A stretch of DNA of 64,000 nt from Candidatus Methanoperedenaceae archaeon (lineage in GTDB: Archaea; Halobacteriota; Methanosarcinia; Methanosarcinales; Methanoperedenaceae), in contig CAVWCX010000023.1 of the NCBI GenBank assembly GCA_963753595.1, positions 87,538 to 151,537 of the forward strand. The letters are read 5' to 3'. The translations under genes and the position numbers were made by a program. Shown here piece after piece: positions 1-64,000 of this stretch (position 1 is its first letter; every line of letters starts with the position of its first letter). A model generated the notes under the pieces. That model worked only from the letters and a program-made list of their open reading frames with translations, did no database searches and had not been told where the DNA came from.

Positions 1-114
1 CACCTGGGTCTCGGTCACGTCGAAGCTATGAGTTATCATAAATACGGGATAGTGAAGGAGAGACTCATCAGGATGAGGGATGGGTCGGTCGTTGTGAGAA
101 AAGTTGGGGAGTAA
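1..114 (+). CDS. 3' end of an unidentified CDS (partial)
   Basis: Frame 1 is open from the window edge to TAA at 112-114 (HLGLGHVEAMSYHKYGIVKERLIRMRDGSVVVRKVGE*). Family not recognised. Confidence 0.4.
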   Translation, partial: HLGLGHVEAMSYHKYGIVKERLIRMRDGSVVVRKVGE

Positions 115-192
115 GGCAGTGCCACATCGTTAAATTTATATATTGTCACTTCCATGTCAGTGTGTCACATACTAACATAACATTGATTAAAG

Positions 193-999
193 GTGAACAT
201 AATGTCAGAAATTGGTAAGAAAATAAGACTTGAACGGATCATGGACAGGGAAAGCAGGAACATGGTTATAATTCCTATGGACCATGGGATTTCCATGGGG
301 CCGATAACTGGAATTGTAAATCTTGCAGAAATGGTGAATAAAGTTGCGGATGGCGGCGCAAACGCGGTTCTCCTGCAAAAAGGGATGGCAAAACACGGCC
401 ACCGCGGCTATGGAAGGGATATCGGACTTATAATACATATGAGCGCATCCACAGCGCTTGGACCTGATCCCAATGACAAAGTGATGGTATGCACTGTTGA
501 AGAAGCTATCAAAATGGGAGCGGATGCCGTGAGCATACACGTTAATATCGGTTCAGGGACAGAAGCAAAACAACTCAAGGAAATGGGCGATGTTGCAGAA
601 CAATGCGACACATGGGGAATTCCCCTCATCGCGATGATGTATCCGCGCGGGAAGGACATAAAGAATTCAAATGATGCAGAACTTGTCGCCCATGTGGCAA
701 GAGTAGGGGCGGAATTGGGCGCAGATATCATAAAAACAAATTTTACAGGAGATATTGACAGCTTCAGGTCTGTTGTGGAAGGCTGTCCTGTGCCTGTCGT
801 TATGGCAGGAGGCCCGAAGGCCAATACCGATGAGGAATTCCTCATAATGGTTCGCGCTGCGATAGATGCAGGCGGACGCGGCGTTGCAATTGGCCGCAAT
901 GTATTCCAGCATGAGAATCCAACAGCCATGACGCGTGCACTGACGCTTGTCGTGCATAAGGGCCTGAGCGTGGAAGATGCCATGGAGGCTTTGCGGTGA
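193..999 (+). CDS. aroA': 2-amino-3,7-dideoxy-D-threo-hept-6-ulosonate synthase (class I aldolase, DhnA family)
   Basis: [21 protein letters not shown] and GRNVFQ motifs. Adjacent to type II DHQ synthase. Confidence 0.92.
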
Positions 1000-2126
1000 A
1001 AAAAGCCAAATCAGTATGGATAAAAGCAGACGCAAGTTCCTGGGAAGAAAATAAGCCGCTTGTCACCACCGGCCTTGAATCCGGGGCTGACACTGTATTT
1101 TTAAATGCAGATGATATTCCAAAAGTCAGGGAACTGGGAAATATCAAGATAGCTGCCCCGTCTGAAGACGCTGACATAGTGGTTGTTGGCAAAGATAGCG
1201 AAGGCGATGGAACGACCAAACTCCCGGACTTTGCAAACTCAGCGGATATCGCGAAAGCGCAGCATTTGACAAGGGAAGGCAAAACCGTTGCAGGCTATGT
1301 AGTTATCAAGAATAAGAAATATGAGCAATTTGCGGTGGAACTTGGGAAATCATGCGATTACCTGGTCGTGATCGGAACTGACTGGAAGGTCATCCCGCTT
1401 GAAAACCTGATCGCAGGTTTGCAGACGCTTGATGTTGAGATTATTGCAGGGGTCAGGAATGCAGAGGAGGCAAAACTTGCACTTGAAACACTCGAGCACG
1501 GCTCAGATGGCGTGCTTCTTGATACCGATAATCTTTCCGAGATAAAGAAAGTTGCTGCTGTCAGGGACAGGTCAGGAATGGAAAATATCCCTCTCGTTAA
1601 GGCCACTGTTACCAAAGTGAAACCCGTCGGAATGGGCGACAGGGTATGTGTGGATACAGCTTCGCTGATGGTACTGGGTGAAGGAATGCTCATTGGTTCG
1701 CAAAGCAACGGATTGTTCCTTGTGCATTCTGAATCCGAAGAAAGCCCGTATGTAGCCGCGCGCCCGTTCAGGGTAAACGCAGGAGCTGTGCATGCTTATA
1801 TCAGGGTCGGTGAAAAAACCCGCTACCTCTCGGAACTTGCATCGGGTGATGATGTCCTGGTAGTGGATTCGCAAGGCGAAACCCGTCCCGCAGTTGTCGG
1901 GAGAGTAAAAATAGAGCGCCGTCCCCTGATGCTTGTAGAAGCAGAGGTTGAAGGAACACGGATAAAGACTCTACTCCAAAATGCAGAGACCATAAAGCTT
2001 GTAGGAAGCGACGGGAAGCCTGTGCCTGTGACCGCACTAAAGGAAGGGGATGAGGTGATGGTGTATTTTGAGGCGACTGCGAGGCATTTCGGGATAAAGA
2101 TAGAGGAGACGATCATTGAGAAGTAA
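996..2126 (+). CDS. aroB': 3-dehydroquinate synthase type II
   Basis: [30 protein letters not shown] and LQNAETI motifs. Confidence 0.95.
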
Positions 2127-2180
2127 AATGTGAGACTAGAAAGGGATTCGAATGTGGGAACTCACAGAAAAAGGAAATTT

Positions 2181-2313
2181 AAGACAGGATAAACAGGATC
2201 GACAGGATACGAGCCAATTGCATAAATCCTGTTCATCCTGTAAATCCTGTCAAAAAAATTGAGGGGAGTAAGGAATATCGATCATGACCACAGTAATCAT
2301 CGGCGGCGGCCTT
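2181..2313 (+). repeat. 133-bp direct repeat copy 1 (palindromic element + RBS region + dead 5' fragment of the oxidoreductase gene)
   Basis: Matches 3354-3486 at an offset of 1173 bp. ATG at 2284 gives MTTVIIGGGL versus MTTIIIGGGL at 3457. Confidence 0.9.
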
Positions 2314-2523
2314 ACCACTACCTACAAGTGCTCTCAGGCAGTAGCTTTATTGAATCCATTCAAACTGATGCCTATGAAAATTAGGTAGTATCCTAAAAAA
2401 CATGACCTAATTTTTTGTGAGACTTCATAAATCGGGCGCAGAAATGACCGCATGATATGGAATTGTCTGAGTTTTGTGCGTGGTTGTTTTGAGTGATGAA
2501 GTAGTTTTCATAAAATCGAAAAG

Positions 2524-2745
2524 GGAACGCGGATGCCGCGGATTGCGCGGATACGCGCAGATTTGGGATTTCTGACCCAAATCTTTCGTTTCTAAAAAGT
2601 AATATTTCATATGGAATCAACCACAGAGTACACAGAGATCTCAGAGCTTTGCCATTTTTCTCTGTGTCCTCTGTGCGCTCTGTGGTTTTAAAACCAGATC
2701 GATCGCATCCGTGTGCATCCGCGTCATCCGCGCAATCCGTGTTCC
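2524..2745. repeat. Nested REP-like palindromic elements with ~9-nt periodic arms
   Basis: Outer arms (cgcggat)n 2524-2562 / (atccgcg)n 2707-2745. Inner arms (cacagag)n / (ctctgtg)n at 2619-2687. Small AGATTTGGG/CCCAAATCT hairpin at 2559-2584. Confidence 0.8.
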
Positions 2746-2779
2746 ATGTCGTTTGCACCTGGAATTCACGCACATGTTA

Positions 2780-3169
2780 CTACAGTTGTGTGCTAACCTT
2801 TTCCACCGTAATAACCAGTGCCCCTCTTGCCCAGGGAAATTTCGATTTTGCCATATCAGCGAATTTTCCTGAAGTTTGAATTTCACCCCTTCCAGAGATG
2901 CTACATCCCTGTCCAGGGTGGCCATTGGTCCCTTTGACTTGCTTTGTAGCAATCAGCAATTCCACCCGGTTATTCTTCTTCAGATTCTCCTCGGTTATAT
3001 GATAATATCCGGCTGGAATAACGATTATTCCGCTATCATTAATGCCTAATGCCTTCACATAACCTCCCCATGTCCCCACTATATGTGGGCCGCTATCACC
3101 ACAGGTTGCAATAGCAACCCATTCGGTTTTATCTATAACTTCTTTGCATATCCCTTCTATTTTTACCAT
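2780..3169 (-). CDS. FMN-binding split-barrel protein (pyridoxamine 5'-phosphate oxidase-like)
   Basis: VAIAT..GPHIVGTW, TEENLKKNNRVELLI and GCSISGRGEI, typical of flavin-binding split-barrel proteins. Confidence 0.75.
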   Translation of the reverse strand: MVKIEGICKEVIDKTEWVAIATCGDSGPHIVGTWGGYVKALGINDSGIIVIPAGYYHITEENLKKNNRVELLIATKQVKGTNGHPGQGCSISGRGEIQTSGKFADMAKSKFPWARGALVITVEKVSTQL

Positions 3170-3353
3170 ATCCGTTCCTCCATTGGATTAGATATATAAT
3201 TTCAATACTCCCTTAATTACATCACGCTTATGTTATTTAAATTATTGTAGCAGACAATAAACCTTACGAAAAGTACAGTTTAAAGATTGAAAGAATTAAT
3301 AAGGTTACAGGAAAACAAAGAAAAAAGAGCAATAAAAAGCTTCAAAGATTGAA

Positions 3354-3486
3354 AAGACAGGATAAACAGGATCGACAGGATACGAGCCAATTGCATAAAT
3401 CCTGTTCATCCTGTAAATCCTGTCAAAAAAATTGAGGGAATTAAGGACTAACAATCATGACCACAATAATCATCGGCGGCGGCCTT
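3354..3486 (+). repeat. 133-bp direct repeat copy 2, containing a (acaggat)3...(atcctgt)3 palindrome
   Basis: Near-identical to 2181-2313. Overlaps the start of the intact oxidoreductase gene. Confidence 0.9.
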
Positions 3487-4728
3487 GCAGGTCTTGCTGC
3501 AGCATACAAACTTGCAGGTAAGGACGAAATAATCCTCATCGAAAAAGAACCTGAACTAGGAGGCATGGCATCAAGTTACAAGATCGCTGGCTACCACATT
3601 GAAAAATACTACCATCATATTTTTGCTAGCGATAATGAACTCATTTCATTGATAGAAGAACTCGGCATCGGGGCCCGGCTTGAATGGCTAAAAGGCACGA
3701 CTGGATATTATTTTGATGGTAAAATATACCCGATGAACACTCCCATTGAGATCTTAAAGGCTTTGCCGCTCATGGATGTTATCCGATTGACATTCCTTGT
3801 GCTAAAAGCCAAATCCATAAAAGACAGGACTCCCTTTGATGAGATCACTGCAAAAAAATGGATCATAGATACAGCGGGTGAATCTGTTTACAATAATTTC
3901 TTCCTCCCCCTCCTCCAGAGCAAATTCGGTGACAATTTAGAAAAAGTGTCGGCAGCATGGCTTCTGGGGCGTGTGCAAATTCGCTCCAACAGGGGAACAA
4001 AAGGAGAGCGATTGGGTTACATGCGCGGGGGATTTGAAGCGCTGCTTGAGAAAATGGTGGAAAGTATCCGAAAAAGGGGAGGAATTATAAAACAGGGGAA
4101 TGTATCGCGTATTGAGACCGCTGGAGATTCAATAAAGGGCGTTATTGTGGAAGAGGATCTTATCGAGTGCGACAGGATTATTTCAACCGTTGCTCCTCAT
4201 GTACTTGAAAAAATAATGGAAACAAGGCTCCTTGGGCTTGATATGAACATCAGCTACCAGGGTACTGCATGCGCGCTTTTCGGATTAAAGGAAAAGGTCA
4301 TGGATGATATTTACTGGCTCAACATAAAAGAGGACGTTCCATTTGGCGCGGCCATAGAACATACTAACTTTATTCCTGAATCTGATTACGGAGAGAGACT
4401 CATGTATGTAACAACATATTTCCAGGATCAGGAAAGTATATTGTGGAAATCAAATGATGAAGAGGTCATCGAATTATACATGAAGGGTCTTGAAAAATTG
4501 TTCCCCGGATTCCTGGAAAAGGTAAAATGGTGGCGCCTTCGAAGGGATATGGATACGGCGCCTGTTTATGAGGTTGGATATGGAAAAAAAGTCCTGCCAT
4601 ATGAAACTAAAATAAAAGGGCTTTACCTGGCCGGTATGTTCTCGGATTCAAACTACCCCGAAAGGAGCATGAACGGCTCGATATTGGCAGGATTCAAGTG
4701 CGCTGAAGCGATTTTAAACCGGGGCTAA
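3457..4728 (+). CDS. NAD(P)/FAD-dependent oxidoreductase (protoporphyrinogen oxidase/amine oxidase-like)
   Basis: N-terminal GGGLAGL..EK..LGG Rossmann motif, YHHIF, C-terminal YPERSMNG. Confidence 0.85.
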   Translation: MTTIIIGGGLAGLAAAYKLAGKDEIILIEKEPELGGMASSYKIAGYHIEKYYHHIFASDNELISLIEELGIGARLEWLKGTTGYYFDGKIYPMNTPIEILKALPLMDVIRLTFLVLKAKSIKDRTPFDEITAKKWIIDTAGESVYNNFFLPLLQSKFGDNLEKVSAAWLLGRVQIRSNRGTKGERLGYMRGGFEALLEKMVESIRKRGGIIKQGNVSRIETAGDSIKGVIVEEDLIECDRIISTVAPHVLEKIMETRLLGLDMNISYQGTACALFGLKEKVMDDIYWLNIKEDVPFGAAIEHTNFIPESDYGERLMYVTTYFQDQESILWKSNDEEVIELYMKGLEKLFPGFLEKVKWWRLRRDMDTAPVYEVGYGKKVLPYETKIKGLYLAGMFSDSNYPERSMNGSILAGFKCAEAILNRG

Positions 4729-4754
4729 GGGACATAAATATAAGGATAAATTAC

Positions 4755-5678
4755 ATGCATGAAACAAATCATTCTAATAAAAAAATTAATTTCTTCATCA
4801 CTTCGGACACTTTCCCTTCCATATCTGTCACGGGAAGTTCATGTTCGCTTATGTGCCAACATTGCAAGGGCAAATTACTGGAGAGCCTGATCCCTGCAAC
4901 CACAAGCGAAGAGCTTGAAAAGAAAGCTCTGGCGCTTCACAGGTCAGGTGCAAAAGGAATTCTCCTGACCGGCGGCTGTGATGAGCGGGGGCGCGTGCCA
5001 ATAAAAAGTTTAATACCGGCAATAAAAAAACTAAAGGGAACAACTGACCTTATCCTTATCGCGCATACCGGTTTCATATCCAGGAAAGAAGCAGGAGCAT
5101 TAAAAGACTCAGGCCTTGATGGTATCGGTTTTGATGTAATGGGCGACATGACTTCTGTATCGGATATTTACGGGCTTCATATATCCGAAGAAGAATATCT
5201 GGACAGCCTCCAGGCAATTTCAGATTCAGGACTATGCATCTTTCCCCATGTTTGCGTGGGCATACATTTCGGGAAATTGAGCGGGGAATACCGCGCCCTT
5301 GAAATGATCCGCTCGATAACGCCCACAACAGTAATTATAACCGGATTGATGCCAGTTGCAGGGACGCCGATGGAGCATATGAAGCCAGATCCATTAGATT
5401 TTGAAAAGATCATAAAAAAAGCGATCGTTATGTTCCCTGATATTCCAGTCATATTAGGATGCGCCCATTCAAGCGGAAAAGACAGGGCTGATATTGAAAA
5501 GATGGCGCTTCTTTGCGGTGTGCCAGGCATTGCAGCGCCCACTGTGAGTACTATTAAGTTCGCAAAGGAAAATGGATACCAGATAAATTATTATGGCACA
5601 TGTTGCGGCTTAATTCCGGATGAAAAAATGAAGATAAATTATCCGGTCTTTCCTCCAAGCCTCAAGGAGGCCTGGTAA
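4755..5678 (+). CDS. Radical SAM protein, biotin-synthase-like (resembles archaeal LipS1/LipS2-type sulfur insertases)
   Basis: ISVTG..CSLMCQHC (CX3CX2C), LLTGG, PHVCVG, LGCAH and a C-terminal TCC. Confidence 0.8.
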   Translation: MHETNHSNKKINFFITSDTFPSISVTGSSCSLMCQHCKGKLLESLIPATTSEELEKKALALHRSGAKGILLTGGCDERGRVPIKSLIPAIKKLKGTTDLILIAHTGFISRKEAGALKDSGLDGIGFDVMGDMTSVSDIYGLHISEEEYLDSLQAISDSGLCIFPHVCVGIHFGKLSGEYRALEMIRSITPTTVIITGLMPVAGTPMEHMKPDPLDFEKIIKKAIVMFPDIPVILGCAHSSGKDRADIEKMALLCGVPGIAAPTVSTIKFAKENGYQINYYGTCCGLIPDEKMKINYPVFPPSLKEAW

Positions 5679-6841
5679 TATACCCAGATTATGTGAGATT
5701 TCAAGAAATAATAAACCTCTGAAGATATACCGGTACTTCTAAGATTCTTTATCAGGTCGGGAATATCAAGTTCAAGAGGGCAGTTTTCCATGCATTTCCC
5801 ACAGCCAAGGCACAGCTCCAGTTTCTCATTCGGTTCATTAGAATATGCCGAATAATAAGCTAATCCCTTCCCCCCCAGGTAGCTATCTATTGCGTACTCA
5901 TTCCCGATAGTATTATACATGGGACAATGCAACAAACAATTCCCGCATCCTATGCATTTAAGAAGTTCCCTGAATCCTTTCTTTGCAAGGTCGCTCCTTC
6001 TATTATCTACCAGCACAACAACGACCTCAGATGGATTATGAACCCCCTTAATGAATTTCTTTTCCACATCTGCTGTCTTGCTGACACTGGTTATTATATC
6101 CACAAATGAAGGGATTACCGCACCTGTGGCATTAAAACACAGTATCTTTATCATATTTATAGCAGATTCAATATCAGGATATATCTTGTCAATTGAAGTC
6201 ACTACAATATGTTTTTGTTTTCTTTTGACCTCATCGATATTCCCTTCGTTATGTGTAATGATAATAGAGCCTTCCTCGGCAGTGATGGCATTGGCCCCCG
6301 TAATTCCGATTTTTGCCTTATCCAGGCTGGAAACGATATCCTCTTTTACTATTCTCACGATATCTTCAGGTGTTTCTGTAACTGGTACATCATAATATTT
6401 TGAGATCCCTTTTGCAATTTGTTTTGCGGAAAGGTGTGTCACAGGACCCGTGGGGTGCGAAGGTTTTGCATGCAATATCTGTAAGATCCTGTCCCCGATA
6501 TCTGTTTCTACAACAGTCGCCCCGTTTTTTTCAAGAAATTTTGTTAATTCAAGTTCCTTGGTTACATTGGATTTAGATTTTACTATGAAATTTTCCTTCC
6601 CGATCTCATTCAATATTATATCAAGCGCTTCCTGCTTTTCCCTGGCAAGATAGACCTTTATTCCGTTTTTCCTTAACTTTCCGATAGCCTGTTCAAGAAG
6701 CGCTTCATTCCCCACACAAAGTTCTCTTGATGAAATAAGCCTCTTTGTTCTTTCAGAAAAGCCTTTTGACTCGTTAGAAGCCTGCCTTTCTTTAACTGAA
6801 TCAAATGCTTTACGAAGGGCTCTGACTTCTTCATGGTTCAT
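5639..6841 (-). CDS. LUD-domain iron-sulfur protein (LutB/LldF-like)
   Basis: KSKS, ETDIGD, PSHP, GITGAN and NEGN motifs. Two CxxCxxCxxxCP ferredoxin motifs. Confidence 0.88.
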   Translation of the reverse strand: MNHEEVRALRKAFDSVKERQASNESKGFSERTKRLISSRELCVGNEALLEQAIGKLRKNGIKVYLAREKQEALDIILNEIGKENFIVKSKSNVTKELELTKFLEKNGATVVETDIGDRILQILHAKPSHPTGPVTHLSAKQIAKGISKYYDVPVTETPEDIVRIVKEDIVSSLDKAKIGITGANAITAEEGSIIITHNEGNIDEVKRKQKHIVVTSIDKIYPDIESAINMIKILCFNATGAVIPSFVDIITSVSKTADVEKKFIKGVHNPSEVVVVLVDNRRSDLAKKGFRELLKCIGCGNCLLHCPMYNTIGNEYAIDSYLGGKGLAYYSAYSNEPNEKLELCLGCGKCMENCPLELDIPDLIKNLRSTGISSEVYYFLKSHIIWVYYQASLRLGGKTG

Positions 6842-6873
6842 GATGTTTTTTAATAACTAAAACGTGTTTTATA

Positions 6874-8169
6874 TCATACTTTTAAACTATTTAACCCTGA
6901 TGAAAAACAATAAATGGTATACATGATGAGGACAAGGTTAATCCCTGCTGTAAAAGGTATTAAGAAATCACCATTCACAAATGCAATTCCTGTATTTGCC
7001 ATCTCCAGGACAAAGTGCAGGTTGAACAAAAAAGTTATTGTCGCTAATAAATACACATAAGAAAGACGCCTGTCAAAGGCCATTGCAACCGCAAGAGGTG
7101 CAAAAAGAGAAAAGAGATACCTTTCATGTATCCGGGTAAAGAACATGAAAAACCCGAAAAATAATATCGCTGAGGCGATATATATCGATCTTTCGTCTTT
7201 TCGTTCCATGATAATGTGTGCCACATAAACAAAAAGTATGCTGAATAAGATATATCCCCATGTTCGATATGTCAAAAAAAGGAAAATCGTATTATCAGGC
7301 TGGAACAGACCTCCAAAAGCCCATATATTGTAAGCGTTTAAAGAATTGAACGGATATTGGCTATATGATGAAAAATATAGCTTGAAAAGTTCAAAAATCG
7401 ACGTATGCAGATAGAAAGGCAATGCCAGGATAACAAACGCAGAACATGATGCGGTTGATACTTTTACAATTGTGGATGGTGAATGTTTTTTTAGCATTAC
7501 CAGGGCAAAAAGAGGAACAAGCACAAGACTCTGGGGCTTGGTCAGGACCGCCAAGGCAAGAGACGTTCCTGCGATCACAGGCTTTCCTGCGACAAATTCC
7601 ATAAGAGCGAACATTATAAACAGAGTGTAAACTGAATCCACCTGCCCCCATATTGCAGAGTTGTAGATGATGGCAGGATTGAATGCATAAACTGTCATGG
7701 AAAGGAAAGACATATTGAAACTCCCATATTTCCTTACGATCAAAAATATCAATAAAGCAGTTGCAATATCAGCTATTATAGCAGGAGTTTTTAGTAAAAT
7801 CGTAAACACAGGGGAATGAATATCAAAGGATGAAGAAATGAATGATTGATAAAATGCTCCTACTGCCCACAGAATATAGATATATAATGGGGGATAATCG
7901 GACTTTACACCCTGATAAAAATTAGAAATCCCTGTAAAATGAACTCCACGGCTCCATGTCCGAAACATTGAAATATCGAATTCAAATCCCTCCAATGCAG
8001 ATAGATACATTCGTACAAGAAAGGCAAAAAATAAAATAAGGGCAACCGATATATATTGATTTCTTGTAATGCTAAACCAGGCGTTGATCTTTGATCTAAT
8101 ATCTTTTCCAGTAATCTGGAAAATGTTTTTGAGAATAATACCATCCCCAACGTTTAATTGTGAAACCAA
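6874..8169 (-). CDS. GT-C fold membrane glycosyltransferase (mannosyltransferase-like); start uncertain
   Basis: Multiple TM helices. DYPP, WGQVDS, KPQ and HERY motifs. Confidence 0.8.
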   Translation of the reverse strand: MVSQLNVGDGIILKNIFQITGKDIRSKINAWFSITRNQYISVALILFFAFLVRMYLSALEGFEFDISMFRTWSRGVHFTGISNFYQGVKSDYPPLYIYILWAVGAFYQSFISSSFDIHSPVFTILLKTPAIIADIATALLIFLIVRKYGSFNMSFLSMTVYAFNPAIIYNSAIWGQVDSVYTLFIMFALMEFVAGKPVIAGTSLALAVLTKPQSLVLVPLFALVMLKKHSPSTIVKVSTASCSAFVILALPFYLHTSIFELFKLYFSSYSQYPFNSLNAYNIWAFGGLFQPDNTIFLFLTYRTWGYILFSILFVYVAHIIMERKDERSIYIASAILFFGFFMFFTRIHERYLFSLFAPLAVAMAFDRRLSYVYLLATITFLFNLHFVLEMANTGIAFVNGDFLIPFTAGINLVLIMYTIYCFSSGLNSLKV

Positions 8170-8229
8170 TATTTAAGATTTTGTGTGCCACAAATTATAT
8201 ATCTTTTACCACTGTTTCCGTCTCCTGCA

Positions 8230-8988
8230 ATGGGAATAAAAGAAAATGCCATAAGGCAATTCGGGAAACAGGCGAAAGCTTACTCAAAAGGCAATATTTT
8301 TGTGGATGGGGTCCATCTTTCAAAAATAGTGGAAAAAAGTGGCGTAAAAGAAAATGACCGGGTCCTGGATATAGCCACAGGCTCAGGATTTCTTGCGCTT
8401 GAATTCGCAAAAAAATCAACTGAGGTCATAGGTTGTGACATTACACGCAACATGCTGCTTTATGCCAGGGAAAAACAGAAAAATTCAGGGCTCAATAATA
8501 TTGATTTTCTCCTTTCTGATATTGAATCATTGCCTTTTCCAGATGGTGCGTTCGATATCGTTTCATGCAGGTTTGCATTCCATCATTTTCCTGACCCGAA
8601 AAAAGCTTTGCTTGAAATGAAACGCGTCTCTCGGCAGAGCATAGTCCTTGTGGATGGTGTCTCTTCAGAAGAAACTGGAAAAAGCCAGTTCCATAATGAA
8701 ATTGAAAAGATGCGTGACCCTTCACATGTCCGTATTAATACATTGAATGAAATAAAAAATATGTTTGAGGATATTGGAGCAGTTATCAAAGATATATCAC
8801 ACTGGGAAATTCCGCAGGATTTCGATGAGTGGATAAAACGCGCAGGAACAGATGACAAAAAGATCATAAGAATCAGGGATTTGATGATGGGAAGTCTTTC
8901 TCACGACAGTACTGGTTTTCGGGTAAAAATTGAAAATGGAAAGCTGGGATTTACATACGATACTGTCATTTTGATAGCAGAGATTTAA
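8230..8988 (+). CDS. Class I SAM-dependent methyltransferase (UbiE-like)
   Basis: VLDIATGSG and LPFPDGAFDIVSCRFAFHH. Likely start is ATG 8230. Confidence 0.88.
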   Translation: MGIKENAIRQFGKQAKAYSKGNIFVDGVHLSKIVEKSGVKENDRVLDIATGSGFLALEFAKKSTEVIGCDITRNMLLYAREKQKNSGLNNIDFLLSDIESLPFPDGAFDIVSCRFAFHHFPDPKKALLEMKRVSRQSIVLVDGVSSEETGKSQFHNEIEKMRDPSHVRINTLNEIKNMFEDIGAVIKDISHWEIPQDFDEWIKRAGTDDKKIIRIRDLMMGSLSHDSTGFRVKIENGKLGFTYDTVILIAEI

Positions 8989-9022
8989 ATGAATCAATAT
9001 ATACAAATAAAAAAGAATAAGG

Positions 9023-10528
9023 TTATTTCTTTTTCTTTATAGATTTTTTTAGTGATTTAAGACAAAGTTCCATACCTTTTATCGCATTATTACTTTGCGG
9101 ATTTAATTCATAAGCTGATTGAAAAGCCTTTAAAGCGTCTCCAGGGTTTCCCTTTTTATAAAGAATATTGCCTTTATTAATTAAGAATATGTGGTCATCC
9201 GGAGTTATTTCAAGCGCTCTAGTATAACAGGCCAACGCTTCATCAATTTGTCCAAGCCTTGCAAGCGCAAGTCCTTTGTTATTCAATGCGATGCTATTTT
9301 GCGGGTCTACCCTGAGTGATATGTCAAAATAATCAATAGCCTGGATGTATTTTCGCTTTGAGAAATATGAATTTCCCTTGGTAAGGTAATCCTTCGATTC
9401 GTCAGATATTTCATGCTTTATCAGCTCATTTTTGGTTATTTTGACTTCGGGTATAGCATGCTCTTGTTCCGCAGCCGCATGTTCTGGTTGCTTTTCAATT
9501 ATTTCAATAACAGGTTCAGGTATTGGTTTTACTGGCACTTTAACCACTGAAGCTTCAAATGGTTTGGCTTGCATTGTAGTCTCGAAAGACTTTTCAATAA
9601 ATGGTTCGGGTAAAGGTTTTACGGGTTCTTTAACCACTGAAGCTTCAATTTGTTCGGCTTGCATTGTGGTTTCGAAAGACTTTTCAGTAACAGGTTCGGA
9701 TAAAAGTTTAAAAGGCTCTTCAACCTCTGAAACTTCAAATTTTTCCGGTTCAATTGTGTTTTCTAAAGACTTTTCTATAAAAGGTTCGGATAAAGGTTTA
9801 AAAGGCTTTTCAACCTCTGAGGCTTCAATTTGTTCAGGTTCAATTTCTGTCTTAACCTGCATTTCTTCAAGCTCTTTCTCTTCTTTGGGCATGGATGATG
9901 CTATTTTTTGTAAATCGATTTGAACACCTGCCTCTCCCATTTTTGCGATAGCCAGCCCTTTATTACTCCATATTTTCTCAACTTTCGGGTTAATTTCAAG
10001 AGCTTTATCGTAAGATTCTATGGCTTCGGAAAGTCGATTGAGTTTAACAAGGGTCAATCCCCTGTTATTCCATACAGTCTCATCCCTGGAATTTGCCTCT
10101 ATCGACCGGTCATAAGCCCCAAGCGCCCCTTCAAAATCCCCGCTTTCAAATAATATATCTCCTTTGATACACCATGCTCCGGCATCCAGGGGATTTTTTT
10201 CAAGTATCTTATCATAGCACTCGATAGCTTCTTTTGTCCGCCCGAGATGGGCAAGTGCAATGCCTTTATTGTAAATTACTTCTTCATCATTCGGCCTTAG
10301 TTCTATCGCTTTATCATAACACGCCACAGCGTCTTCATATTTGGCAATTCTTGCCAGGGCAAGACCCTTATTGTTCCATACATCAGCAACTCCTGGATTT
10401 ATTTCAAGTGCTTTATCATAACATTGGATGGCTTCAGAATACATCCCGGTTTCCACAAGCTTATTGCCTTTGTTGATCCAGGCAAAAGCATCTGTTAATG
10501 CTTTATCCTCAGATATTTCTAGTACCAT
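9023..10528 (-). CDS. TPR-repeat protein with central Glu/Pro/Lys-rich repeat linker
   Basis: Repeated WNNKG.AL..EA..YDKALEINP units at both ends, separated by a low-complexity linker. Confidence 0.9.
   Translation of the reverse strand: MVLEISEDKALTDAFAWINKGNKLVETGMYSEAIQCYDKALEINPGVADVWNNKGLALARIAKYEDAVACYDKAIELRPNDEEVIYNKGIALAHLGRTKEAIECYDKILEKNPLDAGAWCIKGDILFESGDFEGALGAYDRSIEANSRDETVWNNRGLTLVKLNRLSEAIESYDKALEINPKVEKIWSNKGLAIAKMGEAGVQIDLQKIASSMPKEEKELEEMQVKTEIEPEQIEASEVEKPFKPLSEPFIEKSLENTIEPEKFEVSEVEEPFKLLSEPVTEKSFETTMQAEQIEASVVKEPVKPLPEPFIEKSFETTMQAKPFEASVVKVPVKPIPEPVIEIIEKQPEHAAAEQEHAIPEVKITKNELIKHEISDESKDYLTKGNSYFSKRKYIQAIDYFDISLRVDPQNSIALNNKGLALARLGQIDEALACYTRALEITPDDHIFLINKGNILYKKGNPGDALKAFQSAYELNPQSNNAIKGMELCLKSLKKSIKKKK
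9500..9845 (-). repeat. ~3.7 x 90-bp (30-aa) in-frame tandem repeat
   Basis: Units such as EQIEASEVEKPFKPLSEPFIEKSLENTIEP. DNA motif (a/g)cttcaa recurs near 9551, 9641, 9731 and 9821. Confidence 0.85.
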
Positions 10529-10653
10529 ATATCAGTCTCTTATATATATTGAGTTAATTAATATTGCTTATCCTATTTAATGTTTGTTTACTTGGAGCAA
10601 AAATTTATCCGTAAAAGAGCTATTAACATAAAATCTAAAAGGCTGGACATTAA

Positions 10654-11563
10654 ATGGAAATATTCTCAATTGTACTGGTTATCGTGGGTCTCATAATATT
10701 TGAGACCATCAGCAGTATAGACAATGCAGTAATTAATGCTGAAGTTCTTTCAACGATGTCCCAGCGGGCCAGGAAATGGTTCTTATTCTATGGATTGTTT
10801 TTTGCCGTTTTTGTAGTGAGGGGAATGCTTCCCTGGTTAATCGTATATGCGACAAATCCATCACTGGGACCTGTCGGTGCGCTTACGGCTACCTTTAGTA
10901 ATGATCCGGCGATCGCAAAGGTGATCGAAGAATCATCGCCTTTCCTGCTCGTCGGGGGAGGAATTTTCCTCATTTTCCTGTTTTTCCACTGGCTTTTTAT
11001 TGAAGCTAAGAACTACGGCCTTCGAGGCGAGACGGTTTTTCCATAAGCATGGAGTCTGGTTCTTTGCGGTTGTTTCCATAATTCTTACTGTAATTGTCTA
11101 TTTCGCATTAAAAGAGCATCCATTTATGGCATTAGGCGCAGTTGTCGGATCAACGGCATTTTTTATAACCCACGGGTTTAAACAAAATGCTGAGCAGCAG
11201 GAAAAGGTGTTAATGGGCGGAGGGAAGATGAGTGACTGGAGCAAGATCCTGTACCTTGAAGTGATAGATGCTACCTTCTCAATAGATGGCGTTGTTGGCG
11301 CTTTTGCGTTCACCCTTTCAGTCCCGCTTATCCTCATCGGTAACGGGATAGGAGCTTTTGTTGTCCGTGAGTTGACTTTAAAGAATATTGAAAACGTGAA
11401 GAGATACATCTACCTGAAAAACGGTGCGATGTACTCGATATTTTTCCTCGGGATCATAATGGTGCTTGACAGTTTCGGAGTTCACATACCAGAATGGGTC
11501 TCACCTGTTATTACAATAAGTGTGATAAGTTATTTCTTCTACAAGTCCAGAAAGTGCTTATAA
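10654..11563 (+). CDS. TerC/DUF475 family membrane protein (split by a +1 frameshift near 11030)
   Basis: SIDNAVINA in the first ORF and LYLEVIDATFSIDGV in the second. Removing one base restores LRGERFFHKHG. Confidence 0.85.
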
Positions 11564-11589
11564 ATCATGATGCAAATATAAGTGATTAG

Positions 11590-12789
11590 ATGAAAACTAT
11601 CCTTTTTGATCCTTTCTGCGGCGCTTCGGGTGACATGACTATAGCTGCTCTTATCGATCTGGGAGCAGATGCAGGAAAGATCAAAACAGCAATGGAACTT
11701 GCCGCCAATGTTGATGTCGAAATATCAAGATCGAACAAGTTAGGAATATCTGCCTGTTCTGTCGAGGTCTCAACGAAAAAAGAGGGCAGCCTTGCATTAT
11801 CGCAAATCGTTACCAGGATAAAAGCCCTGGATCTTCCTTCAATTGTTATCAATGACGCAATTGCAGTGTTTAATATCCTTGGAAAAGCTGAGGCAAAGAT
11901 CCATGGAACAAGTCTTGAAAAACTGCATTTCCATGAACTGGGGCAGGAAGATGCGATCGCGGATATTATAGGGGCATGTACCGCATTCAATGATCTGGGT
12001 TTAAAGGAATATCGGATTTACTGCACACCTGTTTCAGTGGGAATGGGATTTATTGAATTCTCGCATGGGAAATTTCCTGTACCTGCGCCGGCAGCGCTTG
12101 AGATATTAAAGGAATATTCCCTTCCGTGGCATATGGGGCCGGTTGATGGGGAATTGCTGACTCCAACGGGAGCCGCGCTTCTTGCCCATTTTGTGAATGA
12201 GTTGGGAATGATTCCAGTGATGAAAGCGCACAAAATAAGCTATGGGGCAGGAAGTAAAAACATTTTAGTACCAAATGTATTGCGAATTATCAAAGGCGAG
12301 ATCGATGATGCGCTTATTACAGATATGATCGAAATGCTCGAGACAAATGTGGATGATGTCACAGGACAAGTACTTGGGAACCTGATAGAAGAATTATTGA
12401 AGGCCGGAGCAAGAGATGTCTCAATTATTCCGGCAACCATGAAAAAAGGACGAAGCGGTCATATTATCCAGGTGATCTCAAAACCTGAGGATTCACCAAA
12501 CCTTGCAAGAAAGATCATCGAGGAAACGGGCTCACTTGGCGTGAGGATAATACCAATAAAACACAGGTTGATCGCCCAAAGAGTTATGGATAAAGTCTCA
12601 ATTATTTTAAATGGCAAAGAGTTTGAGATCGCAGTGAAAATCGCCAGGGATATGAAAGGTGTTTTGCTAAATATATCCGCAGAATTTGAGGATTGTAAGA
12701 GGGTTTCAAAAGAGTCCGGTATTCCTGTAAGGAATGTTATCCGGCTCACTGAGGAAGATGCAAGGAAGAAGTTTTCCGTGAGCGTTTAA
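11590..12789 (+). CDS. larC: Nickel insertion protein LarC family
   Basis: GASGDM, HFHE, HGKFPVPAPA, GELLTPTGAA, ETNVDD and MKKGR motifs. Confidence 0.93.
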   Translation: MKTILFDPFCGASGDMTIAALIDLGADAGKIKTAMELAANVDVEISRSNKLGISACSVEVSTKKEGSLALSQIVTRIKALDLPSIVINDAIAVFNILGKAEAKIHGTSLEKLHFHELGQEDAIADIIGACTAFNDLGLKEYRIYCTPVSVGMGFIEFSHGKFPVPAPAALEILKEYSLPWHMGPVDGELLTPTGAALLAHFVNELGMIPVMKAHKISYGAGSKNILVPNVLRIIKGEIDDALITDMIEMLETNVDDVTGQVLGNLIEELLKAGARDVSIIPATMKKGRSGHIIQVISKPEDSPNLARKIIEETGSLGVRIIPIKHRLIAQRVMDKVSIILNGKEFEIAVKIARDMKGVLLNISAEFEDCKRVSKESGIPVRNVIRLTEEDARKKFSVSV

Positions 12790-13538
12790 TATCCATCCTG
12801 TAAATCCAGTCATGATCCTGGTACTTTACCAATAATTGATCTGCGGTGTTGATCTCATTTTCTGTCAGTACTCCATGATATGTTCTTATGCCAAGCGCTG
12901 TTTCAAAACCTGCCTTAAGCGCTTTTTTCACACCATCGATATCCATTATTCCCATTTCCTTCAGGGTTATCATCCCTTCCCTCGCAGTAGCTACAGGATG
13001 AAGGTTTTTCGTGGGGTTTTTAAGTACATCTGTCCATAAGCACAAAATCAAAATCCATAAGGAGACTACCATTGATAAGCACCGCTCCATCAAGACGTCC
13101 CTGTGCGTTTCCTGAGATCTTTCGGCCTTTTGAATAAACTGCATTTCGTGCAGGTTCTATTTCACCTCCGGCGCCAAGTGTTATTAAAGCATTCACCACC
13201 CCGCCGAGTACTTTTTCATATGCAGCCTGAATATCGGAGGGTATGATGCCGCCCTCTTTGCCAATACAAGAGTAAAGTATCTGTCCCCCATCGCAAAATC
13301 CGCACCCTCCTCCCAGTATCCTTCGTATTATTCCGATATTGTTTTCTATGCAATAATCAGCATTAATTTCATCTGCCACACATTGGTGATAACCAAGATA
13401 TACTACCGGTGAGCTCACACGCCAGAAAAATATCGTGTCGGGAGAAAGACCAGAGCCGACATTTTTCGCAATGGATTCAAATAGCGCTGCGCTTTTGAAA
13501 CCATCAATTTTATCAAGATCAATGTAACGCCATTTCAA
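12746..13538 (-). CDS. Lipoate-protein ligase A family (split by a +1 frameshift near 13028)
   Basis: LGYHQ, IIRRILGGG and GRKISGNAQ. C-terminal half continues in ORF 12746-13144 (..KYQDHDWIY). Probable TTG start at 13538. Confidence 0.8.
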
Positions 13539-14335
13539 TTTTTCCTTCCTGAAATCATGAAAAACCCGTTCCTGGTCCTGAACCATTTCAACTGTGTTAA
13601 AAAAGATCGAAATACTCCAATATCAGTATTAGGATATGACCCTATATACGAGATATCATTATTTTTGAACCACTGGATCACTTCTATGACCGAATGATAA
13701 CTTTCGTACGGATTGGCGTACTTATCAGCCGCATAAGCTTGTTCGTTAATATTTTTGAATTTTCGCCCGTATATTGACTTCTCAACAAATAACATCCGCC
13801 GGTCAATATCTTCTCCTGCGTTCAGTTTTATCCACATCCTTTTTGCCCTGTGAAGAAAACGCCCGTACCTGTTATATAATCCGATCGTTATTGTTCCTCC
13901 GGGTTTACACAGGTCAGCAAGCACTCTGAATCGCCCATAAGGATCATTTGTATGATGCAGCACCCCCATGCAGAAAATATGATCAAACTTTTTTTCAGTC
14001 TTAAAATCCTTGATATCACATCTATTGAAATCAACATCCAGATTGAAATCTTTTGCGAGTTTTTTTCCCTTTGCGAGTGAAGAACAGCTCATATCTACTG
14101 AGGTCACTTTTGCCCCGTGATATGCAAAATAACATGACTTTTCTCCAGTGCCGCAGCCAGCATCAAGTATTTCTTTTCCGGATAATGAGGCTGTATCCAA
14201 TCCTGCACAGGTGAGTATTTTTGACATTACATTGGCATGAAGTTTTTTTACCAGGTCACTTTCATTCCGGATCGGAAGAGAGGGATATGGGTATCGTTCA
14301 TACAATGAATTTACAGAACATGAAATTTTGTCCAT
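13535..14335 (-). CDS. Class I SAM-dependent methyltransferase
   Basis: YERYPYP, ILDAGCGTG, GVLHH and KPGG motifs. Confidence 0.88.
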   Translation of the reverse strand: MDKISCSVNSLYERYPYPSLPIRNESDLVKKLHANVMSKILTCAGLDTASLSGKEILDAGCGTGEKSCYFAYHGAKVTSVDMSCSSLAKGKKLAKDFNLDVDFNRCDIKDFKTEKKFDHIFCMGVLHHTNDPYGRFRVLADLCKPGGTITIGLYNRYGRFLHRAKRMWIKLNAGEDIDRRMLFVEKSIYGRKFKNINEQAYAADKYANPYESYHSVIEVIQWFKNNDISYIGSYPNTDIGVFRSFLTQLKWFRTRNGFFMISGRKN

Positions 14336-14376
14336 TGGCCTAATGTTAGAACAAATGGATTATATAGATTTGTTTT

Positions 14377-14411
14377 AAAAAAAAAAGAAATGTGAAGGGA
14401 TTACTCCCTTC
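14377..14411 (-). terminator. Hairpin plus U-tract downstream of the S-layer gene
   Basis: GAAGGGA-ttac-TCCCTTC stem at 14394-14411, followed on the minus strand by a 10-T run. Confidence 0.6.
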
Positions 14412-14424
14412 GGATTTTATAGAT

Positions 14425-16926
14425 TTACTTTCTCTGCCTCAATACGAGATATGCTACTGCGAACAATCCTGCGATTGCAGTTATTATCCCAAAGCCCGGC
14501 TCTGTTGGAGTGGTCGTTGCGACAGGTTTACCTTCCGTGCCTGTTGGTTTGACTTCTCCTGCTGTTACTGTCGGGACTACTGTGAGGGTTTTGGTCGGTG
14601 CTGCTGTTGCTTTAACAGTTCCAGTTGCTTTTGCGGTACCTGTTGCTGTAACATCTGTTGGTTCGCCGATCGTGTATTCTACATATGGATAGAATCTCAA
14701 TGTATTGTTATCTGCAATTCTGAATTTCATATTTCCCATAAGGGTTGTTTCTGAATTCTTAGATAAGCTTACAGTGTTCTCGTTATCCATCACGATATTT
14801 GGTGTGAGTGACCTTACTTTGAATACACCGTATTGATCATCTGACTTGATTTCTTTTGCAGTGGTTTCATCGATCAACCATGCATACTTGAATTGTACCA
14901 TGTCTGAGGTAGCGCCTGAGAATATACTGCTTACATATACTGTGAACAATAATGCATCAGATTCTCCGAGAATGGTCTTCTTCTTGTAATATACAGCTTT
15001 TGATTTAGCTACGCCTGTATTCTCTGTTGGGGCCTGACCGATGCCTTCATCGACTACTGCTCCGTCTTTCTTCAGAGTGAACCATACCTGTCTTGGGGTT
15101 GTTCTTGCATCTATGGCGTTGATATTTAACTCATAGCCTGCGCCGAGTGCCCATGTTTCACCGGTTGTAAGGGTCTTCTTATCATCTTTACCCATCTCCA
15201 ATGTCAATTTGGCGATCTTGTTGGTTACGCCTTTTACAGCTACCCATTTCTCAGCTTGCCAGCCAACAACACCATAAGTTGCATCCTGATCTACTTTTAC
15301 AGGATCTGTAACAGTACCTGCGGCATTGAATGTTGATTCTTTCTCATAGACTTTGAACTCAACTGGGGCCTGTCCTGTTGTGTATTTTAACTCGTTCTTA
15401 GCGATTGTTCTGCCTGTATAGGAAGAAACAGGATTAGTTAATTGCAGTGTTTCAGTGGTTCTATCGTATTTGATGTCATAGTAAAATCCAGCCCAGTTAT
15501 AGGAATCCCATTTTGGTGCTCCGACTGTGCTTTCCTGAACTACTGTTCCCCTGGTTTCATAGGTTCCAGCGGTTAAATGTTCTACAAATGGATAGAATCT
15601 AAGTGTATTGTTATCTGCAATACTGAATTTCATATTTCCCATAAGGGTTGTTTCTGAATTCTTGGATAAGCTTACAGTGTTCTCGTTATCCATCACGATC
15701 TTTGGTGTGAGTGATCTTACTTTGAATACACCGTATTGATCATCTGACTTGATTTCTTTTGCAGTGGTTTCATCGATCAACCATGCATACTTGAACTGTA
15801 CCATGTCTGAGGTAGCGCCTGAGAATATACTGCTTACATATACTGTGAACAATAATGCATCAGATTCTCCGAGAATGGTCTTCTTCTTGTAATATACAGC
15901 TTTTGATTTAGCTACGCCTGTATTCTCTGTTGGGGCCTGACCGATGCCTTCATCGATTACTGCTCCGTCTTTCTTCAGAGTGAACCATACCTGTCTTGGG
16001 GTTGTTCTTGCATCTATGGCGTTGATATTTAACTCATAGCCTGCGCCGAGTGCCCATGTTTCGCCGGTTGTAAGGGTCTTCTTATCATCTTTACCCATCT
16101 CCAATGTCAATTTGGCGATCTTGTTGGTTACGCCTTTTACAGCGATCCATTTCTCAGCTTGCCAGCCAACAACACCATAAGTTGCATCCTGATCTACTTT
16201 TACAGGATCTGTAACAGTACCTGCGGCATTGAATGTTGATTCTTTCTCATAGACTTTGAACTCAACTGGGGCCTGTCCTGTTTCGTAAACTAACTTGTTC
16301 TTCTGGATCAGTCTGTCAGCTTGAAGGTTCGCTGGAGAATCATCGGCTTTTATTGTCAACGTTTCAGTTGATCTGTCGTATTTGATGTCATAGTAGAATC
16401 CCTCAAAGTTCAGGGCATTCCATACGAATGGGCTTGCTGGAGACGCTCCATTTGAATAAATATAGCTCCAGATTCTGGGCGCTGTTGCGCTTGCTGTACC
16501 GCCTACAGTTACAACGGAAGTTGCCACAACGCCAGTATTTGTATCTGCGTCGACAAATGTTCCGGTGAAGCTATAAGCGCCTGGTGCTGCTGCTGGTGCA
16601 GTTACTGTATAAGTAAATGCCGTTGCTCCAATTTTAGTAAAGTCTAGTACCTGGCCAGTCTGGACTACATCCGTTGCGGTTGTTGAAACATATGTAAAGC
16701 CTGCTGGTAAAGTCTCAACTACACCGTAAAAGTCTCCTGTTGCTACTACTCCGCCTGGTGTCAACGTTACTATTATCGTCGAACCATTGGCAGGAGTTGT
16801 TGTTGAAAATGATCTCGTTACTGATCCTGTGCTGACTGCTGCCATTGCTGGTGTTGCAATGACACTTAATATAATAGTCATCACAATGAAAAGTAATGAG
16901 ATATTTTTTAATGATACTCTTTTCAT
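14425..16926 (-). CDS. S-layer protein (two Methanosarcinales S-layer/DUF1608-type domains, Thr-rich linker, PGF-CTERM anchor) with an extra N-terminal domain
   Basis: Signal peptide. F.GFYYDI...TETL and LRFYP motifs occur twice. Ends EPGF + TM helix + RQRK. Confidence 0.92.
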   Translation of the reverse strand: MKRVSLKNISLLFIVMTIILSVIATPAMAAVSTGSVTRSFSTTTPANGSTIIVTLTPGGVVATGDFYGVVETLPAGFTYVSTTATDVVQTGQVLDFTKIGATAFTYTVTAPAAAPGAYSFTGTFVDADTNTGVVATSVVTVGGTASATAPRIWSYIYSNGASPASPFVWNALNFEGFYYDIKYDRSTETLTIKADDSPANLQADRLIQKNKLVYETGQAPVEFKVYEKESTFNAAGTVTDPVKVDQDATYGVVGWQAEKWIAVKGVTNKIAKLTLEMGKDDKKTLTTGETWALGAGYELNINAIDARTTPRQVWFTLKKDGAVIDEGIGQAPTENTGVAKSKAVYYKKKTILGESDALLFTVYVSSIFSGATSDMVQFKYAWLIDETTAKEIKSDDQYGVFKVRSLTPKIVMDNENTVSLSKNSETTLMGNMKFSIADNNTLRFYPFVEHLTAGTYETRGTVVQESTVGAPKWDSYNWAGFYYDIKYDRTTETLQLTNPVSSYTGRTIAKNELKYTTGQAPVEFKVYEKESTFNAAGTVTDPVKVDQDATYGVVGWQAEKWVAVKGVTNKIAKLTLEMGKDDKKTLTTGETWALGAGYELNINAIDARTTPRQVWFTLKKDGAVVDEGIGQAPTENTGVAKSKAVYYKKKTILGESDALLFTVYVSSIFSGATSDMVQFKYAWLIDETTAKEIKSDDQYGVFKVRSLTPNIVMDNENTVSLSKNSETTLMGNMKFRIADNNTLRFYPYVEYTIGEPTDVTATGTAKATGTVKATAAPTKTLTVVPTVTAGEVKPTGTEGKPVATTTPTEPGFGIITAIAGLFAVAYLVLRQRK
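14686..16282 (-). repeat. Two near-identical ~695-bp intragenic direct repeats (14686-15379 and 15589-16282)
   Basis: Offset 903 bp. Only scattered substitutions are visible between the copies. Confidence 0.95.
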
Positions 16927-17246
16927 TTTGTGCCTCCTTTAATTCATATATTTTTCATGAGAAGTAATTCACCCAAAAGTGATTCACCCCTCAGGATCTC
17001 AACGGATTACTAATATGTAATTCCGTTAACATTACCCAAATAGTAATTGCCTTCTTAAAGCTTTTGTGGTCGATTCGACAAAAAAACAAGCATACGTAGG
17101 CACAATTGACGAATTGTGATTCACTTAATGTCGATGTTGGGTCGAGTATATTTTAAAAATTTTTTCAGAAGTATTGCCCTCTGAAATAAGTCCTTGCTAT
17201 TTTTAGTGCATATTCTTTTGGTTGGCATGATGCGGCTTGCGGTACA

Positions 17247-20200
17247 TCATCTAAAACGTCTCAAAACAAATACGATCAATAATATGGCTAATGTATCCGC
17301 CAATGTAAGCATACTTGTGTTTTTATTCTCCGGGACTTTCAAACTCCCGCCCTCAATTATGAACTCATGTGAAGATGGCAGGCCCCAATTGTCTTTCCTT
17401 TCCATGGCTTCAATATACACCATATGTTTACCGGATGATAATTTTGATAGATCAATCCGGGCAAATACTTCCTCTGCCTGGGAATCAAAAACCCCATCCA
17501 CAGGATACATCCTGAATTTTTCAGGCTGCAAATCAATATAATACCTTGTATCTCTTACCTTCATTTTATATCCGGCAGATGCAGATGCTTTCAATATTGT
17601 CCTGTTATCTTCTTTTACCAAAGATATTTTCTTAATTGCAGGCGTCACATGCAACCGCGAAATTTCATGAATATTTGATACATGGCAGGATCCACACCTT
17701 TCAAACCTGTGTTCCTCGTCACCTATGTAAACTGCGCCGTAATTATTCCCGGTTGCGGCATGGCAGCTTACGCAGGTCCTCGGGGTTTTGTAACCGGAAG
17801 GATGCGCAGTGATATTTTTCGTTCCCCCGTGGCATGCGCGGCAGGCATTGTTGCCCCCGCCATCTATTGCATCATGCTTTCCAAGGGCTAGTATTTTTTT
17901 CACTGAAAAACCATCCTTCCCATGACATGAAAGACAATTAGCTCCACCGTTGCTGCCATCGAATAGCTGGAGGGAATGGAAATTTTCAGGGATACTCCCA
18001 ACATTAATAGTGGAATTTTCCCATAACCAGCTTGCATTATAACCCGCAAGTGTCTGGTTTTCCATTATTTTCCTGATTTCAGGAGATATGCCGGCTACCT
18101 CATCGAGAATTACCATATTCTTTGGTTTTGCCTGGATTATTCCCGAAACCTTTGCCCTGAAAATAGTAATATTCTTTGGCTGGTTCCCAAGATAATTTAT
18201 GCTCGGGGTAAATTCAAATATGCCCCCCCGATTCACGAGATCCTCGTAAAAATAATCGCCGGTACGCAACTGGAGGAAAGCCACTTCGTCTTTGGTATCC
18301 ACTCCTTTAACTACAAGGCTTGTTCCATCCGAAATATTCCAGGTTTCTCCTTCAAACAGTGACCTGCGTTTTTCCGGCTGGATGGTCACATGCAGGTCTT
18401 TATCTGTAAGAGCCCCTAATAATTGAAGAACAACAGTTTCATCGAAGATTTCATTATCGGTAAAATTGACAATTTCTTTCGTGTAATATATTTCATCTTT
18501 CTCACCGCTGACCCTTTCGATGACTTTATACTTTGCTTTTGGCATTGCTTTCACATGGCATGAATAGCATGCTGTGGTTTTTTTCTCAGGATGGACTCTT
18601 TTTAACCTGAAACCTTCGTACTGGATAAAGCCAGTATCATTTCCTTTGAAAATGCCTGTGATATTCATTACAATTACAGGCACTTTTTCACTTCCGTTGT
18701 CGATAGTGAGGTATTCCTCATATGTATAATTTCCAATACTTACAAGGCTCTTATCTACAGGGATATTTTCTTTTATAAGTTCTATCAGCACGCTGTTTCT
18801 GACGAATGAGACTTCAAGTACTTTGAGGTTAAAACCGAAACCAAAGTCCACAGATTCCCCCTCCATGGCGGTGAATTTGTTATTTTCCCTGTTGAGTTCT
18901 ACAAGTGCCGTCCTGTTCTCGTATATCAACGTAGCATTGCCCCACTTCCTGGAGTTGTCCTCGTTAATATGGCAGTAAATGCAATTGATACTGTCAAACA
19001 GATCGCCTGAGGCAAAATGGGATACGGTTGAATTTATGTTCCTGCCCTGTGAATTTACGCTGTTTACATGGCATTCCTGGCAGTCATTACTGGTTGTTAC
19101 GTTGTAATTGACAACATTATTCGGATTGTCGATCATGCTTGCGTTCCTGAAATGTGAATATATCATAGGAGCGCGGAATTTCTGGCCCAGGGAATGGCAC
19201 TCATCATTGCTGCACTTTTTCGGTGATTTATATCCTGCTGGATGTCCCGAGGGCTTTGTCCCATTGCCATGACAGGCCCAGCATGATGAACTTCCGCCAC
19301 CATTGAGGCCATAATGCACGCTTTTATTGAATGCATCCATGTCTATTCTCTTATCGGGAGGTGCGCCGCCACCCCTGCTGCCATGGCATGAGATGCAATC
19401 AGGCCCGCCTCCGCCCGTTCCGACATTATGAATAAATAAAGCGGTTGTTGCAGGTGAATTTACTCCATGGCAGGCCTTACATGCCGCATCTGAATATTCA
19501 CCCAGGGAGTGGTTATAGAAAGCAGTTCCATCACTTGCTTTTTCGGGAACAAGCCCTGAATTGTCCTGTATTTCAGGCGGTACCGGATAATATGAGTCAC
19601 CATTATAGGAATAATTTCCTGCCGGAACACCACCTTTATAATGACAGTTGGCACACCAGTATGATGTATTTGTTATATTCTGGTTGGGTAAATTTCCAGA
19701 TCGTATGTTTTCCACTTTTCCAAGCGCATTCAAATTGTGTAGAGCCTGTACATGGCAATATTCGCATGAACTGCTGGTATTGCCCCAGTACTCTGGTTGA
19801 GAACCGTTCCACAAGGTGCCAGAGTTGGGATTCACGCTATGGTTCATTGGCGGCAAGATCCATGCTTCAGGGAACATTCTTAGCCCGCTGCCCTGATGGC
19901 AGGTCGTGCAATTTGCAGCAGGAAACGGCAGTCTGAATTTAACGCCACCCGTAAAGTTATGGCAGCTTGTACATCCGGTAACATTAATGGCGCGGTAGCT
20001 TCCGTCAGGCTGGATATATCTTATATTATGAATATCTGAAGGTGTTGCTGTATGACATCTTATGCATTCAACCTTTCCGGAATGTTTGTTTTTCGGTATC
20101 CGATCATTTGAGTGACAGTTATTACAGAAACCAGATGATGGCACGGGTTTTACAATATTTTCCCCATGCAGTTTATCCTGCCCATGACAACTTGTGCAGT

Positions 20201-20802
20201 CGGGGGGAAAACCTGCAGGATGAAATGGATAGATAGAAGAAGCAGTATGGTTACTTATTCTCGTGTTATCCGGGTTTTGCATAACATCCTTATAAATGGT
20301 AGAAGAATTTTGATGGCAGAAAGTGCAATATGTTTTTCCTGGCGGTATGCCAAAACTGGAGTTCCTTCCGTAATGGGCTGCGCTTGCACTGGCGCTGAAC
20401 CTGAAGAGATTTGATGTCTTGTTATGGCAATCAACGCAATCTGCGGTTACAGACAAGGGCAGCGTTCCTGTTGTGATTAGATACTCTCGGAGCAGACGGG
20501 ACAATTCCGTCAACATGGCAATTCTCGCAGGTATATGTTGATACCGGAAATATTGATACAGGTATCCGATGCGGCCCGGAGGTATTGACCGAATAATGGC
20601 ACGCCATACAATCAAGGCTTGTGAGAATTCCTGCTCCATCTGCTGAATTTACATTGACATGAACTCCGATTAGAGAAGTGTCAATAGCGGGGAATGAACC
20701 AATATCAGTCTGATGACATGCCATGCAATCAAGCACTGCACTTCCCGCGTATGCTGATGAAAGATAAAACAATAATGATAGTAAGAACAGAATTTTTTTC
20801 AT
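17247..20802 (-). CDS. Large multiheme c-type cytochrome with S-layer-like domains and C-terminal TM anchor (+1 frameshift near 20456)
   Basis: Signal peptide in ORF 20431-20802. 22 CXXCH plus one CX4CH counted across both frames. Segment RRSLFEGETWNI.. resembles the S-layer segment KKTLTTGETWAL. Confidence 0.9.
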
Positions 20803-21038
20803 ATTAAATACTCACGGATTTCCTGGGACATAATGAACTTCTCATTATTATTATGATATTGTCAATATTGATATATTAATCTTAGTGTTCTGAAATTGTT
20901 AAAATTCAGGATAACAATTCAGATTATATCAATCACTAATAATATTCTTCAGGAATTAAAGCCATTACTTAAGTCGTCTTGTTTAGCATAAATAAAAAAT
21001 TGGGAGATTTTATCTCCCCCATATTATGTTTGAAAGTT

Positions 21039-21353
21039 TCAGACATTCTTGCCAAATTTTTCTATCCAGGAAAAATGCCCGCCTGGTGTTATTATTTTAT
21101 TTCCACCATCTGTCTTGATTACTATTGCTTTTTCAGGAATTGCACTATCTGGATATAATTGACCCTGGCATTCGGCATTTAGGTTACCGCCGCTTGTCAA
21201 AACTAACTTGTAATCTCCCGACCCGGTGTAGTGCATGCCATCTACCCATTCATTCAGGCTACATGTTCCTGAATCGTGGGTTGCTGGCTCTGCAAGTGCA
21301 GCCGGAACCAATAAAGACGTTACGATCAGTAACGCAATTGTTTTTCCAATCAT
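21039..21353 (-). CDS. Small secreted hypothetical protein
   Basis: GGAGG RBS, signal peptide ending ALA-E, two Cys. Downstream GGGAGA/TCTCCC hairpin at ~21002-21018. Confidence 0.7.
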   Translation of the reverse strand: MIGKTIALLIVTSLLVPAALAEPATHDSGTCSLNEWVDGMHYTGSGDYKLVLTSGGNLNAECQGQLYPDSAIPEKAIVIKTDGGNKIITPGGHFSWIEKFGKNV

Positions 21354-21576
21354 TGTTTCACCTCCCTTGAAATTTGATATTTATTGAGCGCCCACCTGAT
21401 GCATACTGTTCCTAAAGCAGTTCTTCTGTTTTTGACTCCCGTTTTTCCCAATAATAAAATGCTTTTACTATATAAATACTTAATCAGCGTTAAAAAAATC
21501 TTTAAAATATCCCTTAAAAAAAAATAAAGTTGTTGATATTCCTATTGGAATACCAACTTAAATTTTGTTTCTTTGT

Positions 21577-21710
21577 CTAACCGCGTAAGTATGCCCTAAC
21601 TACTGCTATAGCATCTGCCTTGGAAATTCCACCGCCAGTTAAGTAGTTTCGGACTGCTGCCACAGCTTCTGTCTTCGAGAAAGTTCCATTGTGGTCTGTG
21701 TCCCAATACT
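21577..21710 (-). repeat. C-terminal EF-hand/dockerin-like module, copy A
   Basis: WDTDHNGTFSKTEAVAAVRNYLTGGGISKADAIAVVRAYLRG. DNA closely matches 26177-26305 and 29763-29893. Confidence 0.9.
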
Positions 21711-24305
21711 GAAATGTCTCCAGGTGGCACTGTACCTCCGCCCGCGCCAACAGAAGCATTCACTTCGTTAGCTAGCGTTAGTGAATCATCCAGTAGTTGA
21801 TCTACTTTTGTTGGATTGTGTACGCCCCAGCTTTCGTCGGAATACACCAATCTGACATTCCAGTATGCCTGAGCGATCTTAACTTTAGCCGCGCTCTTTT
21901 CACCTGTATAGGCGTTATAATTCGCCAATGCAGACATAACCGATCCGTTAGTGGAATTCCACTTCGCCTGGGTATCAGACTTTATGGTTTCGATAACCTC
22001 AGGGATAGTTCCTACTACCGATCCTGCCTCATGGCAGCCTTTGCATGCTGTGAGGGTCTGAAGACCAGTGGCATTAACTTTGAAACTATGTCCTTTTGTC
22101 TTCTGGCTATCATCAAGTATAGATCCTGATGCATCGGTTGTGTTTATATACATGTGACAATCAATGCACTCGAATTTCATAATACTTGACTCTTTCCATG
22201 AACCAACAAAAATATCCTTTGCCGGGAAACCATGTGGCGCTTATTGGAGTAGTAGATGTGGCAGTTGCCCATCCAGGCCCTTCGCTGCCTATTCTGACAT
22301 TCGAATGGCAGTTTCCGCACAACTCTACGGTATTTGGCATCATGGTATAGTTAGCTTTGTATCTGGTTACAGCGCCTGTTGTCGAATTCGTGGCCGCAAC
22401 GAGTGCATCCCTGTTATACCATGCATAGTATTTTGCCGTTCCGAACGCCGCTTTGGTCTTTGCGAGCCAGTCACCCATGTCATGAAGATTATGACACACG
22501 TCACATGTAATACCCTTGAAGTTATCAGGGGTCAGTGGAACTGTAGCGGTGTTTGCAGTGCCATTGCTGTAATAGTCAGTCAATGGGTTCCAGTTGAACG
22601 GGGAGTGGCATTTATTACAAGAGTTTGCTCTTGATTTTGTAGTGACTACACCAGTCGTTCCGTTGATGCTCCTATAGTAACTACTATTAGGATTTTTGCT
22701 TACCCCAACTTCCACGTCATTATGTGCGCTTGCCTTCCATTCTCTTATCACAGGGATAATTGAATATTTGCTTTTACTCAGGTTTTGAGCGCTTGTGGTA
22801 TGGCACCCTGAAGCTTTTCCGCATGAGTTGTTGCCCAATGCATTAAGATCATGTTTCTTCATAACGATCCTCTCAGTGCTGCCTGCCTTTTCCATGTGGC
22901 AATCTATGCATGCTGCTGCAGCATCTTTGCCGTAATAGTAAGTACCATGCGACAGATTAACTGCTCCGATATGGCCAAGCCCGTGTCTGAAATGGCACTT
23001 TGAGCACAATATTGTTGATACGTCAGTACCTGGAATAGATATTCCTGCAGTACCATAGCTTGTATCTTTTCTGTCAGATACTGTGCCAGGATATAACAGG
23101 GCAGGGAAACTGAGTTTATCGAAAATAGCCGAACCCGCTTCGAGTGAAGCAGTTGCATTGAAGAAAGCCAGCTTCGCTACTTTTATATTCGCTGCTGTTG
23201 CTGTATTGTAACCGCCTGGTGAATATAATGCTGCATACTGGTCATCAGTCATATCATGGACATTGTGACAGACACCACACGCCACATTGGTAGCACTCTC
23301 TTCCGTTATAATATTGTTTTTATATTTATCAAATGGCGAATGGCATTGTGTGCAGCCGCTTGGTGTTTCCGCGGTCGGTGGTGCATGAGCGCCCTTTTCC
23401 CAATTAGTTGCATGGGATCCGGTTCCTGTAATATGGCATTCCTGGCACAGGCCGGCGGAGTAGTTTACAACTACCTGATGTCCATTGCCTGCAGGTTTAT
23501 GACATCTCTCACATCCGATACCTGGTTCTGCGAAGGTTCCGTTTATGCCTGGTAACTTGCCATTCAGGAGGCTTGCACTCCAGGTGCTGTTATCCCAGCC
23601 AGTAGTATGGCATTTTCCACAGGTGCCGTATGCGCCGCCAGCATGACTGCTGCTTTCAAATTCCTGGGTTGTACTATTATATTCATCATTCGCAGCAAGG
23701 AAATATCCATTTACGTCAATATAGTTCAGTACCGGCTTTGAAACTATAACATAGGATATGCCTGCCCAGCCAACACCTGGTGCTGGAAGACCCATCGCCT
23801 GGGCAGTAGTTCCTGGTGTCAACATGACGCGATGCATTGTGTTAGTCCAGTTATTGTATTTTGCACTGTGACAATCTTTGCATACTGAAGAATTCAGGTA
23901 TGTTGGAGTGCCCGAAAGCAAATTGAAATTGTTTCCAGGCGCATTCACATGGCAGTTCGCGCATCCGCCAGCTGGTAACATTTTTGCTGCCAGCGTGGTT
24001 GCACTATATCTGTGATTTGTATTATATGACGAACCAGTGGCTGTAAGCGGAAGAAATGCGCTCAGATCAGTATGGCAAGTTAAACAGCTTGATCCGTTTG
24101 ATGGAACTGAAATTCCATTAAATTTATGAACATCCTTGAAATAGCTACCATCGGTTGTCAATGTATAATCGCTACTTACAATACTTACATGACAGTAGCC
24201 GCAATCTGCTCCCGCAGACCCATATCCTTGTTTCGCGCTTCCTGTACCTGCCAGCGCCAGCAGTAATATCAAAATTCCTATACCTAATATAATTTCTTTT
24301 CTCAT
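21577..24305 (-). CDS. Multiheme c-type cytochrome (~17 hemes) with c552/NrfA-like C-terminal helical bundle and EF-hand/dockerin-like tag (+1 frameshifts near 22239 and 21706)
   Basis: Signal peptide. 16 CXXCH plus CGKASGCH. D.SWGVHNP motif. The three ORFs join when single bases are removed. Confidence 0.88.
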
Positions 24306-24564
24306 ATTTCGATTCTCCTCCTTACCTAAAGTCTTCGTTTTTTATCATAATTCATGACAATAAAATTTTAGATTAAGCCCCATTTTTAATAATTATCCCT
24401 CTTTTCCTCGTCATTTTGACCGCCTTTAGAATTAGCGATAACAAAATACATTTTAAAATATATTTTTTGCTTCAATATTCCATATCCTCCTTCTAATTAA
24501 TAATACCATGATTATAAATTTTATAACTTACGTATAAAACTTATATCAAATAATTATGGTTATG

Positions 24565-24586
24565 ATGATATAAATAACTTTTGCTG
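24565..24586 (-). promoter_or_regulatory. Putative BRE/TATA promoter of the cytochrome gene
   Basis: Minus strand reads CAGCAAAAGTTATTTATATCAT (purine-rich BRE followed by TTTATA). Confidence 0.45.
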
Positions 24587-24601
24587 ATAAAATCCATGTG
24601 T

Positions 24602-26010
24602 GGTGGTTACCAAGACCCCCTTGAAACCATTGGTAGATTTTTTTTCACCTCCTATGTGAGATATGCAACCGAAGAGAGATTTTCTTTTATACCATGCTGC
24701 AATCGTGCAAATGCTACTGCCAGCATGGCAATACAGCATTCTGTCACGTGAAGATCAATATTCTTCATACCTTTGCCATTCAAATGTGCCTCAACTTCAA
24801 GGTGATCTTTCAGATAGCTATTGATTCCTTCATTGCTGTTTCTTCTATGGTAAAGATCAAGAACAGTATCGGGACACTCATCATATTTATTCATATAGTC
24901 ATTTCTAAAATACATGGCAACAGGGTCATGAAATCCCTTTTTGACAAGAAATTGCATTTTATATTCAAGAGAAGCATCTTTCTTATATTTTGAATCTTGC
25001 CAATTTTTTCTATAGAGATAATTAATCTCCTGTTCAGGGGAGTAGATATAGGTTTTTCCATTAAACCTATGCTCGTATTTTACATTTTCTCTCCAATCCT
25101 TGTCAATATGATAATGTGACATCAAACCCATTTCAACATGAGCAAATGCAATGTTTTTGTTGCTGTTATAACCGCCATCGAACCAAGTCTCTTCCATGTT
25201 CATCCCGGCAGATACTGCTGTCTTTCGGAGCATATCTTCAAGATATTTATCATCATCTTCAGTTCCACCGCATACCTTTTTGGCCAGGGGAATATTGTGC
25301 TCATAATCCATGGTTATTTGTGCTTTGACCATCTTTTTCTTATAATGGCCATTGTATTTTCCATCAGGATCGTTATGTGTCTTGATTGGAGTACTATCTG
25401 TTCCAGTGCATTTTCCAATTTTTAAATCCAATCGGTTACCAGCTTCTACAACCTTTATACAAAAAAGTTGCATTATAGAATCCATCCCCTTATTACCCAG
25501 TCTCACTTTTTCGAAATGCCTCAAAGTTTCATGATCTGGAACTATGATATTTTCATCCGGATCAATATTGAAACCCAATTCTAGTGCCTCATCAGGATGT
25601 GTTCTTAAGTTTCTTTCCTCTTTCGTATAATATTTTATTGTCTTTATGTTTCTCCAGATAAATGCCTTTACCATTGCCCTTCTTGGATACGTTTCCACTC
25701 CTTCTTTAACGGTATAATGTTTGTTGATTTCAGGCATTATCGGATCAAGGTTTAATCCTTCCAGAAATTTTGATGCCCGAACGCTGTTCTCGGAGGTTGC
25801 ATCTGCAAACTCTTCATTATTTGCATCGGTCAGACCGATGAATTTGTTCCAATAGCTTTTTATTTGCTTATCAACATTAAACTCCATTGTTCATCCCCTC
25901 TTTGGAATTTTGTGATTAAAATAATAATGGGGGGATGAATAATATAAATCTTACTGCAAGTATAAAAAATAGTTAAATTTATAAGGCAAACCTATGAATT
26001 GGTAACCACC
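24602..26010 (-). mobile_element. Intact insertion sequence (DDE transposase, IS4/IS5/IS1182-like clan)
   Basis: Perfect 12-bp TIRs GGTGGTTACCAA (24602-24613) and TTGGTAACCACC (25999-26010). 6-bp target duplication ATGTGT at 24596-24601 and 26011-26016. Confidence 0.92.
24652..25887 (-). CDS. DDE transposase
   Basis: DSTP, FDGGY and Y..R.SNEG.NS.LK (YREK-like) catalytic motifs. Confidence 0.9.
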   Translation of the reverse strand: MEFNVDKQIKSYWNKFIGLTDANNEEFADATSENSVRASKFLEGLNLDPIMPEINKHYTVKEGVETYPRRAMVKAFIWRNIKTIKYYTKEERNLRTHPDEALELGFNIDPDENIIVPDHETLRHFEKVRLGNKGMDSIMQLFCIKVVEAGNRLDLKIGKCTGTDSTPIKTHNDPDGKYNGHYKKKMVKAQITMDYEHNIPLAKKVCGGTEDDDKYLEDMLRKTAVSAGMNMEETWFDGGYNSNKNIAFAHVEMGLMSHYHIDKDWRENVKYEHRFNGKTYIYSPEQEINYLYRKNWQDSKYKKDASLEYKMQFLVKKGFHDPVAMYFRNDYMNKYDECPDTVLDLYHRRNSNEGINSYLKDHLEVEAHLNGKGMKNIDLHVTECCIAMLAVAFARLQHGIKENLSSVAYLT

Positions 26011-26176
26011 ATGTGTAGAATCCTGTAAAATACGAAGTCACTACATCAATAGCTTGTCGCCAGGTTAATGTTCCACGCAGGTAGCCAGTAGCTCCCCTTA
26101 TTGCTTTTTCCCATCTATCCTGCCACCCAGTATCAAAAAAAAAAGAAGTAATTATATTTCAACTTTTTGTTTCAGG

Positions 26177-26305
26177 TTATTTGAAGTATGCTCTAACAAC
26201 TGCTATAGCATCTGCCTTGGAAATTCCACCGCCAGTTAAGTAGGCTCGGATTGCCGCCACAGCTTCAGTCTTTGAGATAATACCGTTCTTGTCTTTATCC
26301 CAGAA
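26177..26305 (-). repeat. C-terminal EF-hand/dockerin-like module, copy B
   Basis: Shares tctgccttggaaattccaccgccagttaagtag exactly with copies A and C. Confidence 0.9.
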
Positions 26306-29245
26306 TGCAACCTGGGACGATAATGTACCTGGTTCTGTCACAATAACCGTTGTTGTTCCGCTTGTGTAGCCTGTCAGGGTTGCAGTTACATTTATTGCGC
26401 CTTTGCTGGTAGCGTTCACTCCGGTTATGTTTACTAAACCATTAGTAGTTGTGCCGCTTTTGCTGACACCTGCCCCGCTAAGTGTAATTAAAACACCGCC
26501 AAGTGCCGGAGTGACAGTGAAGACTATATTAGTTGGAGTGCCTGCTGTTACTGTACCGGGTATTGCGGATACTGCCAGTGTTCCATTATCCTCTGCCGCT
26601 ACAGGTGATTTTAATGCGAAATCATCCACGATAAACGCAGTCAAATAACCGCTATCTGTTGTAGCGCTTAACTTTAACCGGACCGTCTGCCCTTTGAATT
26701 CTGATACATTATATTGTGCGCTTATCCTGTAGCCATAACTCCTGTTAAGATTACTCAGGTTCGCAAATGTTTTTAATAAAGTATTATCCGAAGGACTCCT
26801 TATTTCAAGTCCCATATTATCATAAGCAATATCAGTAGATACTTCATTTGTCTGGATCCAATACCAGAATTGGAGATACACATTTGCTGCACTTGAGGGA
26901 ATTGTTACATCCTGGTAAATATAATCATTGGCGTTGTCATACCCCCCCAGGTATGCAAACCTGCTTCCACTACGAGAATATGCCGAATTATTATTTATCC
27001 GGGGATTTCCATTGCTGCCATACTGTGTCCATCCGGTATTCCCGCCCTCAAAACCAGGATTGGCCAATACGCCTAAATTTTCTGATGGCGCAGGGAACAT
27101 ATTGCAGTAATTGGAATAAATCCCATGATTTGCATAAAATGCTGTGCAGATTTCAAAGATATGCGGCGTACCATCTCTCAGGTTCGCATTGTTATCATCT
27201 GCGACTAATACGTCTTCAAGGTATTCTGTAAAATTAAAGGGTTCAAGTTTCATTGCGTTAATAATAAGTTCATCTGATGTTTTATTTCCCAACATCTCCC
27301 TTAGATCCCACGCAGCGCCTGATACTATACTGCTGTCATCGTGAACCTCGCCAACAATATCATCCGGATATTTTTTTGTATTGTGGATATCCCTCAGGCA
27401 AACACCAAGAAAGCCTTCTCCAAAGCATGAATTGTCATTTACCGAACTTGTAAAATAATCTGCCCACCCTTCATCCAATGCACCGCTTTCATCGCGATAA
27501 GGCAGATTTGTTGTATAAATATGATCGACTACGCTATGGGTGTATTCGTGGTTGATAATATCGCCAAATAACGATGCTGCCTCGCAGCCACTACCGGCTC
27601 CATAGAAATAGAGATCTTTGCCATCGGAAAGTGCATTGCAGGTGCCAGGATACTGAACGTATGCCGTCGTCTGGTAGTTCATGGCATAAATATCAAATGG
27701 ATATCCTTTTGTAAAGAAGTCATGCATTGCATTTATGTGATAGAATACATTTGACTGCTCTTTTTTATAAGATGTATCGTAATCATTCCAATCCCAGTTG
27801 TGAACAGATGGTGTTGTAATTGAAACCTGGTGATTAGCATCATTCCCGCTATAATTAAATACTCTTACATTCGGACCCTCAAGCGCTGAGGACAGGATAA
27901 AGCTGCCCGGAAGTCCCGAAATACTGTAGTTCCCATCTGCACCGGTCGTACCTATTGTCGTATAAATTGGCACAATTTGTTGATTTATAGAAAAATTGTA
28001 GTTATCCCAATATCCAAAGTTGTCAGCATTATCTACAAAAACCACTCCATTGTTGGTTATAACCTTTATTTCGTCTATATACCACCCATCATATGCTATG
28101 TAAGAATCAGTAGTATATTGAAATTCTATCCATATAGTATGTCCTATATAATCAGACAGGTCAAGGTTTATTGTTTTCCATGTACTGGAGTTGCCTGTAA
28201 ACGATTTGATCCCATAATAATTAGTTCCATCTGTAGATATATATACAAATCCTTTATCATAGTTGGTCTCCATAGAATAATTTGCCCTGAATTGAAGAGT
28301 TGCAGAGGAAACACCGGCAAGATTAATGGGATTTTTGAGATACAACCGATTATCCAAATTGTCACCTTTTCCTGACCAGAATACATTACTGGAAGAACTT
28401 CCATAATTATAGAGGTTCTCTGCCCCTGATCCTTTCACTACCATAGTCTGTGGGTTTTCCGGATACATTGGCACTGTAACTCTTCCGCTTAACGTGTTGG
28501 ATACGATCTTGTTGTATTTCTCAAGAATTTCACCGTTATTGGCATCAACGATATATACCCACTTTGCAGGAGGATTTTCGATAAGTCCGGGTTCTACCTT
28601 GTAAGCGAGGCGATATTCAACAACTTCACCTGTGTATCTGGGAAATACAAGAAGTGAAATTCCTTCAACATTTGTTTTTATCTCTTTTGCTGCGTTATTC
28701 TTATTTGCAGATTTTTGGATATTCTGGTTATTGATGTGTATTGGTTTTTGGAGCACAGCCTTTGTTTCCAGGGGAACTCCCAGATCATTCTCTACGATCC
28801 CTGTTGCATCTGATTCACTTAATACTGGTTTTGTGCTGATATCTATTTTAGGGCGGTGGGTAGATTTCAGAGTCACTATCTTTTCATCTTTGACCCCTAC
28901 TATTACACTACTTGAATAAACAGGCAGTCCATTATAGGTCTGGGTATATTTTAATATTGATAATGACCCTTTTTTTGTATCGTTGTAAGAAGAAGACAGA
29001 ACCAGATCATCTGGATTTATTTTATATCTTGAACCAAGTGCGGAACGGATTTTTGAATCCATATCGTTGCGGGAAATGGAATTTTCGCTATCAAGGTCGA
29101 AAACTTCTCTTGTGATCATCTTTTTCTCATCTGGATGAATATTATTTCCAGGGTCAATACCGTCGTTAATATTTTTCCCAGGAACTGCGGAAGAATATCC
29201 CGCCAGCAACGCAAGAATTAACAAAACAAATATATATAGTCTCAT
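26177..29245 (-). CDS. Secreted Zn-metallopeptidase (thermolysin/fungalysin M4/M36-like) with FTP and PepSY propeptide, beta-sandwich inserts, Ig-like domain and EF-hand/dockerin-like tag
   Basis: Y.QTYNGLPV, YIVDANNGEIL, HEYTH...ALDEGWADYF and GEVHD motifs. C-terminus WDKDKNGIISKTEAVAAIRAYLTGGGISKADAIAVVRAYFK. Confidence 0.88.
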   Translation of the reverse strand: MRLYIFVLLILALLAGYSSAVPGKNINDGIDPGNNIHPDEKKMITREVFDLDSENSISRNDMDSKIRSALGSRYKINPDDLVLSSSYNDTKKGSLSILKYTQTYNGLPVYSSSVIVGVKDEKIVTLKSTHRPKIDISTKPVLSESDATGIVENDLGVPLETKAVLQKPIHINNQNIQKSANKNNAAKEIKTNVEGISLLVFPRYTGEVVEYRLAYKVEPGLIENPPAKWVYIVDANNGEILEKYNKIVSNTLSGRVTVPMYPENPQTMVVKGSGAENLYNYGSSSSNVFWSGKGDNLDNRLYLKNPINLAGVSSATLQFRANYSMETNYDKGFVYISTDGTNYYGIKSFTGNSSTWKTINLDLSDYIGHTIWIEFQYTTDSYIAYDGWYIDEIKVITNNGVVFVDNADNFGYWDNYNFSINQQIVPIYTTIGTTGADGNYSISGLPGSFILSSALEGPNVRVFNYSGNDANHQVSITTPSVHNWDWNDYDTSYKKEQSNVFYHINAMHDFFTKGYPFDIYAMNYQTTAYVQYPGTCNALSDGKDLYFYGAGSGCEAASLFGDIINHEYTHSVVDHIYTTNLPYRDESGALDEGWADYFTSSVNDNSCFGEGFLGVCLRDIHNTKKYPDDIVGEVHDDSSIVSGAAWDLREMLGNKTSDELIINAMKLEPFNFTEYLEDVLVADDNNANLRDGTPHIFEICTAFYANHGIYSNYCNMFPAPSENLGVLANPGFEGGNTGWTQYGSNGNPRINNNSAYSRSGSRFAYLGGYDNANDYIYQDVTIPSSAANVYLQFWYWIQTNEVSTDIAYDNMGLEIRSPSDNTLLKTFANLSNLNRSYGYRISAQYNVSEFKGQTVRLKLSATTDSGYLTAFIVDDFALKSPVAAEDNGTLAVSAIPGTVTAGTPTNIVFTVTPALGGVLITLSGAGVSKSGTTTNGLVNITGVNATSKGAINVTATLTGYTSGTTTVIVTEPGTLSSQVAFWDKDKNGIISKTEAVAAIRAYLTGGGISKADAIAVVRAYFK

Positions 29246-29255
29246 TTTTTTCTCC

Positions 29256-29642
29256 TTATGTTCTGAATAATTGTTCTTTCTTGATCACTTCATTCCCCTG
29301 TTCATCGTAATAATAATCCCATGCCAGGCCTTCCCCTATTCTGACCTTCCATACTGTTTTTCCTTCCAGGGTTGCTGTTTCAATGTTCTTTATGCTTTCT
29401 TCTGTTACATTATAAGTGATCGGTCTTCCTGCAATATCATGGTAAACAATAGATGTTCCAATCAGGTTGTTTTTAATCTTTTCTTTTATGGCATCGCTGC
29501 CAACAGGTTCAGGAATTGTATATGTATTATTATTGGAATTGGCAGGCTTCTCCACGCAACCCGAAATGAATAATATAGAAAATACAATAATTGTTATTAT
29601 CATAATCAGCCCAAAGACATTCATCCTTTTTTTTTGTAACAT
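29256..29642 (-). CDS. Putative lipoprotein with PepSY-like C-terminal fold
   Basis: Lipobox-like ISGC after a hydrophobic stretch. VWKVRI..YYYDEQGNEVI resembles the PepSY pattern. Confidence 0.65.
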   Translation of the reverse strand: MLQKKRMNVFGLIMIITIIVFSILFISGCVEKPANSNNNTYTIPEPVGSDAIKEKIKNNLIGTSIVYHDIAGRPITYNVTEESIKNIETATLEGKTVWKVRIGEGLAWDYYYDEQGNEVIKKEQLFRT

Positions 29643-29762
29643 TTTTTCACCTGAAACAGCAACGACTGGAATTTAATTAGAGTAAAGACCCTATTTTAAG
29701 TATTCTTTGATACTATTTAATTATTTCGATACAAAAAATATTGTGTAGAGTCCTGAAATTGT

Positions 29763-30098
29763 CTAACCGGTTAAGTATGCCCTAACTACTGCTACAGCGT
29801 CTGCCTTGGAAATTCCACCGCCAGTTAAGTAGGCTCGGACTGCTGCTACAGCTTCTGCCTTCGAGATAGTTCCACTGTGGTCAGCGTCCCATACTGCAAC
29901 TTCAGGCGACAATTCAGTAGGTGTATAAGTAAAAGTGCTTGTACTGCCAGATGTAATAATGTAAGTGCCGCCAGGGGTCAATGTATCCACAATTGGTGTC
30001 TGGTCAATAGTCACAGCAGATGTAATCTGAAATGATATGATCAGGACCGTTAAAATGGTGAATAAAATCTTAATGGACATAGCATTTATTATTTTCAT
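29763..30098 (-). CDS. Small secreted protein consisting mainly of a Thr-rich spacer plus the EF-hand/dockerin-like tag (copy C)
   Basis: Signal peptide. Ends WDADHSGTISKAEAVAAVRAYLTGGGISKADAVAVVRAYLTG. Confidence 0.8.
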   Translation of the reverse strand: MKIINAMSIKILFTILTVLIISFQITSAVTIDQTPIVDTLTPGGTYIITSGSTSTFTYTPTELSPEVAVWDADHSGTISKAEAVAAVRAYLTGGGISKADAVAVVRAYLTG

Positions 30099-30165
30099 AT
30101 CATCGCATAAAGATAAAAGTATCGTAAAATTGTGGGTTTAAAATATGTCGGTGTTGGAATCAATA

Positions 30166-30218
30166 AAACGCAGATATACTATCACAAATCCGCGTTTATC
30201 GGCGTTTATCTGCGGTTT
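30166..30218. repeat. Truncated REP-like palindromic element
   Basis: aaacgcagat...atccgcgtttatcggcgtttatctgcggttt, the same style as 2524-2745. Confidence 0.6.
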
Positions 30219-30262
30219 CTTATTTCCGGCCAGTTATCCTGTCAAAAAATCGCTATCATGCA

Positions 30263-32305
30263 TCACACCGGGCACACCTGCGCCGCGCAGCCACCTGAAT
30301 ATTCAGGATCGGCAGAGACATATTTATCTATCGCATCCCCCAGGTACAAAACCTGCCTGGATTTACTTCCATACCTGTAGACCGTGATCCCTTTACATTT
30401 TAGTTCATAAGCGAACATGAAGGCTTTCTCGACTTCTTTTATATCCACATCATTGGGAAAATTTATTGTCTTTGAAACAGCATTATCACAATATTTCTGA
30501 AAAGTTGCCTGCATCTTCACATGCCATTGCGGAGCTATGTCAAAGGCGGTCACAAATACCCGTTTCACATCATCAGGTATCTCTTTTATTCCTGCAAGTG
30601 TGCCGGTCTTTGCGATTTTCATCATCAATTCTTCGCTATAAAATCCCCTTTCTTTCGCTTTGGCTTCAAAATGAGGATTTACTTCAATGAGTTTTGTGCC
30701 CTCAAGTACATTCCTGACAAAAGAAACAGCAAACAAAGGCTCAATACCGCTTGAGCATCCACCTATAATGCTTATTGAACCTGTGGGTGCGACCGTTGTA
30801 ACTGTAGAGTTGCGTATGGGTTTTTTATAGATACTTCCAGGGAAATTCGGGAATTCGCCCCGGTATAGCGCTAAATTTTCAGATGCTGAATGTGATTTTT
30901 CCTGGATGAAACCCATTACTTCTTCTGCGGTTTTTAGAGCCTCTTCTGAATCATAAGGGGTCCCCAGTTGAGCCAGCATATCGGCAAAACCCATAACCCC
31001 AAGGCCTATCTTCCTGTTCGCCTTTGTAATTTCCTCTATCCGGGGAAGGGGATATTTAGTGATATCAATCACGTTATCAAGGAACCTGACAGCAATATTT
31101 ACTGTTTTTTCCAGCTTTTCCCAATCGATAGAACCATTATTCACGATTTTAGCAAGGTTTATCGAACCCAGGTTGCAGGATTCATAAGGCAACAAAGGAA
31201 GTTCACCGCATGGGTTAGTGCTTTCAATCTCCCCTATCTGGGGGGTGGGATTATGCCTGTTGATCTCATCTATGAATATAATTCCCGGATCCCCTGTTCT
31301 CCATGCCATCGTTATTATGAGGTTCCAGATATCCCGCGCTTTAACTTTCTTCACGACATTCCTGTTTCGCGGATTGAGCAGCTCGTAATCGCTATCCTCC
31401 TTGACTGCATTCATGAACTTATCATCCACGGCTACTGATATATTGAAATTTGTAAGGAAACCTTCCTTTGTTTTTGCTGTAATAAATTCAATAATATCAG
31501 GATGATCAACCCTCAGTATTCCCATATTTGCGCCGCGCCGTTTTCCTCCCTGTTTGATTATGTCGGTCGTGACATCAAATACCCGCATGAATGAAACAGG
31601 GCCTGAAGCCACTCCCTGTGTGGATTTTACAATATCTCCCCTGGGTCTTATGCGCGAAAATGAAAATCCTGTCCCCCCACCTGATTGCTGGATCAGAGCC
31701 ATGTTTTTCACAGCATCAAAAATGCTCATCAGTGAGTCTTCTACCGGAATTACAAAACAGGCAGAGAGTTGTCCGATGTCAGTACCTGCATTCATAAGTG
31801 TGGGTGTGTTCGGGAGAAATTCAAGGTTCATAAGCATGTTGAGGAATTCTTCCTCGGATTCAGGATCTAGAGCCACGGCTTTTGCAATTCGCCCAAAGAG
31901 CTGCACAGGAGTTTCCAAAACTTCCCCCAACTCATTTTTTAACAGGTAGCGCCGTTCAAGTACCCGCACCGCATTTACACTCATTTTCAGTTCATCCCGC
32001 ACACCAAAGAATTCTTTGGCTTTCCTGATCTGTGCCCGCTTTTCCCTGTATAATATGTATGCTTTTGCGATGCCGGTATAACCCTTTTTAATTAAGACTT
32101 CCTCGACAGCGTCCTGCACATCTTCTACACCGGGAATTCCAGTGATTCTTTTATCAAGAAGGTCAACCACATGTCCTGCAATTTCTTCTGCCCTTTCACC
32201 ACCCTGGCTTTTTGTTGCGATAAATGCCTTGAAAATAGCTTTGGCTATCTTCGTTCTGTCAAAATCTGCTATTCGTCCATCTCTTTTTCGGATTTTCTGC
32301 GGCAT
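30263..32305 (-). CDS. nrdJ: Adenosylcobalamin-dependent ribonucleotide reductase (class II) with ATP cone
   Basis: N-terminal KRDG ATP cone. [29 protein letters not shown] and KGITVYR motifs. Confidence 0.93.
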
Positions 32306-32544
32306 GAAAATCATCCTGTTTAATAAGAATTAATTACTCTCATAAACATGGAGTATATGGGTTAATTATGAATTAAGCTTTTCACAGAAACCTATTTACT
32401 TTATGAAATTAGCATCCGGGGCGTGCAATCAATATTATCCAACAATACAATCCTGGAAGCATTGGAAATCAGGGATAATGAGAGATTTAATAAGGTTGTA
32501 GAGGATATTCTGACAAAAGAAATTGATATGAACAGGTTGGGAAC

Positions 32545-33360
32545 ATGATAGAAAATATCATCTGGCTGGCGCTTGGATTGCTTGTTATAGCTTCGCTTAT
32601 CCCGCTTCATAATAAGATGAAACTTCCTCTTGCAGGAGTTAGCTGGCTGTTTTTTTCAATACACTGGCTGTTACAGTGGAGGCACTATTATGAGCTGGAA
32701 GATTATGTCAATGTATTCCTTACGATCTTTGCAGCGGTTTTTAGCATTTTCATAGGTTACCTCATGATAAAGAAAGACAAAAGATTGTTTGGGAAGATCA
32801 ATGGAATAGACACCCTGACCTCTATTTCGATGATGACCACAGCGGCAGCAATAGGTGGTCTTTCTTATTTTCTTTTTTCCGAGATACCTTCAATGAATTC
32901 ATGGATAATCTCGACAGTCACAGACCAGACCGTATGGATCGGATCGCTCCTTGGAATAACGATAACAAGGCTTGATTGGAACCTGATAGCAGTGAACGGC
33001 TACAAAGTGGAGATAATCCTTGCATGTACGGCTATTGAAAGTATAGCATTATTTATCGGGATAATAGCAAGTGTCAATGCGCCGGTAAAAAGACTGGCCC
33101 TGGCTTTCGTGATCTCTGTTCCTGTAATATATGGTTTGAATCTTATAAGAAATGTTTTTGTGGTTGATGCTTATGGTATGACATGGTTTGGCGATCCGGA
33201 AATGAGTTTTTATATCGCCCATACCGTGATAGCAAAAATAGGTTCATTGATAGCATTATTCATTGTAGCTTACGCAGTCCTTAAAATACTTCCCGAGATT
33301 ATTGATATGATCGATGGTGTCCTGAACCTTGTAGGAGGAATTTTTAAGAATGATGGCTAG
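32545..33360 (+). CDS. artA: Archaeosortase A
   Basis: Multi-TM protein. IILACTAIESIALF (catalytic Cys), NLIRNVF and AH..IAK.GSL motifs. Confidence 0.92.
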   Translation: MIENIIWLALGLLVIASLIPLHNKMKLPLAGVSWLFFSIHWLLQWRHYYELEDYVNVFLTIFAAVFSIFIGYLMIKKDKRLFGKINGIDTLTSISMMTTAAAIGGLSYFLFSEIPSMNSWIISTVTDQTVWIGSLLGITITRLDWNLIAVNGYKVEIILACTAIESIALFIGIIASVNAPVKRLALAFVISVPVIYGLNLIRNVFVVDAYGMTWFGDPEMSFYIAHTVIAKIGSLIALFIVAYAVLKILPEIIDMIDGVLNLVGGIFKNDG

Positions 33361-33988
33361 AGGTTCTTTTTCATGGATATCGGGAATTTTTCTATTCACG
33401 ATAGGGACATGGGTCGCATCCAGGAACGTAACCGGTTCATTATCATTGATTTTCTTTTTGTTATTCGCTATCGGATTTTTGCTCTCGGTTTTTTTCATTG
33501 TTTTTTTTCGCGACCCGGAACGAATACCCTCAGGAGATGAAGACGATGCAGTCTCGCCAGCTGACGGAAAAGTGATATCTATCCAGCACAGGACGGTCTG
33601 TATTTTTATGAATATCCATAATGTCCATGTGAACCGCGCGCCGCTTTCGGGTATGGTTACCCACATCGATTATAAACCGGGAGGTTATATCCCGGCCTTT
33701 AACAAGGATTCTGATGTAAATGAAAGGAACCATGTTGTTTTTAATACGGCAGCAGGGACTCTTGAATTGACACAGATCGCAGGTATCCTGACACGAAGGA
33801 TAGTCTCTTACATAAGCGAAGGGAATTATGTTAAAAGGGGAGAGCGTATAGGAATGATACGTTTTGGTTCCAGGGTGGATGTCACGATACCGGAAGGATA
33901 TGTTTTTACGGTAAACCTGAATGATAAAGTAAAAGCTGCCGAGACTATAATTGCCAGAAAAAAAGATAAAGTTCAACAAAAGTCATGA
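33350..33988 (+). CDS. psd: Archaetidylserine/phosphatidylserine decarboxylase
   Basis: FFRDPER, SPADG, NVHVNRAP and RFGSRVD motifs. Confidence 0.93.
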   Translation: MMARGSFSWISGIFLFTIGTWVASRNVTGSLSLIFFLLFAIGFLLSVFFIVFFRDPERIPSGDEDDAVSPADGKVISIQHRTVCIFMNIHNVHVNRAPLSGMVTHIDYKPGGYIPAFNKDSDVNERNHVVFNTAAGTLELTQIAGILTRRIVSYISEGNYVKRGERIGMIRFGSRVDVTIPEGYVFTVNLNDKVKAAETIIARKKDKVQQKS

Positions 33989-34012
33989 GATGAAGAAAAT
34001 AAGGGAAAATCT

Positions 34013-34699
34013 ATGGGACAAAATATTCTAAAACTCATTAAACCTGCCGATATCATAACGCTTATCAATGCGTTGATGGGATTTGCTTCAATTATAATGA
34101 CCCTGAAAGGGGAGATAGAATTTGCGCTTGTATTTATCCTTCTTGCGGTAATAGCGGACGGGGCTGACGGCGCAGTTGCCAGGTATTCAGGTTTTGGGGT
34201 CCTTGGCGCTAATCTTGATTCATTATCTGATGTAATATCGTTCGGGGTCGCACCAGCCGTTGTTTCATTCGCTGCACTTTCAAAGCTTGGAAATCTTGCT
34301 CTCGTTTTTCCTGCTTTTTTCATGATTTGCGGCATATTGCGTCTTGCCAGGTTCAATGTTTCTGGTAAAAAGGACGGATTCGAAGGAATTCCCATAACTG
34401 CCGGGGGATTCATAGTAGCATTATTTGTACTGGTAAAGGACATTGTTCCGTATTTTGAATATACTTTTTCAGCGCTTCTTGTTATTTTATCATTATTGAT
34501 GGTAAGCACCATAAGTTACCCCAAAATAAAAAATCCCATTGCCCTTGCGCCAGTGGTAATAGTCCTTGTGTTCAATATTGTAGCGTTTTACCTGGGATTA
34601 ATCGATCTTGTAAAAAAAGGTTCATTGCTCCTGTTTATTCTTATCATGGCATACATTTTAAGTCCCATAGGTGTGAAATTATATGACAGAAATAAATAA
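34013..34699 (+). CDS. pssA: Archaetidylserine synthase (CDP-alcohol phosphatidyltransferase)
   Basis: DGADGAVAR..G..LDSLSDVISFGVAP and RLARFN motifs. Confidence 0.93.
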   Translation: MGQNILKLIKPADIITLINALMGFASIIMTLKGEIEFALVFILLAVIADGADGAVARYSGFGVLGANLDSLSDVISFGVAPAVVSFAALSKLGNLALVFPAFFMICGILRLARFNVSGKKDGFEGIPITAGGFIVALFVLVKDIVPYFEYTFSALLVILSLLMVSTISYPKIKNPIALAPVVIVLVFNIVAFYLGLIDLVKKGSLLLFILIMAYILSPIGVKLYDRNK

Positions 34700-35039
34700 T
34701 CGTGACAGGGCTGTTTTTGAAGCCGGTATAAAGCTCGGGGCATTGTATCACCAATTTGTCGGCACTCCAATAAATACGGAAATGCTTGATGGCCTGTCAA
34801 GGATGATAGAGGAAAGCATAGGAGTCCAGCCTTTTGTAAGAAGTATCAGTGTTACTATAGACAGCGAAATGGTCCATAAAAAACAGAATCCCGGATTCGG
34901 ATATTGTGAACTGGAAGGGCGAATGCTTCATGTAAGTTTACAGGTGCTTTATAAGAATGTGATAGCGCATGCAGAAATGTGTTATGATGAAGAAAAAGAT
35001 TATCCACTTATGAGCATCAAGAAGATCGAGGAAATGTAA
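34683..35039 (+). CDS. mptD: Archaeal dihydroneopterin aldolase
   Basis: FEAGIKLGALYHQFVGTP, GYCEL and YPLM motifs. Confidence 0.9.
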   Translation: MTEINNRDRAVFEAGIKLGALYHQFVGTPINTEMLDGLSRMIEESIGVQPFVRSISVTIDSEMVHKKQNPGFGYCELEGRMLHVSLQVLYKNVIAHAEMCYDEEKDYPLMSIKKIEEM

Positions 35040-35065
35040 GGTTCGTATTGCAGCTCTGCTTTACT

Positions 35066-35428
35066 TCATCGCCAGAATTCCCACCATTTTTTCTTTTCAG
35101 GTTGCGGGGGTGAAAGCATTCTTTGTGTCTGGATATGAAGGACCTGTTCCTGATGGAGCAATTTTAGAAGGTCGTCTATTTTTGCTCTCAGGAAATCTAC
35201 CTCCTGTTTAATTCGTTTCATTTCATCGCTTTCAGATTCCAGATTACTTACACTGCTTTGGCCAGGTTGGCTTTCATCCTCTTCTTTTTTAGCATCTTTT
35301 TTTTCCTTTATATCAAAATATAATTCAAGAGCCTCAATTACAATATCCACTTTAGGCCTGCCACTTTTTTCAATTTTTTCCTGCAGTTCCAAAGGTATCC
35401 TCACATTAAGCTGCTTCTTTTCACCCAT
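35066..35428 (-). CDS. Hypothetical protein: RHH-like N-terminus, coiled coil, KKKWWEFWR tail
   Basis: KQLNVRIP..L..KIE..IV.EALELY is RHH-like, followed by heptad repeats. Confidence 0.65.
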   Translation of the reverse strand: MGEKKQLNVRIPLELQEKIEKSGRPKVDIVIEALELYFDIKEKKDAKKEEDESQPGQSSVSNLESESDEMKRIKQEVDFLRAKIDDLLKLLHQEQVLHIQTQRMLSPPQPEKKKWWEFWR

Positions 35429-35526
35429 GCTTATATAAATGAATATCTATATTATAACTTTTTCTATCAGGATACTGCGTCCAGGCAAAACATAAAAACC
35501 TGAAGAAACGATTAAGTCACATACCC

Positions 35527-36242
35527 ATGCTTAACTTTCAAATTGTGCTTGTTGAACCCATCTACAGCGGAAATGTGGGTTCAGTTGCACGCGTCATGAA
35601 AAATTTTGGATTCAGCGAACTTGTACTTGTAAATCCATGTGATCTTGACATGCCGGCACGCGTTATGTCAGTCCATGCTTATGATATTATCGAGAATGCC
35701 CGAATTGAATTTAATATAAAAGATGCCCTGAAAGGTTCTAATATCATTATCGGAATGACCGGACTTCCAGGGAAAACAGATAATAAACACTTCAGGATCC
35801 CTGCATATAGCCCCAGGCAATTGAAAGAAAAACTATCCGGGAATAATGGAACAATATCGCTTGTTTTTGGAAGGGAAGATGCAGGGCTTCGAAATGAAGA
35901 ACTGGAAATTTGCGATATCATAGTTAATATTCCCACAAGCCCGCTTATTCAAGTATGAACCTGTCTCATGCAGTTGCTGTCGTTCTTTATGAACTGAGCG
36001 ATGTAAAAGGTGGAGATAGGTACATAGCAGATCATTTTGATATTGAACTCCTGTATGAGCATATTGATGAAGTCCTGGATGATATTGAATATAAAGAACA
36101 CAAAGAAGACAAGACAAAGCTTATGCTAAGCAGGATATTAGGACGAGCTGAATTAACAGCACGCGAGGTACAGACCCTTCGCGGGATACTGCGCCGCATC
36201 CAGTGGAAATTAAGGACAGGTGAATATGGGAAATCCGATTAA
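35527..36242 (+). CDS. trmJ: SPOUT tRNA methyltransferase TrmJ family (frameshift near 35941)
   Basis: VLVEP..GNVG.VAR.MKNFG, VFGRED.GL and NLSHAV motifs. One base is missing in the CCC run. Confidence 0.85.
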
Positions 36243-37728
36243 ATTTGTAATTGGTTGCTTTTTTGGCAAGAAACCAAGAATCGCACAAAGCCAGTTCATC
36301 AAACCTTCCGAACTTAAAGGTGACATAAAATTAGGTGAGTTTGTTCCCTTCTTCATAGTTGCATCAATAGAAGTCGGGAATACTACTACCAAATGCATCC
36401 TGACAGCTACGAATATGAAAGACGGGCACACGCGTGTTTTGAACAAGACCGTAAAAATGACCCGCGACGTAAGAAAACCAAAACCCAACGAAAGGATTTT
36501 TGGCTCGACCCTTAGCGGAGTATCATTGACCAGGGAATCGATCGCAGAACTTGTCCGGGACACGCTCATTGAAGCTCATGGGGAGGTGAATCTTGATATC
36601 ACGACAGACCTCGATTTCGCTGTAAGGTCAACAGGCGTGGTAGCAGGTTTTTCATCTCCGCATGAAGTCGGGGAATTCATAAAAGCGCTTGCAGACGGGT
36701 GCCTGCTCGCAGGGATCCCGCCAAAAAAGATGGTGCCTGCCATGTCCATCGATAATATCCCGCCAAAATTCAAAGACAACACGCTGATCGAGAAGATCGT
36801 ATTTACAGGAGCTGTTGGGGGTGTTCTTCCTCCGGTTGGTTCGACTGGCGTTGAGATCGTTGCAAATGAAATGGAAGGAGAACTTGCAACAGCCGGTATT
36901 AAAGAAGGCGCCAAATGGTCCGGGGTGGATTTCAGGAACCCTGTTTTTTCAATGGATTTCGGGACAACCCTTAAAGGACGCATTACCAACGATGAAATAC
37001 CTTATGCAAGAACCATTGCCAATCTTTGCGGGTTTGCCGGCGCCATTCCCGATGCTGTCATAAAAGGAACCGGTCTTGTGGATAAGAGATACGGCGCTGC
37101 GCTTGATCTTTTCAAAGACGGTAAAGAACGTATGATCTGGCTTTCAAAAGGAAGCTTTATCAGGAAATATGCAGACGAGATACTTTCCAGGGTCAAAATT
37201 GAGATCGTACCTGAAAATGTGAACAGGTATGGGAGCGTCCCGGTTGACCCTGCTGCGGCAAAAGAGATCGGTGTGATCCTTATAGGATGCGATGTCGGGG
37301 AGAACGGAAGTCTTCTGCCTGAATTGACAGATATTGGCTCTGAATTATACACAAAACATGGGTTAAAAACAATGTTTGCAACTCTTGACCTCGTATCTGC
37401 AAAGATGGTTGGACGCATCGTGAACCTGGCCATCGAACATAAGCTTGTAACAGGAAAAACCTCTATTGGCCTGACAGGAAGGGCTGCTATTACAGGCTGC
37501 AAACCTTACTTGATATTGAAAAGCATTGAAAAACTCGGGTTTTTTGAAGAACCCAGGGAACATGTGGTGTTCGTGGATGATGGTCTTGCCCGCGGTGCCG
37601 CTGTCATGGCACGCTGCATGAACTCCATGGGAGTCCCGAAAAACCCCATCGGAGGCGTAAGAGGCGGTAGATGTGTACTGAAACAACGTATTGAATATTA
37701 TGAAAGATCAAAAGAGAGGAACGTATGA
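36226..37728 (+). CDS. Methanogenesis marker 14 protein
   Basis: IVASIEVGNTTTKCIL, NEMEGEL, DFGTT and DDGLARGAAVMARCMNS motifs. Confidence 0.88.
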   Translation: MGNPIKFVIGCFFGKKPRIAQSQFIKPSELKGDIKLGEFVPFFIVASIEVGNTTTKCILTATNMKDGHTRVLNKTVKMTRDVRKPKPNERIFGSTLSGVSLTRESIAELVRDTLIEAHGEVNLDITTDLDFAVRSTGVVAGFSSPHEVGEFIKALADGCLLAGIPPKKMVPAMSIDNIPPKFKDNTLIEKIVFTGAVGGVLPPVGSTGVEIVANEMEGELATAGIKEGAKWSGVDFRNPVFSMDFGTTLKGRITNDEIPYARTIANLCGFAGAIPDAVIKGTGLVDKRYGAALDLFKDGKERMIWLSKGSFIRKYADEILSRVKIEIVPENVNRYGSVPVDPAAAKEIGVILIGCDVGENGSLLPELTDIGSELYTKHGLKTMFATLDLVSAKMVGRIVNLAIEHKLVTGKTSIGLTGRAAITGCKPYLILKSIEKLGFFEEPREHVVFVDDGLARGAAVMARCMNSMGVPKNPIGGVRGGRCVLKQRIEYYERSKERNV

Positions 37729-38177
37729 AAGCACTTTTTATGATGGGATGCCCTGAACTGCCCGTTCAGACAGCAGCGGCATTGTACATAGCAAATAAAT
37801 TGAATAAGGAGGGAATAGAAGTCACTTGCGCAGGAAATAAAGCTGCTATAAGCCTCCTTCTTAATTCTGATCCTGAAAAACATTATATTAAAAAAGTAAT
37901 GGATCTTGACAGATGCATCGGCGCTCTTGCTGAAAAGACAATTGATTTTGATCTTTGTTTTGTTTTTATACACAGCGATAGCGGGATCTCATATCTGGCG
38001 ACAATTAAATCAATTTCAAAAGCAAAGACCATTGCAGTAATTTTTGGAAAAGAGATAGAACCCCTCATCGAAGCAAGCGGGGATTCTATCATCATTGCCG
38101 CAAAAGCGGTTCATAACCCGACGCCGCTTCGGGCACAGATAGACGGGGTGAAGTCATGGGCTGCGTTGAGGACATGA
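37725..38177 (+). CDS. DUF1890 family protein
   Basis: GCPE.PVQ, SDPEKHY and AVHNP motifs. Confidence 0.8.
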   Translation: MKALFMMGCPELPVQTAAALYIANKLNKEGIEVTCAGNKAAISLLLNSDPEKHYIKKVMDLDRCIGALAEKTIDFDLCFVFIHSDSGISYLATIKSISKAKTIAVIFGKEIEPLIEASGDSIIIAAKAVHNPTPLRAQIDGVKSWAALRT

Positions 38178-38428
38178 ATTATGATATATTGCTTCCGAAC
38201 AGCTCTTTTAAGGAATGTGCGGAGTACATAAAGAAAAATTTCAAGGAAATTTATTATGTGCCTGCGGGTTACAAGATATTTGACAATTATCTTGTAGGAG
38301 TCCCGCCGATACCGATAGCTGTTGATAATGATAATATTATCATGCCTTATGTGAAGCCCTGCCACGGGTGTTTTGTGCTGAGGATACCGGGAAAGGAAGA
38401 AATTGAGGTCTTGAAGGCTAACAAATGA
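38156..38428 (+). CDS. DUF1894 family protein
   Basis: CVEDMNYDIL, G.PPIPI and PYVKPCHG motifs. Confidence 0.8.
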   Translation: MGCVEDMNYDILLPNSSFKECAEYIKKNFKEIYYVPAGYKIFDNYLVGVPPIPIAVDNDNIIMPYVKPCHGCFVLRIPGKEEIEVLKANK

Positions 38429-38659
38429 ATAACTATCAGCTCGCGTTAGCCGTAAGAATTATCCAGATACATGAAATAACATTGTCTAATTATTTAAATC
38501 TGGTCGAAAATACGAAATCTCGGTTATAATTCTATTGCAGTAAATTCTTAACCCAAACTATTCTTTTATAACTGACCAATCCAGTTTCACAAAAACCGTC
38601 GCTCTCCGGAAAAAATCTATAAATGTTTATCGAGATAGCGAAGCTCCGGGTAAAAGTAA

Positions 38660-38828
38660 GGAGTCATTTCTTGAGGGAAATAAATTGGTGTTTTTCGTGA
38701 AATTTCTATTTTTTTTATTTCATCTGAAAGCTTAGATCATCTTCTTCAAAATATATCTTTATTTGATGTAAATCTTTTTTAATTGATACCAGATCTTTAT
38801 GAATTTCTTTCAGAGTAACTTCAGCCAT
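38660..38828 (-). pseudogene. Degenerate small antitoxin-like gene
   Basis: ATG 38828 gives MAEVTLKEIHKDLVSIKKDLHQIKIYFEEDDL, then after a frameshift LSDEIKKIEISRKTP. Family assignment is from pattern resemblance only. Confidence 0.35.
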
Positions 38829-38877
38829 ATTAATCAATTGAATTGTAGGTTTTGTTATATAAAAGGATTTCCAAATA

Positions 38878-39546
38878 TTACCCGCCTTTTGGCAAGAACG
38901 GCATCAGCCAATCCATGAATGAGTTCATGCTCCTTGTTTGCAGATAAAGAGTCCCTGTTCCCCGAAACTCAGCTACAAGCCCTTCTCCGCTAAATATTGT
39001 TGATTTGAGGCCGCCAACTCTTTTAACAGTATAATCCAATCCTTCAGTGAAAGCCACCATATGACCGGTATCAATAGTGAATGGCTCTCCAGTCAGTTTG
39101 ACTTCGTGTATCGCGCCGAAACTGGAAATGAAAGCATCACCGGTGCCCGCCATCTTCAGGAGAAATAAACCTTCGCGTGAGAAAAATGATTTTGCTCCAC
39201 CCCATTTGGTATCAAGGCTCACCTCAGGGGATGAGGCTATATAACTTCCATTCTGGACAAAAAGCGTCTCCCCATTTAACCTGTGATGGGCGATATCTCC
39301 CTGGTATGGAGGCGCAAGTCCCACGATGCCTTTTGATTTTGCGGTGAACGTGTTGGTGAAGAAAGACTCACCTCCAAGTAAACCCCTGGTAAGCGCTCCG
39401 AATACGCCGCCTTTTGCTTTTGTTGCGATCTCGATCCCTGGCGACATATATACCATAGCGCCTGATTCTGCTTCGATACGTTCTCCTGCTTCAAGCTTTA
39501 CCTCAAGCAAGGTATAAGCCGGTTTATACATTATTTCATGCTGCAT
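38878..39546 (-). CDS. TIGR00266/AIM24 family protein
   Basis: AESGAM, GGESFF, EGLF, IDTGHMVAF and SGEGLV..F.G.G.LYLQTR motifs. Confidence 0.9.
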   Translation of the reverse strand: MQHEIMYKPAYTLLEVKLEAGERIEAESGAMVYMSPGIEIATKAKGGVFGALTRGLLGGESFFTNTFTAKSKGIVGLAPPYQGDIAHHRLNGETLFVQNGSYIASSPEVSLDTKWGGAKSFFSREGLFLLKMAGTGDAFISSFGAIHEVKLTGEPFTIDTGHMVAFTEGLDYTVKRVGGLKSTIFSGEGLVAEFRGTGTLYLQTRSMNSFMDWLMPFLPKGG

Positions 39547-39549
39547 AAT

Positions 39550-40788
39550 TTACACGAACATTCCTGCTACTTCTTCTTTTGATTCTTTTATGATCATCTT
39601 ATTGAAGGAATCCTTGAAGTCCTGCATGGTGACAGCCTTTCCTTTCCTTCGTATCACGAACATGCCGGCTTCCGTGACAATCGCTTTCAATTCGGCTCCG
39701 CTTAGTCCATCCGTCATTACAACAAGCTCATCAATATCAACATCCTCAAGTTTCATGTTCCTTGTGTGGATCTTTAATATTTCTTTCCTTCCTTCTGCAT
39801 CAGGCGATGGTATCTCAATAATCCTGTCAAACCTCCCGGGTCTTAAAAGAGCGGGATCAAGAAGATCGATACGATTTGTCGCGGCTACTATTTTTACATC
39901 CCCGCGTGCATCAAACCCATCAAGTTCAGCAAGTAACTGCACCATTGTCCTGTTCACTTCGGATGAACCCGTAGTGCCGTCATAAGTCCTTCTGCTTCCC
40001 ACTGAATCGATCTCATCAATAAAAACAATACTGGGCGCTTTCTCCCTTGCCATTTCAAAAACATCTCTTACAAGCCTTGCGCCTTCACCGATATATTTCT
40101 GGACAAGCTCGCTTCCGCTCATCCTGATAAAAGTAGCCTTTGCCCTGTGAGCAACGGCTTTTGCAACAAGCGTCTTGCCATTCCCAGGCGGGCCATAAAG
40201 CATAATGCCATGTGGCGGCTCAACCCCGACATCAATAAACAGTTCAGGGCTAGTCAGGGGAAGCTCAAGAGTCTCAATGACTTCATCTATCTGTTTTTTC
40301 AACCCGCCGATCATATCGTAATCGATATTCGGGCTTTCAATAAGTTCCATGACCCGCGCTCTTACATCGACTGATTTTGATAATACCCTTACGATCGCAA
40401 GATTTCCGGTGACTGCAACACGAGCTCCGGATTCAATATTGGGCAGAATATCATCCGGGATCTTTGTAACAACTTCCTGGTTGCTGCCGTGCTGTCTTAA
40501 TAATGCCATATCGCCAAGGATCTCGACAACGCTGCATATAAATAGAGGCGGCTTTTTCAATTGTTCTATCTGCGTCTGGTATTCCTGGATAGTCTGGACG
40601 TATTTATTGTTCAGGACCGCTGCCTCAAGAAGCCTGGAATGCATGTCTTTGACCTGGCCCTTCATCATTTGAACGGTTTCCTGCAACTCAGCTATTTGAT
40701 TATCAGCATCTTTATTTATTGCCCCCCCGGCAACCGGGGATTTTGCTATCGCATCATTCATATATGCTATAGTGTTGACTATTAGCAT
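39550..40788 (-). CDS. pan: Proteasome-activating nucleotidase (start may be slightly downstream)
   Basis: Coiled coil and OB domain, GPPGNGKT, FIDEID, LLRPGRFDR, C-terminal MFV. Confidence 0.93.
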   Translation of the reverse strand: MLIVNTIAYMNDAIAKSPVAGGAINKDADNQIAELQETVQMMKGQVKDMHSRLLEAAVLNNKYVQTIQEYQTQIEQLKKPPLFICSVVEILGDMALLRQHGSNQEVVTKIPDDILPNIESGARVAVTGNLAIVRVLSKSVDVRARVMELIESPNIDYDMIGGLKKQIDEVIETLELPLTSPELFIDVGVEPPHGIMLYGPPGNGKTLVAKAVAHRAKATFIRMSGSELVQKYIGEGARLVRDVFEMAREKAPSIVFIDEIDSVGSRRTYDGTTGSSEVNRTMVQLLAELDGFDARGDVKIVAATNRIDLLDPALLRPGRFDRIIEIPSPDAEGRKEILKIHTRNMKLEDVDIDELVVMTDGLSGAELKAIVTEAGMFVIRRKGKAVTMQDFKDSFNKMIIKESKEEVAGMFV

Positions 40789-40840
40789 ATATATTTTAGG
40801 TGCATAGATTTATTATCTTCCAGCTAAATTAATCGGTTCC

Positions 40841-41380
40841 ATGAAGCTCATTGCATTTGTCGGAATGCCCGCATCGGGAAAATCAGAAGCTGCGGCTATA
40901 GCGCGAAAGCTTGGAATTCCTGTTGTCAATATGGGGGATGTTGTAAGGGAAGAAACAGCAAGACGGGGCCTGGCCCCAACAGATGAAAACATCGGGGGCA
41001 CGGGAACTTCCCTTCGAAAAGTTGAAGGGATGGATGTGATCGCAAAACGATGTGTCCCGAAAATACGCCTGATCAAGACGCCTGTTGTCGTAGTGGATGG
41101 GACACGGAATATTAATGAAATAGAATATTTTAAAAAACAATTCGGTAATGAGTTCAGACTCATTGCTATTAATACACCTTTTGAAATCCGGTTCGAGAGG
41201 GTAAGAAAGCGCGCCCGGTCTGATGATATGAATAGCATGGAGGAACTAAAAAGGCGGGATGAAAGGGAAAAAGGATGGGGACTGGATAAGGCCATAGAAA
41301 AAGCAGATATCACTATCGATAACACTGGAACTATCGAAAAATTCCAGAATCAAATTGAACAATTACTGGGAAAAATATGA
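40841..41380 (+). CDS. Archaeal dephospho-CoA kinase-like P-loop nucleotide kinase (UPF0200)
   Basis: GMPASGKS, MGDVVRE, VVVDGTR and R.RSDD..RD.RE.GWG motifs. Confidence 0.82.
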   Translation: MKLIAFVGMPASGKSEAAAIARKLGIPVVNMGDVVREETARRGLAPTDENIGGTGTSLRKVEGMDVIAKRCVPKIRLIKTPVVVVDGTRNINEIEYFKKQFGNEFRLIAINTPFEIRFERVRKRARSDDMNSMEELKRRDEREKGWGLDKAIEKADITIDNTGTIEKFQNQIEQLLGKI

Positions 41381-41814
41381 ATGCATCAGGAATAAAAATC
41401 CCAGCAATATCAGTAAAGATTTCAGCAATTGTCAATCCAACTGAATTGCAGGAAAAAGTTGAGAATGCAATATCGAATTTTTTCCCGGTTGAGCTCAAGC
41501 TTCAGGATGAAGTGACAACCGGCGAGGGCGATCTTGAAAGCTTGAGGACACTGCATTTGCGTTTGAGAGAAGAACGGATACTTGATACTGCTCGAAAGAT
41601 CTTATTAAATGGAATAACGGACGATACTACACGATTCCGATTGAACAAACAGGTTGCTTCTATAGGCAAATTGAATTTCCCTGTCGGGGAAGAAAGCCTG
41701 GGTTCTATACATGTGGAAATATCGGCGCAAAATTTGAGTGAACTCTTTTTAGTCATCGACTGGCTTGCTCCCGAGACTATTGATGGCAAACCTGTTACGG
41801 AGATCGATCTGTAA
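41377..41814 (+). CDS. UPF0201 putative RNA-binding protein
   Basis: VNPTE..KV..AI.N, ILDTAR, LNKQVA and WLAP.T.DGKP motifs. Confidence 0.85.
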   Translation: MNASGIKIPAISVKISAIVNPTELQEKVENAISNFFPVELKLQDEVTTGEGDLESLRTLHLRLREERILDTARKILLNGITDDTTRFRLNKQVASIGKLNFPVGEESLGSIHVEISAQNLSELFLVIDWLAPETIDGKPVTEIDL

Positions 41815-42794
41815 TGGGTTTCCAGGAATACATTGCAGCAAGGGAATTCCTGGGAACCGTCGGGCAGCCGGTGATCGCATATATTCTTATAATATCGTTA
41901 TTCCAGGGACTATTTTCAATTCTTTACTTAATTAAAAAGAATAGCAAATATTATGATTATATTATAAAATGCCTGTATATTTCAACGGGGCTTTATTTTA
42001 TCGGCTTTTTGATGCTGGCATGGTTCCACATTCAGATATACAATACTGTTTTGATCGAGTATCCGCCTGCATTAGGGCTCCCGGTTGAAAACAGCCGGAT
42101 CGCTGCCCCCCTCTGGATAGAATCGGAAAAACTGTACTTCTGGGCCATGTGCGCATCGGCATTTGCCCTGACCGTGACGAAAAGAAAAGATGTAATGTCT
42201 TTTCTTGCGATCATAGTATCAATTTTTTCAGTTATCGTATATTTTTTCTCAAACCCGTTCGAAAACCCGCTTCCGGTATTAAATGGTGAAATAACGCGGT
42301 GGTATGCGGCGCTTCCCTATAGTGATATGAGGATTTTCGAGATGGCAGGAACACTCTTTGGCCGAGTGACATATTATTATAATTCAACGTATATGTGGAC
42401 GCATCCACCAATGCTGTTTATTGCATACGCATCTCTTATCATCACTTTTGCTGCATGTGTTTATATGCTGGTCAATAAGGATAAGCTATATGATGAAATC
42501 GCTTACCGTTATGCAAAGATCGGTTATATTCTTCTCACAACCGGGATGCTTATCGGATATCCCTGGGCTATCGAAGCATGGAAGGACAGCGCATGGTGGT
42601 GGGACCCAAAAATAAGCGGTTCAATAATGATGTGGGTGCTTTACAGCGCATACCTGCATTCCCGTATTTATGCCAGCAAAGATAAAATGTGGAAAACTAC
42701 TGCATATCTTGGTATAATCTGTTTTGCATCTTTGATATTCACCTATCTTCTTACGTATATTGTCCCCGGTATCCATTCGGTGGTGCAGCCATGA
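41814..42794 (+). CDS. Cytochrome c maturation heme lyase subunit (CcmF N-terminal/CcsA-type WWD domain)
   Basis: Multi-TM protein. HPP, WA...WWWDP (WWD motif), AYLH and C-terminal GIHS. Confidence 0.82.
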   Translation: MGFQEYIAAREFLGTVGQPVIAYILIISLFQGLFSILYLIKKNSKYYDYIIKCLYISTGLYFIGFLMLAWFHIQIYNTVLIEYPPALGLPVENSRIAAPLWIESEKLYFWAMCASAFALTVTKRKDVMSFLAIIVSIFSVIVYFFSNPFENPLPVLNGEITRWYAALPYSDMRIFEMAGTLFGRVTYYYNSTYMWTHPPMLFIAYASLIITFAACVYMLVNKDKLYDEIAYRYAKIGYILLTTGMLIGYPWAIEAWKDSAWWWDPKISGSIMMWVLYSAYLHSRIYASKDKMWKTTAYLGIICFASLIFTYLLTYIVPGIHSVVQP

Positions 42795-43391
42795 AGCTAA
42801 AAAATTACGATTACCATTTGATAATCCTGACCACGCTCATCCTTTTTGCAATAGGGGCACTTAGCTTATACGGAATTACTTATTACAATTATCTTGCAGT
42901 CGATTCCCAATGGACAGAAACCGCACAATACAGCCAGTATATTGATAAAATGGATTCATACCTTTATCCCTTCCTGGTATTGCTTCTTATTTCACTGGGT
43001 CTTTGCATTCCTAAAAGGCTCTTTGAACAGGATATCCTGATAAAATTCAGCGCTGCTATCCTGGGAATAACAGTGATCATTACGGTTTTATCTGATATTG
43101 AGAAGGGATTGGGATTTATCCTTGCGGTAATGACCATCGTCCAGGCCATTGTTCTTATAATGACGATCAATAAGAGCAAATCCATCAGGTTTGAAAAGGA
43201 AGGATACATTGCAAGGATCGGCTCATCGTTCCTGCATCTTGGGTTTGTTATTATTATTTTGAATTTTGTGAGTATGAGGGATAGTCCATTTTCACCTGTT
43301 GATTTTCTGGATTGGGGTAGTATTGATTACGGTGGGGAATTTGTTTTCGTTTTATCCTGAGAAGATGGGTTTGATGTGGGCGAATGATTGA
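42791..43391 (+). CDS. Membrane protein, possible CcmF C-terminal partner (+1 frameshift near 43292)
   Basis: ATGA overlap with the upstream heme lyase. Several TM helices with an HLG motif. Removing one T extends a final TM helix to TGA at 43391. Confidence 0.55.
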
Positions 43392-43582
43392 GTCTTTTTA
43401 TTAGGTTCCCTCGGTTTATGTCATTTGAACTTTGTAAAGTTTTATTTGTTTCAATTCACCAACATGGTTATGTAAGGATACAATACTATTTCGGTATGCT
43501 TCGAATGAATTTTTTAAAATATTACGTAAATTAAGCAAAGTTAGGGCTTGAAGATTCAGTTCTTGTATCATTGGAGTTAACC

Positions 43583-43879
43583 TCACATATTTATTCTAAA
43601 TAAAAGTCTTAAAATTTCTTTTTTCTCTTTGTATTTTTTATCTGCCAGTATTTTTTTATCTTTTTCTTCTTTCGTATACTTGGGACGTTCAAAATTCTCT
43701 TCTTTTGTTGCTCCATAAAATGCGCCTGTAATAGCTGATATTACAATAATGACTAATGCAACAAAAACATAATTAGGATTACTAGTGTTTGTCAAAAAAG
43801 CTATAATAAAAGATATTATAAATCCCCAAATAAACCCTTTAATTGTATAATTCAACATGTTGAATAGTAGTTTGCCCAT
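43583..43879 (-). CDS. Hypothetical two-TM protein in an AT-rich segment
   Basis: Two hydrophobic helices plus a charged tail. Confidence 0.5.
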   Translation of the reverse strand: MGKLLFNMLNYTIKGFIWGFIISFIIAFLTNTSNPNYVFVALVIIVISAITGAFYGATKEENFERPKYTKEEKDKKILADKKYKEKKEILRLLFRINM

Positions 43880-43923
43880 ATCTATAACCTTTCTTTTCTA
43901 TTTCTAGATTTTTTTCGTGACAG

Positions 43924-44111
43924 GCTTTGGGTTTATCCGATATTCCATGTCCTCTTTGGTCATATGTAATCACTGTATACTTTTTAGAGAAAAACTCAAT
44001 TTGAGAGTTACATACCGAGCAATCGCACAATCATCCATGAGAAAAGATGGAAGGTTCACCTTCGCCCTGCATCTCATAATATAATTCAATATCATTCACT
44101 TTAATTTTCAA
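43924..44111 (-). pseudogene. Alpha/beta-hydrolase 5' fragment
   Basis: KIKVNDIELYYEMQGEGEPSIFSHG*..QIEFFSKKYTVITYDQRGHGISDKP. Internal TGA and truncated. Confidence 0.75.
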
Positions 44112-44375
44112 TGCCCTCTTCTAATGTTATTTATTATCATATTTTACCCCCAATTTTAATAATAAACAGTTTAATTAATATATTCTATTATTACTTTAAA
44201 TAGCTTACGAAACTGTAATGGGCATTCATAAAAGTTAGGTGTCTCCCCCCAGCGAAAAAAAAGCGATAGATACCCTCATGCACCTAATCTTGATGCTTCT
44301 GCACCATAACATAACGGTTTTTATGTAAGATATTGTACCTTACATAATTACCAACAAGAATTGAAATCGCGATAT

Positions 44376-44590
44376 TTATTTCTTATAAACATCCTCCAGC
44401 TCTAACATCTTCTCCCCCACACCCTCGATCGTCCTGTAAAAACACGACCTGTATCCGGTATGGCAGGTGTCACCTATCTGCTCGATCTTGAGCACAATAG
44501 CGTCACAGTCTATCAAAATATCATGAACGATCTGCTTATTTCCTGAGCTTTCCCCTTTTTTCCAGAACTTGCGCCTGCTCCGGTAATCTC
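44376..44590 (-). pseudogene. hisI: Phosphoribosyl-AMP cyclohydrolase (HisI) C-terminal remnant
   Basis: SR...[13 protein letters not shown] and [12 protein letters not shown]-terminal half absent and CDxD motif damaged. Confidence 0.75.
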
Positions 44591-44731
44591 TTTTTGTTTC
44601 GATGGAGAGCTTCCCATGAATGCGACGAACTTCATCTGTTTTATAAAAAATTGTCACAGAAGTCCGATTGACACCAAAAAGGTTAAGTTATATAAATGTA
44701 TATTAATAATTGTAAATATGGAGGTATGTTA

Positions 44732-45265
44732 ATGAAAAATAACCTTTTAATAGCTGTTTTAGCTATTGGAATAGTCGCTTTAAGCGGTTGTGTCCAGAGT
44801 CAAAGTGAAACGGGAACATTAGTCATGAAAATAACCGATGCCCCTGCCAATTTAAGCATAGAGAAGGCTTTAGTTTCGATATCTGATGTGGAGGTACACC
44901 TGGCTGGAACTAATGAAGATGTGAATGCAACAAATGAATCGGGATGGTTTACAGTTGTTAAAGAAGAAAAGACATTTGACCTGATAAAAATAAAAGATGT
45001 AAAAGAGTTATTAGGAAATTCAGAGCTAAATGCTGGCAAATATACTCAAATACGATTGAATATTAACAAAGCGTTAGTGACAATTAATGGAACTGAACAT
45101 ACTCTGACAATTCCGTCTAAAACAATAAAACTAATTAAACCATTTGATATTGTTAAAAACCAGACAACAACACTAACATTGGATTTTGATGCACAGGAAT
45201 CTATCAAATCCGCAGGAAAAGACAAGTACGTCATGAATCCGACTGTTAAGGTGATACAAGAATAA
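44732..45265 (+). CDS. DUF4382 family lipoprotein
   Basis: LSGC lipobox. ITDAP, GKYTQIRL, IPS..IKL and LDFDA motifs. Confidence 0.85.
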   Translation: MKNNLLIAVLAIGIVALSGCVQSQSETGTLVMKITDAPANLSIEKALVSISDVEVHLAGTNEDVNATNESGWFTVVKEEKTFDLIKIKDVKELLGNSELNAGKYTQIRLNINKALVTINGTEHTLTIPSKTIKLIKPFDIVKNQTTTLTLDFDAQESIKSAGKDKYVMNPTVKVIQE

Positions 45266-45334
45266 TTTCTTTTTTTCAACTTCTAACACAGTTTTATTTT
45301 TTCATTTTTGTTTTTTAATATTACTGCGAAGAAT

Positions 45335-46195
45335 CTATGAACTCGCTTTTGCGCTTGCAGCTAAAAAATCACGCACAAGCTTTGCTCCAAGTACTGCCGT
45401 CCCGCCTGAATCATAAGCTGGGGCTATCTCGACAAGGTCAAAACCCACAATCTGGGGGGCGAGGCATGATATTACAGCCCTCACATCACGGGGTGTTATC
45501 CCGTATGGTTCAGGAGTACCAAGAGCGGGTGCATAAGCCGGGTCGATCGCATCCATATCTATAGATAAATAAACAGGTCCTTTGATATAATCACGAAATT
45601 CAGCAATGATTTTTTCAATTCCTTTATAATAAACATCTTCTGCCGTGAACATTTTTATTTTATTTTCACTAACATACTCATATTCTTCGCGGGTTCCACT
45701 CCTTATCCCTATTGAAACATATTTTTGGGTCAGATCATCAATGACATGCCTTGATATGCATGCATGGCTGTTCTTCTCACCATGAAATTCCTCCCTTAGA
45801 TCCATATGCGCATCAAGAACCACAAATCCCAGTTCAGGATATTTATTTTTGCAGGCTTTTACAAACGGGTATGAAAGGGAATGTTCCCCGCCCAGCATTA
45901 CAGGGATCTTCCCATCGTTGACATATTTATTGGCGTATTTTGAAATCCCGGAGAGCGTATCATCGATATTGTCAGCTACTTCAAGGTTGCCGGCATCATG
46001 GATGTCCACATCTGCAAGGTCAAGATCAAAAAAACTGCTATAAGTCTCAAAATTATATGATGCGGCTCTCATTTCGTCAGGCGCAAGCCTGCTTCCGAGC
46101 CTGTAGCTTGAGGTACCATCAAACGGCACCCCGCAAATCACATAACGGGCTCTTTCGTAATCGGAATCAGCATCTGCAAAAAGAGCCTGATGCAT
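45335..46195 (-). CDS. speB: Agmatinase
   Basis: GVPFD.T.S, GGEHS, DAHMD and SIDMDAIDPAYAP motifs. Adjacent to aIF5A. Confidence 0.93.
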   Translation of the reverse strand: MHQALFADADSDYERARYVICGVPFDGTSSYRLGSRLAPDEMRAASYNFETYSSFFDLDLADVDIHDAGNLEVADNIDDTLSGISKYANKYVNDGKIPVMLGGEHSLSYPFVKACKNKYPELGFVVLDAHMDLREEFHGEKNSHACISRHVIDDLTQKYVSIGIRSGTREEYEYVSENKIKMFTAEDVYYKGIEKIIAEFRDYIKGPVYLSIDMDAIDPAYAPALGTPEPYGITPRDVRAVISCLAPQIVGFDLVEIAPAYDSGGTAVLGAKLVRDFLAASAKASS

Positions 46196-46582
46196 TTAAG
46201 TACGTATGTCTATTTTCATTTTACCCATGGCGACCAGATATGAAATATCTTTTCCGACTTCAATCAGTCCCTTATATTCTTCGGGTATTTTGAGCTCAAG
46301 TGTGGAATAGTCGGCGTTATCCATTATCTGGCAGACATCGCCTTTTATGGCCAGGACCTGTCCATTCTTCCTTTCTACGACAGGGACATACGTCTTATCC
46401 GTAACTGGCTGCACGATTGATCGTTTTGTACCGTCAAAAATGCCTATGGCATCGATCCTTGCTTTTGCTGAACCATGTTTTCCCGTTTTTGCATGAGAAA
46501 TGCTTTTGATGACACATGGTTCATCATCAATTAAGACATATTTTCCTTCTTTTAATGTCCGAACTTCAACTTGATCCTTCAT
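46196..46582 (-). CDS. eif5a: Translation factor aIF5A
   Basis: KTGKHGSAK hypusination loop. Confidence 0.96.
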   Translation of the reverse strand: MKDQVEVRTLKEGKYVLIDDEPCVIKSISHAKTGKHGSAKARIDAIGIFDGTKRSIVQPVTDKTYVPVVERKNGQVLAIKGDVCQIMDNADYSTLELKIPEEYKGLIEVGKDISYLVAMGKMKIDIRT

Positions 46583-46700
46583 TGTAAATCTCCTTGCCTC
46601 ATGATAGCGTCTTATATATTAAATATAACGTCTATAATCATGTAACTCTATCTATCAAATTACATAAGTATATCACTTTTAAGTATTATTAAGCCGGATA

Positions 46701-47354
46701 ATGTCGCAGTATGACTCTGAATTTTTTGACTTTTTCACGCATCCCGATAGCCCCGAATTAATGGTGGCAGAGGCAAGGAAGTATGGCTATTCCGGAATAG
46801 TTGTCACGAATCCAAAAGTCAATGAGGATATCATTCTTCCCGAGGATTTTTCTATATACAAAGGTGTCGAGATCCAGGCAAAGTCATCAAGGATACGGGA
46901 AGAAATAAAAAAACACAGGGACTCAAATCTTATCTTGCTTGTCAGGGGAGGAGAAGAAGATATAAATCGTGCAGCTGTGGAATCAGAGGGTCTTGACATA
47001 CTTTTGCAGCCTTCTGAATTTAATAATGTTCTTGCTAAAGCTGCGAGTGATAATTCTATAGCTATTGGATTTAACCTTGGTCTACTCATAAGGCTAAGGG
47101 GGGATGTGCGCGTACGGGAATTAAAGAATATGAGGATAATTCTTAAACACGCAAGGAAATACAAACTCAAAATGATCCTCACAAGTGATTCGAGTTCAGT
47201 TTATGACCTTCGTTCCCCGAGGGAAATGGTCGCGCTTTCAAGCCTTTTCGGAATGACGCCTTTTGAAGCCATTGACTCAATGAGTGTAACACCAAAAAGC
47301 ATACTTCGAAGAAAAAGCCCCGCATATATTAAGGAAGGCATTGAAATAATATGA
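46701..47354 (+). CDS. rnp3: RNase P protein component 3 (Rpp30)
   Basis: NRAAVE and YDLRSPRE motifs. Superoperon context. Confidence 0.88.
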   Translation: MSQYDSEFFDFFTHPDSPELMVAEARKYGYSGIVVTNPKVNEDIILPEDFSIYKGVEIQAKSSRIREEIKKHRDSNLILLVRGGEEDINRAAVESEGLDILLQPSEFNNVLAKAASDNSIAIGFNLGLLIRLRGDVRVRELKNMRIILKHARKYKLKMILTSDSSSVYDLRSPREMVALSSLFGMTPFEAIDSMSVTPKSILRRKSPAYIKEGIEII

Positions 47355-47716
47355 AAACACTGCCCACCTTACGTGAAAAAAAGAGATATATCGCGTTTGA
47401 AATCAATTCAGAGAAGACGATAAACAGGCAGGAACTGGTCAGGGAGATATCGAATTCAATAATTTCCTTGTTTGGAGATAAAGGAGCAAGTGAGATAAAT
47501 CCCTCGCTCATGTCATTTGAGGGAAGATTCGGGATCCTTCGCTGCAATCGTGAAAAAACAAATGAAACAAGGGCAGGTCTTGCCTGCATCAATAATATTC
47601 ACGGAATACGCGTTTCAATTCTCGTACTTGGCATATCCGGCACAATCAAAGGTGCAACGGAAAAGTTTATACAAGAATCACTCGTTAAAGAGTCAGAACC
47701 CGAAAAAAGAATATAG
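47351..47716 (+). CDS. rnp2: RNase P protein component 2 (Pop5/Rpp14)
   Basis: LPTLREKKRYIAF, LFGD.G and SGTIK motifs. Confidence 0.92.
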   Translation: MKTLPTLREKKRYIAFEINSEKTINRQELVREISNSIISLFGDKGASEINPSLMSFEGRFGILRCNREKTNETRAGLACINNIHGIRVSILVLGISGTIKGATEKFIQESLVKESEPEKRI

Positions 47717-47766
47717 AAATAACAGAATATAGTAAATTACGGTTTTTCAATTAAGGAGATGATAGA

Positions 47767-48540
47767 ATGCAAATGGCACCACAAATGGGATATGACAGGG
47801 CAATAACTGTTTTCAGTCCTGATGGAAGATTATTTCAGGTAGAATATGCGCGTGAAGCTGTCAAGCGCGGAACAACGGCAGTTGGGGTAAAAGCCGTGGA
47901 TGGAGTGGCACTGTTGGTTGATAAGCGCGTTACCAGCAAATTACTTGAAGCGGAATCGATCGAAAAGATATTCCAGATCGACGATCACATAGGAGCCGCC
48001 ACATCAGGTCTTGTTGCAGATGCCAGGGCGCTCATTGATCGCGCCCGCGTTGAAGCCCAGATAAATAAAGTTACTTATGATGAACCCATAGGCGTTGAGG
48101 TCCTATCCAAGAAAATATGCGACTTCAAACAATCATATACGCAATACGGGGGTGTCAGGCCTTTTGGGACTGCCCTGCTAATCGCAGGAGTTGATGACCA
48201 CCGTGCACGCCTTTTTGAAACCGACCCGAGCGGTGCCCTGCTTGAATATAAAGCCACAAGCATCGGTTCAGGAAGAACAGAGACTATGGAAGTCTTTGAG
48301 AAAAAATATACCGACGATATTAAACTGGAAGACGCGATTATCCTTGGCCTTGATGCACTTCACAGCACGACAGAGGGAGTTTTTAACGCATCTACTATCG
48401 AAGTCGGGATAATTGAACTTTCAACCAGGAAATTCAGGAAACTCACCCCATCGGAAGTGGAGACATACGTGGAACGGGTCATAAAGATGCACGCCTCCGA
48501 AACAAAGGGAAAGGATAAGAAAAAAAAATCTGAAGAGTGA
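47767..48540 (+). CDS. psmA: Proteasome alpha subunit
   Basis: [20 protein letters not shown] signature. Confidence 0.97.
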
Positions 48541-48547
48541 GGAAAAT

Positions 48548-49243
48548 ATGGTCACTCTTGATGAGTCCATAATAGCGCGTCTTAAGGCCCATGGAAAAAC
48601 ATTTGAAGTTTTTGTAGAACCGGAGGGAGCGCTGGCTTTTAAAAAAGGCGATTCGGTGAAGATCGAGAACATCCTTGCAGTGGAAGAAGTGTTCGAAGAT
48701 GCAAAGAATGGTGACAGGCCGGCTGAACAGGATGTTATCAATGCATTCGGGACTAACGATGTATTAAAGATCGCAGAGAAAATTATCAAGGATGGGGAAC
48801 TTCATCTTACCACAGAGCAGAAAAAGAAGCTACAGGATGAAAAAAAGCATCGTGTAATAAGCATAATTGCGACAAATGCCATCAATCCCCAGACAAAAGG
48901 CCCGCATCCACCGGCACGCATCGAAGCGGCCATGGATGAGGCTGGTGTGCACATCGATCCAATGAAAAATGTGGACGAGCTTGTAGAGATCGCAATGAAA
49001 GCGATAAGACCCCTCATCCCGATACGATTTGAGGAAGTAAAGATCGCTATTAAGCTTCATGCAGAATATGCGGTAAAAGCGTATGGTAGTGTTGCAGGAT
49101 TTGGAACCCTGACAAAGCAGGAATGGCAAAATGACGGTTCCTGGATTGGTGTTTTAACTATTCCGGCGGGAAGACAGGATGAATTGTACAGCCTCCTGAA
49201 CCGGCTGACAAAAGGGAGTGCGGAGACAAAGTTCATAAAGTGA
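48548..49243 (+). CDS. Ribosome maturation protein SBDS/SDO1
   Basis: FEVFV, PQT..PHPPARIE and EWQNDGSW motifs. Confidence 0.95.
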   Translation: MVTLDESIIARLKAHGKTFEVFVEPEGALAFKKGDSVKIENILAVEEVFEDAKNGDRPAEQDVINAFGTNDVLKIAEKIIKDGELHLTTEQKKKLQDEKKHRVISIIATNAINPQTKGPHPPARIEAAMDEAGVHIDPMKNVDELVEIAMKAIRPLIPIRFEEVKIAIKLHAEYAVKAYGSVAGFGTLTKQEWQNDGSWIGVLTIPAGRQDELYSLLNRLTKGSAETKFIK

Positions 49244-49248
49244 TGTAA

Positions 49249-50109
49249 ATGGATAAAAAATTAGTAATTCCGGGTGAATTCTTATCAGATGATGTAAAGC
49301 TTGCTGATGAGGGTACATATGTTGAAGATGGTAAAGTATTTTCATCAGTATTTGGTATAGCATCATTGAAAAACCGTATTAAAGTCGTGCCTCTGTCAGG
49401 CAAATATATACCCAGGCAGGGCGACCTTATAATAGGCATAATCGCTGAAGTATCTTTTTCGAACTGGATAGTTAATATTCGGTCCCCTTATGAGGGTTTA
49501 CTGCATATATCCGAATTCCCAAGACGAATAGATAACTCGGAAATGTCAAAATATCTGAAAGTCGGTGATTCAATAATGACGCTTGTAAAGGATGTTGACC
49601 AGAGCATGAAGGTCGAACTTACATTGAATGACCAGAGACTGAGGCAGATAAAAGACGGACGTGTGATCGAAGTAACACCTTCCAAGGTGCCAAGATTGAT
49701 AGGCAGGAGCGGCTCGATGATCGCTATGCTGAAAAATGAGACGAACTGCAATATATTTATCGGGCAAAATGGCAGGGTATGGCTTACAGGGAAAGATAAG
49801 AATCTTGATCTTGCAGTAAGAACTATCCAGAAAATCGAGAACGAATCTCATATTCCGGGTTTGACGGACAGGATAGTCAAATTCTTAAAAGAAGAAAAAG
49901 GGATTCCAGTCAAACAACCTGAAAAAAAGAAAGCCAAAAAAGAAGAGGATAAGAAGCACGAACAGGAACCTGCAGAAGAAACTGTAAGAGACGAAATAGT
50001 AACAGAAGAAACAACCCTTGAAGAAACAGCCGGAGAAGATGCAGAAGAACCTGAGAACGGCAAAGAGAATACATCCGGCGGGATATTGGATGAACTGCTG
50101 GATAAATAA
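49249..50109 (+). CDS. rrp4: Exosome RNA-binding subunit Rrp4 with acidic C-terminal tail
   Basis: S1 and KH domains (KVPRLIG, GQNGRVW). Confidence 0.95.
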   Translation: MDKKLVIPGEFLSDDVKLADEGTYVEDGKVFSSVFGIASLKNRIKVVPLSGKYIPRQGDLIIGIIAEVSFSNWIVNIRSPYEGLLHISEFPRRIDNSEMSKYLKVGDSIMTLVKDVDQSMKVELTLNDQRLRQIKDGRVIEVTPSKVPRLIGRSGSMIAMLKNETNCNIFIGQNGRVWLTGKDKNLDLAVRTIQKIENESHIPGLTDRIVKFLKEEKGIPVKQPEKKKAKKEEDKKHEQEPAEETVRDEIVTEETTLEETAGEDAEEPENGKENTSGGILDELLDK

Positions 50110-50161
50110 TATGTCTTGTATGAAATGATAAGGAACGAGGAAGAAAGAGAAGAGGAATCTT

Positions 50162-50893
50162 ATGGTAAAACCAGAAAAGTTAATTGAAAACGGTATTCGC
50201 CTTGATGGCAGAAAACCAGATGAAATAAGACCCATCAAAATAAAGGTGGGCGTTTTGAACAGGGCTGACGGTTCATGTTATTTTGAATTCGGAGGGAACA
50301 AGGTAATTGCGGCGGTATATGGGCCGCGGGAAGTACATCCCCGACACCAGCAGAAATCAAACAGCGCAGTTGTTCGATACAGGTATAATATGGCATCGTT
50401 CTCAGTTGAAGAACGAAAACGCCCCGGACCTGACAGGAGAAGCATTGAAGTCTCAAAGGTGAGCAGGGAAGCCCTGGAACCTGTTATTTTCCAGGAATAT
50501 TTCCCACGTTCAGCCATAGATATCTTTGTGGAAGTACTCCAGGCTGACGCAGGTACAAGGACGGCGGGAATTAATGCCGCATCCATAGCTCTTGCCGATG
50601 CCGGCATACCAATGAAAAGCCTGGTTTCGGCTTGTGCAGTTGGCAAGGTCGATGATACGCTTGTTCTTGACCTGAATAAAGATGAAGATAATTATGGGCA
50701 GGCCGATATGCCAATTGCCATGACACCAGATGGAAAGATCACTCTGTTGCAGATGGATGGTCATCTTACCAGGGACGAATTCAAGGAAGGGCTTGAGATG
50801 GCAAAGAAAGGATGTCTTGAGATCGCGCAAATGCAAAGAGCAGCACTCATGGAAAAATATTCCTCCCTGATAGAAGGTGAAATCAATGAGTAA
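50162..50893 (+). CDS. rrp41: Exosome exonuclease Rrp41
   Basis: [17 protein letters not shown] and QADAGTR motifs. Confidence 0.96.
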
Positions 50894-51665
50894 TGAAATA
50901 ATGTCCGAACTTCGTAAAGATTATATCTATAATCTGATGATCAAAGGGGAAAGAGAAGATGGGCGAAAATTTGACGAATACAGGGAGATAACAATTGACA
51001 CGAATGTTATTGAAAAGGCAGAAGGCTCAGCACGCGTCAAACTTGGGGATACACATGTGGTCGTAGGTGTTAAGATCCAGACAGGCACACCTTTCCCTGA
51101 CACACCTGATAAAGGCGTGATCATTACAAATCTTGAACTGATCCCTCTTGCTTCGCCTGTATTTGAGTCAGGCCCGCCAAGGGAAGATGCCATAGAACTT
51201 GCCAGGGTAGTTGACAGGGGCATCCGTGAATCCGAATCCATTGACCTATCCAAACTGTGTATAACGCCTGGAGAAAAAGTATGGATGGTTTTCATTGATG
51301 TGCATGTCCTTGATGATGGCGGAAACATTATGGATGCTGCATCCCTGGGCGCCATAGCAGCTCTTATGACTGCAAAATTACCAGCACAAAAGTTTGGTGT
51401 GGGAGAAGACACGCCTGTCCCTATGAGAGATGTGCCGGTGGCCGTAACTGCAGTTGAGATCGGTGGCAGTATTATGCTGGACCCTTCACTGAATGAACAA
51501 AGCATAGCTGGAACAAAATTGACAGTGATTTCTAACCAGGATGGCGGATTATCAGGTATGCAAAAGAGCGGTGTTTCTCCACTTACAACTGAACAGATAA
51601 ATTATATAGTGGATATTTCAATTGAGAAGGCAAAAGAATTAAGAGAAAAATTCCTGGAGATATAA
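50886..51665 (+). CDS. rrp42: Exosome subunit Rrp42
   Basis: [17 protein letters not shown] and [13 protein letters not shown] motifs. Confidence 0.96.
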
Positions 51666-51667
51666 TC

Positions 51668-51973
51668 ATGGCTAAAATCAGTTCAAAAGGACATAAATCA
51701 AGATCCGCCGGAAGATTTGGTGTAAGATACGGAACAAAGGCCCGAAAACTTGTTGGCGATAGTGAAGAGAAAATGCGGGCCGAATATACATGTTCTAAAT
51801 GCGGCGCAAAGAAAATATCAAGGATCGGTACAGGCATATGGCAGTGCTCCAAATGTGAACACACATTTGCAGGAGGCTCATATGTTCCACAAAGCCCGGC
51901 TCATACAACAGTCTTAAGAGCAGTTCAGGCTGTAAAAGCTGAAATTAATAAACAATTAGCTTCAGCAAGATAA
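51668..51973 (+). CDS. rpl37ae: 50S ribosomal protein L37Ae
   Basis: GRFGVRYG, C..C...GIWQC..C and FAGGSY motifs. Confidence 0.96.
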   Translation: MAKISSKGHKSRSAGRFGVRYGTKARKLVGDSEEKMRAEYTCSKCGAKKISRIGTGIWQCSKCEHTFAGGSYVPQSPAHTTVLRAVQAVKAEINKQLASAR

Positions 51974-51982
51974 GGATCCAGT

Positions 51983-52120
51983 ATGGTTTATAAATGTACC
52001 CGTTGCAAGCGGGCAGTAGAGATAGATTATGAATATAGCGGCGTCCGTTGCCCTTATTGCGGCCATCGTATCCTTGTCAAGGAAAGACCTGTACTTGTAA
52101 AACAGGTTAAAGCCGAATGA
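51983..52120 (+). CDS. rpoP: RNA polymerase subunit P (not in the ORF track)
   Basis: Translated by hand: [45 protein letters not shown]. Confidence 0.95.
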
Positions 52121-52545
52121 TCATTACCACTGCACGAAAACCATCTTCAAAAACACGAATATTCTGCAAACATTTAGGCAGGTTCACGGGCTGGAAATAT
52201 GTGACCCGTGGAAAAGCAAGCCTTCTGGAGTTTGCAGATAAACCTTTTTTATTAGTAGGTGAATACAAAGGAAACCCTGGCAGCTTCAGTTTTTTTTTAA
52301 ATGGCAAATGTGTTCTCTCAATTCGTGCCAATGTATCACTCGATAAAGATATCGGTATTGGGATCGAACCTGTGATCCAGGGAAATAACTCCCTGGCGCT
52401 TGATATTAGTAAAGTGACCGGCTTAAGAACAGGAGAAAAAGCAAAACGGGTCATAATGGTAGATGATAATATTGAATTTACCAGTGATGGTGAATCCTGT
52501 ATTAAATTAAAAGTGCTGGAAGTACGAGGCGAGGGTAGTGTTTGA
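52117..52545 (+). CDS. Brix-domain ribosome biogenesis protein
   Basis: [13 protein letters not shown] and EYKGNPG motifs. Confidence 0.88.
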
Positions 52546-53485
52546 CCTATTCAGGAAAGAAGAGATACAATCCCTGAAAGCAAGGATCTCACAGCTTGAG
52601 GAAGAGAACAGGATACTTTCCCTGCAGCTTGACAAAAAAGAAGATAAAGCCAAAAAAACGATCGCAACAAAACAGGATGTTGACCGGGAATTAAATGAAG
52701 CCAGGAATAAGATATCCTCCCTTACGAACGAGATACAGATACTGAAACAGGAAACATCACAGGAGTTTAAATTCAGGATGTCTGAAAGCCTGTCCAAAAA
52801 CAGGCTTGAAGAGATACTTTTCTTAATTGGCGCAATGAAAGCGAAAATTTCGACATTGATAACGGTTTACCTTGAAAAGGATAAGGAACTTGTGGAGGTT
52901 TCTAAAGATACAGCAAATCTTTTTGACAGTTCAGCTTTGCATCTTATTGAAAAAATAGAATCAACCACCGGGAAAATTATTCTTTACGATATCAACAGGA
53001 TAGTTAACCTTGTAATTATACCGGTTTTTCCAATTCTTACTTCAGAATGTGTCCTGAACACGCAATTCGAACTTGGGCCTTTAAAAAAGAATCTTGAATA
53101 TGATAAAATACTGGTTGTCAATACCCATGCTGGTGAGACCATTATTGGAATTGTCGAAGAGGATTCTTTTGTGGAACATGAGATCGTAAGAAGTAGTGTT
53201 ATGGGAAAGCATAAACAGGGAGGATGGAGCCAGAAGCGATTCCAGAGCCTCGTGGAAGAGGATGTAAAACATCATGCGAATAAAGTAAGGGCTGCACTTG
53301 ATCCAATGCTTTTGAGGCATAAGGACATACAATATGTTCTTGCAGGCGGAGAGGGCAAATTGATAAAAATGATCCTGGAAGGATATGATTTTCCCCTGGT
53401 TACAAAGAGTATGGATACAATTCCAGATGGGAATGTTGACCAGGTGTTAAGGGATGTATTGGCCGTCAGGTGTTACTGGATTTAA
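52538..53485 (+). CDS. Archaeal VLRF1 (Vms1/aRF1-like) family protein with N-terminal coiled coil
   Basis: V.GKHKQGGWSQKRF motif. Confidence 0.8.
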   Translation: MFDLFRKEEIQSLKARISQLEEENRILSLQLDKKEDKAKKTIATKQDVDRELNEARNKISSLTNEIQILKQETSQEFKFRMSESLSKNRLEEILFLIGAMKAKISTLITVYLEKDKELVEVSKDTANLFDSSALHLIEKIESTTGKIILYDINRIVNLVIIPVFPILTSECVLNTQFELGPLKKNLEYDKILVVNTHAGETIIGIVEEDSFVEHEIVRSSVMGKHKQGGWSQKRFQSLVEEDVKHHANKVRAALDPMLLRHKDIQYVLAGGEGKLIKMILEGYDFPLVTKSMDTIPDGNVDQVLRDVLAVRCYWI

Positions 53486-53636
53486 CGCCAGGAACAGTTA
53501 ACGTGCCAGGTATAAATACAAGAACGCAAATAGAAATAGTATAGTGGGGGAAAAGATGTGTGCAGTCCAGAATATAAAAATATATATGTAGCAAGTCTTA
53601 TCATAGACGATTAATAGTGCGAAATGGGATGTAATA

Positions 53637-54923
53637 ATGACTAAAAAGATCAAACTCTCTGAACTTGGAAGCCTGTTTGGGGGCGATGTTGAAGCCCTTG
53701 AAGGTGTAAAGATAGAAGGTGATGTTGAGATAGACCTCGGACAAATGGGTATGAATCCCCAGATGGCATATGCGTTAGGCCATGAGACTGCCCAGATGGC
53801 TCTCCACCTGATGAATATTTCAAGAATTCTGGGTTATCCCGTTGACCAGGTACTTGGAGGACAACAGGTTGCTCCAAAGAAGATAAGCAGGTTGGTCGAG
53901 TCTAAATTCAGCGTGGGAAAGATAGAGGAATGGAAAACTCCTATCCAGGAAGTTGTTCTCGGTGCAACTTCATCCGATGGTGGAAGCAGGAAGAGTACAA
54001 TAACACTTGGCGGGGAAAAATCCCTCCCATATTATTTTGACAGCCCCATGCCGCATCGCAATCATATTACAATGGACGTTTTTGATATGCCAATAAACAT
54101 GGCAAAAGCGGTGAAAGGCAATTACGAGGACGTTATCAATAGCCCTGCAGAATGGGCAAAGAAAGTCGTCCGGGATTTTGGGGCTGATATGGTCACAATT
54201 CATCTTATCAGTACTGATCCAAACATCAAAGACACATCTCCTGCCCAGGCGGCAAAAACCGTGGAAGAGGTCCTGCAGGCAGTGGATGTGCCTATTGTGA
54301 TAGGAGGTTCGGGTAATCCGGAAAAAGACCCGGCCGTTCTTGAGAAAGCAGCAGAGGTCGCTGAAGGTGAACGCTGTATTCTTGCATCAGCCAGTTTGAA
54401 CCTTGATTATGCAAGGATCGCTGAAGCAGCCAAGAAATATAATCACGTTGTGCTCTCGTGGACGCAGCTTGAGATAAACGCGCAGAAAGAACTTAACCGA
54501 AAGCTTATGAAACAGTGCGGTGTGGCACGGGAAAATATATTGATGGATCCGACGACTGCCGCTCTTGGATATGGGCTTGATTATGCTTATACTAATATGG
54601 AAAGGATAAGGCTTGCAGGCTTATCCGGCGATACTGAACTTAATTTCCCGATGTCAAGCGGTACCACAAATGCCTGGGGGGCGCGTGAAGCATGGATGAC
54701 AGCGTCACCTTTGAAGGAAGATTCTGACTGGGGACCTCGTGAGTATCGAGGACCTATCTGGGAAATAATCACGGGTTTGACATTATCGCTAGCGGGAAAC
54801 GACCTTTTCATGATGATGCACCCGACAGCGGTCCAGGTCCTGAAGGAAATCACACAGACATTATATGGTTTGAAAGAAACAGAGCCCCTTAATATTGATA
54901 ATTGGATCACGGCGGTGGTATAA
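53637..54923 (+). CDS. cdhD: ACDS corrinoid Fe-S protein small (delta) subunit
   Basis: [28 protein letters not shown] and NAWGAREAW motifs. Confidence 0.95.
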
Positions 54924-56332
54924 TGAAAGTAAATAGTCCACTTCAAGTCTATAAATTCCTGCCACAGACAAATTGCGCAGAATGCGGTGAAGCAACGTGT
55001 ATGGCATTTGCGTCTCATCTCATTGACAGGTCAAAGAAAGTTGATAATTGCCCGCCCATACTAAAAGAAGGATTTAAGAAAAAATACCTGGAATTGGTGA
55101 CGCTTCTTGCTCCGGAGATACGCGAGATCACGATCGGTACTGGAGAACATGCAAAAAGGATCGGGGGGGATGATATTCTTTACCGTCACCAGTTGACTTT
55201 CTTTGATCCGACTGCATTAGCTTACGATGTCTGGGACACAATGCCTGAAAATGAACTTGTGGAAAGAGTAAACAAGATCCAGAATTTCAGGAAATTCTAT
55301 GTCGGGAAGTTCCTGAAAGTTGACATGATAGCCATAAGATGTGTTTCCGGTGATGCCCTTAAATTTGCCGCAGCCGTCAGGAAGGTAAGTGAGATCACAA
55401 AACTTCCATTGATACTCTGTTCATTTGATCCGGCTACTTTAAAAGCCGCACTTGAAGTCGTTAAAGATAAGAATCCGCTTATATATGCTGCAAATGAGAA
55501 AAACTGGAGTGAAGTTTCAGAACTTGCTTTGAATTATAAAGTTCCGGTGGTATTATTCTCATCAGACCTTGATAAGCTCAAATCCCTTGCCCTGACCTTC
55601 GGGGAAATGGGCATAAAGGATATTGTTCTTGATCCTGGTACTTATCCGCAGGGCAAGCAATTAAAGGAAACTTTTGAAAGGTTCATAAAACTTCGCCGCT
55701 CAGGAATAAAAGAAGGGCAAAAGGATATTGCATACCCTATCATGGCTGTTCCTCTTAACGCCTGGCTTGTTTATAAGGATACAGTGACTGCTTCTTACTG
55801 GGAAACGGTTCTTGCTTCGATATTTACTGTGAGGTACGGTGACATCATGATCCTTCACAGCCTTGAGCCGTATGCCATGCTGCCTGAAGTTCATATCCGG
55901 GATACGATCTATACAGATCCTCGAACACCAGTGAAAGTGGCGCCAGGAGTAAATGAGGTTGGTACTCCGACAAAGGATTCACCTGTGATAGTCACAACGA
56001 ATTTCGCCCTAACTTACTATACTGTGGAGAGCGACCTTTCTTCCAATAAGATAAACTGTTATCTGGCAGCGGTTGATACAGATGGAATAGGAGTTGAAGC
56101 AGCAGTTGCAGGCGGACAGCTAACGGCCGCCAAGATAAAAGATACATTCCAGAAGGCCAATTTCGAGTTCAAGGATAAAACCTCCCACGGTACCATTATT
56201 CTTCCGGGTCTTGCTGCAAGGCTGCAAGGGGATGTTGAGGATGTGACTGGACTTCGTGTGATGATAGGTCCGCCGGACTCAGGGAGAATTCCGGGCTGGA
56301 TGGAAAAGAATTGGCCTCCAAAACCAAAATAA
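54923..56332 (+). CDS. cdhE: ACDS corrinoid Fe-S protein large (gamma) subunit
   Basis: LPQTNCAECGEATCMAFA, IYTDP and TTNFALTY motifs. Confidence 0.95.
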   Translation: MKVNSPLQVYKFLPQTNCAECGEATCMAFASHLIDRSKKVDNCPPILKEGFKKKYLELVTLLAPEIREITIGTGEHAKRIGGDDILYRHQLTFFDPTALAYDVWDTMPENELVERVNKIQNFRKFYVGKFLKVDMIAIRCVSGDALKFAAAVRKVSEITKLPLILCSFDPATLKAALEVVKDKNPLIYAANEKNWSEVSELALNYKVPVVLFSSDLDKLKSLALTFGEMGIKDIVLDPGTYPQGKQLKETFERFIKLRRSGIKEGQKDIAYPIMAVPLNAWLVYKDTVTASYWETVLASIFTVRYGDIMILHSLEPYAMLPEVHIRDTIYTDPRTPVKVAPGVNEVGTPTKDSPVIVTTNFALTYYTVESDLSSNKINCYLAAVDTDGIGVEAAVAGGQLTAAKIKDTFQKANFEFKDKTSHGTIILPGLAARLQGDVEDVTGLRVMIGPPDSGRIPGWMEKNWPPKPK

Positions 56333-56448
56333 AAACAAGTTCACACCTTTTTTTACTTTTTACACACCTTTTTATCAATCAAATCTATATACTTTAAGAG
56401 TGTAATCAGTTAACAGACCCATAATGAGGTTCGAAAGAGGCATTTAAT

Positions 56449-57429
56449 ATGGTTAACGAAAAGTTAGCAGAGTTTGTAAAGACGTCAAAACCATCAGTGG
56501 CCGTAGTCGGGCTTGGTGGCGCAGGATGTAATATCACGACATGGATCGCAGAAAAAGGCATGGCGGGCGGAAAGATCATCGCAGCCAATACTGATGTAAA
56601 TCACTTAAGTACGATGAGCAAAGCAGATAAATTGGTTCTGCTGGGTGAGAAATTATGTAAGGGACATGGTTGCGGCGGATATCCGGAAATGGGTGCCCAG
56701 GCAACCAAAGAGAACATCACAGAAATCAGGGCTGAACTTGAGGGAACAAACCTTGTTTTCCTTGTAGCAGGATTGGGAGGAGGAACAGGTACAGGAGCAA
56801 TACCAGTAGTTGGTGAATTAACAAGAGAACTTGGCTGCCTCACAATTGCATGTGTAACAATTCCATTCAAGATCGAACAGTTCAGGAGAGAGAAGGCAAG
56901 AGAAGCTATTAAAGCGCTCTCTGCAAGCTGTGACGCAACAATTGTCATTGATAACGGAAAATTAAGAGAAGTTGCAGGCAACCTGCCATTAAAAGAGGCA
57001 CTTGCCGTAGCAAACGCACTTATAGGCGCATTTGTCAAGAACATTACCGAAACGATCACACAGCCAAGCTTGATCAACCTTGATTACGCAGACCTTCGCG
57101 CAGTAATGGAGCGGGGCGGAGTCTCAGCAATAGGCATTGGCGAAGGCGACGGTGAGGACAGAGTAGCAAAGGCAGTTTCACAGGCACTTGCAGTCCCATT
57201 GCTTGATATTTCCGATATGTCGGCAACCTATGGTGTATTGATCCACATTGTCGGTGGCGAAGACCTGACACTCGAAGAAGTAGCAGTTACCGGCGAATTG
57301 ATCATGGACAAAGTCCCTAATACCAAGAGAGTTATCTGGGGCGCAAAAGTCGATGACCAGCTCACAGGCAGAGTACGTGTAATGGCAGTCTTGACCGGTG
57401 TCAAGAGCCCATTCATGGAAGGACAGTAA
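56449..57429 (+). CDS. ftsZ: FtsZ-family GTPase lacking the C-terminal tail
   Basis: GLGGAGCN, GGGTGTG and INLDYAD motifs. Confidence 0.85.
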   Translation: MVNEKLAEFVKTSKPSVAVVGLGGAGCNITTWIAEKGMAGGKIIAANTDVNHLSTMSKADKLVLLGEKLCKGHGCGGYPEMGAQATKENITEIRAELEGTNLVFLVAGLGGGTGTGAIPVVGELTRELGCLTIACVTIPFKIEQFRREKAREAIKALSASCDATIVIDNGKLREVAGNLPLKEALAVANALIGAFVKNITETITQPSLINLDYADLRAVMERGGVSAIGIGEGDGEDRVAKAVSQALAVPLLDISDMSATYGVLIHIVGGEDLTLEEVAVTGELIMDKVPNTKRVIWGAKVDDQLTGRVRVMAVLTGVKSPFMEGQ

Positions 57430-57437
57430 AATTTGAA

Positions 57438-57476
57438 GTGATGTGATTAGATCACATCACATAATTTCTTTTTTTT
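57438..57476 (+). terminator. Hairpin plus T-tract after ftsZ
   Basis: GTGATGTGAT-tag-ATCACATCAC perfect 10-bp stem followed by a T run. Confidence 0.65.
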
Positions 57477-57517
57477 ATCAAAAATTATTTTAGTTACATT
57501 CACATATTAATACGTGG

Positions 57518-57721
57518 ATGAGTTCTATCTCGACTGAGGAAAATAACGAAAAAAAGCTCACAGTGGATGAGTATGTTCGCTATTTACGGATAAAAGGCCA
57601 TATCCAGAAGGTACTTGATGATGCGAATGTTAAAGAAACACTGCGCGATGCTGAGGAATCAATTAATGGTCTTACGATTGATGTGATTGTTAAATATTCT
57701 GTGAACAAGAAGAAATATTAG
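57518..57721 (+). CDS. Small hypothetical protein
   Basis: 67-aa ORF with protein-like composition in an otherwise empty gap. Confidence 0.55.
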   Translation: MSSISTEENNEKKLTVDEYVRYLRIKGHIQKVLDDANVKETLRDAEESINGLTIDVIVKYSVNKKKY

Positions 57722-58965
57722 ATTCCTGTCTTGAACCTCAATATCGCAGCTATCCCGCCAAATGCATTCAAAAGCTGGTTTCCTTCTTCAAAATCACTTG
57801 AAATGAAAGCGATGTTAGTTCCCATCTGGTCAGCAATACTTGATAACTCCTCTACGATATCTACGGATTCTGCAACCCTGAGGCTCGACCCGCACTTTGT
57901 ACAATTTCCCGGCTGGTATTCATTATCTCCGAGTTTCTTTGTAAGGGTCTTTTTTTCTTCAAAATCGCAATTCCCGCATTTTATTGTAAGCCGTACTTTT
58001 CGCAGTTCATCAGAAAGCAAAAGCGTCTCTACTGACCCCATCTGGAGGTTTTTCCTGACCTGTTCCTCACCATAAGAAGCAAGACCGGTGTCGTTCACCA
58101 GATCTCGCAGGAACATCTCCATGTGTTTTTTCTCCTTTACAACATCAACATCCGATAGTACGTCTCCAAGTTGATCGAAAAGTTCAGTCAAACCCGATTC
58201 ATCAGTGTTAGCAACATCGAAAAGACCCAGTATCTTTTTCTGGATCTCGTGATGTAGATATTCCCCTGCTTCGAACTCTTCTTTCGTGGGTGATGGTCCT
58301 CCTATGAAGACACCCTGGAAATCCTTGTGGTCAATTGCAATAAAGACGGCACTTGCAGCCTCAGCTATGCGGGTGTAGAAATCATTAATGGCAATAAGAC
58401 GAAGCTGCTGGAACCTGTGTGAACTCTGGCCTCCCTTTCGCTGTTTACCAGGGACATTAGATGTAAGATGTGCCATTTCTTCGATATGTTTTCCTTTCAA
58501 TAAGCCAACCGTTGCCTCCCGCCTGTCTAGAACCAGGAGACCATAGGTCTTTTGCTCGTGAAGCATCTCCTCAAGCGGAGTTAGCAGGAAAGATGAGTCA
58601 CAGTGATATTTGTATGAAACTATGGGTTCAGGCGGCTCAATAATAATTGTCTGCATATCTGTCTTATTGGCGCCGATGTCAACAGCCCCGCAAAAAATGA
58701 CAACGCCGTTAACAGGAGCCTTTGGTATGAGTTTTAGTCTTGAAAGCAATGATTCAATGGCGCCCTGGACGTTTTGCTTTGTCACTCTGGATTTGATGTT
58801 GGACGCCTGTCCGAATTCATCCCTGAGCTGGCTTGTGATGTCATGTATCTGCTTGTCATGCGGGATATAAAGCGAGATAAGTTCAGTGCCCCTGCCGCGT
58901 TTATCGCGAAGAGCCTCAAGCGTCCTTTTGAATTCATATTTTTTATGTGCGTCTGATTCGACCAT
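57718..58965 (-). CDS. prf1: Peptide chain release factor aRF1
   Basis: GTELISLYIP, NIKS, Y.CDS.F and GGQS motifs. Likely start is ATG 58965. Confidence 0.96.
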   Translation of the reverse strand: MVESDAHKKYEFKRTLEALRDKRGRGTELISLYIPHDKQIHDITSQLRDEFGQASNIKSRVTKQNVQGAIESLLSRLKLIPKAPVNGVVIFCGAVDIGANKTDMQTIIIEPPEPIVSYKYHCDSSFLLTPLEEMLHEQKTYGLLVLDRREATVGLLKGKHIEEMAHLTSNVPGKQRKGGQSSHRFQQLRLIAINDFYTRIAEAASAVFIAIDHKDFQGVFIGGPSPTKEEFEAGEYLHHEIQKKILGLFDVANTDESGLTELFDQLGDVLSDVDVVKEKKHMEMFLRDLVNDTGLASYGEEQVRKNLQMGSVETLLLSDELRKVRLTIKCGNCDFEEKKTLTKKLGDNEYQPGNCTKCGSSLRVAESVDIVEELSSIADQMGTNIAFISSDFEEGNQLLNAFGGIAAILRFKTGI

Positions 58966-59133
58966 TAGATTAAGCTCCTTCCAAGCTATCGGAAGATGTG
59001 GTTCTTCAATATCTGCTATCATAGATAAATGTTGAGTCTTTTATGCGACAAAACATAACCACAATATTATGAAAAAAATAAGATATTCAGGAAATATAAA
59101 AATGAAAAATAAATATTGAACTAAATATTGTTC

Positions 59134-59487
59134 TTATTGATATACCTGTTTCTCCGCAATATCACCAATCATAGGTAATTTATATTTTTCTCCCTGATAC
59201 GCTTTATACATCAGGAATATGAAAACAATTAATCCCAACATCCATACCAGAGGTATAAGTGCAAATAATATCCAAACGAAAGACGCTATTGCCGATAACA
59301 CTGCCGCTATTACAATCAAAACGACAAATGTAATTGCTGATTGCATAGCATGAAATCTGACGAACTTATTATCTTTCTCTAATACCAAAAGTAAGATTGC
59401 CGACAGGATTCCTCCAAGGTAGCACAGTACTCCTACTATGTTCCCTTTCACTACACCTGTATCTTCTACAACTGTTTTTTCCAACAT
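59134..59487 (-). CDS. DUF4870 family membrane protein
   Basis: EKDNKFVRFHAMQS and KAYQGEKYKLP.IG motifs. Confidence 0.88.
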   Translation of the reverse strand: MLEKTVVEDTGVVKGNIVGVLCYLGGILSAILLLVLEKDNKFVRFHAMQSAITFVVLIVIAAVLSAIASFVWILFALIPLVWMLGLIVFIFLMYKAYQGEKYKLPMIGDIAEKQVYQ

Positions 59488-59513
59488 ATTATTTCCTCCT
59501 TTTATGTAGTTCC

Positions 59514-59912
59514 TTACTTAGGTTGGGACATGTCAAGTTTGTTTATTACTTTTCCTGATTTATCTTTAGTGATCATAACGAGATAGCTAGAATCTTCATT
59601 GAAGTATTGTATCATGGATCCCTCATTACTGGTCCATTCTGATTCACAAACTGATTTTCCTTCATAGTTAACTATTCCCTTGATCTCAAACGATCCCTGT
59701 TCTCCATTTGGACCTGTAGATGTCATTTTTGTTCCTGCTTTACACCAATCCGGTCCAGAACCTGAGCCTTGCGATACTTTTACTTCTCCATCCGGAGTTG
59801 TGATGGTCTGTTCTTTACCTGTACATCCTGCAAACGCTATCAATAATATTATTGATAAAATCATTAAGACTTTAACGTTTTTACCTGTTTTTGTGCCTAT
59901 ATCTGTTATCAT
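59514..59912 (-). CDS. Putative lipoprotein
   Basis: FAGC lipobox. GGAGG RBS before ATG 59912. WC..G and second Cys. Confidence 0.7.
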   Translation of the reverse strand: MITDIGTKTGKNVKVLMILSIILLIAFAGCTGKEQTITTPDGEVKVSQGSGSGPDWCKAGTKMTSTGPNGEQGSFEIKGIVNYEGKSVCESEWTSNEGSMIQYFNEDSSYLVMITKDKSGKVINKLDMSQPK

Positions 59913-60164
59913 ATTTCCTCCTGAATTTGTGATCCTGAGCACACCATTTATTGGAACTGTTTTCTATTGATTCCCTTTAGAAATCAATGATGTTTGAACA
60001 GATTACTATATAAAATTATTGTCAACTAAAAATAATAAATATGTACACGATACTTGTTATAATCATAGACTTTCCATGAATCAACGAAACATCATTGGAG
60101 TGTCTGGAACATGGATTTGTAAGCAGTAAAATTCATATTGGATTAACACAGTGTTAATGAAAGA

Positions 60165-60368
60165 ATGACTATATTAGAAGGATACAAATCATTTTTCGAA
60201 GCCGAAGAGGACACGAATCTTGCTGCTTCAAAGAAAAAGGATGGCATGTTCTTTATTTTTCGCTCGATAGAGGCCTGGAAAGAAGAGAAATGCAAGGAAG
60301 AGGACATTCCGGTAAAAGAACTTGTTCTAAATGAGTTTACAAAGAACAGGTTTATTGCACATCCCTGA
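60165..60368 (+). CDS. Small hypothetical protein
   Basis: 67-aa ORF upstream of the KaiC-like gene. Confidence 0.45.
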   Translation: MTILEGYKSFFEAEEDTNLAASKKKDGMFFIFRSIEAWKEEKCKEEDIPVKELVLNEFTKNRFIAHP

Positions 60369-60436
60369 TTTTTGGTTATTTTTACAGTTAAATATTTATA
60401 TTGTTAAATCATTGCACCACATATAGTGAGAAATGA

Positions 60437-61204
60437 ATGGGCAAAGTAAAAACTGCTATCCCTGGCCTTGATGAATTGATCGAAGGAGGTTATGTCGAGT
60501 ATGATGTTATTCTTGTGACCGGAGGTCCCGGCTCCGGAAAAACCACTTTCGGAGTTCAATATCTTGTGGAGGGTGCAAGAACTTTTAATGAGCCCGGAGT
60601 ACTTGTTTGCATGGAGGAGACCCCTTCAAGGATAATCCGGGATATGTGGAGATTTGGCTGGGAAATGGAGAAACTCATATCCCAGAAGAAGCTGAAAATA
60701 ATTTATGCAAATCCTTTCACCTACACAAAATTCGTAAAAACACTGCAAGACAGGCCAGGCAATGTTATTGCTGCAAGAAAAAATATCGGCGATATATTTG
60801 AGCAGATCCAAACAGAAGTTGAAGATATCCATGCAAAAAGAATATTTATCGATTCAATAACATCTCTTAAAATATCTCCTGACCAGTCAGAAGTCAGGCA
60901 TACGATATCTGAGTTTATCAAGAATCTTGAGTTTCTTGATTGCACTACGGTTTTATCAAGTGAAATGCAGGGAGAGCAATCATTCAATGTTGAAGAGTAT
61001 CTTTCTTCAGGTGTTATAAGACTTCATGTGTTCAGGGTGGAGGGAAACAGGGTAAAGGCAATCGAAATATTAAAGATGAGGGGCGTCAAGCATGATGAAA
61101 CTCTGCATCCTTATGAGATCAGGGAAAAAGGCATTGTCGTCTATCCGGGCGAGACCGTAATGAACGATGAGATCAGCCTTTTTGATGCCACTAGAAATAA
61201 ATGA
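60437..61204 (+). CDS. KaiC/RAD55-family single-domain ATPase
   Basis: PGLDELIEGG, GGPGSGKT, MEE, IDSIT and KMRG motifs. Confidence 0.9.
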   Translation: MGKVKTAIPGLDELIEGGYVEYDVILVTGGPGSGKTTFGVQYLVEGARTFNEPGVLVCMEETPSRIIRDMWRFGWEMEKLISQKKLKIIYANPFTYTKFVKTLQDRPGNVIAARKNIGDIFEQIQTEVEDIHAKRIFIDSITSLKISPDQSEVRHTISEFIKNLEFLDCTTVLSSEMQGEQSFNVEEYLSSGVIRLHVFRVEGNRVKAIEILKMRGVKHDETLHPYEIREKGIVVYPGETVMNDEISLFDATRNK

Positions 61205-61221
61205 CCTGGAGAATAAAACAG

Positions 61222-62379
61222 ATGTCCCTTACCTATAATGAAATAGTCAGTAAATATGAAAAGTATATATTCCAGACATATACACGCCAGCCCATAGCTA
61301 TAAAGAGTGCACAGGGTGCGCTTGTAACAGATGTTAATGGAAAAGAATACATTGATTGTGTGGCAGGGATTGCCGTAAATAATGTAGGACACTGCCATCC
61401 TGCAGTGGTAGATGCAATAAAAAAACAGGCAGAACAGTTAATTCACGTATCTAACCTGTATTATACCGAGAACCAGGCGCTTCTTGCCGAAGAACTTGCC
61501 GGCATTTCAGGGCTGGATCGTGTATTTTACTGCAATTCCGGCGCTGAGGCAGTAGAAGGCGCCCTGAAACTTGCCCGGAAGGCCTCTGGCAAAAAAGAGT
61601 TCATAGCCACAGAACATGCATTCCATGGACGCACTCGCGGTGCCTTGAGTGTCACGCATAAAGAAAAATACAGGAAACCTTTTGAACCGCTTGGTCCCGC
61701 GGTTTTTGTTCCCTATAATGATGCTAATGCCATAAGGTCGGCGATAACAGAGGATACCGCAGGTGTAATACTTGAACCGATACAGGGAGAAGGCGGAGTC
61801 ATTATCCCATCTGAAGGGTATCTTAAGGAAGTCAGGGAGATCTGCGATGAGAAAGGCGTTTACTTGATCCTTGATGAAGTACAGACCGGTTTTGGAAGGA
61901 CCGGGAAATGGTTCGCAAAAGAACATTCCGGTATAATCCCGGATATAATGACAACTGCAAAAGCAATGGGAGGAGGCCTCCCAATGGGTGCAATGCTTGC
62001 CTGTGAGGAAGTGGCTGCACATTTCGTTCGCGGTGACCACGCTTCAACGTTTGGCGGCGGAGCTCTTGCCTGTGCGGCGGCCCTGGCTAATATCGATGTG
62101 ATCAAAAAAGAAAAACTTGTGGAAAGATCATTTAATATGGGAAATTATCTTGTTTCGAAACTTCGCGGGCTCAATAAGGATTACGTTCTGGAAATACGGG
62201 GCAAAGGATTGATGGTTGGCATGGAACTTACCAAAAAGTGCGAGGACATTGTTGCAAAAGCAAGGGAAAATGGCGTTCTTCTTAACTGCACATCAGAATC
62301 AGTCCTTCGTTTTGTCCCGCCTCTTACCATCACAAAACAACAGCTAGATACGGTGGTGTCGGTGCTGGATGAGATTTGA
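61222..62379 (+). CDS. argD: Acetylornithine aminotransferase
   Basis: NSGAEA, FHGRT, EPIQGEGG, DEVQTGFGRTG and AKAMGGG motifs. Confidence 0.93.
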   Translation: MSLTYNEIVSKYEKYIFQTYTRQPIAIKSAQGALVTDVNGKEYIDCVAGIAVNNVGHCHPAVVDAIKKQAEQLIHVSNLYYTENQALLAEELAGISGLDRVFYCNSGAEAVEGALKLARKASGKKEFIATEHAFHGRTRGALSVTHKEKYRKPFEPLGPAVFVPYNDANAIRSAITEDTAGVILEPIQGEGGVIIPSEGYLKEVREICDEKGVYLILDEVQTGFGRTGKWFAKEHSGIIPDIMTTAKAMGGGLPMGAMLACEEVAAHFVRGDHASTFGGGALACAAALANIDVIKKEKLVERSFNMGNYLVSKLRGLNKDYVLEIRGKGLMVGMELTKKCEDIVAKARENGVLLNCTSESVLRFVPPLTITKQQLDTVVSVLDEI

Positions 62380-63460
62380 AGAACTGGTCAGGCCAACGGT
62401 AAAGGATATCAAGGAGTATGTACCCGGAAAATCCATCGAAGAAATAGCGAAAAAATACGGGCTTGATCCTGAGACCATAATCAAACTGGGTTCAAATGAG
62501 AATCCTCTTGGGCCATCACCTCTTTCTGTGGCGGCCATAAAAGAAAAAGCAGGAAGAGTCAACCTGTATCCCCAGGCGGATGCGCTTGAATTAAGGAGTG
62601 CCATTGGAAATTATGCCGGTTATCCAGCCAGTAACATCGTTGTCTCAGGGAATGGCATGGATGGGATCTTTGATACTATGATGAGGCTCTTTATGTCCCC
62701 AGGCGCCGAATCAATAATCCCGATACCAACTTTTTCCTATTATGAAATATCAACCCTTGCCAATGGAGGAAAACCTGTGTTCGTTGACAGGTATCCTGAT
62801 TTTTCCATTTCCACGGAAAATATCCTTGGAAAAGTAAATAAGAATACAAAAATGATATTTCTCTGTTCCCCCAACAATCCATCCGGGAATTCTATCTCAG
62901 AAAAGGATGCACGAAAAATCCTTGATTCTGTTGATGCTATCGTGTTCATAGACGAAGCTTATGTTGAATTTGCCGATAGCAGCATAACCGGGCTTGTCAG
63001 GGAATACCAGAATCTTATTGTCGGCCGCACTTTTTCAAAAGCGTTCGGGCTTGCCGGTATGCGCATGGGTTATGGGGTCGTTCCAGAATGGATAGCACGA
63101 GTTTATATGAAAGTAATGACGCCGTTCTCAATGGATGCTTTATCTGCTGCTGCCGGATCAGCTGCCCTTGGGGATAGGGACTATCTAAAAAAGAGCATCG
63201 AGACAGTGAAAAATGGGCGAATTCAACTTTCAGCCGCACTCGGGTCACTTTGCAAAGTATATCCAAGCGATGCTAATTTTATCATGATAGATGTATCTCC
63301 CCGCAGCGCAAAAGAAGTTTCTGAATCCCTGTTGAAAAAAGGTATAATAATCCGTGATTGCACGTCCTTCAGGGGCGCAGGTAATTCGTTGATACGGATA
63401 TCTGTGGGTACACAGGTACAGAATGAAAAAGTCATTGAAGCATTCCGTGAAATTTTATGA
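62369..63460 (+). CDS. hisC: Histidinol-phosphate aminotransferase
   Basis: KLGSNENP, PNNPSG, DEAYVEF and RTFSKAFGLAG motifs. Confidence 0.94.
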   Translation: MRFEELVRPTVKDIKEYVPGKSIEEIAKKYGLDPETIIKLGSNENPLGPSPLSVAAIKEKAGRVNLYPQADALELRSAIGNYAGYPASNIVVSGNGMDGIFDTMMRLFMSPGAESIIPIPTFSYYEISTLANGGKPVFVDRYPDFSISTENILGKVNKNTKMIFLCSPNNPSGNSISEKDARKILDSVDAIVFIDEAYVEFADSSITGLVREYQNLIVGRTFSKAFGLAGMRMGYGVVPEWIARVYMKVMTPFSMDALSAAAGSAALGDRDYLKKSIETVKNGRIQLSAALGSLCKVYPSDANFIMIDVSPRSAKEVSESLLKKGIIIRDCTSFRGAGNSLIRISVGTQVQNEKVIEAFREIL

Positions 63461-64000
63461 TAATTTCCCTGACAGGTACTCCAGGCACAGGAAAAACAAC
63501 TGTCTGTGAAGTTATCAGAGAGCATTCACAATACAGGAAGCAATTCATCGTAATAGATGTGAATAAAATCGTTCTTGATGAAAAAATCTACACTGGAAAA
63601 GACGAAGCCCGGGACACTTATGAAGCTGACATGGATAAGCTGCAAGTGCGCGTGGAACAGGAAATCGAAAAAAAACCTGCCGGCCCGGATATCATAATGG
63701 AAGGGCACCTGTCACATCTTTTGCCTGCAGATGCGGTTATCGTGCTGCGTGCGCATCCTATAGCCCTGAGAAAGCGCCTGGGAAAAAGGAAGAATTACTC
63801 ATTCAATAAAGTAAAAGAAAATGCTAATGCTGAGGCTCTGGATGTAATATTGGTGGAAGCGACACAGGGAAATAAGTGCGTTTTTGAGATAGATACTTCA
63901 AATATGAATCATCTGGCAGTTGTAAAATCAGTTATCTCAATAATTGAAGACATTAAACAGGGGAAGACGCCTGAAGAATTCCTGCCCGGGAAGATAAACT
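63457..64000 (+). CDS. Adenylate kinase AK6/Fap7 family (runs off the window end)
   Basis: Translated by hand: MIISLTGTPGTGKTT..EGHLSH..KVKENANAEAL. Confidence 0.88.
   Translation, partial: MIISLTGTPGTGKTTVCEVIREHSQYRKQFIVIDVNKIVLDEKIYTGKDEARDTYEADMDKLQVRVEQEIEKKPAGPDIIMEGHLSHLLPADAVIVLRAHPIALRKRLGKRKNYSFNKVKENANAEALDVILVEATQGNKCVFEIDTSNMNHLAVVKSVISIIEDIKQGKTPEEFLPGKIN

Follow-up and report, generated by a model that had tools for sequence, protein, structure and literature searches.

Genes and tag copies in the 64-kb window

The window (the whole stretch of 64 kb that was analysed) carries three minus-strand copies of a module of approximately 47-49 amino acids, hereafter called the tag, whose stop codons end at positions 21577, 26177, and 29763. 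The copies and the genes around them are as follows.

14425..16926, minus strand: S-layer protein (Pfam S-layer, 3.3e-111; PGF-CTERM, 28.7 bits; TIGR01567, TIGR04126)
17247..20802, minus strand: S-layer/multiheme cytochrome fusion with a C-terminal TM; +1 frame change near 20431-20639
21577..21726, minus strand: tag copy 1, downstream of the cytochrome ORF in another reading frame (HMM E 2.9e-35)
21596..22180, minus strand: cytochrome middle piece, 194 aa, 2 CxxCH, c552-like
21705..21734, minus strand: second zone of +1 frame change, in a Gly-rich linker directly before the tag
22161..24305, minus strand: cytochrome N-terminal piece, 714 aa, signal peptide, 14 CxxCH
22209..22240, minus strand: first zone of +1 frame change in the cytochrome gene, from the overlap of P0158 tblastn pieces
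24652..25887, minus strand: DDE transposase gene of an IS element (Pfam DDE_Tnp_1, 4.6e-9), between cytochrome and protease
26177..29245, minus strand: secreted Zn-metalloprotease (Pfam), intact, 1022 aa
26177..26326, minus strand: tag copy 2, C-terminus of the metalloprotease (HMM E 2.7e-31)
29763..30098, minus strand: mini-protein, intact, 111 aa
29763..29912, minus strand: tag copy 3, C-terminus of the 111-aa mini-protein, 49 codons plus stop (HMM E 2.5e-32)
32545..33360, plus strand: archaeosortase A (TIGR04125, 253.6 bits versus a cut-off of 75)

Scanned with an HMM in all six frames, the entire 64-kb window yielded exactly three matches (E 2.9e-35 to 2.7e-31) and no fourth copy. Since the next match reached only E 0.86, the three-copy result is far beyond chance. 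These data confirmed the sequence-only reading, according to which three genes share one C-terminal module, including its claim of 33 bp identical in all copies: the longest string common to the three tails was exactly 33 nt. Counted from the Trp codon, the DNA of the copies was identical at 103/123, 111/123, and 100/123 positions in the three pairs, and no similarity upstream of the tag was seen in the printed pairwise alignments. Values of dS among the copies ranged from 0.10 to 0.49. The two copy pairs involving the protease showed dN/dS values of 0.38 and 0.29, while the value of 1.03 for the cytochrome and mini-protein tags rested on no more than 3 synonymous and 9 non-synonymous changes.

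The stretch 21577-24305, previously taken to encode a single protein, was found to split over three frames, with the N-terminal piece (ORF 22161-24305), the middle piece (ORF 21596-22180), and the tag (stop-to-stop piece 21580-21759) each in its own frame. In this assembly, the cytochrome copy of the tag is thus out of frame. An intact relative, P0158 (875 aa, 16 CxxCH, tag in frame), aligned collinearly over all three frames in tblastn, with its residues 834-873 mapping to 21705-21589 in frame -3. P0007, a homologue of the middle piece, also has the tag in frame. A comparable +1 shift also interrupts an unrelated DUF475 gene and, in view of this parallel, the frame breaks in the cytochrome gene look like assembly errors.

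The protease consists of a signal peptide, an FTP/PepSY propeptide, an InhA-like MAM domain, an HExxH motif, an Ig-like spacer, and the tag. The mini-protein has a signal-like N-terminus, a Thr/Ser-rich spacer of approximately 35 aa and the tag, and lacks a cargo domain; P0006, P0010, and P0236 are its homologues. P0236 is named '[Candidatus Methanoperedens sp.]', and this second Candidatus Methanoperedens MAG carries the tag both on P0236 and on P0237, a homologue of the window protease. This presence of the tag in a second MAG, together with the dS values given above, makes it doubtful that the tag was recently shuffled, as had been proposed.

In all three tagged proteins, the sole hydrophobic segment is N-terminal and signal-like; neither a C-terminal TM (hydrophobic 19-mer) nor PGF-CTERM (PF18204) was found in them. 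Their neighbours do carry an anchor, namely PGF-CTERM, together with a hydrophobic 19-mer near the C-terminus, in the S-layer protein and a C-terminal TM in the fusion protein, in agreement with the contrast originally noted. Archaeosortase A, the enzyme of this alternative (PGF-CTERM) anchoring route, is encoded in the same window. The absence of TM and PGF-CTERM from the tagged proteins, in a window with genes for archaeosortase A and for an S-layer protein bearing PGF-CTERM, points to a need for an anchor. A search for terminal inverted repeats around the DDE transposase gene gave no clear ones.

Fold and family of the tag

The module of approximately 47 residues comprises one canonical EF-hand Ca2+ loop and a duplicated helix. 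Each of the three window copies contains a loop of 12 residues carrying D1, D3, N/S5, G6, I/F8, and E12. In the mini-protein tag, the two helices form an internal repeat that matches at 12/14 aa and 34/42 nt; those of the cytochrome and protease tags each match at 8/14 aa. Both the canonical Ca2+ loop and the internally repeated helix of the sequence-only reading were thereby recovered. In the second repeat the helix is kept and a Thr-Gly-Gly-Gly turn replaces the ligand positions, leaving one Ca2+ loop per module. Loop statistics were compiled for the 79 of 85 modules that fitted the search pattern. Conservation of the Ca2+ ligands was nearly complete (D1 79/79, D/N3 78/79, D/N/S5 79/79, E12 77/79), and the structural positions were also well conserved (G6 67/79, I8 71/79).

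An AF2 model of the mini-protein copy (pLDDT 95.9) predicted helices at residues 3-6, 18-30, and 36-48, arranged in a closed three-helix unit. The best 60 matches of the module in a PDB sequence search were EF-hand proteins only, and all 30 scanned 'loop-only' matches were EF-hand repeat proteins. Against the EF-hand Pfam models (PF00036, PF13405), the window copies scored 13.2-19.2 bits, below the cut-offs of 25-25.4, while the relatives P0046 (37.4 bits), P0097 (39.7 bits), and P0043 (29.5 bits) exceeded them. The loop ligands at positions 1, 3, 5, and 12, with Gly6 and Ile8, resemble those of calmodulin, recoverin, and lanmodulin; unlike these EF-hands, the tag has a single loop followed by a duplicated helix and is an extracellular C-terminal appendage. 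EF-hands normally act in pairs, as is also stated in CDD text. No such pairing was found within the one-loop module, and two or more modules occurred in 11 of 71 family members.

A search of 1.84 billion cluster representatives yielded 312 that match the module at E<=1e-3. The whole module is present in 71 of the best 150 of these matches, at most 7 residues from the C-terminus in 53 and internal or N-terminal in 18. Sixty of the 71 have a single loop without a paired EF-hand, and 11 are proteins of at most 130 aa without cargo. The 52 members scanned for cargo carried Big_1/Big_2/invasin Ig domains, cupredoxins, subtilases, NosD/beta-helix, cadherin, TIG/NHL, LRR, trypsin, papain, and lipase domains; P0050 combines S-layer and cupredoxin cargo, and P0007 carries the c552-like cytochrome piece. 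No Pfam or NCBIfam model covering the whole module was found for the window copies or the scanned relatives.

Of 23 module-bearing loci examined, 21 are in Dehalococcoidia MAGs. The family is widespread and occurs also in this class, so that it is not specific to ANME. Tag identity within a genome was 0.77-0.88 in four of the six genomes compared and stood at 0.63 and 0.41 in the remaining two, versus 0.39-0.61 between lineages. Species-specific dockerins show the same pattern of within- versus between-lineage similarity, and the similarity within genomes could reflect common descent alone. Confinement of the tag to the window copies, free of purifying selection, is contradicted by the 312 representatives and by the dN/dS values of 0.29-0.38 for the protease pairs. 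These results support the view that the tag is a genuine C-terminal module under selection, carried by secreted proteins from unrelated families.

Proposed retention at the cell surface

Homologous cargo proteins were compared for their C-terminal ends. The window protease (residues 1-878) shares 56% identity over 884 aa with P0217, whose C-terminal end is, in place of the tag, a Dockerin_1 domain (24.4 bits versus a cut-off of 22.9). This type of dockerin is near-identical at the extreme C-terminus of 28/28 proteins, among which are the homologous multiheme cytochrome P0191, metalloproteases, subtilisins, beta-helix proteins, and an S-layer protein; its cargo spectrum is the same as that of the tag. 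Among 57 homologues of the cytochrome, one (P0158) ends in the tag and one (P0191) in a dockerin. The other 55 end in neither: P0184, with 6 SLH stretches, and P0190 carry SLH domains, and the remainder have other C-terminal domains of unknown role. This occurrence of the tag in place of dockerin or SLH on homologous cargo makes a dockerin-like role in retention the best reading.

Two other routes of surface retention invite comparison. SLH domains are a non-covalent cell-wall anchor, found at the C-terminal end of the homologous multiheme cytochrome P0184, and bind bacterial secondary cell-wall polymers; in fold and sequence they are unrelated to the tag. The PGF-CTERM/archaeosortase A system likewise keeps secreted archaeal proteins at the surface by means of a C-terminal signal, which is a cleaved TM-helix signal, with a PGF motif before and a basic tail after the helix, that leads to a covalent anchor. 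As the tag has neither a hydrophobic segment nor a PGF motif, any retention by it would be non-covalent.

By analogy with these systems, and in view of its C-terminal placement, extracellular cargo, conserved Ca2+ ligands, and positional equivalence to dockerin and SLH across the family, the tag is proposed to be a C-terminal retention or docking module of the EF-hand kind that holds secreted proteins at the cell surface, with a probability of roughly 50%. The module is built of a short lead-in helix, a single canonical Ca2+ loop of 12 residues, and a pair of amphipathic helices that are near-identical and have a Gly turn between them; the second of these is a duplicate of the first that lost its loop. 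Signal peptides at the N-terminus would export the carrier proteins. Outside the cell, putative binding of Ca2+ in the loop would fold the tag into a compact three-helix knob, which may then plug non-covalently into a presumed envelope receptor. Candidates for this receptor are the S-layer itself, a scaffold anchored to it or, possibly, a domain resembling cohesin, and the covalently anchored PGF-CTERM S-layer protein is a possible docking surface. An otherwise soluble 16-heme cytochrome and the Zn-metalloprotease would thereby be kept at the cell surface, while tag-only mini-proteins might occupy or regulate the same receptor. Of the surface-docking tag suggested by the sequence-only reading, the modular C-terminal unit and a dockerin-like logic stand; no cohesin counterpart was found among the 50 window ORFs scanned (13 + 37).

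Several observations fit retention less well. Some members lack cargo (11/71 of at most 130 aa), which is odd for a pure cargo anchor, and the internal or N-terminal modules (18/71), the members with at least two copies (11/71), the out-of-frame cytochrome copy with its dN/dS of 1.03 versus the mini-protein tag, the lack of a cohesin among the 50 window ORFs scanned, and the 55 of 57 cytochrome homologues with neither tag nor dockerin at their end also count against it.

A bolder and more tentative form of the retention reading is a separate Ca2+-gated surface-display system with its own non-cohesin receptor, common to Methanoperedens-type archaea and Dehalococcoidia. In methanotrophs, it would hold cytochromes for extracellular electron transfer and proteases on the S-layer, with mini-proteins tuning receptor occupancy. 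A protein-walled envelope is a feature that Dehalococcoides shares with such archaea.

Alternatives and relation to dockerins

The tag might instead act without a partner, shielding the C-terminus as a Ca2+-dependent stabilising cap or nucleus for folding, or serving as an extracellular Ca2+ sensor. EF-hand features alone are demonstrable, no receptor (and no cohesin among the 50 window ORFs) was found, and many secreted proteases are stabilised by Ca2+, as CDD subtilase texts also state. One would, however, not expect a stabiliser to follow flexible or Ig-like spacers in proteins of so many unrelated folds, to stand alone as a mini-protein, or to be exchanged for dockerin or SLH on orthologous cargo, and this explanation is considered unlikely.

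Somewhat less probable still is a true but degenerate dockerin, in which one F-hand repeat lost its Ca2+ loop and whose partner would be a cohesin elsewhere in the genome. The tag does share with dockerins a small Ca2+-loop/helix architecture with an internally duplicated loop-helix unit. Both form the very C-terminal end of secreted proteins from many families, with an Ig-like spacer often preceding them, and both are near-identical within a genome and occupy the same position on orthologous cargo (P0217, P0191). The top Foldseek match by query-normalised TM-score was dockerin 4uyp_B (TMq 0.51), though at E 7.5, and a Dockerin_1 cluster was among the language-model neighbours (ESM Atlas) at 0.85, which is a lead only. 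The S4 Data of PMC9012536 list a few cohesin proteins in Methanoperedens genomes, as well as a subtilase with CDD calls for EF-hand and type II dockerin on the same 49 C-terminal residues; judging from this double call, CDD models may already label such tags as dockerin.

Against dockerin identity, PF00404 matched 0/3 window copies (E<=1) and 0/52 relatives (E<=1e-3), whereas the positive control P0217 was recovered (24.4 bits, cut-off 22.9). An hhalign comparison of the module (34 sequences) with dockerin (28 sequences of low diversity, Neff 1.8) gave a probability of 1% and E 0.052, over an alignment of 17 columns spanning the loop only. Foldseek with the module gave 0/15 matches at E<=1e-3, and the best 60 PDB sequence matches were all EF-hand proteins. 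Dockerins, as described in PMC13487519, have two 12-residue Ca2+ loops in tandem, with a helix after each, and those of type I carry paired Ser/Thr at positions 10-11 of the loop. The tag has one loop and approximately 47 residues, versus two loops and 70 residues in the archaeal dockerin compared. It has Glu at position 12 (77/79), as in EF-hands, and in place of the Ser/Thr pair mostly Lys or Arg at position 10 (K 59/79, R 16/79), followed by a variable residue at position 11 (S 32, A 13, rest mixed). Dockerins are partners of cohesins, for which the 50 window ORFs scanned gave no counterpart. By PF00404, hhalign, and loop count, the tag is not detectably a dockerin. As homology is undetectable beyond the Ca2+ loop, the analogy rests on position and cargo, and not on descent. 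The dockerin architecture initially assigned to the tag was therefore retained as a dockerin-like logic, visible on orthologous cargo with dockerin or SLH, and judged improbable as an identity.

A Ca2+-dependent pairing module, in which lone EF-hands bind each other to form homo- or hetero-oligomers and mini-proteins act as caps, appears just as improbable as a degenerate dockerin. The usual pairing of EF-hands, the tandem modules, and the existence of tag-only proteins are in its favour. However, the AF2 model of the two-module protein P0069 was only moderately confident (pLDDT 72.6, pTM 0.54) and resembled no PDB EF-hand pair (0/147 at E<=1e-3; TM <=0.25 among the matches listed), the monomer model is already a closed unit, and the swapping of cargo with dockerin and SLH speaks for anchoring and not for oligomerisation. 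Lastly, the idea of a tag without function, either a DNA repeat or a remnant in decay that spread close to an IS element, is scarcely credible: the transposase gene between two copies, the out-of-frame copy, and the dN/dS of 1.03 would suit it, but it is contradicted by the breadth of the family, with invariant Ca2+ ligands across archaea and Dehalococcoidia, by the dN/dS of the other pairs (0.29-0.38), by the intact tag-bearing orthologues P0158, P0236, and P0237, and by the DUF475 gene with the same +1 split, which makes the frame breaks look like assembly errors.

The initial statement that no such system had been described in ANME was wrong for the concept. Dockerin and cohesin proteins in ANME, with a suggested role in cytochrome adhesion, have been reported (PMC5244752, PMC9012536), as have 'dockerin-like domain proteins' in Methanoperedens (PMC12246660). 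Should CDD-type models already label the tag as dockerin, its chief value would lie in showing that a share of the 'dockerin' proteins counted in ANME surveys belongs to a distinct one-loop class. An annotation gap is filled by a family of at least 312 cluster representatives for which no Pfam or NCBIfam model was found. If dockerin-like, the tag would offer a compact, orthogonal, Ca2+-dependent docking pair for protein display. As a small expressible module it would be usable as bait for the presumed receptor, and it marks a set of proteins whose release by EDTA can be checked. The retention reading bears on the means by which soluble multiheme cytochromes and other exo-proteins are retained at the surface of anaerobic methanotrophs, a matter relevant to extracellular electron transfer.

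Copies of the tag and their carriers

A six-frame scan of the whole window with an HMM of the C-terminal tag, a unit of ~47 residues with one EF-hand Ca2+ loop and a duplicated helix, retrieved only the three known copies (E 2.9e-35 to 2.7e-31); the next-best match had an E-value of 0.86. The copies belong to a multiheme cytochrome, a Zn-metalloprotease and a mini-protein:

End at 21577, minus strand: third tag copy, in a frame separate from both cytochrome ORFs
21596-22180, minus strand: cytochrome middle piece, 194 aa, 2 CxxCH
22161-24305, minus strand: cytochrome N-terminal piece, 714 aa, 14 CxxCH
26177-29245, minus strand: metalloprotease ORF, 1022 aa, tag at C-terminus
29763-30098, minus strand: mini-protein ORF, 111 aa, tag at C-terminus

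Each copy opens with a short lead-in and a Trp, followed in order by a 12-residue loop (D1, D3, N/S5, G6, I/F8, E12), a helix, a Thr-Gly-Gly-Gly turn and a second helix that repeats the first. In the mini-protein, 12 of 14 aa and 34 of 42 nt of this repeat were identical, and in the cytochrome and protease copies 8 of 14 aa each. An AF2 model of the tag, based on a 34-sequence alignment, predicted helices at 3-6, 18-30 and 36-48 with a pLDDT of 95.9. From the Trp codon on, DNA identity among the copies was 100-111 of 123 nt, while pairwise tail alignments revealed no similarity upstream of that codon. The longest string common to all three tails was 33 nt, in agreement with the 33 identical bp reported in the sequence-only reading. 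Values of dN/dS among the window copies, all derived from small counts, were 0.38, 0.29 and 1.03.

The N-terminus was signal-like in all three carriers. None of them had a C-terminal hydrophobic segment or a PGF-CTERM, the archaeosortase A signal for covalent anchoring, whereas a PGF-CTERM is present in the adjacent S-layer protein and a C-terminal TM in the neighbouring S-layer/cytochrome fusion. This check confirmed that the carriers, unlike their S-layer neighbours, are without a TM or PGF anchor. The protease combines FTP and PepSY propeptide motifs with an InhA-like MAM domain and an HExxH site.

The earlier claim that three proteins end in the tag held for the protease and the mini-protein, which carry it in frame, but not for the window cytochrome, whose tag lies in a third frame of a gene that comprises more than one ORF. 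This cytochrome copy is broken or mis-assembled. The architecture of a multiheme cytochrome with a tag is nevertheless real, because an intact relative, P0158 (875 aa, 16 CxxCH), has the tag in frame and is collinear with the window cytochrome through all three frames (59%, 63% and 52% identity). Cytochrome reading frame aside, the observation is real. ORF coordinates indicated four apparent +1 breaks in 64 kb, with the same direction in each:

11000-11046, +1 offset: unrelated DUF475/TerC gene (profile positions 1-97 and 120-286)
20431-20639, +1 offset: S-layer/multiheme-cytochrome fusion (ORFs 20431-20802 versus 17247-20639)
21705-21734, +1 offset: tagged cytochrome
22209-22240, +1 offset: tagged cytochrome

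These breaks resemble single-base insertions introduced by the assembly, although they could be genuine pseudogenes. Since the housekeeping-type DUF475/TerC gene is also broken, assembly error is the likelier explanation.

A transposase gene and two genes for small proteins adjoin the tagged genes:

21039-21353, minus strand: small protein of 104 aa, directly beside a tagged gene
24652-25887, minus strand: DDE transposase (DDE_Tnp_1 with DUF772), between tagged cytochrome and tagged protease
29256-29642, minus strand: small protein of 128 aa, directly beside a tagged gene

GC content around the transposase was low (0.349 for 24001-26000). No convincing terminal inverted repeats were seen at the IS boundaries, and a tRNA scan of the window gave no matches. 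Both small proteins have N-terminal hydrophobic segments and belong to no Pfam or NCBIfam family; they are candidates for tag partners or for unrelated surface proteins.

The tag family and its relation to dockerins

Of 1.84 billion cluster representatives searched with the three-copy profile, 312 proteins matched at E ≤ 1e-3. Among the best 150 of these 312 matches, 71 contained the full module and 79 the loop alone; all 30 loop-only proteins scanned (30 of 79) were EF-hand repeat proteins. In the 71 full-module proteins from these best 150 matches, the module was located at most 7 residues from the C-terminus in 53 cases and elsewhere in 18, two or more modules were present in 11, and 11 were no longer than 130 aa. 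A crude signal-peptide test was positive for 27 of the 71, a set that includes many metagenomic fragments. Cargo domains identified in a Pfam scan that covered 52 of the 71 were Ig-like Big_1/Big_2/invasin, cupredoxin, S-layer with cupredoxin, a c552-like cytochrome piece, subtilase, NosD/beta-helix, cadherin, TIG/NHL, LRR, trypsin, papain and lipase; one relative had a GmrSD_C nuclease domain with an Excalibur domain. As judged from these domain assignments, the cargo of the tag is of a predicted extracellular type.

Loop ligands, counted in the 79 of 85 modules that fitted the search pattern, were strongly conserved: D1 in 79 of 79, D/N3 in 78, D/N/S5 in 79, G6 in 67, I8 in 71 and E12 in 77. 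No Pfam model covered the module: EF-hand scores were sub-threshold for the window copies and at or below the Pfam cut-off for relatives. No NCBIfam match to the module was obtained in the 14 proteins tried. The best 60 matches in PDB sequence searches were exclusively EF-hand proteins (hippocalcin, recoverin, lanmodulin, calmodulin). A lanmodulin-like lanthanide site was rejected, as the likeness is limited to the generic EF loop, and a C-terminal signal of the T1SS/RTX type was rejected because the carriers have N-terminal signal peptides and the tag is single-looped.

Membership of the dockerin family, suggested by the 'dockerin-like' label of the sequence-only reading, was not borne out. 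Dockerin_1 (PF00404) was unmatched in Pfam scans of the three window copies and 52 relatives; as a control, the dockerin of P0217, a homologue of the window protease, scored 24.4 bits with the same Pfam library. Alignment of the module with 28 archaeal dockerins by hhalign gave a probability of 1%, with 17 loop columns aligned. Dockerins, as defined in the available part of PMC13487519, have two loops and paired Ser/Thr residues at positions 10-11 of the loop, whereas the tag has one loop, no such pair and a Glu at position 12. Three signals give weak hints in favour of the rival explanation that the tag is a true but degenerate dockerin. Comparison of the predicted structure with the ScaB dockerin gave a TMq of 0.51 but a non-significant E-value of 7.5 in Foldseek, and none of 15 matches to the PDB reached E ≤ 1e-3, the domain being too small for Foldseek statistics. 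A Dockerin_1 cluster occurred among the language-model neighbours of the tag (0.85). Finally, the accessible portion of PMC9012536 S4 Data part 215 includes an ANME-set subtilase of ~900 aa with two CDD calls on its last 49 residues, one for EF-hand (cd00051) and one for type II dockerin (cd14254), so that tags of this sort may be labelled 'dockerin' by CDD models.

Exchange of C-terminal modules and proposed attachment to the envelope

The window protease and P0217 showed 56% identity over 884 residues and parted only past residue ~878, where P0217 has a spacer and a canonical dockerin. Dockerins of the P0217 type (68-100% identical) were located at the very C-terminus of all 28 proteins found with them, which include the cytochrome homologue P0191, M6 and MAM metalloproteases, subtilisins, beta-helix/NosD proteins, a trypsin-like protease and an S-layer protein. 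This dockerin and the tag share one cargo list. The C-terminus of 57 cytochrome homologues (P0151-P0207) was likewise variable, with the tag in one (P0158), a dockerin in one (P0191), SLH repeats in two (P0184, P0190), an unnamed beta-type domain in 25 and, in 7, another unnamed helix pair whose members are similar and which lacks a Ca loop, the last two types being assigned by simple motif counts. In this family of 16-heme cytochromes, the C-terminus is a site of module swapping.

With a dockerin on P0217 and P0191 and SLH repeats on P0184 and P0190, the tag thus fills the slot that known non-covalent anchoring modules take up in related organisms. By analogy with these modules, it probably works like a dockerin, as a modular surface tag. 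The corresponding earlier proposal stands in spirit, but not with respect to family membership, novelty of the concept or specificity to ANME. According to the proposed mechanism, the carrier protein would be exported by Sec, after which the tag would bind Ca2+, fold and dock non-covalently onto an envelope receptor. Alternatively, the tag might act as a Ca-dependent stabiliser without a partner, against which its occupation of an anchoring slot has to be weighed. Tag-tag pairing is a further rival; complex prediction weighed on neither side, two tag copies with two Ca scoring 0.02 in both runs versus a mark of 0.42 in a set-up whose controls did not fold. An AF2 model of a protein with two modules, and its Foldseek comparison, were likewise uninformative.

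A covalent route is encoded in the same window:

32545-34699, plus strand: archaeosortase A (TIGR04125, 253.6 bits), then directly archaetidylserine decarboxylase and archaetidylserine synthase

This PGF-CTERM lipid-anchoring set lies ~16 kb from the PGF-CTERM S-layer protein (14425-16926), its likely substrate, and is not used by the tagged proteins.

Previous descriptions and occurrence of the tag

The earlier statement that no such system had been described in ANME proved incorrect for the concept, which was already published for dockerins and cohesins. Both domains are reported in ANME in the available parts of PMC5244752, which proposes that they act in cell contact or in cytochrome adhesion, and of PMC9012536, including S4 Data parts 73 and 215. 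Syntrophic partner bacteria are treated in the accessible text of PMC10553843, and 'Dockerin-like domain proteins' of Methanoperedens MAGs in that of PMC12246660. The one-loop module is not described in the available part of PMC13487519. No literature joining Methanoperedens with EF-hands was found, nor was any description of the one-loop module as such in literature on Methanoperedens EF-hands or archaeal dockerin-like/EF-hand domains. One-repeat dockerin-like modules may be described in a study of non-cellulosomal cohesin/dockerin-like modules.

The nearest relatives, P0236 (mini-protein homologue), P0237 (protease homologue) and P0005 (Ig-repeat protein), are named '[Candidatus Methanoperedens sp.]', and the cytochrome homologues ANME-2 cluster archaeon or Candidatus Methanoperedens. 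The window context (CdhD, DUF2114, Ni-insertion protein, archaeosortase A) fits a methanogen-related archaeon. Tag identity within a genome was 0.77-0.88 in four of six genomes but 0.63 and 0.41, respectively, in the remaining two, as compared to 0.39-0.61 between lineages. In a module tree, the window tags fell inside an all-Trp clade, with a support of 0.955 for the 7-tip clade and of only 0.39 for the innermost clade. This within-genome likeness and the all-Trp clade would fit a dockerin-like slot, without proving it.

A degenerate-pattern scan of genome contigs, which reached no Methanosarcinales genome, identified at least 122 loci, 99 of those listed being without the full module. The full module was present in at least 23 listed loci, of which 21 were in Dehalococcoidia MAGs and 2 in 'uncultured archaeon'; the family is therefore not ANME-specific. 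A single Dehalococcoidia MAG contained at least six module loci (L012, L048, L068, L069, L072, L088) with tags that were mutually 0.68-1.00 identical, and thereby parallels the multi-cargo use of the tag in the window.
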